A DNA stretch of 47,509 bases from Trichoplax sp. H2 (lineage: Eukaryota), in the NCBI GenBank assembly GCA_003344405.1, contig NOWV01000119.1:186001-233509 (forward strand), in the 5' to 3' direction. Under the pieces are notes generated by a model. It had not been told where the DNA came from. It saw nothing but the letters and a program-made list of their open reading frames with translations, and did no database searches. The position numbers and the translations under genes were made by a program. Below are positions 1 through 47,509 of this stretch, in pieces. Numbering within the stretch: position 1 is the first letter of the stretch; each line of letters begins with the position of its first letter.

Positions 1-528
1 CCGACGTTAGGGCGTCATTTGACTTTGCTTCACTCGTGCCAACGAAGGAATTAGTATTCAATCGCAGACTGTGGTCCCACCGAGTCCGTGGATGGTCTTA
101 ACGCTGGGCGGATTATCCAAAACAAATTAGCTGAACTTATCCGGAAGAAGTGTTTGGAAGATTGATTTGGATTGCAAGTTAAATGGTCGTTGTTATTAGC
201 TAGAAAAGGCGGAAATTGACTTTTTCGGTAGTCAAGAAATCCAAGAAGAATCACACCCAAAAAAAATCACTCTATCCACTTGAGATTGCAGTTGAATTCA
301 TCCAGTGGGTAAAGGAACGGAAGTAACGAATGTCCATTGCCTTCAAGATTAACCCAATACCATTCAAGACATCCTGAACAACTGTGATTTGGATTGGAAA
401 GAAGACAAAGCAATTATCCAGATAGCAAAGGGAAAGGAACTAGATACTGTAGAGGTGGAGGAGGAGGAAGAAATTACACCTACAGCACACACCATTCTAC
501 ATCATCAATTGTTGTATTGTACGATAGG

Positions 529-1662
529 ATGAGTAACAAGGCAGTCAACAATTCCCCTACAGATAATCCCAAGAATAAATCATCATCATCATCATCATCT
601 TGTACACTTAAAGCCAAGAATGATAAAAGTGACATTAATTATGCAAATTTAAAACTAACCACCAACGGAACCAAGCTAAAAAATCCTGGCCACAATTATC
701 GAACTTTGAATCGATTAATTGAAAAAAACGGTGCTATCAATGTCAAGCGACAAGTACCCAATCGCTGGTCTTGGTATGGCCGCGATTTATTCACTACTAT
801 TATGAATGCTCCTATAAGAACCAATGTTATCGTATTTTTTGTTGCTTATGTTATCAGTTGGTGGATCTTTGGCTTTTTATGGTGGATTATGGGCTATTTA
901 CGTGGCGATTTTTTACCTCAACATCAACTCTGGCATCACATAGGAAATTATACACCGTGTGTACAAAATTGCGATGGATTTTGGGAATCATTATTATTTT
1001 CAATTGAAACGCAAACAACAATTGGTTATGGTGTACGAGCTGTCACACAAAAATGTCCGGAAGGGATATTTCTACTACAATTGCAGACCATTCTTGGATA
1101 CTTGATTGATTCTTTCGCACTTGGCATTTTTTTCGCCAAGTTATCTCAAGCGAAATATCGAACGAAAACATTGACCGCTAGTAAACGAGCTGTTGTTTCT
1201 TTGCGTAATGATGTCCTCAATTTAATGATTCGTATCGGCGATCTGCGAAGAAATCCGATCTGTGAAGTTCAGATTTATGGACTGTTATATAAAGATACTA
1301 TTACTAAAGAAGGTGAAATTCTCATGAATGAACCCTTTTTAATTGAATTTGAACCTAGCTACATTCATTTATTAACTCCGTTAGTCGTATGCCATCCTAT
1401 TGATGGGCAAAGTCCATTACATGACATGACCGCCGATGATTTATTTGCAAAAAATGCCGAACTGGTTGTCATTATTGAGGGCATTGTTGAAAGCACAGGA
1501 CAGACAACGCAATATCGAACTTCCTATAAACCTCATGAAATTATTTTTGGTTCTTATTTTCAAAATATTGCTTCAAGAGATCGTTATGGTCGATTAAATA
1601 TTGACTACTCTCGATTTGATCAAATTGAACGCCTTGATAGTGCTGGCCCGTATCAGTTATAA
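529..1662 (+). CDS. Inward-rectifier potassium channel (Kir/KCNJ family), single coding exon
   Basis: Pore motif FSIETQTTIGYG, two TM helices, RDLFTT, and cytoplasmic VIIEGIVE and RTSY motifs. The first in-frame ATG is at 529; the ORF track starts at a TTG at 394. Confidence 0.95.
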   Translation: MSNKAVNNSPTDNPKNKSSSSSSSCTLKAKNDKSDINYANLKLTTNGTKLKNPGHNYRTLNRLIEKNGAINVKRQVPNRWSWYGRDLFTTIMNAPIRTNVIVFFVAYVISWWIFGFLWWIMGYLRGDFLPQHQLWHHIGNYTPCVQNCDGFWESLLFSIETQTTIGYGVRAVTQKCPEGIFLLQLQTILGYLIDSFALGIFFAKLSQAKYRTKTLTASKRAVVSLRNDVLNLMIRIGDLRRNPICEVQIYGLLYKDTITKEGEILMNEPFLIEFEPSYIHLLTPLVVCHPIDGQSPLHDMTADDLFAKNAELVVIIEGIVESTGQTTQYRTSYKPHEIIFGSYFQNIASRDRYGRLNIDYSRFDQIERLDSAGPYQL

Positions 1663-3640
1663 AACAAAAATTCTCATCTCCCCGGTAAAATGTCAACAGC
1701 CAACGTATTACAACATCTGCTTGCTTGTTGTAATACTCCTTATTATGTAGATACATATAGTATATCATTAAATAATTCAATTTAAAGCAAGATAGAAGAG
1801 TGTACTAAGAACAAGCTTTACTCTCCTTGACCGTGATGACTTTTAAATATGCAGTTGTTTCAGCTCGTTCAATCCGATCATTGGCTGTAAATTATAGTTA
1901 TGCATATAGTAGATCGTTACAAGTTTAGGAAAGAAGATAAAGTCCATGTATCTTTCTATCTCGACATCATCTCTTGTGGAGCCTCTGATCTAATTACGTT
2001 AAATCTTGATCTGATTTTTGCATTAATTATATTTCTTGCATAATTTCATTCACATGTGCAGGCAATGTCAATGTTTACCCAGTATGAGTTCCGGTGATTC
2101 TTTCAGTGGGTACACTATTATGAAGCAAAAGAGATTATTTCAATGAAAGCTCTTGACTGTACGTTGATATTTTAATCCTTTATCATCATGTTATCGTTTG
2201 TTCAACGCTTTACGCCATTATATTATATTAAATTATTATTTTGCAAGAATACTCTGTACACTCTTAGCAAATGATTTGTAAATGTTATAAATGATAATTG
2301 AAAGGCAATCGCAACAGCTCAATTTATTAAGTTATTCTTGAAAAATGTTTTGTATCACTATGTTATTGTACTATCAGTTGACTTTTTTGCATTGCCAGCA
2401 ATTACCGGTTTTTCATGTAAAATTTCTCATTTGTAGCTATCATGCAGCTGATTCATATTGGTATTTTTGACTATTTGTTCCACTTTGGCTATGTTAAATC
2501 ATTTTCATAAAGAAGAATTTAATTTATACGGAGCAGACAATAATGCGTGTCTAACTATTTTGCAATTAACGTAAACGATGATAGGATAAGTTTGCAATAT
2601 TTTTCTTTAACTGACGTTAGGATAGAAAATTCCTTTCTGTTATATCACATAATCATTATATATAGGTGAAAATGATCTCAGAAGTAATCATTTTACTTTG
2701 AAACACCTAGAATGAATTTGATTAACCTTGTAAGAGGTACACAAAGTTGACTTTAATATATTTTTTGGTAGCGATTGCTTTTACATTACAGGCACCGATT
2801 GATAATAATAATGTTGATTTATAAAATGCTATCATAATTTTTGTAATATTGTTTAATCCATCTTAGTCTATAATTTGCGAACTGAGATGTTATTTAGAAA
2901 TAAAATACTCTCTAAGATTGAATGTGCAACTTGTGCATGGGTATAATGGAGTACAGCTAGGGTTTATAAATGAATGTTGATACTGAATAATTACCGTTGT
3001 TATGATCGGCCCAAGTCATATCAGTAGTCTTTTTCCCTTACAAAAAACGTTCGACACTTTAGCAGCTTATCTGCCTATTAAAATCAAATTTATACTGTAA
3101 ATAACAATCTGATAATGCTGAACCCATTATTTAAACTTCATCCCTTGTGTTTAAGAATCAAGTTAGCAGGCTTTTATTTACGTTATTATAATAGATTAGA
3201 ATAGGCCAGATGTTAGAATTTTGTTCGAAAATTGTCATATCGCATATTGTACGGCTACTCGTATTGTTCTGTTTACTCCATCACCATAACAAATGATTAA
3301 TATCTTTTGATGCATTTATCATCTAATACATTTTAGCGAGGCAGAGTACAAAAAATACCAAGATATTTACCTAGCAGGCTAATGGCCTGATTAGTAATTT
3401 GTACGATTAATTCGAAAGCGCCAAGCGAAAACTTTCCCTATTCTTTTTTTCAATTGCTTAGAATCAATTTTAGAGTATTATTTTCCTAATTAAAATGTTG
3501 CTTAATCTTGAACTCTAAGTCTATTGCATAATTTATTATAGCACTAATCGTAGATCACTGCTCCTTTATATTTCATATTCTACTATAAACCAACGTACTC
3601 TTATTAGGCCATTCTTTGTGGTTATTTGGCATTTCTTTAA

Positions 3641-4201
3641 TATGAGTTATAATATCTTAGAAAATTTCTTATTGCGTCTCGTAATAGATTATTAAAAAAT
3701 CAATTTACTTCAGTATCCAAAGCAAATTCTTAACCATTCTTTTGAATGTTACATTTTGCACCATGCTATAAAAATCAGAACGCAAATTTTGCGTAGCAGG
3801 ATATCCCCCATCATTTTCACTGAATCCGAACAAAAAGGATAAATAAAACACCGGAAGTTTAATCTAGGAGGAAATTGATGATGTAATACACAACGGGCCG
3901 AGATGATAATTGTAGCTAAAATATGAGTCTTAATATTGTAGTGTAATTTTTTATTGAATCTCGACATAGACTATAAAAAATAAATTTATTTCAGTATACA
4001 AGGAAAATTCTTGACCCTTCTTTTAAATCTTACATTTTGTACCATTCTATAAAAATCAGAACGCAAATTTTGCGTAGCAATATATTCCTCATCATTTTCA
4101 GTAAATCCAAATAAAAAGGGTAAGTAAAAAAACGCAAGTTTGATCTAGAAGGAAATTTACGGAGTAATACACAATGAGCTGAGATGATAATTGTAGCGAA
4201 A
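3641..4201. repeat. Diverged tandem duplication, 2 x ~280 bp
   Basis: 3641-3920 aligns with 3921-4201 (shared TATAAAAATCAGAACGCAAATTTTGCGTAGCA and GAGATGATAATTGTAGC). Confidence 0.85.
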
Positions 4202-5774
4202 ACAACAATAGGGCAAAGGGTGACTTCCTGGGTAAAGATTATACAATCCAAATTAATACCTACTGATTTATTCCAAATACTATGTCTATTTTTGGCTAAT
4301 AAAACATATGCTCTAATATTTTAAGGATATAATTGGTAGCTTTAAAGAATTGATTACGATACTTGAAGTTAAAATGCTGCTTGTAGACATTTGTTAACTA
4401 TCTCATGACTCTGTTTAACATGATATTGTTCGAATACACGCTTTGAGAAAATAAATTCTATGCTAGACTGCTTAAAATTGCATCATTTATGAGCGCAGCT
4501 TAATTAACACTACTCAGAATTTTATTAAAATTGACAGAAAACTACCTATCTCACTAATTAGACATGTTAAAAATATTCTTTATTGCGTTATTACTTGGAT
4601 TCTGCATTCCGTTCCAGGAATTACCATAACGAACTAGGAATTCCAGTAGGCATAGAATACACTTTAATCATGCTAAAAGGCCAAGATGCCTAAACTAGAG
4701 TTGTACCCATTGAATGATATTATGGCTACGTTAAATATAATATGACTAATCTTTGATGTATCCATTCTTTCCTCAATACCTTCCTTTAACCCCTTTAAAT
4801 AGAAAAAAAAACACAAAAGTGTTTCTTAATTTGTTACGGTTCATTAATTTTAGCTCTACAGCCTTGTCATCCAAATCCATTCACAATCATGATTGTACTG
4901 CTTTTCATAGCACTGAAAGGTGTAATACAGATAAAAGGAAATTAACCTTTATAATTAGTCCTATTGGGATAACTTACGTAGCTATAAATTGTTGTATAGC
5001 GTTGGATGGCATTGAAAGGTTTGTTGTATTTCAGAATACAAACGTAACCTTCAACGTTTTGAATTTTCTGTGAAAGATTAATTCAATACACAGCAATAAA
5101 AAATTCTGATGCCTGTATTACAAGATATCAGGAAATAGTCTCAATGTTCCTTTCTTGATATAATTAAATTATACAGAGCAAGACAGTTTCTTGAATGGTG
5201 ATAAGACTTCTTTTCATACATCAAATTTTATTGGTCAAATTTTAATTTATAGTCCTGTTGTAGTCGAAACTTTCGATGAACAGATAAACAATTTTATGTA
5301 TCTCTATTATTTGGCTTCGTCCATTGTTCCCTATTACCACCTTCAAGCTAATTACTTTCACAGTCTGTCTATGCTTGTGCTTTTGCACTCAATCAGTTAG
5401 ATTGACTTGCTAATTTATTATTCATCATTCAATTCATATAGTTCATTCTTGTATTTATTAACATTTTAATCATTCCTTTACTTTAGTATTTTAATCACTA
5501 AAGTATATTGCTTATTAATGTACAGGCAAGTAAAAAAAGACTGTATTAGGGTATAATACTGATTAATCTTATAAAATATGGCTATCTTCCCTTCCTGTAC
5601 GCCTAGGATGTTGTTCATTACGTAGTACTCAGTGATCATATACTGCATGTAGAATTGTTAAAATTTGTAAAATCCGGCTATTTAAGTAAATTATCTAGGG
5701 AAATAGCAAATCTAACTCTTATATAAGTATAATTAATTATTCGTAATATTATATTACAGTATACTATATTTAAC

Positions 5775-6152
5775 GATACTACTGTCAATCATCAAATCAT
5801 ATTAATGCAATAGTATGCGTGTCACGCTGTTAAAATATATACCGTTAAATTTCCATGAATTTACTAGCATTATAATGATGTGAAATATCTGTGAATACTT
5901 CATTTTACCTTTAACGTAATTCATAATTACATTCTGCTTAATATTGGGATATCGTGTTACTGATACTACTACCAGTCATCAAATATCGCATTAATGCAAT
6001 AGTACGCGTGTCACGTTGTTAAGGCATATGCCGTTCAATTTCCACCAATTTACTAGCCATTATAATGACGTGAAATATCGGAAAATATTCCATTCGACCT
6101 GTAACATCATGTACAATCACATTCTGTTTAGTACTATGATACCGTATTAACT
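5775..6152. repeat. Diverged tandem duplication, 2 x ~188 bp
   Basis: GATACTACT...ATTAATGCAATAGTAYGCGTGTCACG...ATTATAATGAYGTGAAATATC occurs at ~5775 and ~5962. Confidence 0.8.
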
Positions 6153-6470
6153 GTCAGTAAATTAATCATTGAGTAGCATAAGGAACTATGAAAGAAGACT
6201 GTCAAGCAAACATTAGGATTGCATGCTACGCATTCCTACGGCACAGCCCGACTAATAAACACTCTATACTTGTATCCCTTAACTCCCTTTCCTGTCTTCA
6301 ATTTACAAAGCAAGGCTATAACATGACATTACCCGTAGACTAAAGTCCTAACGTTATTTCATCAATCAAACATTGACAAGCATGAAAGAAATTGCATTTT
6401 AGTAACGGCTATATTTAGTAATCCATGGTTTCAGTCGTGATCGGTCCACGTATCCTTTCAATTTTGGACA

Positions 6471-7274
6471 TCACTCTTAAAGGTACATTCTCATTATGAA
6501 GTTGATCAAGGACTCATCGTGATACAACCCGACGGCATCAACGACTCGATTTCGTTACCTGATTAATTTACTCTACTTTTGAGATAGTGTATATATGTCA
6601 CATATACTTATACATATATCTCTATATATGTATACGTAACAGATGCACTATCTCACAAGTAGAGTAAATTAATCAATCGATCGATTAATTTACTGTGTAT
6701 ATATTATATACGTAACATATACACTATCTCACTAGTAGAGTAAATTAATCAGGCAATGAAATCGATCGAATAATTTACTGTGTATATGTATATACGTAAC
6801 ATATGCCTTATCTCACAAGTAGAGTAAATTAATCAGGTAATGAAATCGATCGATTAATTTACTGTATATATGTTATATATATATTACGGCCATTCCTAGG
6901 AATGATTTTGTCCGGGCAGTTAGCAAAATGACCGATTTCGCATACCGTCCCGTTTATATATGCACTATCTCACAAGTAGAGTAAATTAATCAGGTAATGA
7001 AATCGATCGATTAATTTACTGTGTGTATATATATATATACGTAACATATACACTATCTCACAAGTAGAGTAAATTAATCAGGTAATGAAATCGATTGATT
7101 AATTTACTGTGTATATATATACTGCATATACTTAACATATACACTATCTCACAATTAGAGTAAATTAATCAATCGATCGATTAATTTACTGTATATATAT
7201 ATATATACTTAACATATACTGCACCTTATCTCACAAGTAGAGTAAATTAATCAATCGATCGATTTATTTACTGT

Positions 7275-7308
<34 letters not shown>

Positions 7309-7778
7309 AACATATACATTATCTCACAAATAGAGTAAATTAATCAGGCAATGAAATCGATTGATTAATTTACTGTGTATGTATATATATACAGCATATA
7401 TGTAACAGATACACTATCTCACAAGTAGAGTAAATTAATCAATCGATCAATTAATTTACTGTATATATACTTAACATATACACTATCTCATAAGTAGAGT
7501 AAATTAATCAGGTAATGAAATCGATCGATCAATTTACTGTATATATGTTATATATACTTAACATATACACTATCTCACTAGTAGAGTAAATTAATCAGGT
7601 ATTGAAATCGATCGCCTAATTTACTGTATATATATATATACTTAACATATACACTATCTCACAAGTAGAGGAAATTAATCAGGCAATGAAATCGAGTCGT
7701 TGATGTTGTTGGTTGGCCATATCATGAGTCCCCGAGTCCTTGATCAACTTCATAATGAGAATGAACCTTTTATGAGTG
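6471..7778. mobile_element. Foldback-like element: ~130-bp imperfect terminal inverted repeats enclosing a tandem array
   Basis: 6471-6598 is the reverse complement of ~7645-7778 (CATTCTCATTATGAAGTTGATCAAGGACTC vs GAGTCCTTGATCAACTTCATAATGAGAATG; CATCAACGACTCGATTTC vs GAAATCGAGTCGTTGATG). No TSD or transposase identified. Confidence 0.6.
6646..7700 (+). repeat. Tandem array of 12 units (~70-95 bp), each with an internal inverted repeat and a variable (TA)n tract
   Basis: Unit CACTATCTCACAAGTAGAGTAAATTAATC(AGGTAATGA)AATCGATCGATTAATTTACTG(TA)n..TAACATATA, starting at about 6646, 6722, 6806, 6963, 7051, 7142, 7225, 7318, 7412, 7481, 7568 and 7652. Confidence 0.95.
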
Positions 7779-8485
7779 GCATCATTCCTCCTGGCAATGA
7801 TACTCGGGATATCATCCAACCTTCACTGTTTTCTATGCCAGCAAATGATGAAAAGTTCCACGGTAACATGGTGACCACTGACAGGGCAACAGCTGAATCG
7901 CAAAGGGTGACATGATGTGACATCACTTTCCATCTAGTCGATGACAATACGTCTGGTCGTGGACTGACGGACGAGGGTACGTTGGATACCATTGTCCATG
8001 CTACAGTAAGGATACAGTACGGAAATGAATATCATCATTTCGTGGCCAGCAACAGCTTTCGTGGTGCAATCTTTTAACCGTAGCTTGTGCGAGCTGTTCT
8101 TCAGGAAATACTTTTAATGTTATTTTAGCTGTTGTGCTGGCTAGTCAATCAAGAATCTTGTTGGATTGTTAGAGAAGATTGGAAAGTGTCTCTGTTGCAG
8201 AAATTTGCATATGAACTGTAGACTAGCATAGGCTGTATCGACGTCAAGTTTCTTAGCTGTCCTCGCTAAAAACAAATTGGCCATTTTATCACCAATGATT
8301 ATAATTGCAAGAACAAATTGTTTCATTAATTATTTATCGCTTGATACGATTCACTGAGCATTGGTTATTACCCAAGCGACAGCAAATTGGTTCTGGAAGA
8401 CTGAAAATTCTATCCAAACTGTGTTGACTTAACCGTTAAGGAGGCAATTTTTTCCCAATCTTGACTCAGGTTTGAAAGCATCAAC

Positions 8486-11377
8486 ATGATACGAGGTTAT
8501 GGGCCTATAGCTCAGGCATATTTTGGCACACTCTTCACATGGGGTTTAACCGCTGCTGGTGCGGCATTAGTGTTTGTCTTTTCATCTGGCAAGGTATGTT
8601 TAGAGAATACAGTAGAATTCCTGTTCATGAGTGATTGCTTTGAGATTGTTATTGTTTTTATGGACCATGTACAGTATTAGGATAACGATAAATCAAAGTG
8701 CAGTGTCTTGACTTCACCATGGGCTTCTACGAGTAGATATACCTCTAGAAGTTCATGACTTAATAGCCCGATCAATCTGATTTGATGAGGATGATTTCAT
8801 TTAGGCACAGTGATGCCTTTTTAGCACAAATGCTTTGTGTAATATAGAGAATGGAAACCATTTTGACTAATTGGAGGCTTTTTCTCTTCTGTTTTAGAGA
8901 AAAGTTCTAGATGGTAGCCTTGGATTTGCTGCCGGAGTAAGTTCAACAACGACTTGAGATGCAAATAACGATATAGACGTGTATGAACCATCCCAAATCT
9001 TTTCTTAATATTCCACACGTTCTAACTTGTAACTAGAATGATGCTTCAAAATTATATTTCTCTCATCTTTTATATCGATTCTACTTTCTTCAAATTGTAA
9101 TGATTAATGTAACATTTTAGCCTTATTTGAATAACAAGCTCGCAGGGAACAACCTGCATTGCAATATCGTATACTATGATGGCTGGTAGCTGTTTCTGTT
9201 AGTTATGCAACAGTTTCTATTGTCCACAATGGATACTGCAGTACCATGAAATTGTTTTTTCTTTGTATCAATCGTCAACCACGTACTATAAAGCAATATT
9301 GACTGTTTATTACTTGCCCAGCAATAACCGATAGACTATTTTACTGTTATAACAGGTCATGGTGGCAGCTTCCTTTTGGTCATTATTACAGCCAGCAATA
9401 GAATTAGCTACAAAGTCCGGCCACTACGGCCAAGATGGCCAGTTTTCTTTTATACCCGTTGGAATTGGTTTCGCATTCGGTGCTGCTTTTGTTGGTGTCA
9501 CTGATATGATGATGAGTAGAATGGTAGGGCAGCGATGTTTGAATATTTTGTTTTAAAACTTTAATGAAGCATATCAATTTGTTTTTATTGCCGTTATCAT
9601 ATCGTACTCTACAAATGTTGTCAAAATCGATCATAAGTTTTTTATTATTCTATAAAGAGTTACGTTATAGTAGTACAGGATAGTATCGTCATCACCTTTT
9701 AAATGTTCAAATTCATTTAGTCATTCTAACTATTTCGAAATCCTTCTAGAATATTTCTTCACCCCAAATCGCTTTAGCAAATGTGTACTGTAAAAGCATG
9801 AACGAAGACACCGAACGATTTGAATTAGGAGCAGAAGATGAAGAAGTCAATAATCATTATCATCACCAAAGCGATAATAGTAACCTTGTCTATCGTTCAC
9901 TCAATAATAAAGCAGTTGAGAATAATAAAACTCAACATTCTGAATACCAGAAAAATTCTGAGATGATTAATCTTCAATGGCGTCGTATCATTTTACTAGT
10001 CATCGCGATAACAGTCCACAACATTCCAGGTACACCAATTTTCTTCCATTTTGCAAAACTTCTACCGATATACTGTGTATTTTAAGTTGACCTTTCTTCA
10101 ACTATCAATTACAGATACACAAAACCTGTACAATTAAAATAAAATTGTAGATAAGATGAGTCATCTAGATTTCATGTGCTCTGATCATGAAACGTAAAAG
10201 TATGCATGTTGAAGAATGTATTTTACATTCAAATTGTAGAGGGTCTTGCTGTTGGAGTAGGATTTGGTGCAATTGGAAAAACGGAGCAAGCGACTTTTGA
10301 AAATGCTAGGTAAAACTATTGTTACAGAAAGATAGTTTGTGATTGCAATGAAACAATTAAGTAATAGATTTAGTAGCTGGATTATAAGAGCATAGTAATG
10401 ATGTTAACACGGTATGTTCGAATCTATTTATGTACTGTACACACCAAGTATTATACGTATGTATTTATTAGACGCCTTAATTAATAAACTGTACGATGAT
10501 ACAAAATGTTCTTAAATTCGCAACGAATAATTTACTGAAGATTGTTACATACGCTTGATGTCAGCAATGTATTTATCAAAGTTACTGACTATCAAATTGC
10601 TCCACGCAATGTTTGAGAGCGCTAGCACCTTGCTATAGTGCTTAGTACATAACAACCATCGAGCAACAATAGATGATTGGATAAATCTTGCAAAGTGATA
10701 ACTTTGAATTAGGATTGTATTCAATCTTTTAATTTAGAAACCTAGCAATTGGTATTGGCATTCAGAACTTTCCGGAAGGACTGGCTGTAAGCCTACCTCT
10801 TAAGGCCATGGGATTCTCAACATGGACAAGTTTCTGGTATGCGGTTTACTCATACGTTCATGACCTTTTGTAGCCTTTTACTTTCCTATTATTAATGTAT
10901 CAATTTAAAAATAAACGTAGAATTGAATTAATTACCTTACGTCATTATAAGAATATTTGACGATTCAAATTTGTACAGGTATGGACAACTGAGCGGAATG
11001 GTAGAACCAATAGCTGGAATATTAGGAGCTGCAGCCGTTATGGTAATTGAAGTTTAGCCTTAAAATTATCTATCGAGACTCATATATAGTATTTTAACGT
11101 TATCTTTCAGATAGCTGAACCAATTTTGCCTTATTCATTAGCCTTTGCTGCTGGTGCCATGATTTATGTAGTCATTGACGATATTATCCCGGAAGCGCAA
11201 ACTAGGTAAATCAATCAAATTCTGCACTCAGTACTCCAAATAATTTACAATAGCCGGTCAGGCTAATTGATTCTGTTATTTAATCTCAATATGTACAGTG
11301 GTAATGGTCGTTTATCATCCATTGGTTGTATCGTTGGATTTCTCGTTATGATGTCCCTTGATGTTGGATTGGGTTAA
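8486..11377 (+). CDS. SLC39A11: Zinc transporter ZIP11 (GufA subfamily), 9 coding exons
   Basis: Exons 8486-8593, 8898-8936, 9356-9523, 9750-10029, 10240-10309, 10738-10836, 10979-11042, 11111-11205 and 11299-11377 join in frame with GT-AG ends. Motifs [70 protein letters not shown]. Confidence 0.95.
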
Positions 11378-12613
11378 AGTTCTGACTTAGCTTATGGAAG
11401 CTTAGGATAGTACGCGCGAATTGTTAATGACATAGAGATTAAAATTTTAGTAGAGTATTATTCTATCATCTCATCATATTACTAACATACCTGAAAGTAT
11501 TTGAAAAAGCAACAATTTCATCTATCAGTATATCGAATTGTATAAATACAGTTAGAATATCCTTTTGAAACATTGTGGCGATATTCGTATAACGTGTATT
11601 TCAGACTGCTGTATCTAAACGAGCATATAACATTCAGCATCGCGTAAATTTATTTCAAGTTGTGTTTTTACTACGGGTATAACAACAAGTTTGTGGTATA
11701 TTTCTTATTATACTACTTATAAATATACCAGAACGTAGTGCAAAGTAAAATACGTATTAAAACTAGTCTGTAATAGAATATATAATGTGGTAAATCGTAC
11801 GTATAATTATATGTAATTATTGTAATAATATGCTATCTTACACGTATAATTTTTCTTGCATCATGTATTTGCAGTACGCGAAATCTTGACCTGGGGAATT
11901 CAGAATTCTCTCCATGCTCATTACTTGTGCTGTACATATATTACAAAAGGATAAGCTGTAGCTAACGCAGATACCATTATTGTTTTACCATTTCATTATC
12001 GGAATTAACGACGGACTGCTATTTCCGATTGTATTATATAATAGCTATTCCCGATGATTTACGTGCATTCGAAAATAAAAAGTGCAGCCATAGGGAAATC
12101 CATCATTTAGTTGCTCTGGGTATAAAGCATTACGACAGAAAGAATAACAAGTTCGGATATGTAATTATTTATACAGTAGCACCTCTTATTCGTATAAGAA
12201 ATTAGCCATTAAAGAGATACAAGGAGCTAAATATGAACTTTAGCCGCAACCTTTAGGCAAATTTCCAATAAATGTGAAATATTAAAAAAATGTTTTTTTA
12301 TTTAAATGTACTCCAAATGAGCATTTTTCAATCCATGGTAGAAAAAAATTGAATAGACTCTATAATCATTCTAGGTATTTCGACACCAACAAAGTTTATC
12401 TATCCAATGCAAAATGGGCAGATGTTTGTACTACCGACCAAAGAAGAAACATCCTTTCCCAAATCATTCAAAAATTCTTTTACTGCATGGAAAATCTTTA
12501 ATAAGCAAAGATCGTACGTGCAACATTTGTATAGGATCGTTGGAGCAAGTATCATAATTACTTTTTTGTGAGAACTATAACTTTTTATTACGGGAACGAT
12601 TAAATAAGTAACG

Positions 12614-14551
12614 TTACGCGATCTGAGGGAAAAGTTTTTTCAATTGGCAAACTGTATCTTCTGGCGATGTAACGGTATGACCAATTGTGCGTTCGCTATT
12701 AAAAATTTCGTGATCGTTCCCACCCTGATCGTCGCGAAAATATGTTATCTTAGTATTAAAAGCATCGATTGAATGATACATTATATTCGCTTAAAAAGCA
12801 ATCAGGCTAAATCGCTAACAACTGTTATATACCGGTTGAGTTTTGTCACCAAAGAAATAAATTTGATCGAATTCATTTGCTGGTATATGACGTAGGCAAT
12901 AAGTTTTGTCCCATCCGATTGGAAAGACATCAATACTAATTTGCCCACCTATGTCAGTGTCCAGTACAAAAAGTTGTCACAATTTTGAATAGTGGTTATA
13001 ATATTTCAATTATCCTAAAGTAAATTGTCCTTGGATTAACATGTGTACCGATCGCAAATTGTAGGCCAACATCAGGAAATTCTTTTCGGAGAGCTTGTAG
13101 AAACTTGAGTCGAATATTTTCAGCCTAATAGAAATTGATCGTCATAGATAAATATAAAATAGGATAGTATGATAGTATATTATGATAGCATGATAATACT
13201 CGTATACCATCATAGAGTAAAACTGTATACACGTAGCTAGAAAAGTTCAAACAAAGTTTCTGATGATACCTTGTCCAAAGCGACAAATTCCAATCTTTCG
13301 TCGTAGCTACAGCTGCGTCCAATAGGACAAAGATTAATCATGCTAGAGCGGAATTCAACAAAAGTACCTCTAGAATGACAAATCAAGAATTAATGAACTA
13401 CTGTTATGTGATGTTAAGTTATGTAGTACTACAGTATATGACTCGTATGTATTGACGTAGAGCGATAACGAATATGCGTCTACTCTATTTATTATTGCAT
13501 GATGGTATTCAACCTTTTCCTAGGCAATTGCAATTCAGACATGTATTTTAAAGCAAAGTTGATGACTTTCTGTAAGTTATCATCTCCGATGCAGCTGACA
13601 ATATTCTATGCAGGTATTACAAAAAGGATCAGAAGTCAATTTTGAACAATTTATTTACCCACTATTCCTACACTGACTATTGATGAATAGCCAACAATAT
13701 CATGGTATAGCAAGTTGACTGACCTCAGCGCTTATTAATTCACCCTTCTTATAACCAACAACTCCATTTTCAGCAAAGACATAATCATAAAACTTGGGAA
13801 CTGGCGAGAAAGGATTGAAATCATACAATAGAATTGATTGTAAACTACCTACTTCATATCCATTGCAATATAAACAGGACCAACTAATGTAATAAGTCTT
13901 ACAAGTCGTGTTACAAGACTTGTTGACAAATTGGCAGTTGTACTGAAAAGACGTAGGTATATTCAAGTCATCTATAAAACAATTTTCTACTCCTCTACGG
14001 AAATGCTCATTCCATTTGAAATAACTGTCTTGGCAAGTAAACCCAAGCGGAACTACAGAAGAGTATACTGTTTATAGTAGATCCCATTTGTACTAGTGTT
14101 GTCGCCTGCTGATGATCTTTGAATTAATGTCCTATACTGCATGTATTTGTAAGCTTGGATGACTAGAATACAAACAGCGAGCTATACAAGCATGCCATAC
14201 GATAGCATGTAAGAGAAATAAGTTTATCTTTTCCTTACTATCCTCTCCACCCAATTGTTCCTTGATTTTGCCATAATCTGATCCACCAACAATGCCAACA
14301 GCAACATGTTTCTTAAGGTTTTCTAGGGTGCATTTCATGTTATCCTCAATAAGCTAATATTGGAGAGAGAGTTAGTCAAGAAGGAGTAAATTGATCGATG
14401 ATGGATAGCAACAAGCCAAGAGAGTGCAAGTACTTGTACTGTTGAAGCCTACAATCTACAATAGTACAGCCTTCAATAGATCATCGCTAACCTTGCGAGC
14501 TGGCGTTAATGTGCCATCCACGTCGAATAATACAAGTATTTTGGCAGCCAT
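12614..14551 (-). CDS. PMM2: Phosphomannomutase (eukaryotic PMM, HAD family), multi-exon
   Basis: First exon [20 protein letters not shown] (14492-14551); [60 protein letters not shown]; stop TAA at 12614-12616. It is probably co-orthologous to PMM1 and PMM2. Confidence 0.95.
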
Positions 14552-14729
14552 TTTCACCGATTCTAAATAATCAATTTCCTAAATGTTGATCTCCTTTTTC
14601 CAACCGATTCTCGTCGACACTTTAACTACCAGTAGTTCTACGCACCAAAATGAAATCTCCTCCGAGTTAGTTGTATCCGGTTTGCTCAATCGCAGTCAAC
14701 AAAACTCCGTCAGCTGTAGTCCAGTTAAA

Positions 14730-15480
14730 TCTACTATACTGTACATGCAGTATACAGTACAGTACGTGATAAATCCGTCCATCCGACCACACAGTACACA
14801 GTACTGTGTATTGTGTAATACAGTGTACAGTGTACGCTACTGTACACTGTACACTGTTCAGTACCAATCTCGACATCTCGTACATGAGAAGTCTGTCCAT
14901 CCGACCATGTAGTACACAGTACACACTCTACTGTACTGTACAGTGTACAGTATAGCAGTTGTACAGTACATGAGAAGTCCGTCTATCCGACCACACAGTA
15001 CACAGTACAGTACTGTACTGTACTGTACTGTGTGACGGCCCAGCCATAATAACCCCGATTACTCACATACAGTACAGTACTCAGCGTAAATACAGTAGCT
15101 TCAACGATGATACAGTACTGTACAGTGTACAGTACAGTACATTATTCTAGGAGTTTTACAGTGTACAGTGTACGCCACTGTACTGTACTGTACACTCAAC
15201 AGTATAGTTCAGTACCAATCTCGTGCATGAGAAGTCCGTCCACCCGACCATACAGTACACAGTACACACTACAGTATACAGTACTGTACTGTACAGTGTA
15301 CAGTACAGTACGGTTCAGTACCAATCTCGTACATGAGAAGTCCGTCCATCTGACGATGCAGTACTGTACAGTATACTGTACAGTACAGTACGGTACCGTA
15401 CCTGTTGTACTGTACTGTACGGTATTGGTGATAATGGGTAGTACAGTACGGTACTGTACGTACAGTACAGTACCGTATAA
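14730..15480. repeat. TACAG/TACTG low-complexity palindromic tract with ~5 embedded copies of a CTCGTACATGAGAAGTCCGTCCATCCGACCA-like unit, between the divergent PMM and LRR genes
   Basis: Directly visible. It generates the spurious Y/C/T/V/Q-rich ORFs in the track. Confidence 0.9.
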
Positions 15481-15514
15481 GGATCACTAGTATCTGCTCA
15501 CCCGGCGGCAGTTT

Positions 15515-15525
15515 CAAAATGGCGG
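15515..15525 (+). promoter_or_regulatory. YY1-like motif CAAAATGGCGG upstream of the LRR gene
   Basis: Matches the YY1 consensus (CAARATGGCGG), about 50 bp before the ATG at 15574. Function is untested. Confidence 0.35.
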
Positions 15526-15573
15526 ATTATTGCTAAACAACTTTGGATAGATTTCAACACAGAAGAGAACGCC

Positions 15574-18500
15574 ATGACTTCACACGATCGTAAAGAAGTC
15601 AAAAAGCTAAAGGACAAAGCTGCCAGTAAAACTCTTTTCGGCAGTAATCAAGACATTGTTGTGATTGCAGCTGAAGATATGGTAAGCTATGACAGAATCA
15701 GCTCACGAAATGCAGCAGTAGCTTTAGAGCAAGAGTATAGTCAACATACTTTAGGCATGGAAACGAAATGAACAGTCAAGTGAATTATGATGATTCTCCA
15801 GCATAGACTTCAATATGGGTGAATTAAGAATGATAGTAGAATGCAATCAATTTTGAAGCTGATAGTTACCTATAGTACTTGCTATAGTCATCGGTAAGGA
15901 ATAAATTAACCTTCCAATCGATACACATCAATTAGAATTATTGAATTAAATTGTTATCATTCAGTATAAGCTTCAAGATCGATAAATAGACACGGTATAA
16001 GGATAGAGTGAATTTCGAAAAGGATACAGTTACTCTTTCCTAACAATAATATGGACACTATGATATTGAGAGAGCCTATCAATATCGCCGATTAGAGCAA
16101 TATATTGTACACGTATAATACATTACTCGGCCTATAACATACGCGTGAACTAATTAACTTGCTAGATACTTCATTAGCTGCTGTGTGCAGTGATCATAGA
16201 ATTAGATGCATACTGTACAGTGACTGATGGAAAAAAAATAGCTATGACGTAAGTTATTATTCTGAAACTTAACAAAAGTCTTAATATAGATAAATACAGT
16301 TACTGCGTGACAGTAGATGGTACGGCATTCGGCTGTTTACTAAACTAGCCAGATCCCTCATTAGCTGCTGTGTGCAGTGATCATAGAATTAGATACATAC
16401 TGTACAGTGACTGATGGAAAAAATAGCTATGACGTAAGTTATTATTCTGAAAGTTAACAAAAGTCTTAATATAGATAAATACAGCTACTGCGTGACAGTA
16501 GATGGTACTGCATTCGGCTGTCTACTAAACTAGCCAGATACTTCATTAGCTACAGTACTAAAAGCTTCAACAATTGCAAATTAACAACCAATATAAGAGT
16601 AGTATTAATTTCCTGACCAATGGATTGATTGATCTGGTTTCATGATATGTGTTTTCGTATTGTATATCCAATAGTTGAAGAAATGCAACGAAAAACACTA
16701 CGCCGACGTTTATAGCCTGGATATAAGCAACACTGGAATAACAAGAATTGCAAACTTAGAAAAGGTAAAATCATTCCTCACACCTGCCATGAGAGTATCA
16801 ATAGGTCAACAATGACAATACAAGTAAAAGTATATCAAAGCCAAATCAATGATTTCTATCGTTATTGTTATCTTTACTATGAACTAGTAATACCGTATGC
16901 AATGGGGCTATGTCGTTATGCTTGCTATTGGAATCAATGTCAATAGAATCCAATAAATAAAGAATTATAATTAATTAACTTTATTTTCACTCTTCCTTTA
17001 ACTCCATCATTAAACACAGTTTATAAAGCTTCGAGTCTTGGATTTATCATGTAATAAGATAGAATGGATAGATGGTTTACAACACAATCAGGTATTTTTG
17101 TTACTGATTAATATAGCATGTTTGATATACGTATCGTAAAACAAGTATATAACAACCTCTCCACACCAGTGTTCCCATATAAGTTTCTAGGGATTTGACT
17201 TTCACCTTTTTCTGTATAGGAATTGCGTGAACTGAAATTATACTCGAACAAAATTTCTGAGTTAAATGGCTTAGAGAAGTAAGTAACCAGTAGCTGTCAA
17301 CATCAACATTCCCAGAAACGATCAATAATAATTTAACAACGACAGTACATACAAGTGTATGCTACGGCCAGTGTCGATAATACCTGAATAACTTTCTAGT
17401 TACCTATTGTATGTACAATTTTATACTGTACAGTGTACAGTATACTTATCTACTTTCTTAATCTAACTAAAAAATGTTCACAATGACAGACTTAAAGGAT
17501 TAACTAACCTAATTCTTCAGTTTAACAACATTACTGAAATAGGTAAGTAGTATTCAAATTTATCTTAGGTTTTGTATACCATAGATTGTGTAATATTACC
17601 AGTAGCATATTTATTGATTAGCTCTTATTAATTTCATTTAGGCAACGGTTTAAAATCGTTAAGGGCACTCAAACTCCTCCGGATAGACAATAATAAAATT
17701 AATAAAGTGGAAAAAAACACGTTGACTTGTTGCCCAAATTTAAGTAGCTTAGACATGAGCAACAATTGTATCCATGATTTAACGGTGAGTATCTTTCGGC
17801 CTTTATGTGATATAATGGGGCTAGTATAGGAGTAATTATAATTTCAAGTCGTTCATTCAGTCATTTCGTGATTCGTTAATCTAAATAAAATGCCTCCCGT
17901 AAAAGTATCAGCTGGGATCATAATACCATTATTTATGACTGATGCATCTCAATTTTGTGATGGTATGACTTATTTCTGTTGATATCTATAGAATATCTGC
18001 TGTTTGAAAGCCTTAACGGAACTACGATTAGCAAATAATCAAATAGAGCATCTACCGGATAGTCTTGCTTGCAAATCAGTTAGTACGATTCAAGCACCAT
18101 AATAATGAACATTATCAAAAAATTTATACGAGTATTTTTCATGCTGTAACTCAGACTGCACCATTTCGCTAGTTATAAGTGAAATTAGATTAATCAAATC
18201 TACATAATTTATGCAATTTTTTACTAGCTGTCGGAATTAGATCTATCAGGTAACAGTCTTACCGATGTTGGTAGCTTGAATGGTTTACATGTTTTGAATG
18301 TAAGTGTTAACAATCATTTTAAATAAATCTATACAAGCATGTGGTTCCAGAATAGAAGTAGAAATACATAAGAAATCCAAAAACTGGACGATTTATTGAG
18401 CGACATGCCCAACTAATTTTGAATTTAATTTACTTTGATAGAATCTTAATATCAGCCGAAATAAAATACAGACTTTGGAATCATTAGGGAAAATGGGGTT

Positions 18501-20725
18501 TGTATTTATTTAATTAAACTGAATTCTGAATACTATCCGGTAAGTATCCTTATCAAGATAAAAACTTGACACTTTCAGGCGACTGCAAGAACTGCGAGCA
18601 GCTGACAATCTGATTTCATCAATATCGGTACTTCATATTCAATGATTATCGTCGTAATACAAGTATGAAGCATTAACGTATAAATAGTCTTTAATGGTAT
18701 CCATTACAACTATTTAAAGAGAATAAATGTTCAATTTCCGGCTCTCGAAATACTTGATATACAACGAAATCAGATATCTTTTATTGAAGATATGGTAAGT
18801 TATCTCACGATGCATACTGCTTTTAAATACATTTTGTGTTCTGCCACTGTATTGTAGTAGTTGTCAATATGAAACTGCTTGATGATTTATGACAGCTGTC
18901 ATTGCATTTTTTCAAGAGATATGGGTATCTAGCCTAGAAGTAGTGACAGATCTGAATCATTACTTTACATAATCGTTTGTAGATTTAACAACGTTGACTA
19001 TCAGCATTGGATATTCTCTTCTTACCTGAAAATTCTATACACGAGACTATCTTGCAAAAACTTAAAAATGGTTCTTTTCATTATTTAGGAATCACTAAAG
19101 TTAATTTCTACCGCAACAGAATATTTACTAATAGGTCAGTAAAATTGTTAGCACAAATCACTATAATTTATTTGATGCCTATTTTCTCTTCACCGCAATA
19201 TTTTTGTGCAAATGATGTCCAAAATATTCTCCTTAAAATTGAAATTAAGGAAATCCTGTTGAGTCAACTCCGGAATATAAGGGGTAATCATATGCCTTTT
19301 ATTGATTTATACTTGTAACAAATAAGAATGTTAGCAGACTATTGAGTAATTTCATCGGCTATTGCAGCTAAAGTAATGCTTCTCATGTGTTAGATTTTTA
19401 GCCAAGATATGGGAACTTGTTCTAAATCTGGAATCCTTGAACAAGGTATCTAGTATAGAAGCTAATCGTTATGCTAGATTTTCGCAAGTATGTTAATGTA
19501 TAAGATATTTGGACTTTTGTGTTATATTCTAACTCCAAGAAACAAAAGAGATCGAAAAATAATCCGAAACGACCGGGTTCTGCAACTATTATTATGAGAA
19601 AAATGTCAGGTTGGCGTTGTATTTCTTGCAGTCCCATATATCTCCATTAATAGCGATATACAGTATTACCGATTCTATTATGTACAACTCAGTACAAGTA
19701 CTTACTTACTTACTACGGATATATCTCTACGGCTTTTAACGAGCTTATTACAAAGTATTGCAATATAATAATTGAACGAAAATTTCTGCCATATATAGGA
19801 TTCGAGTCCAAAGAGGTAGAGGAAATAATTAAATTTTCTACAAGGCAATTGCATACATTTGAAACTTCAGTACAAGAAAGGTTTGCTTGCCTATTTATTT
19901 TATTAATATCGTTCTATGTGTAATGATAAAATAATGACTTCTTGTTATTTCCTATGGAATTGCAATATATAGATTTAATTCTATCCGGAAATCAATCGAT
20001 GAGCTACTCCCTGTACAAGCCATGTCTAAACGATGTATGATTAACTTCAAATGTACACTTTCGTATATATTCGCGTACAATGATAAAACGATGTATTATT
20101 TATTTTTACATATTGAGATCCTTAGTATCAATTGCACAGCATATTTTTCTATAAGGAGCTGAACTACTACTAATCTTTTGGGAGTGTAGGTTTATAACAA
20201 AAAAACAGTAGTAGCAGAGTAGGACATAATAAATTCCTGTTATTTTATACATCGTTGAAGCCAAGTTAATTGCGTTGCTGGTAAAACTAGAAATCTAGAT
20301 TTGACTGTCATGTATAATCGATTCAGTCATGTTATCAAGAATTATTATTGTATATTCAAAGTATATGTGTACAAATTACACATTAAATCTTTCATTTAAA
20401 TTCTTGTTTGCTGAATTTTACTATTGCAGCAATATCACCTTCCAAGAGCGCAATGGATGAGCGACCATATTCTGCAGGACAACGGCCATCTAGCCGCAGT
20501 GGAAGGTTATATAATAAATATCTATTGTTCCGCCTTAACTTTAGAATTACTCGTACTGCATAAATGTGAAAGTCAACTATCGTACAAATAAATTGCTATA
20601 AGTGTAATAAGCAATATCCAATTATCAAATGAATTATTTTTTGACTTTACAGGCTATCACGACTTCAGGAAGCTATGGCTTTTGCAACTGAAAATTTTAC
20701 GGAAGAGCCTGAACAGACCTCATGA
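15574..20725 (+). CDS. SDS22-class leucine-rich-repeat protein with LRRcap and low-complexity C-terminus, many short exons
   Basis: Exons 15574-15681, 16675-16764 (VYSLDISNTGITRIANLEK), ~17019-17091 (LRVLDLSCNKIEWIDGL), ~17220 (LRELKLYSNKISELNGL), further LxxLxLxxN exons, GNPVESTPEYKG..LNLESLN cap (~19250-19445), and a last exon ending at TGA 20723-20725. Orthology not determined. Confidence 0.8.
16161..16552. repeat. Near-identical intronic tandem duplication, 2 x ~187 bp plus the start of a third copy
   Basis: TCATTAGCTGCTGTGTGCAGTGATCATAGAATTAGAT... at ~16170 and ~16358; AGATACTTCATTAGCT recurs at ~16535. Confidence 0.9.
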
Positions 20726-21323
20726 CAGTAGCGCACTGTAAACCCATATTTACCTAGCAAAAGTGGGATGATGTCTTAATGCTATAACAAAGAATATTTT
20801 TTTACCAGCTTATTATTTTCATTTCATTATTCTTTATAGTAGGTAAATAATAATATTATTAATGGAATATCATTTCTGTAGTTATAAATACCGTGATCAA
20901 TTGTGTAAATAGCCCATTATTTTTGAACGATGATCATGGTTGTTGTAATTTAATAGGACATTGCGAGCATGAGAGAAATGCCAAGTTCGATATTTTTTTA
21001 ACCAAATTGATAACTATTGCATAAAGCAAAGAATTCTGAGCTCGATGACGTAAATCGTGTTCATTACGTATCTGTTATTTTGTAATTTATGTTATAATAT
21101 AATATATTTTTAGAACCAAAATCTGACGACAGATCGTTCATAAAAAATAAAATATGAATTACTCTTGACGTTGCAGTTTAATAATATTTATATAAAATAT
21201 AGGCCATGCATGACTCTTACTACGATAAAAAGGCGCTATCACCATAACATACAACAATTGAATAGCACAACATGATCTGGCGATAATGACGTTGTAGATG
21301 CATTGCACTGTAAGTAGAAAACA

Positions 21324-22064
21324 TTATTGTTTCAATATGCTTGCATAGCTTGTCAAGGCCGTCAGCGTAATAGAGGCAGTTTCACTTCTTAAGATGAAAG
21401 GACTTATCTTGATGCCAGTAGCACCAAGTTGATTTTCTAAATAGTTGATTTCTTTATCGGAAAATCCTTTCTCAGGTCCAATGCAGACAGTTTTACATTG
21501 AGCTAGGGTGGATTGAGGCGTAAATCCAACCTGAGCATTATCCAAGTGCCTAGTATCACCAAAACATATTGGGTGCACATTTGATTGTAATTTTAAATTA
21601 TGCAAACGATCAGCAAATGTCAACGTTGGTAAATCGAGGCGGCCACATTGCTTTATAGCGCTTATAGCAATCTCAGTCAATTTCTTACAACGTGCAGAGC
21701 TAAATTGCGAAATTTCACCTAGTTCACTGGCGTAGAGGTAAAAATGGCTTACTCCTAATTCAGTACATTTCTCGATGACAAGATCTAAGCCTTTACTTCG
21801 TATAAGTGGCTGAATTAAATTGATTCTCGGTTTATCCAGTACTAATTGCGTCAAGACTTGATCAATGTTTACGTGAGCAATTTGATTGCCTTGATAAGCA
21901 TCGATCCTGGCCTGTGCTAATTGATTTCTACCATTTATAATTTCTACCGTTTCTCCGACTCTCAGTCGCATTACATTCTTCATATGATGTAACTGATCGC
22001 CTTGTAAGGCAACTCTACCATTTTTGACCAGGTTGGAATTTAAGTAGAAGCGATAGCATGGCAT
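21324..22064 (-). CDS. rsmE: Bacterial-type 16S rRNA m3U1498 methyltransferase (SPOUT family), intronless, 246 aa
   Basis: Motifs HHMKNVMRLRVGETVEIING, VIEKCTELGV, AIKQCGR, IGPEKGFS and ILRSETA occur in canonical RsmE order and give a typical length. Confidence 0.93.
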   Translation of the reverse strand: MPCYRFYLNSNLVKNGRVALQGDQLHHMKNVMRLRVGETVEIINGRNQLAQARIDAYQGNQIAHVNIDQVLTQLVLDKPRINLIQPLIRSKGLDLVIEKCTELGVSHFYLYASELGEISQFSSARCKKLTEIAISAIKQCGRLDLPTLTFADRLHNLKLQSNVHPICFGDTRHLDNAQVGFTPQSTLAQCKTVCIGPEKGFSDKEINYLENQLGATGIKISPFILRSETASITLTALTSYASILKQ

Positions 22065-22828
22065 GATTCAATCGAGTAGCTAGGCAAAATTACGCGTATG
22101 TTTATGTGAATCTTGTAGGAGTTGTAGGCCACTGGTGTGGAAATTTTCCGTCGCAATAGGATAAATCAGTTGTAGCTTTCAAATTCTTCAATCGTGGTGC
22201 TAAAACTATCAATAGCAATAGTGTTAATACCAATGGTATCAGCTAAAATTGGCAGATAAGAAAAGCCTATTTAAGAATTGCTGCATTGCAAAGTATTTCA
22301 ATCCACCTGCATTAATATCAAAATCTGATTGGAATTAATAATCTTCACTTTCTTTCGGAACGCAAGGCTTTCATGCGATATAACACAACACTGCCAAATA
22401 CAATTAGCTTTTAAATCAGAATCTAGACGCTAAGGGATATTATCTTTCTCTAGATCCGCTAAGATTTAAAGTTATCATGTTACTACAGTAGATTTTCCTT
22501 CAGTGGAACTACGAGCCTCCTCAGGGAAATCATGGCCGCCATCGGCAAAGATTGCCAACTACAGTACTGTCGTTGGTACTCGAAATCAGGCAGTGTACAC
22601 ATTACACTCGCCTGTAGAGTATCGGTTAGTCTCTCTATACAGTCATACAAGTGGTATATTCGATCTGCTCACATGTAAAAGCTTTTATATAGATCGTACA
22701 GTATAGCAAGATACACTGAGTAGTGCTGCTGGTATTCGTAGCAGACTATGGTATGCATATTCACTATGCTATTTTTATAATATATCATAGAATTCGTTTC
22801 TACTGCAAAACACTGCTGCACACTATTT

Positions 22829-22853
22829 CAGGGACTACTAAGATAAGCCCCTG
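22829..22853. mobile_element. 25-bp inverted-repeat micro-element (CAGGGACTAC...AGCCCCTG) flanked by a 7-bp direct repeat ACTATTT
   Basis: Direct repeats at 22822-22828 and 22854-22860. The left end matches the TIR of the MITE at 47052. Confidence 0.4.
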
Positions 22854-22922
22854 ACTATTTTGACTGCCGTAATCGTAAAGTAAATAATAGTTTCTACTTT
22901 CTTCCATACTGTATGTAAAAAG

Positions 22923-23112
22923 AGTCTTATCTAAGATGGTAAAGTGTTAATGGATTATATAACAGTCTTATCTAAGATGGTAAAGTGTTAATGGATTATA
23001 TAACATAGTCTTATCTAAGATGGTAAAGTATTAATAGATTATATAATAATTAGAAATGGATTGTATAACATAGTCTTATCTAAGATGGTAAAGTCTTAAT
23101 GGATTATATAAT
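22923..23112. repeat. Minisatellite, 4 copies of a ~41-bp core AGTCTTATCTAAGATGGTAAAGTGTTAATGGATTATATAAC
   Basis: Directly visible. Confidence 0.9.
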
Positions 23113-24028
23113 AATTAGTAATACCACATGCAAACTTTGGTACGGTAGACTGTACAGCATGCAGTAGTATATTACTGTAATATGGTGTGCTTGGAATCTT
23201 GCTAAATTAACGATGTATCCTAACTCAAAGCAATCTTCTCTACACCTCATTTTCTTCGCCTAATGCTGTACTCTGGCAGTCTGACTCTGTTATGTAAATC
23301 TGATGCACAAAAATGCTGTACAATATATATGACATTATTGCGCGCTACACTGCTTACAATTACTACGCAAATTAAGATATCAAGCAAAAGTAATGCAAAG
23401 TTGATAACGCGTAACTACTAGAGACAAGAATTCTTACGGTATCGATTAGGAACAAACCTGAAAATATCGGTAGCCTAGAGCCAGCAAATATATTTTTATT
23501 TTTTATCTCAAAATTCATGTTTTTGCATAAATTTATACTACGCGTAAAACAAAGTTGTAATAAAGCTTGCAATAACAGTAACGCATGAACCCTTCTACCT
23601 ATTTATTCCATGACATTCATGAACGCATTGAATGATTTTTTGATACTGCTAGCAAATACTTTACAACGTATGGGGGTAATATTCTTCGGCATAATAGCAG
23701 CCATCAATAGCTGGTACATTTTCCGTTACAAATTTTCAGATATGCAGTACATGTACATCGTTCTGGAACTATTATAAATATCCACTAATAAATATCATCT
23801 AAATTATAATCGTTAATTTAAGGACCTACTATTCGTGAAGGTACAAATTACAGCGGATAATTAATCATATCATTACTGCATACTGTATTATAGTCTGTAC
23901 AAAAGAACTTTATAAACATATATTAACGATGCAATATTACATTTACTACAAGTCTTTGTACAAAAAATGTTTGATATCTAAGATATTGAAGAAAACTAAT
24001 TTTAACAATGCACTAGATTACATGAGAG

Positions 24029-27000
24029 TTAAGCAGACAATGATGCCTTCTTTCGTGATGCCTTCGTTACAAACAGAACGAACGACATAATCTTTTCATA
24101 CATGGTAAACATCAAAGCTGTAGTTAAGACGGTCTGTAATAGCTTCGCCTCCAAGCCTTTGAATAGACCAGAGAAGCCTTCATGCCTAGCGAGGTAAATA
24201 AGACAGAGTAAATTCGATGTGTGACTGTCATGTTAGGTTGATCTTTAAGGATTAATAATCTTAAATATTTCGGTAAACTTACGAATTAATACACAATGAG
24301 TTACAAACCTAATTATCTCCTGCATGATAGTAATGAAGGTACGCTTCTTATTGGCCTTTTCAGAAGTATTGTGCTAAGGATATTTATGGACATATAAATT
24401 AATAGTTAATATTAACGACACTTGTCTTTATGCGGCAGTTATTTTATATGAAGTTACCCTTAAACGAGCTTGAGAGACTTGCAGAGGGTAAGTGAGCACA
24501 GTTGCAATAGCCTTTGAGATTGCGCCCATTAGGAATACCAACCAAGATGGAATCTACAGTAAAAACACCAGTTGTACATACAAGTTATGACCTATTATGA
24601 GCTAAGTGATAAAATAGAATAGCAACCAGCGGCAACCATTTCGACATAAGGCTATTCATGTAAATTAATAGTAGTAATCATAATAATAATAATAGTGCTA
24701 TTTCATTTGAAGACTCCAGCTTTAAATGATTTTAACGAGTAACCTGCATATTGTTTTTTCCTCGAGTAATGTATCTTTTAAGAGCTTCATATGACATGAA
24801 CTGAATAGCGGGATTACAACATAATACCAATGATGGTGCTAGACCACTCCATAAGGAAAGTATTCCCTCTTCCTTGATAATACGTCTAAAGCAATCTGCC
24901 ATTATAATAACGATACTTTATCAATTAGACTGTCTACTCGTATACAATGTAGCTCAATTTGAATTAGGTGGCATTACATTAACGTCAACTTACCAAAAAT
25001 ACCGGTATACTGAGTCTTTTTTATGACTTTATTGTTATAATCACGAACAGTCACACCTTGCAAACGCAGTCTTGTATTTGCAACCCAAAGTGGAGTTGTT
25101 GCAAAAACATTAATAGTACCTGTATTACATTACCAACACTTAGCAAGTTTTAATTCAAGACTGTAAGCATAACATTCACAATTGCTATACTGTTTATAAT
25201 GTTGTCTTTTTTTAAGCTCGTAAAATGAAGATAGCAAGTAGAAACGCATAAACTCAGTACTGTAACAAAAATTTAACATCACGATTTCTAATATGACAGA
25301 ATTTACAGAGAATTAAATTTAGCTATTATATTGAATGCCGCTAATGATCTCGAATTGAAATAAACTCCTTCAAAAATTAAGAAGTGCGCAATTAATTAAT
25401 TTCCTTATTTCCACTCAAAGTAATATTCTCTTTCCATAATCTATGAAAATGTAATGGCTTAACCATACACTACAATCGATACTACCAATAGGTTGGTTCA
25501 ATATTTAATTGATGAACATATCTAAATATATATTTTGAAATAATATTCAAGCGCGAAAGATTTACCAGCAACCATTCCAACCACTAAATCACTAACTGAC
25601 TGAGTTAAAGGTAGTTGTTTAACCACATCCAACATCCTCAATCCATTGAAGGCATAAAAATAAACAAAATTCGAACAATACAGGCTGGTTAGCACAGGTC
25701 CGAAGCCGGTATAAAGAGCAGATCTATGGAGAAAGTGTAGTGACAATTGGTTTAGTTATTAACCCGTTTTGTCCATATGATTCTATTGTATTTGCAATAT
25801 TTTAAAGTAATGGTTATAAAACAATTTATCTTACAATCCTTCCTCTCGGATAATTTTGGCTAATATCTGATGGGTTGGTTTAACCAGTTTGGTCTGCATA
25901 TCAACTATACATTGATCATGCAAAGATCCACAAAGGCATACGATGATATCAATGAAAAATATTAACAAAAAGTAATATAAATACAGAGGTATTTATAGTT
26001 AGTAAAGTACTGCAATTGCGCCATGTATTTATCTTTCAAGCTCATTCGCAAGCTGATAGCTGCCTAACTCGCACGATGTTCGACAGTTTAATAAGTGCAC
26101 ATGGCTTACTATCAAGCAACAGAATTGCATCAGCCTTATTTCAGCTATTGCTACAGAAATCAAGTCAGCTAGAATTGACTTTGTTAAGCAGTAGCTAAAT
26201 ATACAGTGCATATGTATCACGTGAGCATATAAGTACGCTAAGGTGGTTGTTTATATATCCGAATTAGATACAGTAGCTAAACACAGTATTTAATATAAAC
26301 GCGCTCAGACAACCTGGTTATAAAAATGTCAACGTCAGAGGTTAACCCTAAGTAAAGAATTAATTAAAGTTAACATCAAGGTTGAGATACTGAATCGGCG
26401 AATGCTTCATCAGCCCACTATCTCAGATTTGGTGTTAACTCCATGCGGAGATGTTCTCCATTAATTAGGGTTGAGCTAATACGTTGACAGAGTTGGCTGA
26501 TCATGATGTATCGTAACATACAGTGTACAGTATGAGCTAGTTGGCACATCGAAATAACCCATCCATGCACTCTATGAAATGCTATTCTAATTTCAGTAGA
26601 GCCCGTAGGAATAAGCGCTAAAGTATTGAGCATGCAAAAAGCTCAACTGCCATACTTGCAAAGTGTTGTGTCTAAATGCCGCCTAAATCTGTACAAAATC
26701 TCCTATACATTACCTTGCAGACGAGTTCTAGCCAGATCTAATGGATAAAAGGTAGACATCGCTACCGCGCTGCCCTATTTAGAATAATACGATAATCATA
26801 AAAATTTTCAGAAATAACAAGCTTTGAAGATGATGCACGCATCCATTGACCAAAATTTGCACGAATGGCTATAAACGGACATGATATATGGATAGTAATA
26901 ATGGATTGTATAAGCGCATATGCAATACGGTTTAATAGCTTGCAACCTTGCAACTTTTCGACCGTTATCAGAATGCGATAGTGACGACTGTGTACTGTGC

Positions 27001-27299
27001 AAGGAATGGCTAACTCTAAAGTAATAACATAATCAAAGGCATTCCTACAGTCAATACAACTAACTGTATTGTTCGATCGTTATAAATCTTCTGGTTTTAC
27101 AGTCGATCCTTTTTACTCATGCCTTCTCTACTTACTGTTTTTGACATCAACCTTACTGTATTCATTAACAGGCAACATTGTAGTTATACACAATCAAGTC
27201 TAAAATGAACAATTAGCCAAGGATTTAGTCTAGGTAAAAGCTTACAGAAGCTCCAGCAATGGCGTGTGTTAACGCATCGAAGGTTAAAAGCGAAGACAT
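24029..27299 (-). CDS. SLC25A17: Peroxisomal membrane carrier PMP34, paralog A
   Basis: Exon 1 [18 protein letters not shown] (27246-27299), [71 protein letters not shown]; stop at 24029-24031. Confidence 0.92.
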
Positions 27300-27656
27300 G
27301 TTGATGAAAGCTTGTCGATTGCTGTCGTGATGGGCTGAAATTGAAATCGGCGGATTGCTCTCACCAAGGCAAAAAGAAGTTGCAATACTCCTGTCCGCTG
27401 ACTCCTACTTGACCCGGTCGAGGATTGTTCGTTCAGTACTACGTTCCATTCATGACCTAACCATCCATACAGTATGCGTAATATCACCAGAGATGACGGA
27501 AGTGTATGAGCAGCGACGACATCGGCTAGCATGACATTGCAACGATAAAGGTCTTTGACTGCACCGTATGTCTTGTATTGTACACTCGATAGTTGATACC
27601 ACCATGGGTCGGGTCGAAGGTCGTCCTACTACACTACAGTATGGAGGTACTGGCTG

Positions 27657-27683
27657 ACCCCCAACCCTACCCACCCCTACCTG
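27657..27683 (-). promoter_or_regulatory. Potential G-quadruplex upstream of SLC25A17 paralog A
   Basis: The minus strand reads GGGG-T-GGG-TA-GGG-TT-GGGGG, inside a locally GC-rich segment that also has a CACGTG E-box. Confidence 0.4.
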
Positions 27684-28806
27684 GCTAAGTATTGGTTGGT
27701 TTTCCAACGGTATCACGTGATGGTCTGATACTCGGGTTATGAACCCGAGCTGCTAGACACCGTAAGGACTTGACCTCGGATCGCGTCGGACAGGCAGAGT
27801 AGCGGACTGGAATGATGGCCTTGTACTGCTTGAGGGGTAAATAAAAATTAATCAATCAATCAATAACAAATCATTATTGCATAGGGGTGTAATATTATCT
27901 TCTTTAAGTAGCGTAAGTATTTTAAGGTAGATGATAATAGAAGGTATAAGGATTTTATTGAGATACAAGTTACAGGCTAGCAATGATATGGTTGTTATAG
28001 ATAAGGTATTTGAGATAGCAGGAATGTAGGAACTGACTAACGAGTTAGCGTACAAGGGTATTTATAGGTTTTAGATGGGATTGAGATAATGTCTTTATAT
28101 GTATAGCATGTCGTCTATATGAGGTCATAATGTCGTACATTATGAATGTAATACAATACAGTACTTAAACGGTATATGATAAGAATTCGTATATTAGGAT
28201 ATTACTATACTAGGCATCTTCTATATAAGATCATAATGTTACAAGGGGATCGAGGGTTAGATGATCAAGGTAAAAGGAAAATCGCTATGGGATAAATGCA
28301 ATTATACAGCGTAGTAGGTAGATGCTGTGCAAAACAGATGTCAGGCAATGATTGAAAATAGGCTGGGGGGTATTCGATTGGTCGCCCACCACTGTATTGC
28401 ATTAGTNNNNNNNNNNNNNNNNNNNNCCCTACCCACCCCTACCTGGCTAAGTATTGGTTGGTTTTCCAACGGTATCACGTGATGGGCTGATACTCGGGTT
28501 ATGAACCCGAGCTACTAGACACCGTAAGGACTTGACCTCGGATCGCGTCGGACAGGCAGAGTAGCGGACTGGAATGATGGCCTTGTACTGCTAGCTGAAG
28601 GGTAAAAATCAATCAATCAATCAATAGCAAGTCATTATTGCATAGGGGATCGAGGGTTAGATGATAAAGGTAAAAGGAAAATCGCTATGGGATAAATGCA
28701 ATTATACAGCGTAGTAGGTAGATGCTGTGCAAAACAGATGTCAGGCAATGATTGAAAATAGGCTGGGGGGTGTTCGATTGGTCGCCCACCACTGTATTGC
28801 ATTAGT
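27666..28806. other. Duplicated segment on both sides of a 20-N gap (28407-28426); probably two uncollapsed haplotypes
   Basis: 27666-27887 plus 28249-28406 is nearly identical to 28427-28806, apart from a few SNPs/indels and the LTR-like insert. Confidence 0.75.
27888..28243 (-). mobile_element. Solo-LTR-like insertion, 356 bp
   Basis: Termini TGTAATATTAT...ATAATGTTACA (TG..CA, 10/11 inverted match), 5-bp TSD AGGGG at 27883-27887 and 28244-28248, empty site at 28644-28648. TATA-like (~28095) then AATAAA (~27955) on the minus strand. Confidence 0.8.
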
Positions 28807-29798
28807 TGCAAGTGCAAAGGTGCTGATTCATAATTAATTAAAAAGACTTGCTATCTCTTTCTCTCTGTTAGTAGCCCTTGCTAACTCTATCTCTACTGAT
28901 ACTTGGTAACTATCTAGTGTTGACAATTTCAGTACTAGGTACATCATCGAGGTTTTATAAACGGTTTCTGCTACCGATATCTACAACATCTGTTTTGTAC
29001 AGTAAAGATAAATAAATTGCCAATCGAAATCAACATCCATCGTCATTGAGTAAATAGTGAAAATCAAAAATTGGGTTGATTCTTAACAGATTAGAAGAGG
29101 AGAGGGAATAATTCAAATTATATCACTTTAAGTGATGTAATCTGTAATACACTATGCAAAGCGTGAAATACAAGTACTTGTAGTTCATTCGATCTATTTT
29201 ACTTTATTTCTAGGAGAAATCAGGACAAGGTATCGAAATCTAATCAATTGCTACAATGCAATGAACCAAGTTATAGCTGTACATACTGTACACTTACTTT
29301 AAAGTAGTGTACGACGTCAAAAATAAACATGGTCTGCTAGCTATCATTATCGTACAACATCCACTGTAAGATTGACACTATTTCAAGATAAAGTAACAAC
29401 TTTATTGTGCAATGCTTTATTACAGTAGAGGATGAGAAATATGATGCTAAAATCTTCCAAGTAATCTTGACAAGTTACATAAAATTTGTATTCCAACAGG
29501 CGGCAGCCTCATACCTCCATTAATACGAATCATGTTTTAATATCGACTATAAATGCCCCTAGCCAGCTAAATATTATTTTCGATGTGGTTAAAATTGGGA
29601 TTATAAATAAAAGCTTCATCTACGGTAGCTGGAATAGTACTAATAGATATCAACAGCGTTAACGCTATAAAAGTACTTGAAGGATAACTAGATCTAGAAT
29701 ACTATATCGCATATACTATTGTAATCCAAATAAGAACATTCCGTTTGTCTATTGAAATTGAAATATAATATAAAATTTTAAGAAGAGTACATCCAAGT

Positions 29799-32642
29799 TT
29801 ATTTCTTAATTCTAGTAACCCAAAAGACAAAGGCGATAATTTTTTCGTAAATAGTAAACATTAAGGCCGCCGATAAAACCGTCTGCAATAATTTCGTCTC
29901 TAATCCTTTAAATAAACCACGAAATCCTTCATGCCTATTATAGTTGACCAGTTATATTCAGTTAAATCATAAATAGAAATGCTGCTATCCATGATATCCT
30001 TGTTATACATCACTAGAGAAATGAAACTGCTACAGGAAACAGAGTGTAACAAGATTCATTGAGTTGCAAGACTTACCGTAAGATTTCTCTAAATATATTA
30101 ATAACTGTACGCCTTCTCTTAGAATTATCATCTACAGATGCATTATGCTATATAAAATAAAAAAAAATTTATTATTTTTATGTTGATCTTTCTACAGCGT
30201 ACGCATGCCTGAAAGTTGATTCATTGCAAGATCGAAAACTTTTATGATATTCTTACCCTTAGACGAGCTTGAACAATTTGAATAGGATAAGTCAAAACAG
30301 TAGCAATTGCTTTCGATATTGCACCCATAAGAAAAATAGTTAATGCCGATATCTAAAATATGAAATGAAAATAATTCTATCAAATCAAGTAAAATGTAAG
30401 ATTAATAAGGTATTATTATCCATCTATGACAGGCAGATTTTACCTCTACACCGCCGGTATTACGGCGAATATACCGTTTGACAGCTTCATATGACATGAA
30501 TTGAATGGCTGGATTAGTTACTAGCATCAGCGATGGGCCGAGGCTGTTCCATAAAGAAAAAACGCCTTCCTCCTTTGCTATTCTCCGAAAGCAATCTATA
30601 TAAATGCCAAATAATTAAATGGCCGTCCTATCTGGCATTCCGGCATGTTACACTGTATCAACAACTGTATTAATACGCGCTATCGGTCTTTAATATCGAC
30701 TAACCCCACATATTTAAATAAGGTTTCCTGTCGATCAGTTTACGGTTATAATCTAAGACCTTCATTCCTTGCAATCTTAGTCTTGTTGATGCAACCCATA
30801 AAGGAGTAGTAATGACAACATTGACTGAGCCTAATAAATATCGATAAACAGGTTCAATTTTGGTTCAACTGCAAACGATTTCAATGCTATATCCTCCATG
30901 TACGTTGTTATTATTATTTTATGCTTCGTACTTACAATAATATTTAGATTAAAAACAAAAACTAATTTATAATTATCATTTGCAGCTTAATAAGAGTTAT
31001 TACCAGCAATCATCCCCACGACAAGATCGCTAATAGATTGATTGAATGGCAATTGTTTCACTCGGTTCAACATTCTTAGCCCATTAAAGGCATAAAAATA
31101 GATAAAATTGGAACAGTATTGGCTAAATACCACAGGAGCAAAGCCAGTATACAGGGAAGAGCTATGACAGTCATAAAAAGTTGCGGATAAGTTATAAATA
31201 TTTATTTTACTAATAATCATTCGATTTTAGATATATAAATAATTCAACGTAAATCACGAGATCCAATCACAGAGATGATTATTAACACAGTCTAATTACT
31301 AATCACTATTCTATATGGATACTAACAATCCTTCTTCGCGGATAATCTTGCTTAAAATTTGATAGACTGGTTGGACATCTTTGGTTTGTGTATCCACTAG
31401 ACGATCATAATATTATTATTACATGGCAATTCTTTTGAGTGTTTTAATGCTTCACATTCGATCGTCTACAGTATATACTCGTCTAGTATTATGGAAAGCT
31501 TACCTTGCAAGCGAGTTTTGGCAAGATCCAATGGATAAAATACACATGTGGACAAAGCACTACCCTACATCATGCAAAAAATAATTGTACTATAAATATT
31601 GATAATACCATATAACGGCTTCAATACTCTTCTGTTATAATCATTATTGATTGAGTCGACGACATTCGCTTGATACCTGTTACAACGGAGTATCGCGAGG
31701 CTTTTTTGCCTAATTGCTAACATTCACACCTACTAATCCCATCTTTAGCATGGTACTACCTATGCTACAAGCTAGACTGCGCTAACGGTATATCAAAACA
31801 TAAGTTGCTGATCCATCAATCAAGAGTGTCATCCAGTATCGCCTGCGACAGGCTGCATCCTACTTGCACTATCGCGATAGTCGTGGTTGTTATTTTGCGA
31901 ACATAATCTATTGGTACGAGATTGTAGAATGCATCTATCTTTCATTAATGGACAGTACATTAACATGATCTACTGGTACGAAGTTATAGAATCCATTTAT
32001 CCTTAATGAATGGACAGTACATTAAAAGTAGATGAGAAAATAAGGTTGAATTGCTACTTGTTTATCTGGCACGAGTGCACGAATTTTACTACCGCTATGG
32101 GGATATTGATGACAAGTAGACCATAACAGAACGCTTGATAATACAGAATATAGTGTCATGGGAGGAAACTTGGTACGTCGAGTTAAGGATTGAATAACAT
32201 TACTTTATAGGAAAAAGCTATCCTTCTTATTCTACCAATCAAAGCTGTTTGAATCCCATATCCTACATGTGCTACATGCACTTAATACAGGCGCAGGATC
32301 CTCTGTATGACATTGATTATAGCATCGCTTGGAGAGTCTCGAACGATAATACTACAGCGATAATCCTATCCATTCTACTGTACGCTGTATTGTTATGCAG
32401 CAAATTTAGACAGTCTCCATTACAATGCATAGTAATACCTACAGTAAGCTCCATAACTGTATACTGTAGGATATGGGATATCTCTGCTCTTTCTCCGCTG
32501 TCTACGCCATTCGTATTGACAAGTAACTGCTAGTGCATCAATTCAATTCAACAGTGCTCTATGCATCTGATGGACGAATAATACTTACGGAAGCTCCAGC
32601 AAAAGCGTGCACAAATGTTTCAAATGTTAGCAGAGTTGACAT
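29799..32642 (-). CDS. SLC25A17: Peroxisomal membrane carrier PMP34, paralog B
   Basis: Exon 1 [18 protein letters not shown] (32589-32642), [75 protein letters not shown]; stop at 29799-29801. Intron positions match paralog A. Confidence 0.92.
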
Positions 32643-33197
32643 CGCTTGAAGTGAAGTCGACTGCAATCTTTCATTTATCGCTGAATTGAACTGAACCACT
32701 CGCCAGTTCTTTGAATCCAATGTTGGAGTATTACGCTAGGCAAAATTAGCGTAGTAACACTGCCAATGCTGACCAAATTTTCAATGCCACACTGCTCAAT
32801 CAATTCATTCACAGCCCCTAGCGGTAAAGTTGAAACTCTTGGCGCAACCTTGAACCAAATTGCTTACTGTAGTACCGCAATGGCAAGCAACTTGTTAATT
32901 GTGACAAGAAGACGAATTGCAGGCAGTAGTTGCTGCGTCACTCATCAGCAGCGACCTGACCGGCGGTGGTGACTGACTTTGGTAGGCTCAGGTGGTCTTG
33001 TGCCTTTTCTCACTGAATTCTTGACAGTAGTTGTACTGTATGTACAGAAGCCTTGGTACAGTATGAACTTTGAACCCTTCAACCGGAGTCGTCTGACCTC
33101 ACCCGTTTGGTCGTGTCAATTCATTCAGTTGGCAGTGACATCTGACTCGGTGTGGTGTATCGGTCGGCACTTCAGCAGTGACATGTCACACGCCTGG

Positions 33198-33875
33198 AGT
33201 ACAGTACGTAACGGTAGGTTGTACAGGGTATACTGTACGCAACTGTACAGTATGTATTGTACAGTACTGTACAGCATAATTCGGAAGGTCGCCCGGAAGT
33301 TTTGGGCCCAATTCTACAGTACGTACTGATAGAAGTACAGTACAGTACTGTACTGTACAGTAGAGCAAGTCAAACCAGGTTGAACCACGATCGTGATACT
33401 GTACAGTATGCTGTACAGTGTACAATACAGTAAAGTACTGTATGTATGTACTGTACACTGTACAGCACAATTCGGACGGTCGCCCGGAAGTTTTGGGCCC
33501 AATTCTACAGTACGTACTGTACTGTACTGTAGAGCACGTCAAACTACAGTACAGTACTGTACTGTACAGCACTGTACCAGTACTGTAGGTTGAACCACGA
33601 TCGTGATGTACTGTACTGTACTGTACAGTACTATAGAGCACCTCAAACCAGCTTGAACCACGATCGTGATGTGCTGTACTGTACTGTACTGTACTGTACA
33701 GTACTGTACCATACTGTAGAGCACCTCAAACCAGGTTGAACCACGATCGTGATGTGCTGTACTGTACAGTGTACAGTACTGTACAGTACAGTACAGTACT
33801 GTACAGTATAGTACTGTACAAAGTACTGTAACAATACTGTATGTTCACTGTACAGTACAGTACAGTACAGTGCAG
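33198..33875. repeat. TACAG/TACTG tract with embedded units (4 x GTTGAACCACGATCGTGAT-like; 2 x AATTCGGANGGTCGCCCGGAAGTTTTGGGCCCAATTC), between divergent SLC25A17-B and LSM11
   Basis: Directly visible. Confidence 0.9.
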
Positions 33876-33976
33876 AGAAAGTCCCGTAATTTCTACACGC
33901 GAAATCATCCGAGAGCAGTCTACAGCTAGCCTGCAGGTACCAAATTCTGCTGAGAAACGAATAGCGATGCGAATGA

Positions 33977-35441
33977 ATGGAAAGAGATCCTACCTTAGAC
34001 TTTGCATCGGATCAATTTGATGCCTTGAAAGCACTTTACACGAAAGATTTAAAGCCACCGTGTGATGATATACAACCTTATGACAATCTAGCTTCGTATT
34101 GGGCAGCCGTTCAAAGGCAAACAAATCGCAAGACTGATCGAGCGAGCGCCAGCAATCAGCCTCCTAAAACAGCCGCTGCTGCTGCTAAATCGGCTAGAAA
34201 AGGCATCAAGATCAACGACATTGCAACAAAGAGTGCACGTACTGTTAATAAAGAAAAGAAACTCAAAAATAAAGCCAAGCCAAATGTCCTTGAAAGAATG
34301 AAACGTATGTAGACACATTTATACAAGATGCAAATTCGATTAGTGACAATCTAGCTAGCTAGCATCGATATCGCAAAACGTCATTACTGCTCAATAATCA
34401 GAAGGATAGTCATAATTTTGGCTTACACGCGTCCAAATTGTGTGATTCATGTTTGCTATTCCTTGTAACCTGATAGCAATATTGCTTGTAATTCTTGCAA
34501 TCGAAATTTCAACTCATTCTTAAAGTAATGCAAATATCTTGGAATTGATATCCTATGCAATTGCAAACATTGCACGGATACAGTCAGTACCTTACAATTG
34601 GATACACATAGACGAGTGCTATTGTAATTTATTATACCATCAAGATTCGCTGCCCTTGCATTGCTTGCACTGCTGTAATACAATATCTTTTGTGATTCTT
34701 TACCATGCATACAAAAAGTTTTATCAAGCGGACCTTTTAGCATACTGTATACAGCGTTAAATGAAAGGAAATCGGTACACATTTGGACTCGTAGCTATGA
34801 TAAACTTCGAGGAATTTGCCGTGGTTTTGTTGCTGCTTTCGACAAGCACATGAATGTCGTAAGTCATCCTGCGTAGCATGATCGGTTGTATATTAACTCC
34901 AGTGTGTAGTACATATACATTCTTTCTATTACCAATATTACAGTCAAATTTAAAATTGGAATGCAATGAATATGATGCATTATCGTCTACACACAAGTAT
35001 CGCACATAATTCTAAATGATAACTAATGAACTAACATACACTTGCGATTCTACGTACAACACTCAGGTCCTAGTAGATGTAGACGAAGTTTACACGTTGC
35101 CACATTATTTCATGCGTTCTGCCGGTGGAAAAAATTCAAGTAAAGTATTAGCCGAAACTGCGAGTCATGACAGTACCGCTGCGGCTGTTTTACACCTACT
35201 CGCAAATGATCCATCCAGTGAAAATTATTCAAACTTGAAGGGTATTCATGCCTGCTCGTTGAAATCTGCCCTCCAATATAAAGTCACTGGAACGGATCAA
35301 TTTCGGCGTATAAAGAACTTTGATATAACAGAAGATGTTATCAAAACTGATCAATCATTCATCATTGTCAGAAGATATTTACACCAGGTTTACCTAAGAG
35401 GTGAAAATATCGTAATGGCATCTTTAGCTAATGCCGATTAA
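33977..35441 (+). CDS. LSM11: U7 snRNP-specific Sm-like protein LSm11, 3 exons
   Basis: N-terminal LDFASDQFDALKALY; Sm1 GPFSILY..VHIWTRSYDKLRGICRGFVAAFDKHMNV|VLVDVDEVY; long spacer; Sm2 RYLHQVYLRGENIVM. Exons ~33977-34304, ~34719-34858, 35067-35441; the exon 2 acceptor is uncertain. Confidence 0.88.
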
Positions 35442-36581
35442 GTAAATTACGATTTAAATAAGAGTATAATGTTATTGTTCTCGGTAAATTTTAAATTATT
35501 GTCAGTAATTTATCAACGCTACTAATGTACAGTACTGTCGTACAAAATCTCAGAATCTCCAATGAGCAGCGGCTTGTTATGTAACTCAGTAGGATTCCTG
35601 TAATCCAACAGGATAGTGTAATTACTGTAATTACTTACTGTATTTCAGTACTAGTAATGTGAAATGTCATTTATAGTGTTATACGCGTTGCTAAAATCTT
35701 TACTGATATACAGGTTGTCGCTAATCTTTCGAAATTAAATTAAAATTTTTATATTAGCACGAATCATTGTTACCTATTGACAATTTAACTTTTTCTTGTT
35801 GTTTGTATGTAAATATGGTCGGTCATTTTTCTATCAGTGGCAATCATTATAATTATTATTAAAAATGAAACAAAGACATTTTGCTTTGCAATTGTCATCC
35901 AATAATTTCAGCGTCTAGATTAAATAAAAATTCAGAGAAGCACGTATTTACACTTGTGTTTCCACGCGATGCACATCTCTTGCATAGCTTACGATAAAAA
36001 CTTATAATTGGCTACTTCGTTGCAGAGCAGATTAACGAAACCTTGGTCCAGTGGATATAATGTCGATACCTAGCAAAAAAAGTAAGCCTAGGTAGATTTC
36101 AGACGTTACCAAAAGTGCCATACGCGTAAAAGTAACATTTTGTTAAATCTTATACAAAACTGAGCGAAAAAGCCTAGGTGAATTCAGACAAAGCCAAAGT
36201 ATAATAAATTGATGTATAGTATTAACTACATTCAACTATGGACTGAAGCTAAGAGTGAAAGGAAATTTCATCAAGATGGCATTGTTTAGTCTACATTTAT
36301 TGTGGTAAAGGGGTAAATAGTCAAACATAGCTCTCGAAATGAATATACGAGTAAAATTGCAGCGACATCATAATGTACTTGTTACTGCTATAAAATCCTG
36401 ATAACCAACGTTCTTCTTAAAATTTTGACATCTCATTCATTACATAACCAATATAATCTAGTAGCTTTCCCTCACACCCTTCGTTGCTTAAATTAAAATA
36501 GATAATACAACGACATTGCTACAGTACCGCAAGAGTACTCTTAATAATAATCATAATTATAGGTGAATTTGACTTTTAAAT

Positions 36582-36605
36582 CAGGGACTTTTAGAGAAGT
36601 CCCTG
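36582..36605. mobile_element. 24-bp hairpin CAGGGACTT-TTAGAG-AAGTCCCTG flanked by a 6/7-matching direct repeat (TTTAAAT/CTTAAAT)
   Basis: Perfect 9-bp stem. The ends resemble 22829-22853 and the MITE TIR. Confidence 0.35.
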
Positions 36606-37117
36606 CTTAAATTCATTCCGCCACTGCACAGACCACATGCATGATAAAAGTAATTCATTACCATTCTTTTAAAGCATAGCACTTCCTAGTACTCTTGGCA
36701 TGACTAACATATGATCTGACAAGTTCACATTACTATCATCTACTTGTTAGTTTCGGCAGTTTCTACAGCACTGGCATATTTATGAGCAACGATTACTGCA
36801 ACTACAGCTATCTGTAGTCAATATAGCGATGTTCGATAGTTACAACACGGAAGCCAAAATTATCATAAGAAATCTCACTTTACCATTAATACTAAATCCA
36901 TAGCTAAATTCGATATCTAGCTAGACCCAACAATAAATGAAGAACTCTTCCAAATAAACGCTCGTTTCTTTTATTTTGCACATACAAATTCGGTAATTAA
37001 GATAAAATGCCGAAGACATCGGTGTGCAATAACAATGTTTACGGTCTTTATTACATTATTTGAGCCAATTTTATATGAATCAATAAGTACAATGTCCACA
37101 TTTGGCTGTCCTTTCCA

Positions 37118-38589
37118 CTAAGATCTATATCCACAGTTTCTGCGCCTACCGCGAGCTCTTTCAAATTTAGGCCCTTTGCTTCGTACATAGGGTCTAATAA
37201 AAATAATCAAAATGTTAGTAACAAGTTTATCTGCATTCAGAGCAAGTACACCATATTACAGGTCATGAGCTCGTCTTAAAGCCTTTTAATTCTTTTAGTA
37301 AAATACTATTTACTGCATCTAGTTCTTTACACTTACTTAGCGTGACTGTGAGGTACACCAGGTGCAGGTCCGAAATGTTTCTGGGCTTCTCTGGCATGCC
37401 GAGGTCCTATTGATAAGATCACAAGGGATTAATATCGACGTCCACAGATGCTACTTAGTAAAGTAGTATATACTCATATCGATTCATTACGATAATTGCA
37501 TAGTATTTCAATACCTTGCAATAACACGGTATTTTGTCCTTTAGGCGCACGCAAAGCGAGTTGGTCAAAAGTTAAGATCTCTCCGCCAGCTTTGAGTATA
37601 CGCTCACGAGCACCTTCCGTCACATGTAAAGCACATATCTAATCCAGAAATAATCCAATTTGGAACATAAAAAATCTCCATTAGTTAAAGTAGTCCTTAT
37701 CTGAAATTCATAATATCCAATGGAACGCCGATCCATTAAACTACCACTAACCTTCATTTTTGGTAAATTTAATACGCGAATATCATTGGTAACCGTTCCC
37801 ACAACAACAGTGATCTTGTTACTATCATACGATTTCATTTTACGAAGCTAAATACAGGAATAGTCAGTTCACATGAGGAAAAGTCTCTAATATTACTTGA
37901 TGCAGTATTGGTACGAAATATACGTCAAATCGACCAAAAGAAATAATATCATTTACAGAGTATATTACAACATACAATTCTGGCTATTGAAATAGGTGCA
38001 CGATGTCTTCTACTCATGAACAGACGCTTAAGAACAACTTTGTTAAACGGAGATTCCGTACGTCGAGCCAAGAATCGGTACAACTATTCAATTAAGCATA
38101 GAAAAATTGAATACATTCATACAAGTTATACATTTCTATGATTACTTGCAGTGATAATTTGATGTACTAACACTAGAAGAAAATGGACGAAATCATTGGA
38201 AAACTTTAACTACAACATGGAAATAGAAAACGACTGTATCTACTAAAGTACGACACACTCAACCGCTATCAAACTAATCGTTTGTCGCACTGTAACAGAA
38301 TATATTATGAATAAATCCACTAGTGAAATATTGACATCCTTTAAATCCTAGACGGTGTAACGTCGATGGAATGCTTACCTTGACTAGCAATCGTATGTAA
38401 ACGTTGTTGCTTTGTGGTTCTTTTCGAACCGTTTTCTTAAACTTGTTATGATCGAGATCGACACCCTATCGTGGTTTATAACAAGAACGTCAATAGTCTG
38501 ACTAAATTGATTCAGTACAAGTAGTATTTTAATAAGGATTGAAGGGATAAATTGTAGATACTATTTAACGATCACGCTGTACTCACCAT
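37118..38589 (-). CDS. RPL18: 60S ribosomal protein L18 (eL18)
   Basis: ATG-only first coding exon (38587-38589), [87 protein letters not shown]; stop at 37118-37120. Confidence 0.97.
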
Positions 38590-38609
38590 CTTTTTCGACC
38601 TGCTAAGCT

Positions 38610-38618
38610 AGAAGAAAG
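38610..38618 (-). promoter_or_regulatory. Candidate TCT/5'TOP pyrimidine initiator of RPL18
   Basis: The minus strand reads CTTTCTTCT about 25 nt before the ATG, as is typical of ribosomal protein genes. Confidence 0.55.
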
Positions 38619-38702
38619 CCACTTTCCCAGAAACCACTGCTTTATGGCATCGCATTTTTGGGCAGGCGCAGTACTGACCATAGCCGGACCACCTCCATGG
38701 CT

Positions 38703-38970
38703 GCTACAGTACAATATACTGTACACAGCCCTATTAGGTACATACTGTACTGTACTCCATGCATAAGAGATCCTGTACTACAGTACTGTATACTGTACTG
38801 TACAGTCCTTGCGGTACACTGGTACTGTACTGTACAGTCCATGTCATGCAGTTCCAGTTAGACCTGACTTCCAGTACGCTCGTGAGCACAGTACGGTACA
38901 TACAGTACTGTGCTTCAGCGTAAATATGAGCATGTGCAGTATGTCCACTTTTCTATCTACGGTACAGTAT
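38703..38970. repeat. TACAG/TACTG-rich tract upstream of RPL18
   Basis: Dense TACAGTAC/TACTGTAC words. Confidence 0.75.
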
Positions 38971-39079
38971 TACGTTCATTGATGACATTTTGGGTAAAAT
39001 TACATTTCTAAATCTTAGAATTATACTACAAGTGTAAGGGTCTCTAGGGTACACTGTGCAGTATAGAAACATAAATAAG

Positions 39080-39464
39080 TAACGGAAACTCATTTTCTAG
39101 GGATATCAATATTGTAACAGTATGAATTAATTAATTGATTAACGTATATTCGTATACAATTAATTTTTATTTATTTCCCTTGATGCACACTATAACCCAA
39201 GATTAAATACCATTTAAACATCTTATGTTTAATTTGGTATACAGTATGATTATATCCGTTGTGCTTCCTTTACTTAACGGAAACTCATTTTCTAGGGATA
39301 CCAATATTGTAACAGTATGAATTAACTAATTGATTAATGTATATTCGTATATAATTTTTATTTATTTCCCTTGATGCACGCTTTAACCCAAGATTAAATA
39401 CCATTTAAACATCTTATGTTTAACTTGGTATACAGTAGGATTGTATCCGTTGTGCTTTCTTTAC
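39080..39464. repeat. Near-identical tandem duplication, 2 x ~195 bp
   Basis: TAACGGAAACTCATTTTCTAGGGATA... at 39080 and 39275. Confidence 0.92.
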
Positions 39465-40363
39465 ATTAACATAAACTAGCATCAAGATTACAATAAGTTA
39501 TATGCTTAATCTATTTGCAGAATCCTTTTAGTTGGGAAATAAATCCAACGATCGACAACAATATCCAAACATCGAAACCATTTAATGACAGAAGTTCATT
39601 GTTATACCGGTGGTAATTCTGCTAAGGCATATGTATCGTCTAGCAAATCTGCCCGATAAATGATACAATTAGCTACAGTATTTCCAACTTACGAATTGGA
39701 TAATGAAATTGGTAAAGTAATCCTATAATCCTATACATAAAATAAATTTACCATTAAGATACAAACGTTTGATTCAATGCTAGAACATTGTCTTAGATGC
39801 TCATACATTGAGTCTACAAACGCCGTACATTTTTTCCATAAGCGATACATGAATGCACGCATATATAACAGAGACTACCAAGTACATACTGTGTCAGGAA
39901 TCATCTTCGATATATCGTATTCAACTACTTTTTAAACAGTACATATTACAATGCTTTAAACCATAAAGCACATTACACTAAGTGAAATACTAGTCATAAT
40001 AAGCTATATGCTAGAAATTTTATTTCCAAATTCTGTACATCAAAGTTAGAGGTACGGTTATAAAATAGAAACATTTACAAATTCTTACTGCCTCAAATAC
40101 AGAGAATATTACAGGCTATAGTACACCTGAAAAATAATATACTTGCAGCTGTATTTTCGCTTATTCCACAAAGTTAAAAGCTTTACAAAATTGCAATTAG
40201 CACACTAGCAAGCAAATAATTCAGAATAAGCAATTCACACGCAGTATAATTACAGAATTTATTATTGCATTGCATTGATAATTAAATGGATAAAAAAGAT
40301 CAAGTGAGTAAAGGCTAAAATTTCCTTCCAAAACGGTTCACTGGCTGTACTCCATGGAATGTA

Positions 40364-43300
40364 TTATTTATTTCCTATCATAAAAAAATTCTGTATCACA
40401 CATGCTGCTCTAAATTTAAATTTCTACTAATAAAAGTGAAAGATATAAATGATTACAGTACAAAGTTACGGTCATGATCCAAACATAGAAATTCTACAAC
40501 GTAATTTAATAACTGTTTTTACCAATTTGGAACCATCTTGGAACCTTTCTATCTTTGTTATCTTTATTTCGTGTTTGTTGTTGTTTTTCGTTAGTTTCTA
40601 CTCCTTTCTTGATATTATCTGCTCTAGATTTTTCACTAATTTTACTAGATGCTGCATCTAATCCACTATCACTTGCTTGAGTTTTTCTGCTTTAGTAATA
40701 GGAATAAAATAAATAACGATATTTCAGAGCAAGTCCAAAAGGAATACAAAAAAGGAAGAAAACAGAATAGTTAATGTTGTAGACAATATATAACAGCATC
40801 ATCCAACTATATGAATAACCTAATGTCCACATCTCTTAACAGACCAGGAGAGTTTGGATTTACGCGCATATCAAGGTACTGCGGGGCTAAATAACTATCT
40901 ACAATTTAATGAGTCAAATATTTAGGCAACACAGAATTTAAAGTTTAAAGCATAGCTCATTTACCTAGCTTCGTATCACATCCAACATGAATGATAGCCT
41001 TAGGAACCAGCCCAGCCTAAATATTTTTGGTTACTATAACATTTCATTGCATTGGGCGCTGATAATCGAAAGTGATATAGCTTTACCTGATATAATCTCA
41101 TATCCTTTTTATTTAAAATCCTTTTTGGTGGTGCAGTATCTAAATTTATGATAAAAGTATATTTAATTCCCAGATACTATAAAATCCAATGACAATACAG
41201 AAGCGTTGTAACACCTGTATGATTGCCCTCACAGTTGCCTTACTTCATTTAAGCAAATATTAATTTGGTATAACAACGAACTTACATAAATAGAACGGCA
41301 TGTTTACATCATTCAGTGTTGATTTTACAAATTTTTCAACTTCAGTTACTAGATCCGATAAAGTATCAAGCGAATGAGTACGCAACACATATTCCACTTG
41401 AAATATTTAAATATAACACATTCATTAAAGGTTAAAATGTATAAAACTGGTTATAATTATCTTAGCATATTGTCAAGTATACTATATAGTCTTGTATAAC
41501 GTTCATGTATAGTTTCTCAGACTATCTTTCCTGATCCACTAATGCAATAATTAAACTTACATTTTGCAGAAACTTTAAAAAACGCCTGTATCACAAACTT
41601 ATCTGGAAAGTAGAAACGAATTGCTGCCTGAAATCATATAAATATCTGTCATGACGAAAGTGTTTGAAGTCAAAGTGTCATTACGAATCGAAATAGTACA
41701 GTTGAAATATCTTCAAAATTTATTATGCTATTAACTGGTATTCACGTATACCTTATCGTAAATTTGAGCACTTTCCAAAGCTCTTTTATCTCGTAAATCC
41801 TTAGTCATAAGAATCTGCTGATCTTTGTTCGAGTAATGAGATCTGAGGTAATATTTGAGTGTACCAAGATTGCATAACTTAGTTAAAACTTAATTTACAT
41901 TTATAAAATATATCAGGCTTTGTCCCATATTTACATACAAGTCACGTTACAAGTAAAGAGTATTCTTAAATTTTAAATATCCACATACTTGGTATAATGT
42001 AATCCTTGAAGCATTTGTTTAATGTCATCAACGGAAACATCATAGAAATCGTCAGAATATACCTCTGAATTCATAAGTTAATTATGTGTTGGTAAATTAA
42101 TAAGCCAATCTACTGTATGTTCGGTTGCAGTACAATGTCAAAATCTTACAGAGCTATGATAATAACACGTTCGTAACCTCTTAACCAAATATTTACTATA
42201 ATTTTTTGATATCAGCAAAATATCTACACTAACCAGAATCGATTTCAAAACCTTCAATGTCATCTAGGTGGTAAACCACTGGACAAAGGTCTACGTCCTA
42301 GAGTTCGAAAAATAAGATCATACTCATAAAAAAGTTGCTCTTTCCAACAGATTTACCTTCACTCCTAATACAACGACGAAACTTACTTTGTTCATGTCTC
42401 CAGAGTTGCCATCTTTTCCAAGTATGTTATCATCATCGATCTTTCGGCGTTTTACGTCTTCATCTGTGAGAATAAGGTATCAATGTCTAAAATTAATAAC
42501 GTAAATGACTTCCACATTGAAACGCAATATTAAATTAATCAGCTATCACTATTGCTGTAATTATATCAAGTGGCATAGATCTAGAAATATAGAATCTCAT
42601 ACCAGGCTCGCCTTCGGTCACCCATTTCTTCTAAATAGGTTATAAAATAATAAAAATGCCATTTAAAAATCCTGAAAGAGATTAATAATCGGCTGTGCAA
42701 TAGTCTGAGTAAAAAACTGTTAATTCATCTATTTATGTAATGACTGTAGTCAAACATAGAAAGATTCTACTATTGCAAATTTATAAGCCGCTAGATCGAA
42801 ACTCTACATGCTAGCATTACATACAGATAGATATCTAAACAAATGATTTATTGCTGTAAAACCAAGTTTCAACTACAAGACTATACTTTGATAGGATTAT
42901 CATTTACAGGCTCCCCAATGTCTGATTGAGAGTTCTCTTTTGATTCGATCGGAGCTGGCACAGTTTCCATCGGTAATGGAATGTCGGGTGCATGAGAAGC
43001 GCCTGAATTAGTATCGCTGTCAACTACATTAGAAGTGAATTCTTGAGGAGTTATTTCCGAAAGTTGATGATCATCGGCCGGATGAGACAGCGTTATTCTT
43101 GAACCTTGGTAGTACAATTAAGATTTCGCTTAGTTCAATTAGTTTAAAATAATTACAAATGCTAATTTAAATTTTACTACCTGAAACTTCAATATTTGCA
43201 GCTGGCAGATTTGAAGGAACTTTCGTGAATCTCTCTTCTACATTGATCTGACTTGTTTCTATGGTTGTTCTCTCCTCCTCTGCACTTGGTTCAGATGGCA

Positions 43301-45177
43301 CAGAGACGGTATTAGTCATATTAAAGGTCCTTTCCACTTCAGAATCAAGCTCACGGTTATCTTCGTCCTGACCATCTCGATAATGTAATCTAAAGTAAGA
43401 TGAAGAAATTTGCTTTAAAATCGTTCATGAAGGTCAAAATAAGTAGTTTCATCCGGCAATACCTGATAATCGCTCTTCCGCTATCCAAGCCCAACGATCT
43501 CAAAAATGTTCGTTGTAAGGCATTTCGACCAGAGATCTAAAGATAAATGTACAGCGAAATGATTACCAAATTGAAAACAAAATCTGTACTAGAAACAATT
43601 AGAATCTGAGTTCACCTCTTGGTGCATGTAAACACACGAGATAACTTTGTTTGCTTCTGTTGTAAGTAGTGAGGGCAAATTCTTTCTAAAAAATAGGTCA
43701 TAGTCAATCAATTACTTTTAAGACTTGAATTTCTGTAAAAAATCAGTAAGATTTGAAGCTATTTGTAGTAATACTTTAGCAGCAATATGCAGTGAGCAAG
43801 AATACCTGGAATACTGATTCTCCCAGTACTGTATAATATCCCACAATGATGTTGAAGCTGGAAAGGAATGTTGTAGCCTCGATCCATCACCAACTTGCAA
43901 GGCAACCGTAATTTCGTTATCTAAGAGTATGTTAGCATGTTAGTCAATAGCTATGATTAACCGAGCCAATTGGTATGCATGCATATATTGTGCCATTCAA
44001 AGGTTAGTAGCAGTGGTATCATCTAGATAAGAGAACTTGTCACCATTTCGTACTACTACCGAAGCAGGTCATCATTTAATATTTTGATTCATGCTTGTTG
44101 TTTTCCATTGAATGGTATAGAATTATTTAACTTTTGTTGTTCTATTTTAACACATGGAATTAACATACAGGTAGCAATGTACTGTAGTACTGTACTATAG
44201 AATGCATTGAAAGTGGTACCAGTATTGACTTATTTACCAGTTTTAGGCTTATCCAGCTTAATTAATTCAAGTGAGACATTATTAGGTAGATTAGCGTGTA
44301 GAAAAGTAATGGATTCTTGCAAGAGTTTCCTTTGATATCTGTCCAATAGGTAAGAAAGTCATGATCATCGTCAACATTTTTAGCACAAAAAATACAGAAA
44401 AAGGACAATGACTGATAAAATTCCATTGAGGGGAATAATTACTATATACGCAATCTAAGTATGTTTGTAGAAAAAGATTTGGATACACTAACAATCTGGC
44501 GTTTATTGCGAGAGGAGGTATTCTACTAGCGCGCAACATCTCTTCCATTTAGCAATCACTATTCTACTATTTAACAGCTCAGTGCACACAGATAGAAAGT
44601 TATTTATTCAGAACAACAAGTTACCTTAGTGAGTAGAATGACGAATTTAGCTTTTCTTTAAGGCAAATGTTGTCGACAATCTGTTACCCATAAATACAAA
44701 ATCAATGATGAGAATGGATAGACAAGGGTCCATTTTAATGTGGTTGTCAACATGCGTAAGCATGATTAACGTTAGAGAATGATATCATTATCTATTGTCA
44801 AGTTAATGGAAACATGCTAATCACGGCTAGATAGCAGTAAACTCCTGTTTTCCCTTTTCGATTCTGTGTTGAAAAATAAACAACATGCACACTTTGAAAC
44901 TTCATTAACGTGGCTATCCATTCGTCAAGTCGATTTAATCCAATTTGCTCACAATATTAATTACTTCGATGTCAACCATGTCCAATCAATACAACGTCGA
45001 CATTGACGAAACACTTAATGATATAATTGTTTTAGGATAAGAAAGTTTCATTGTGATATTCAGTCTATTTGTTTATTTCAAAGAGTGTCTTACTTCAGCA
45101 ATAGTGGTATTAGTCTTGACTTTGATGGATTTTCTTCTTGCATTAGGCAATAAGATCACGACTGATTTAGTAGCCAT
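40364..45177 (-). CDS. ASPSCR1: Tether containing UBX domain for GLUT4 (TUG/UBXN9), multi-exon
   Basis: MATKSVVILLPNARRKSIKVKTNTT (UBL1), RYANLPNNVSLEL, VALQVGDGSRLQHSF, LRSLGLDSGRAII, SDDFYDVSVDD, AIRFYFPDKFVIQAFF, TAPPKRIL, KVPRWFQIG. The 3' end is either a spliced GNK* (40364) or read-through (~40506). Confidence 0.88.
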
Positions 45178-45427
45178 GTTATTCTTTCTTGCCAAATGAA
45201 TCGATTGAATGAAATACTTTGGGTAGACTAGGGTAATCCATTGACTCTAAGGCTTACGCTACACTCTACAAGTGGTGTATCAAACAGTACCCCATAGTAT
45301 ATCGCAATGCTAGAGATTGGCCTGTCATCATTGACTCAGCGGTCTACAGTACAGTTCGAGCACCATACAGTACAGTGTTGACAGTACATTATACTGTAGA
45401 TGCAGTACAATGTATTGTACTCTCCAG

Positions 45428-46608
45428 TCATCTTCTTCATCAGCACCATGGAGATACGGAATAATGAAAGCAAAATGGAGTTTTCTTCCATTTTGTCATT
45501 CATTATTTTTGTGTTCTTCGTTAGTACCATAGCAAAGCAAAATGTTGTTTCATTTTGTCATTCATTCTTACTGTGTTCTTCGTCAGCACCGTAGCAAAGC
45601 AAAATGTTGTTTCATTTTGTCGTTTATTCTTACTGTGTTCTTCGTCAGCACCGTAGCAAAGCAAGATACAGTTTCATTTTGTCATTCATTTTTACTGTGT
45701 TCTTCGTCAGCACCATAGCAAAGCAAAATGTTGTTTCATTTTGTCGTTCATTCTTACTGTGTTCTTCATCAGCACCATAGCAAAGCAAAATGTTGTTTCA
45801 TTTTGTCGTTCATTCTTACTGTGTTCTTCATCAGCACCGTAGCTAAGCAAAATGTTGTTTCATTTTGTCGTTTATTCTTACTGTGTTCTTCGTCAGCACC
45901 GTAGCAAAGCAAGATACAGTTTCATTTTGTCATTCATTTTTACTGTGTTCTTCATCAGCACCATAGCAAAGCAAAATTTAGTTTCATTCTTACTGTGTTC
46001 TTCATCGCCACCATAGAGATATAGGATAATGAAAGCAAAATGTACTTTCTTCCATTTTGTCATTCATTCTTACCGTGTCCTTCATCAGTACCATCGAAAA
46101 GCAAAATGTACTTTCTTCCATTTTGTCATTCATTCTTACTGGGTTCTTCATCAGTACCATAGAAATACTGGATAATGAAAGCAAAATATATTTTCTTCCA
46201 CTTTGTCATTTATTCTTGCTGTGTTCTTCATCAGCACTGTAGAAAAGCAAAATATAGTTTCATTTTGTCATTCATTCTTACTGTATTCTTCGTCAGCACC
46301 ATAAAAAAGCAAAATGCAGTTTCATTTTGTCATTCATTCTTACTGTGTTCTTCATCAGCACCATAGCAAAGCAAATCGTAGTTTCATTCTTACTGTGTTC
46401 TTCATCGTCACCTTAGAGATACTGGATAATGAAAGCAAATGTAGTTTCTTCCATTTTGTCATTCATTCTTACTGTGTTCTCCATCAGCGCCATAGAGATA
46501 CTGGATAATGAAAGCAAAATGCACTTTCTTTGAATTTGTGATTCATTCTTACTGTATTCTTCATCAGCACCACTACATTTCTTTCATTTTGTGATTCATT
46601 CTTACTGC
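45428..46608. repeat. Satellite, ~18 copies of a ~62-bp unit with 49-, 66- and 80-bp variants
   Basis: Unit TTTCATTTTGTCATTCATTCTTACTGTGTTCTTCATCAGCACCATAGCAAAGCAAAATGTWG; a period of 62 is seen at 45541/45603/45665/45727. Confidence 0.95.
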
Positions 46609-47051
46609 ACACTGTACAGTAAAAGGTCCATCAAAATGCTATGTCTCACTCCGAAATCCGATTAAAAAATATTTCTTCTCTAAAAACTGATCCGACTCGG
46701 AACGACAAATCTGACGAATTGGCATTTCATAGCACATCTTGCTGTGCTGGAGCTGTGCTAAAACTGCTAATTTATTATTTCGATCTTTCCTTCTCAATTT
46801 CATGTTAGGCAGACGCGCCAATGGTTCACTACGTCAATTGAGCTAAAATGCCGATAATACAGTAGAATAGTATACACATTGATCATAGAATTATCTGTAG
46901 GATAAAAAGTAGAGATGGAACGATTATATCAGCACAGAATTTCATATTTAAAGAGTAATCCTACTTAATATTAGGTTACAAGGTAGTTTTACTCGATCAA
47001 CCAAGGTACAGTAGAGTATACTCAGTTTATATGATCTCCTTGTGTCACAAC

Positions 47052-47206
47052 TAGGGACTACGTAACTAAAAATTCTCCTCTCAAAGCCGTAACTCAAAAA
47101 TTTTCTCTTATACTAAAAATATACGGGACTGGCAACGAATCTACAGTATTAACAAGTCCCGTATATTTTTAATATAGGAGAACATTTTTGAGTTGAGTAG
47201 TCCCTA
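47052..47206. mobile_element. hAT-type MITE, 155 bp
   Basis: TIR TAGGGACTAC...GTAGTCCCTA, extended internal palindrome (AAAAATATACGGGACT/AGTCCCGTATATTTTT), and a perfect 8-bp TSD GTCACAAC at 47044-47051 and 47207-47214. Confidence 0.85.
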
Positions 47207-47217
47207 GTCACAACTTA

Positions 47218-47267
47218 NNNNNNNNNNNNNNNNNNNNNNNNNNNNNNNNNNNNNNNNNNNNNNNNNN
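47218..47267. other. Assembly gap (50 N)
   Basis: Run of N. Confidence 1.
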
Positions 47268-47509
47268 CTTCTACAACGAACTAACAGAATAATCTAAAGT
47301 TGCATGCTTTTATACTTTTCGTAGCATTCGCAGCTACAATCCGCATGGCAACCTTTTACCTTATTTTACAGATAGTTAAATTATTCTTAGTAAGACTATT
47401 CTACTGCGGACCATCATTAATCCAATATGGATACGACTACAGTACTTACGTAGACATTATTCACACCAGCCAAAGTACAATGAATTAACCATATCCTAAT
47501 ATATGATTT

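Follow-up and report, generated by a model that had tools for sequence, protein, structure and literature searches.

What wrote the runs of TACAGTA and TACTGTA that lie at the 5' ends of genes in Trichoplax sp. H2, and why do they lie there? In the 47,509-base stretch of DNA analysed here (the window), the two heptamers, which a first-pass annotation had noticed, occur 85 times each, and base composition predicts about 10.5 occurrences in total. The link of these words to promoters is old, and the question is one of origin; the answer bears on a recent claim that ties placozoan promoter hubs to Mutator elements.

Heptamer tracts and the promoters they mark

The heptamers are concentrated in four tracts, given here with the neighbouring genes.

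14730..15480, unstranded: tract 1, 39 heptamers, between the divergent PMM and LRR genes
15177..15423, unstranded: locus-specific tandem duplication of about 106 bp (TRF period 106, 2.3 copies)
14492..14651, minus strand: PMM first exon (ATG 14551; RNA contig of run X14, joint 14353-14492)
15516..15525, plus strand: AAAATGGCGG, which we take to be a YY1-like motif, directly beyond tract 1
15574..15682, plus strand: first coding exon of the LRR gene (ORF, ATG 15574; 3' end approximate)
32865..32871, unstranded: solo TACTGTA, next heptamer 162 bp off
33198..33875, unstranded: tract 2, 50 heptamers, between SLC25A17-B and an LSM11-like gene
ATG 32642, minus strand: SLC25A17-B (Pfam Mito_carr match)
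ATG 33977, plus strand: LSM11-like gene (label only), on the other side of tract 2
38703..38970, unstranded: tract 3, 12 heptamers, some 115 bp before the presumed ATG of RPL18
ATG 38589 (presumed), minus strand: RPL18 (Pfam Ribosomal_L18 match)
45343..45420, unstranded: tract 4, small, 3 heptamers, about 170 bp upstream of the ASPSCR1-like ATG
ATG 45177, minus strand: ASPSCR1-like gene (weak UBX match)

The annotation had placed these four tracts correctly, and all four lie 5' of the genes it had named. Heptamer density is 52 per kb in tract 1 and 1.45 per kb (66 heptamers in 45.7 kb) outside the four tracts. The weaker traces that had been reported before ZIP11, rsmE and SLC25A17-A hold two or three heptamers each and are near this background, at whose density about two such close pairs in the window would, by our estimate, be expected by chance. 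The statement that the words are only scattered elsewhere puts their presence too low: with tracts masked, TACAGTA still tops the list of over-represented 7-mers (197 occurrences against 73 expected in 213.8 kb, second-order Markov model), and it is the only strongly raised word of the form TA-NNN-TA outside tracts (observed/expected ratio 2.7; next word, 1.7).

The sequence of tract 1 is a mixture of TA-CAG-TA and TA-CTG-TA, some 7-bp CAGTGTA or CACTGTA units and a few CGG/CCG units, and the 106-bp tandem duplication has multiplied the units there. The 3' part of the tract folds much better as single-stranded DNA than shuffled sequences do (z = -6.6; 0 of 200 shuffles), as one would expect of units in mixed orientation. 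Transcription of PMM reaches at least to 14651, about 80 bp short of tract 1, as seen from an RNA contig, and a Pfam PF03332 (PMM) match lies on a downstream PMM exon. On the other side, the LRR gene has Pfam LRR matches downstream of its first exon, and RNA contigs cover positions 15615 and 15634; these contigs were used for covered stretches only, as transcription start sites are not derivable from them. The word AAAATGGCGG has a single copy in the window, and a 5-codon upstream ORF (15519-15536) that precedes the LRR gene overlaps it. For the gene starting at 33977, a Pfam search returned no match, and its LSM11 label is a tentative one, given for likeness.

Several other features of the window were recorded. 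The two SLC25A17-like genes stand in tandem (23465-27299 and 29348-32642, minus strand) with parallel intron patterns, and only the B copy has an upstream tract. Minisatellites occupy 6675-7695 (about 84 bp, 12 copies) and 45489-46572 (about 62 bp, at least 8 copies), the latter starting directly past tract 4. An intronless inward-rectifier potassium channel gene (529-1662; about 40% identity to GIRK channels) has no tract in the 0.5 kb upstream of it visible in the window. An intronless ORF at 21324-22067 (minus strand; PF04452 and PF20260) encodes an RsmE-type RNA methyltransferase, and the identical protein is found on two contigs. RNA contigs from three runs cover this ORF and extend past about 22205, which suggests a spliced 5' leader. 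The RsmE family is mostly bacterial, and an integrated gene transfer is possible.

Across the 94.9-Mb assembly, a four-unit pattern of 19 letters occurs at 6,928 sites and its reversed control at none; the tracts belong to the (ACAGT)n promoter repeat already described for Trichoplax. Of seven proteins taken from other loci of the assembly, five are identical to records of Trichoplax sp. H2, a sixth falls into a cluster with such records and one was absent. The G/C form of the repeat (GTACS-type arrays) was considered as the main motif and dropped, being rare (33 sites). The repeat marks housekeeping-type promoters rather than all promoters. Of 13 proteasome subunit genes, 11 carry at least five heptamers in the 1.2 kb before their first recognised coding exon (the 13 range from 3 to 31, with 0-3 in gene bodies); the start points were placed by eye, two of them roughly. 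Of 147 GPCR matches the top 30, all intronless ORFs, were profiled, and none reached this number (range 0-2; Mann-Whitney P = 7e-8), with the caveat that possible 5' introns would put their promoters further away. Clear upstream clusters are present at about three of seven multi-exon genes of the Ras family, whose start codons were not placed, and at one of about ten intronless ones. Among the proteasome genes themselves, tract strength varies about tenfold (3 to 31 units). The association with 5' ends that the annotation had proposed is thus confirmed for one class of promoter rather than for all, and it is lineage-wide.

Much of this agrees with Wang et al. (2010; PMC2871265), who identified ACAGT as the dominant microsatellite of T. 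adhaerens. In their data 54% of (ACAGT)n lies no more than 1 kb upstream of a gene and 85% no more than 5 kb; they found it enriched at translation genes and proposed a factor site. The promoter association of the repeat is thus already known, having been published 15 years ago.

Five-base modules are gained at plain TA

The annotation had allowed that the tracts might prove to be arms of a randomly distributed transposon family. They are not the arms of any one family, although a MITE does sit within some of them: masking the units leaves one word family, common to 12-14 of 73 tracts, which is the arm of this MITE. Allowing one mismatch, a 22-mer of the arm matches 53 sites in the genome and its control none, and the arms often form inverted pairs. 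The arm supplies a known ancestral sequence inside the tract, and with it a dated and polarised substrate, which makes the writing process measurable across strains. Tract 1 contains a single arm, with units at three of its TA sites.

15037..15153, plus strand: single MITE arm inside tract 1 (22-mer sites, alignments)
15070..15079, plus strand: two CAGTA units at a TA of the arm, missing from other arm copies
15093..15097, plus strand: one CAGTA unit at the second TA, no adjacent template
15113..15139, plus strand: five-unit stack of 27 bp at the third TA (alignment with other copies)

The stack consists of four 5-bp units and one 7-bp unit in mixed orientation. The 69 distinct arm copies contain 16 insertions of at least 4 bp: 11 are CAGTA/CTGTA units at TA, two are one-letter variants of this and three are local duplications (a tally made by eye over 5,788 aligned bases with 5.7% substitution). 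About seven different TA sites were hit, three of the 11 unit insertions have a substitution beside them, and the rate amounts to about one unit insertion per 30 substitutions. These units are gains, because the majority of copies lack them, and the ancestral arm offers no adjacent template at the insertion points.

A wider comparison gave similar events. When homologous repeat copies were compared all against all in about 750 kb, 21 of 39 five-base indels were CWGTA at TA: nine contexts (seven events) arose de novo, seven lie beside a unit of the other type, and five are possibly slippage. The solo unit at 32865 is likewise five letters that are missing in an RNA contig of run X8, from another strain or species. 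Taken together, plain TA dinucleotides all over the non-coding DNA gain a 5-bp CAGTA/CTGTA module, which may point either way, and such additions are far commoner upstream of housekeeping-type genes.

Addition is not the only process at work. Neighbouring units have opposite orientation in 353 of 882 cases (40%) and the same orientation in 529 (60%; z = 5.9), an excess which implies that slippage or copying contributes. The tracts also seem prone to fold-back duplications. Within one of them (L158, 997-1113) lies a perfect inverted duplication with 32-bp arms, specific to this locus, which had been considered as a second TA-CAG-ended hairpin and was discarded as such.

The resident MITE and the 7-bp units

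The MITE itself was considered as a writer of Tc1 type with TA-CAG ends and was rejected, because non-palindromic 8-bp duplications put its boundary five bases further in. Its flank consensus is NTGTACAN. A non-palindromic direct duplication matches at 8 of 8 positions at L186 and L218 and is less clean, judged by eye, at L215 (arm truncated) and L225 (5 extra bases). Elsewhere the 8-bp fit is 7-8 of 8 at three sites, which are palindromic and hence non-discriminating, and 5-6 of 8 at four; the nested copies at L148 show no 8-bp duplication. A duplication of 9 bp gives 0-2 matches of 9 in 12 of 13 end pairs, and the boundary of the thirteenth is one base off. Buster-type hAT elements are defined by target duplications of 8 bp that have TA at the centre (PMC3517528, PMC3499496), and the MITE looks, from its ends, like a hAT-like resident element and not the writer.

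Two peculiarities of MITE copies were observed in passing. At L230 (C1074:229644-230574), the inner part has been amplified to a tandem array of about 67-bp units between both ends. At L159, L214, L223 and L225, the same five extra bases stand between the target duplication and one MITE end, and this subfamily may have picked up a unit and then transposed together with it.

The 7-bp units are duplications at the target octamer of the MITE. They were found 142 times at 1,195 NTGTACAN sites, never at 719 NAGTACTN control sites and 10 times at 1,855 asymmetric junctions. Plain slippage would have no preference for one of the two palindromes. We prefer the reading that the 7-bp units may be remnants of hAT target-site duplications. 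Footprints of TcBuster are described as variable small indels (PMC3517528, PMC3499496), so no uniform product of 7 bp has been established for hAT elements.

Origin of the tracts and known systems

The reading that we favour, with about even confidence, is that the tracts were built by a transposase of the Tc1/mariner superfamily acting on open chromatin. Each module would be the excision scar of such an enzyme, whose elements would end in TA-CAG...CTG-TA. The transposase would strike accessible promoters most, each scar would create a new TA target, and at promoters only the short scar would survive selection. Slippage and larger local duplications then lengthen the runs of units. The CTG-TA-CAG junctions so made would be the preferred target of the hAT-like MITE, with the 7-bp units as possible remnants of its target sites. 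Should the tracts be accumulated scars, cause and effect may be reversed, with open promoters collecting the motif: a tract may in the first place record that chromatin was open, without having opened it. The tracts may later have acquired a role in insulation or looping, and the present function of the tracts is a question separate from their origin.

This model demands that CAG or CTG with a further TA be added where the ancestor had one TA; such gains are seen in the arm copies, in the repeat indels and in the contig of run X8, and the canonical excision footprints of Sleeping Beauty are TACAGTA and TACTGTA (10.1101/659086). Also in its favour are the equal counts of the two words, the 40% of neighbouring units with opposite orientation, the excess of TACAGTA outside tracts, the promoter bias and the 7-bp duplications at the MITE's octamer. 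The scar model is weakened because the searches described next returned no intact Tc1/mariner element or writer. Relics of Tc1 and pogo transposases are present in the genome. The Tc1 relic at L188 (1378-2541; C323) has an apparent intron and one in-frame stop, and L189 (886-1968; C183) is an intact ORF of 361 codons with HTH and DDE_3 domains, in which the first catalytic aspartate is apparently replaced. L190 (1042-2688; C276) is a single-copy ORF of pogo/Tigger type with 549 codons. Unlike L191 and L192, it appears to retain all three acidic residues of the catalytic site (D, D, E), to judge from their spacing. No terminal repeats were found around L188-L192. L189 and the pogo-type ORFs L190-L192 look domesticated, and L190 is a candidate domesticated transposase. 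The PF01359 (mariner) profile had no match in the genome and none in the control genomes either, so that it had no positive control. A scan of about 750 kb for elements ending in TA-CAG...CTG-TA revealed no family and returned four pairs, three of them parts of the MITE and the fourth a local inversion. DNA transposons do not usually leave scars by the tens of thousands without any stranded elements. Further points against the model are the hAT-like boundary of the MITE, which had been the first candidate, the excess of neighbouring units with the same orientation, and the report by Wang et al. (PMC2871265) of no active transposon in T. adhaerens.

Templated break repair, an explanation that we consider unlikely, would need no transposase. 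Breaks would occur at open promoters, and microhomology-primed synthesis of polymerase theta type would write the units: a broken end with TA would anneal to a unit close by, be extended by CAG or CTG and a further TA, and be rejoined there, making the arrays self-spreading. This would account for the absence of a transposon, for units that cluster and point either way, and for sites that gained several units. Most of the re-checked de novo units lie 13-35 bp from another unit, and the 27-bp stack of tract 1 matches 25 letters within 300 bp (null P 0.09); both observations fit templated repair. However, the copying test was significant in none of six multi-unit insertions (P 0.09-1.0), and the products are nearly all exact 5-bp modules, not varied copies. 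The unit at 32865 lies 162 bp from the nearest other one, solo units are 2.7-fold enriched far from tracts, and the source of the first units would be left unexplained.

The first-pass annotation and Wang et al. (PMC2871265) instead see a selected promoter element, made of factor sites or of DNA that forms cruciforms or keeps nucleosomes away, which grows in the manner of a microsatellite; the annotation had likened its function to that of CpG islands. As an account of origin this has, in our estimate, only a small chance of being right, although it may still describe what the tracts do today, should they have arisen by mutation. It has in its favour the strong 5' bias at housekeeping genes, published (PMC2871265) and seen here in the proteasome and GPCR sets, and the strong hairpin potential noted above. 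In addition, repeating ACGG and ACAGT are among the pattern-linked motifs of the Chimaera model of T. adhaerens Hi-C data, in which repeating ACAGT inserted in silico alters predicted insulation (PMC12817080), and Kim et al. (2025; PMC12221973) describe a conserved motif at the loop anchors of housekeeping (GP1) promoter hubs in placozoans. This anchor motif is likely the ACAGT motif studied here; PMC12817080 equates it with ACGG, not ACAGT. The Hi-C model result is correlative, however, and slippage is unable to place a first unit at a plain TA. Units are also found within introns and the MITE arm, duplications specific to each locus make up the spacers, and the tenfold range of tract strength among proteasome genes is likewise not what a selected element would lead one to expect.

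That the tracts are TIRs of Mutator elements inserted in promoters is very improbable: Kim et al. (PMC12221973) report Mutator TIRs carrying the anchor motif at GP1 promoters in four placozoans including sp. H2, Wang et al. (PMC2871265) list six MuDR fragments in T. adhaerens, and the resident MITE has long arms, but across 73 tracts the loci share only units and the MITE and no common long TIR, the MULE PF10551 profile has no match in the sp. H2 assembly, the MITE ends fit 8 bp and lack a 9-bp duplication, the label comes from automatic EDTA annotation (PMC12221973), which could be misled by units in mixed orientation, and PMC12817080 ties the motif to ACGG.

Returning to the transposase scar, we may join these observations into one chain. 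A DNA-cutting enzyme that still works, perhaps a domesticated transposase of pogo/Tigger type such as L190, would have written the placozoan housekeeping promoters, stamping 5-bp scars into open chromatin with no elements left behind; the hAT MITE would home to the stamped sites; the arrays would since have taken on the part of loop anchors that CTCF plays elsewhere; what Kim et al. (2025) call a 'Mutator TIR' would have been annotated as such by mistake because of these scars; and the length of a tract would serve as a natural lineage record of chromatin accessibility. As a whole, this chain is distinctly unlikely.

A footprint origin of the repeat was not found in the literature surveyed, outside which most subscription papers and Repbase Reports fall. 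Passages of PMC6067683 make no mention of the motif, and Wang et al. (PMC2871265) refer to five placozoan non-autonomous elements in Repbase Reports. The additions made here are threefold: insertions into the MITE arm whose direction can be read, a MITE boundary of hAT-like kind, and 7-bp units that are specific to one octamer.

The (ACAGT)n of Wang et al. is the same pentamer, genome-dominant and upstream-biased as it is here. It is treated as a perfect microsatellite, whereas the units described here are mixed in orientation, anchored at TA and gained de novo; the accessible part of that study proposes no origin (PMC2871265). The motifs of Chimaera (PMC12817080) and of Kim et al. (PMC12221973) are the same or sister pentamers at the same class of housekeeping promoters. 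Kim et al. place theirs in Mutator TIRs, for which we find no support. Buster-family hAT MITEs such as Mar (PMC3517528) are, like the MITE of the tracts, short and non-coding, with terminal inverted repeats and an 8-bp duplication with central TA. Their arms measure 5-27 bp as against about 70-115 bp here, and the target here (NTGTACAN) is narrower than theirs. The scars of Sleeping Beauty are products of single experimental excisions and include many shorter, non-canonical forms (10.1101/659086), which by word counts with tracts masked are not enriched here. Its canonical Tc1-type footprint consists of exactly the same words as the tracts, and adds the same five bases at TA (10.1101/659086).

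What the first reader, a model, noticed from the sequence alone, without database searches (positions are those of the whole stretch)
21324..22064. Intact, intronless bacterial-type rsmE embedded among animal genes: probable domesticated horizontal transfer
Seen: a full 246-aa RsmE ORF with no intron, contiguous (no gap) with an intron-rich LRR gene and SLC25A17, so simple contamination is less likely. Known: RsmE makes m3U1498 in bacterial 16S rRNA and is not part of the standard animal gene set. Seen: canonical EQ and GPEGG appear as KQCGRLDLP and GPEKG. Inference: these variants and the MPxxRFY start remind me of chlamydial RsmE (recollection, unverified), suggesting an intracellular-bacterium donor. 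The likely substrate is mitochondrial SSU rRNA or a symbiont ribosome, which would be an undescribed rRNA-modification route in an animal.
Basis: partly seen in the sequence, partly recalled or inferred. Interest (0 to 1): 0.85.

Follow-up and report, generated by a model that had tools for sequence, protein, structure and literature searches.

The report
Chlamydial rRNA methyltransferase gene in animal
An animal genome, most likely a placozoan, carries an intact and transcribed gene for a bacterial ribosomal-RNA methyltransferase acquired from chlamydia-like bacteria; this transfer was reported in 2013, and the RNA it acts on is still unknown.

Summary
A 246-aa RsmE-family ORF lies at 21324-22064 (-), with PUA and SPOUT domains and a confident RsmE fold. 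It is the only bacterial-like sequence in a stretch of intron-rich animal genes.

It is not contamination. DNA contigs from two runs cross the gene at the same depth as the flanks. RNA contigs from two studies cover it and stop at a canonical AG acceptor (22207-22206) and a GT donor (20650-20649). The coding sequence therefore sits in one exon of a spliced mRNA.

The careful tree puts it with chlamydia-like RsmE (100/99 support). It carries their GPEKG signature. Whether it is nested in or sister to that clade is unresolved (AU p 0.27).

Two relatives at 68-69% identity show strong constraint at family-conserved sites (p 2e-11). Their genomic context could not be seen.

The core claim is already in print. 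Driscoll et al. 2013 called the Trichoplax adhaerens rsmE clearly chlamydial and a strong transfer candidate.

Added here: the spliced transcript, the deep orthologues, the constraint, and a basic, acid-free N-terminus.

The target RNA is untested; I favour mitochondrial SSU rRNA.

The parts
21324..22064 (-). rsmE coding sequence: 246 aa plus TAA stop, no intron. N-terminal PUA-like domain (about residues 20-54) and SPOUT methyltransferase domain (about residues 79-237).
   Evidence: AlphaFold2 model with pLDDT 93.8. Foldseek TM 0.77-0.82 to solved RsmE structures.
20651..22205 (-). Transcribed exon that holds the whole coding sequence. The 5' UTR part is 22065-22205 (141 nt, no upstream ATG, A at -3). 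The 3' UTR part is 20651-21323 (673 nt).
   Evidence: RNA contigs X14 record 12 (20651-22207) and X19 record 18 (20651-22205). Sequence.
22206..22207 (-). AG of a 3' splice acceptor just upstream of the exon, preceded by a T-rich tract. The upstream 5' exon (at least 85 nt in the X19 contig) was not located.
   Evidence: Sequence. Both RNA contigs end here, while DNA contigs X1 record 6 and X5 record 25 run on to 22548.
20645..20650 (-). GTAAAG 5' splice donor immediately after the exon.
   Evidence: Sequence. Both RNA contigs leave the genome at 20651 and continue for 74 nt (X14) and 597 nt (X19) in sequence that is not adjacent.
20472..20650 (-). Candidate 3'-UTR intron of 179 nt ending in a cctgcag acceptor at 20473-20472. 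This is inferred; the joint itself was not among the rows shown.
   Evidence: Sequence. X14 record 11 covers 20005-20459. Contigs give no strand, so this piece could instead belong to the convergent LRR gene.
22068..22070 (-). In-frame TGA two codons upstream of the start codon. It rules out an N-terminal extension encoded by this exon.
17014..18857 (+). Context: exons of a leucine-rich-repeat gene that converges on rsmE.
23465..25990 (-). Context: upstream neighbour, a mitochondrial-carrier-family (SLC25-type) gene with at least six introns, seen spliced in both RNA runs.
12500..14651 (-). Context: downstream neighbour, a eukaryotic phosphomannomutase gene with seven introns, seen spliced in both RNA runs.

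Best explanation
This is a nuclear gene of an animal, very probably a placozoan of the genus Trichoplax. It was acquired by horizontal transfer from a chlamydia-like bacterium, and only the rsmE reading frame was kept.

It now lies between host genes, with host-like base composition. It is transcribed as a spliced mRNA in which the unbroken coding sequence occupies one 1555-nt exon flanked by UTR introns.

It encodes a complete RsmE-type SPOUT methyltransferase: a PUA RNA-binding domain plus a knotted SAM-binding catalytic domain, presumably a homodimer like its relatives.

Its conserved sites have been held constant since three lineages that differ at about 31% of residues split. The enzyme is therefore still in use.

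Inferred mechanism: SAM-dependent N3-methylation of the universally conserved uridine equivalent to E. coli U1498, at the top of helix 44 in a small-subunit rRNA. I rank the possible targets as follows:
- mitochondrial SSU rRNA, about 45%;
- cytosolic 18S rRNA or another RNA, about 35%;
- a symbiont's 16S rRNA, about 10%;
- no catalytic role, about 10%.

The confidence given is for the transferred, expressed and constrained RsmE-type enzyme. It does not cover the choice of target.
For: Family and fold:
- Pfam and TIGR00046 scores are well above their cut-offs.
- The AlphaFold2 model has pLDDT 93.8.
- All of the top 24 ranks Foldseek listed are RsmE-family structures, including E. coli 4e8b at TM 0.77.
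- phmmer finds 12 distinct RsmE-family PDB sequences.
- R226, Q139 and E102 are invariant in the 38-sequence alignment. My reading is that they match the active-site residues R224, Q141 and E101 named by Tkaczuk et al. 2007 (PMC1829167, passages read).

Integration in the host genome:
- The protein sits on a 9.74-Mb contig.
- X1 record 6 (16492-22548, depth 61.4; neighbouring contigs 58.9-60.8) and X5 record 25 (17893-22548, depth 29.9; neighbours 28.2-35.6) cross the gene at flank-level depth.
- tblastx against six chlamydia-like loci finds similarity only within 21345-22064.
- GC and GC3 are 38.7% and 33.6%, against 36.6-39.4% and 28.1-37.1% for three host genes.

Animal host:
- The neighbours are spliced PMM, Mito_carr and LRR genes.
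- The best named relatives of the inward-rectifier channel gene are animal GIRK channels at 43% identity or less.

Expression and splicing:
- One declared RNA run (X19) and one presumed RNA run (X14), from different studies, both cover 20651-22205/7.
- Both stop at AG and GTAAAG sites and continue in non-adjacent sequence.

Origin:
- All 8 hits that carry an organism name among the best 120 are Chlamydiota.
- In the careful tree of 74 rows, the trio plus 45 chlamydia-like rows form a clade at 100/99 against 26 rows from other phyla.
- GPEKG occurs in 108 of 124 chlamydia-like rows against 0 of 74 others.

Constraint:
- 56 of 59 family-conserved columns are identical in the three orthologues, against 51 of 111 variable columns (Fisher p 1.8e-11).
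- 3 of 4 between-run SNPs in the ORF are synonymous.

Mitochondrial lean (weak): the first 22 residues have net charge +3, +2 and +2 with 0-1 acidic residues. Only 6 of 116 chlamydia-like relatives reach +2, and only 2 of 116 have one acidic residue or fewer.

Prior report: Driscoll et al. 2013.
Against: - All 22 NCBIfam equivalog models score below their cut-offs (best 124.2 against 196). Identity of function with bacterial RsmE is therefore inferred.
- There is no N-terminal extension or presequence, and the in-frame TGA excludes one from this exon. The plant-style organelle-import route is not met, so a cytosolic location is the default.
- The exons flanking the rsmE exon were not located. 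The joint rows were among those not shown, so the UTR introns rest on contig ends plus splice motifs.
- X14 is only presumed to be RNA, and RNA libraries can hold DNA.
- A stop codon 673 nt before a downstream intron would normally invite nonsense-mediated decay.
- On the upstream side the short-read contigs shown break at 22548 and resume at 23065 or 23145. The link to the carrier gene rests on the window's own assembly.
- No plastid or cyanobacterial RsmE is in my trees.
- The genomic context of P0002 and P0003 was not seen, so they are presumed rather than shown to be animal orthologues.
- The AU test does not reject a sister position to the sampled chlamydia-like clade (p 0.267).
- The host species is inferred; no tool named it.
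Confidence: 0.8

Rival explanations
1. The gene is a domesticated transfer, but the enzyme stays in the cytosol. It methylates cytosolic 18S rRNA at the conserved helix-44 uridine, or it has moved to another RNA.
For: There is no presequence or signal peptide. The protein starts where the bacterial proteins start, and a TGA closes the frame upstream. From general knowledge, the sequence around U1498 is conserved in all SSU rRNAs, so a bacterial enzyme could find the site in 40S subunits. The long stem branch (1.03) leaves room for a change of substrate.
Against: The N-terminus has lost nearly all acidic residues compared with 116 chlamydia-like relatives. Pressure for mitochondrial import would explain that shift; a cytosolic role would not. 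As far as I recall, no m3U is known at this site in any eukaryotic 18S. All six changes at family-conserved columns are conservative.
Confidence: 0.3
2. The host-encoded enzyme serves an intracellular bacterial symbiont by modifying its 16S rRNA. This is the suggestion of Driscoll et al. 2013.
For: Section 30 of PMC3641634 proposes that RsmE and three other non-rickettsial transfers 'may function in the maintenance' of the rickettsial endosymbiont. The enzyme's native substrate is a bacterial 30S subunit.
Against: The N-terminus has no hydrophobic signal peptide. One would be needed to reach a symbiont held inside a membrane compartment. [quoted passage not shown] I did not test whether the symbiont has its own rsmE.
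Confidence: 0.08
3. P0002 and P0003 are not animal orthologues. They are genes of an unsampled chlamydia-like lineage that was the recent donor, so the transfer is young, as Driscoll et al. supposed.
For: Their contigs are short (2454 and 4091 nt), unnamed and unseen. Driscoll et al. called the intron-free candidates 'likely recent transfers'.
Against: The exhaustive search finds a single cluster above 50% identity, then a drop from 388.7 to 165.6 bits. The three share the basic N-terminus. Both relatives are called with 21-22 extra upstream codons, as expected where no bacterial start signal exists. Their 31-32% distance from the window matches the mean protein distance of 28.3 +/- 12.9% between two placozoan genera (PMC6067683, section 8). 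The window gene already has host composition and UTR introns.
Confidence: 0.1
4. The gene reached the animal from a eukaryote, for example a plastid-type rsmE from algal food, or it was inherited vertically. It did not come straight from a bacterium.
For: Nuclear rsmE genes exist in plants (PMC1829167; AT1G50000 in the bioRxiv preprint 10.1101/2024.06.14.598963). No plastid-type sequence is in my trees.
Against: No named eukaryotic protein is among the best 120 hits. There is no cluster between 46% and 69% identity. The clade with chlamydia-like sequences has 100/99 support and the GPEKG signature. There is no transit peptide. Driscoll et al. state that the only eukaryotic rsmE genes encode chloroplast-targeted products and place this one with Chlamydiae.
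Confidence: 0.04
5. Bacterial contamination or a misassembly has been placed in an animal scaffold.
For: The short-read contigs shown do not bridge 22549-23064, a region with tandem repeats.
Against: Depth equals the flanks in two runs (61.4 and 29.9). Contigs continue 4.8 kb and 3.4 kb beyond the stop codon and 484 nt beyond the start into non-bacterial DNA. There is no second bacterial ORF or tblastx hit nearby. Transcripts are spliced. 20 of 24 listed runs from 8 studies hold the stretch.
Confidence: 0.01

Closest known systems
rsmE lateral-transfer candidate of Trichoplax adhaerens (Driscoll et al. 2013, Genome Biol Evol 5:621, PMC3641634)
   Same: A single-exon rsmE of 'clearly chlamydial origin' on a large scaffold of eukaryotic genes in an animal. 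This is very probably the same gene or its orthologue.
   Different: That paper classed such intron-free genes as likely recent transfers without eukaryotic features, and gave no expression data in the parts I read. Here the transcript looks spliced at both UTRs, two relatives at 68-69% identity point to an old transfer, and constraint is measured.
RsmE of Chlamydiota (Parachlamydiales, Simkaniaceae, Neptunochlamydia and related metagenome-assembled genomes)
   Same: 35-46% identity over the full length. Shared motifs MPxxRF, KQCGRLDLP and GPEKGF. One clade at 100/99 support.
   Different: The stem branch is long (1.03). The N-terminus is basic and free of acidic residues. There is one extra residue after YQGNQ. 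The gene is nuclear with a spliced transcript.
E. coli RsmE (YggJ), the 16S rRNA m3U1498 methyltransferase (PDB 4e8b), and relatives 5o95/5o96, 1nxz and 5vm8
   Same: The same two-domain fold (TM 0.77-0.82) and the same knot motifs and candidate catalytic residues.
   Different: Only 23-27% identity. GPEKG replaces GPEGG and KQ replaces EQ. Activity and substrate are untested here.
Plant nuclear rsmE homologue (putatively AT1G50000) for chloroplast 16S m3U1498
   Same: A nuclear-encoded RsmE-family protein in a eukaryote that acts on a bacterial-type ribosome inside the cell. This is the only precedent for how the gene could work in an animal.
   Different: The plant proteins are sent to chloroplasts (Driscoll et al.). 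The animal protein has no N-terminal extension, and animals have no plastid.

Membership tests
RsmE family (COG1385 / TIGR00046 / PF04452 + PF20260) | SPOUT methyltransferase domain PF04452 | tested here: met
   E 1.4e-28, 100 bits against a cut-off of 23.9, residues 79-237.
RsmE family (COG1385 / TIGR00046 / PF04452 + PF20260) | N-terminal PUA-like RNA-binding domain | tested here: met
   PF20260 at E 6.3e-12 and 45.8 bits. The model shows a beta-rich N-terminal domain over residues 5-72.
RsmE family (COG1385 / TIGR00046 / PF04452 + PF20260) | Family-level NCBIfam model above its curated cut-off | tested here: met
   TIGR00046 scores 123.6 bits against 41.
RsmE family (COG1385 / TIGR00046 / PF04452 + PF20260) | Equivalog-level score, NCBI's threshold for calling the same function | tested here: not met
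   0 of 22 PRK11713 equivalog models reach their cut-off; the best is 124.2 against 196. I did not scan chlamydial RsmE against these models, so I cannot say whether this is usual for that clade.
RsmE family (COG1385 / TIGR00046 / PF04452 + PF20260) | Full-length fold like solved RsmE structures | tested here: met
   pLDDT 93.8. TM 0.77-0.82 to 5o95/5o96, 5vm8, 4e8b and 1nxz.
RsmE family (COG1385 / TIGR00046 / PF04452 + PF20260) | Knot motifs and candidate catalytic residues (R224, Q141, E101 of Tkaczuk et al. 2007) | tested here: met
   G196, P197, E198, G200, L225, R226, T229, Q139 and E102 are invariant in 38 sequences. Matching them to the published numbering is my inference from the alignments.
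RsmE family (COG1385 / TIGR00046 / PF04452 + PF20260) | SAM-dependent N3-methylation of U1498 in SSU rRNA; homodimer | not testable with these tools
   This needs biochemistry. I sent no complex prediction.
Chlamydiota-type RsmE subclade | Groups with chlamydia-like sequences against other phyla | tested here: met
   100/99 support in the careful tree of 74 rows; 99 in the FastTree of 200 rows.
Chlamydiota-type RsmE subclade | GPEKG in place of GPEGG | tested here: met
   108 of 124 chlamydia-like rows against 0 of 74 others. P0001 and P0003 have GPEKG; P0002 has GPEQG.
Chlamydiota-type RsmE subclade | Nested inside the clade rather than sister to it | tested here: inconclusive
   The chlamydia-like rows form a clade without the trio in 0 of 200 bootstrap trees. 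The AU test does not reject that arrangement (p 0.267).
Domesticated bacterium-to-animal gene transfer | Physically joined to host genes at host copy number in independent data | tested here: met
   X1 record 6 and X5 record 25. The upstream link beyond 22548 is not bridged by the contigs shown.
Domesticated bacterium-to-animal gene transfer | Transcribed with eukaryotic processing | tested here: met
   RNA contigs of two studies end at AG and GTAAAG sites and continue elsewhere. The flanking exons were not located, and one of the two runs is only presumed to be RNA.
Domesticated bacterium-to-animal gene transfer | Purifying selection | tested here: met
   At the protein level: 56 of 59 conserved columns against 51 of 111 variable columns, p 1.8e-11. 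3 of 4 SNPs are synonymous. dN/dS between species was not computed because no orthologue DNA was available.
Domesticated bacterium-to-animal gene transfer | Orthologues at the same locus in related host species | tested here: inconclusive
   P0002 and P0003 exist, but their contigs could not be fetched. A metagenome scan found nothing.
Organelle-targeted nuclear RsmE (plant type) | N-terminal targeting extension | tested here: not met
   The protein starts at the bacterial start, and a TGA lies two codons upstream within the same exon. The only hint of targeting is a charge shift in the first 22 residues.

The most novel reading that the evidence does not exclude
An ancestor of the living placozoans took a chlamydial rsmE and used it to put the bacterial decoding-centre methylation m3U1498 back onto its own mitochondrial small-subunit rRNA. 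As far as I recall, this modification is absent from the animal and yeast mitoribosomes studied so far. The import signal would have been built by remodelling the first 20 or so residues of the folded PUA domain, with no presequence added. It would be the first animal rRNA-modification enzyme of horizontally transferred origin with a defined organellar substrate.
Probability: 0.35. Interest if true: 0.65.

Novelty: already known. Interest (0 to 1): 0.4.

Why it matters
Well-supported, expressed and selectively maintained bacterial genes in animals are few, and this one acts on the translation machinery. If the target is the mitoribosome, an animal lineage has changed the chemistry of its decoding centre with a borrowed gene. 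That can be tested directly by mapping m3U in placozoan rRNAs.

The chlamydial source also bears on whether placozoan ancestors once harboured chlamydiae. Driscoll et al. list cox3 and an fkpA-trmH fusion as chlamydial too.

The main claim has been in print since 2013.

Tried and rejected
- Own-genome search: no genome is held for this window, so I could not look for paralogues or other chlamydial genes.
I used stop-free exon references instead.
- The listing of cluster members gave no names or accessions for P0002-P0007, P0010, P0012, P0017 or P0045.
- The search of earlier findings returned nothing by place, sequence or words.
- A scan of metagenome contigs with the three-sequence alignment matched 149 pattern stretches; none encodes a relative.
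- Rfam found no family at gathering score in the whole window.
- tblastx of 15800-27400 against six chlamydia-like loci found nothing credible outside the ORF. The two outside hits have E 0.19 and 0.93, so no remnants of donor neighbour genes were detected.
- I did not rank expression by contig depth, and I drew nothing from stretches without RNA cover, as the tool advises.
- I tried by eye to place the 85-nt 5' exon using a TATA-like box near 22690 and candidate donors near 22612. The lengths did not fit, so I dropped it.
- I compared the upstream 'extension' of P0002 and P0003 with the translated 5' UTR of the window by eye. A few shared residues were too weak to use.
- Literature: rsmE with Trichoplax gives 1 paper. 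Trichoplax with chlamydial and gene transfer gives 11, only Driscoll et al. relevant by title and abstract. Grellia with Trichoplax and gene transfer gives 2, neither on rsmE by title and abstract. The 2026 placozoan lysozyme paper (PMC12855814, passages) does not mention Chlamydia or Driscoll.
Full report
**Observation.** It is the only ORF of 90 aa or more between 19318 and 32249, in a window that has 13 such ORFs in 47.5 kb. Pfam finds the RsmE methyltransferase domain (PF04452, E 1.4e-28) and its PUA domain (PF20260, E 6.3e-12). NCBIfam's family model TIGR00046 scores 123.6 bits against a cut-off of 41, but none of the 22 equivalog models reaches its cut-off; the best is 124.2 against 196. 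An AlphaFold2 model built from a 38-sequence alignment has mean pLDDT 93.8. All of the top 24 ranks Foldseek listed are RsmE-family structures, at TM 0.77-0.82 for 5o95/5o96, 5vm8, 4e8b and 1nxz. phmmer finds 12 distinct RsmE-family PDB sequences.

**Surroundings.** The window is AT-rich (29-45% GC per kb) and carries animal-type genes.
- The ORF at 394-1662 (+) is an inward-rectifier potassium channel. Its best named relatives are animal GIRK channels from lamprey, sharks, birds, a rotifer and insects, at 43% identity or less. The host is therefore an animal with no close named relative in the database.
- RNA contigs reveal two spliced minus-strand genes flanking rsmE. Exon by exon, one is a eukaryotic phosphomannomutase at 12500-14651 (4 of 4 exons hit PF03332). 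The other is a mitochondrial-carrier-family gene at 23465-25990 (4 of 5 exons hit PF00153). I did not test whether the carrier is SLC25A17.
- LRR exons lie on the plus strand at 17014-18857.

**Not contamination.**
- The protein is recorded on a 9.74-Mb contig.
- In two DNA runs from different studies, single contigs cross the gene. X1 record 6 spans 16492-22548 at depth 61.4, with neighbouring contigs at 58.9-60.8. X5 record 25 spans 17893-22548 at depth 29.9, with neighbours at 28.2-35.6.
- 20 of 24 listed runs, from 8 studies, hold the stretch.
- tblastx against six chlamydia-like loci finds similarity only inside 21345-22064, so no other donor gene survives.
- GC and GC3 of the ORF (38.7% and 33.6%) match three host genes (36.6-39.4% and 28.1-37.1%).
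- Caveat: the contigs shown break at 22548 and resume at 23065 or 23145, next to tandem repeats. The join to the carrier gene therefore rests on the window's own assembly.

**Transcript.** A declared RNA run (X19) and a presumed RNA run (X14), from different studies, each give a contig that covers 20651-22205 or 20651-22207 and then continues in sequence not adjacent in the genome. X19 has 597 nt beyond one end and 85 nt beyond the other; X14 has 74 nt beyond one end. On the coding strand these ends coincide with an AG at 22207-22206, preceded by a T-rich tract, and a GTAAAG at 20650-20645. The DNA contigs run straight through both points. I read this as a 1555-nt exon that holds the whole coding sequence, with an intron in each UTR. 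A good acceptor at 20473-20472 would make the 3'-UTR intron 179 nt, within the 84-446 nt range of the neighbours' introns. The joint rows themselves were among those not shown, so the flanking exons are inferred and not located. The 141 nt of 5' UTR in this exon hold no ATG, the start codon has A at -3, and an in-frame TGA sits two codons upstream. So 'intronless' is true of the coding sequence only.

**Origin.**
- Of 850 relatives found by the word-index search, the best 120 are listed. After two relatives at 69% and 68% identity, identity falls to 42% or less. All 8 hits that carry an organism name are Chlamydiota: Parachlamydiales, Simkaniaceae, Simkania, Neptunochlamydia and unclassified Chlamydiae.
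- The exhaustive HMMER search of 1.84 billion representatives finds 20658 relatives. Only one cluster is above 50% identity (P0002, 388.7 bits); the next hit scores 165.6 bits.
- A FastTree of 200 rows and a careful IQ-TREE of 74 rows agree. In the careful tree the three sequences form a clade (100/100) on a long stem (1.03). With 45 chlamydia-like rows they form a clade at 100/99 against 26 rows from other phyla, including true Verrucomicrobiota and Planctomycetota.
- Inside that clade the backbone is unresolved. The chlamydia-like rows are never monophyletic without the trio in 200 bootstrap trees, yet the AU test does not reject that arrangement (p 0.267). The donor was chlamydia-like; its exact lineage is open.
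- GPEKG is a good marker: 108 of 124 chlamydia-like rows have it, against 0 of 74 others. The KQ count among the others is inflated, because one search pattern contained it.
- No plastid or cyanobacterial RsmE is in these trees.

**Constraint and age.** I defined conserved columns from the 35 chlamydia-like rows alone. By that definition 56 of 59 conserved columns are identical in all three sequences, against 51 of 111 variable columns (Fisher p 1.8e-11). The window keeps the bacterial consensus at 53 of 59, and the six changes are conservative and shared by all three. Between sequencing runs, 3 of 4 SNPs in the ORF are synonymous; the fourth is C167Y, seen in one run. The window differs from P0002 and P0003 at 31-32% of residues. 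That is close to the mean protein distance between Trichoplax adhaerens and Hoilungia hongkongensis (28.3 +/- 12.9% over 6,554 orthologues; PMC6067683, section 8 read). This fits orthologues in other placozoan genera, but I could not see their contigs.

**What is known.** Driscoll et al. [quoted passage not shown] They place it on a large eukaryote-dominated scaffold and count it among intron-free genes that are 'likely recent transfers'. They also suggest it may help maintain the rickettsial endosymbiont. It is the only paper in the library that holds both rsmE and Trichoplax. Tkaczuk et al. [quoted passage not shown]

**Host identity.** I think the window is that locus, at about 85%, for four reasons.
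- It is an animal with no close named relative.
- Its assemblies hold about 100 million letters.
- It has exactly the published feature.
- No named Trichoplax protein appears among the hits, although that genome's proteins are public (recalled). That is expected if it is the masked self-hit.

**Mechanism.** Shown: a complete, constrained, transcribed RsmE-type enzyme encoded in an animal nucleus. Inferred: it still transfers a methyl group from SAM to N3 of the uridine equivalent to U1498 in a small-subunit rRNA, as a dimer.

The compartment is open. The protein has no extension. However, its first 22 residues carry net charge +3, +2 and +2 with 0-1 acidic residues, whereas only 6 of 116 chlamydia-like relatives reach +2 and only 2 of 116 have one acidic residue or fewer. 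Pressure for mitochondrial import would produce that shift, and this is my reason for favouring mitochondrial rns (about 45%). The alternatives are cytosolic 18S rRNA or another RNA (about 35%), a symbiont ribosome (about 10%, with no signal peptide to reach it) and loss of catalysis (about 10%).

Noticed in passing
window 14453-15754: High-copy repeat. Summed contig depth is 6378-8977 in X1 and 3121-4471 in X5, against about 60 and 30 in the flanks, so roughly 100-150 copies. It is full of ACAGTAC-type short tandem units and a 106-nt unit. Its two ORFs (14583-14912 and 15107-15490) have no Pfam match. Many chimeric joints and loose ends pile up here.
   Followed up: partly
window 27473-28774: Second repeat family, at about 14-25 times the flank depth: 850-1288 in X1 and 498-738 in X5. 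Not characterised.
   Followed up: no
window 22548-23145: Short-read DNA contigs of both runs break here, just upstream of the rsmE exon. Tandem repeats of 41 and 65 nt lie at 22923-23122. The rsmE promoter and 5' exon may lie in or near this stretch.
   Followed up: partly
window 16156-16551: A 185-nt unit repeated 2.1 times at 93% identity, upstream of the LRR exons.
   Followed up: no
window 394-1662 (+): Single-exon inward-rectifier potassium channel gene (IRK plus IRK_C domains). Its closest named relatives are animal GIRK/Kir3 channels at only 36-43% identity. The database's own entry for it is 310 aa, shorter than the 422-aa TTG-started ORF.
   Followed up: partly
window 21697 (inside the rsmE ORF): One X14 RNA contig matches from 21697 onward but carries more than 255 unrelated letters before it (table 7). 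It could be an alternative splice form, a chimeric contig or a second copy. No canonical donor sits exactly there.
   Followed up: no
window 21565: C>T in run X1 changes Cys167 to Tyr in RsmE. Cys167 is identical in all three orthologues. It is the only non-synonymous difference among the four seen.
   Followed up: partly
P0002 and P0003, residues 1-22: Both relatives are called with 21-22 extra in-frame codons ahead of the conserved MPxYRFY start, where the window has a TGA. The first ten residues of the two extensions are alike. It is unclear whether this is translated or just an open 5' UTR.
   Followed up: partly
loci L002, L003, L006: Three genome records titled 'Verrucomicrobia bacterium' carry RsmE proteins that score and branch with the chlamydia-like clade. 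The four rows of Verrucomicrobiota that group apart (L009, L014, L018, L058) do not. The three records may be mislabelled, or the gene may have moved within the PVC group.
   Followed up: no
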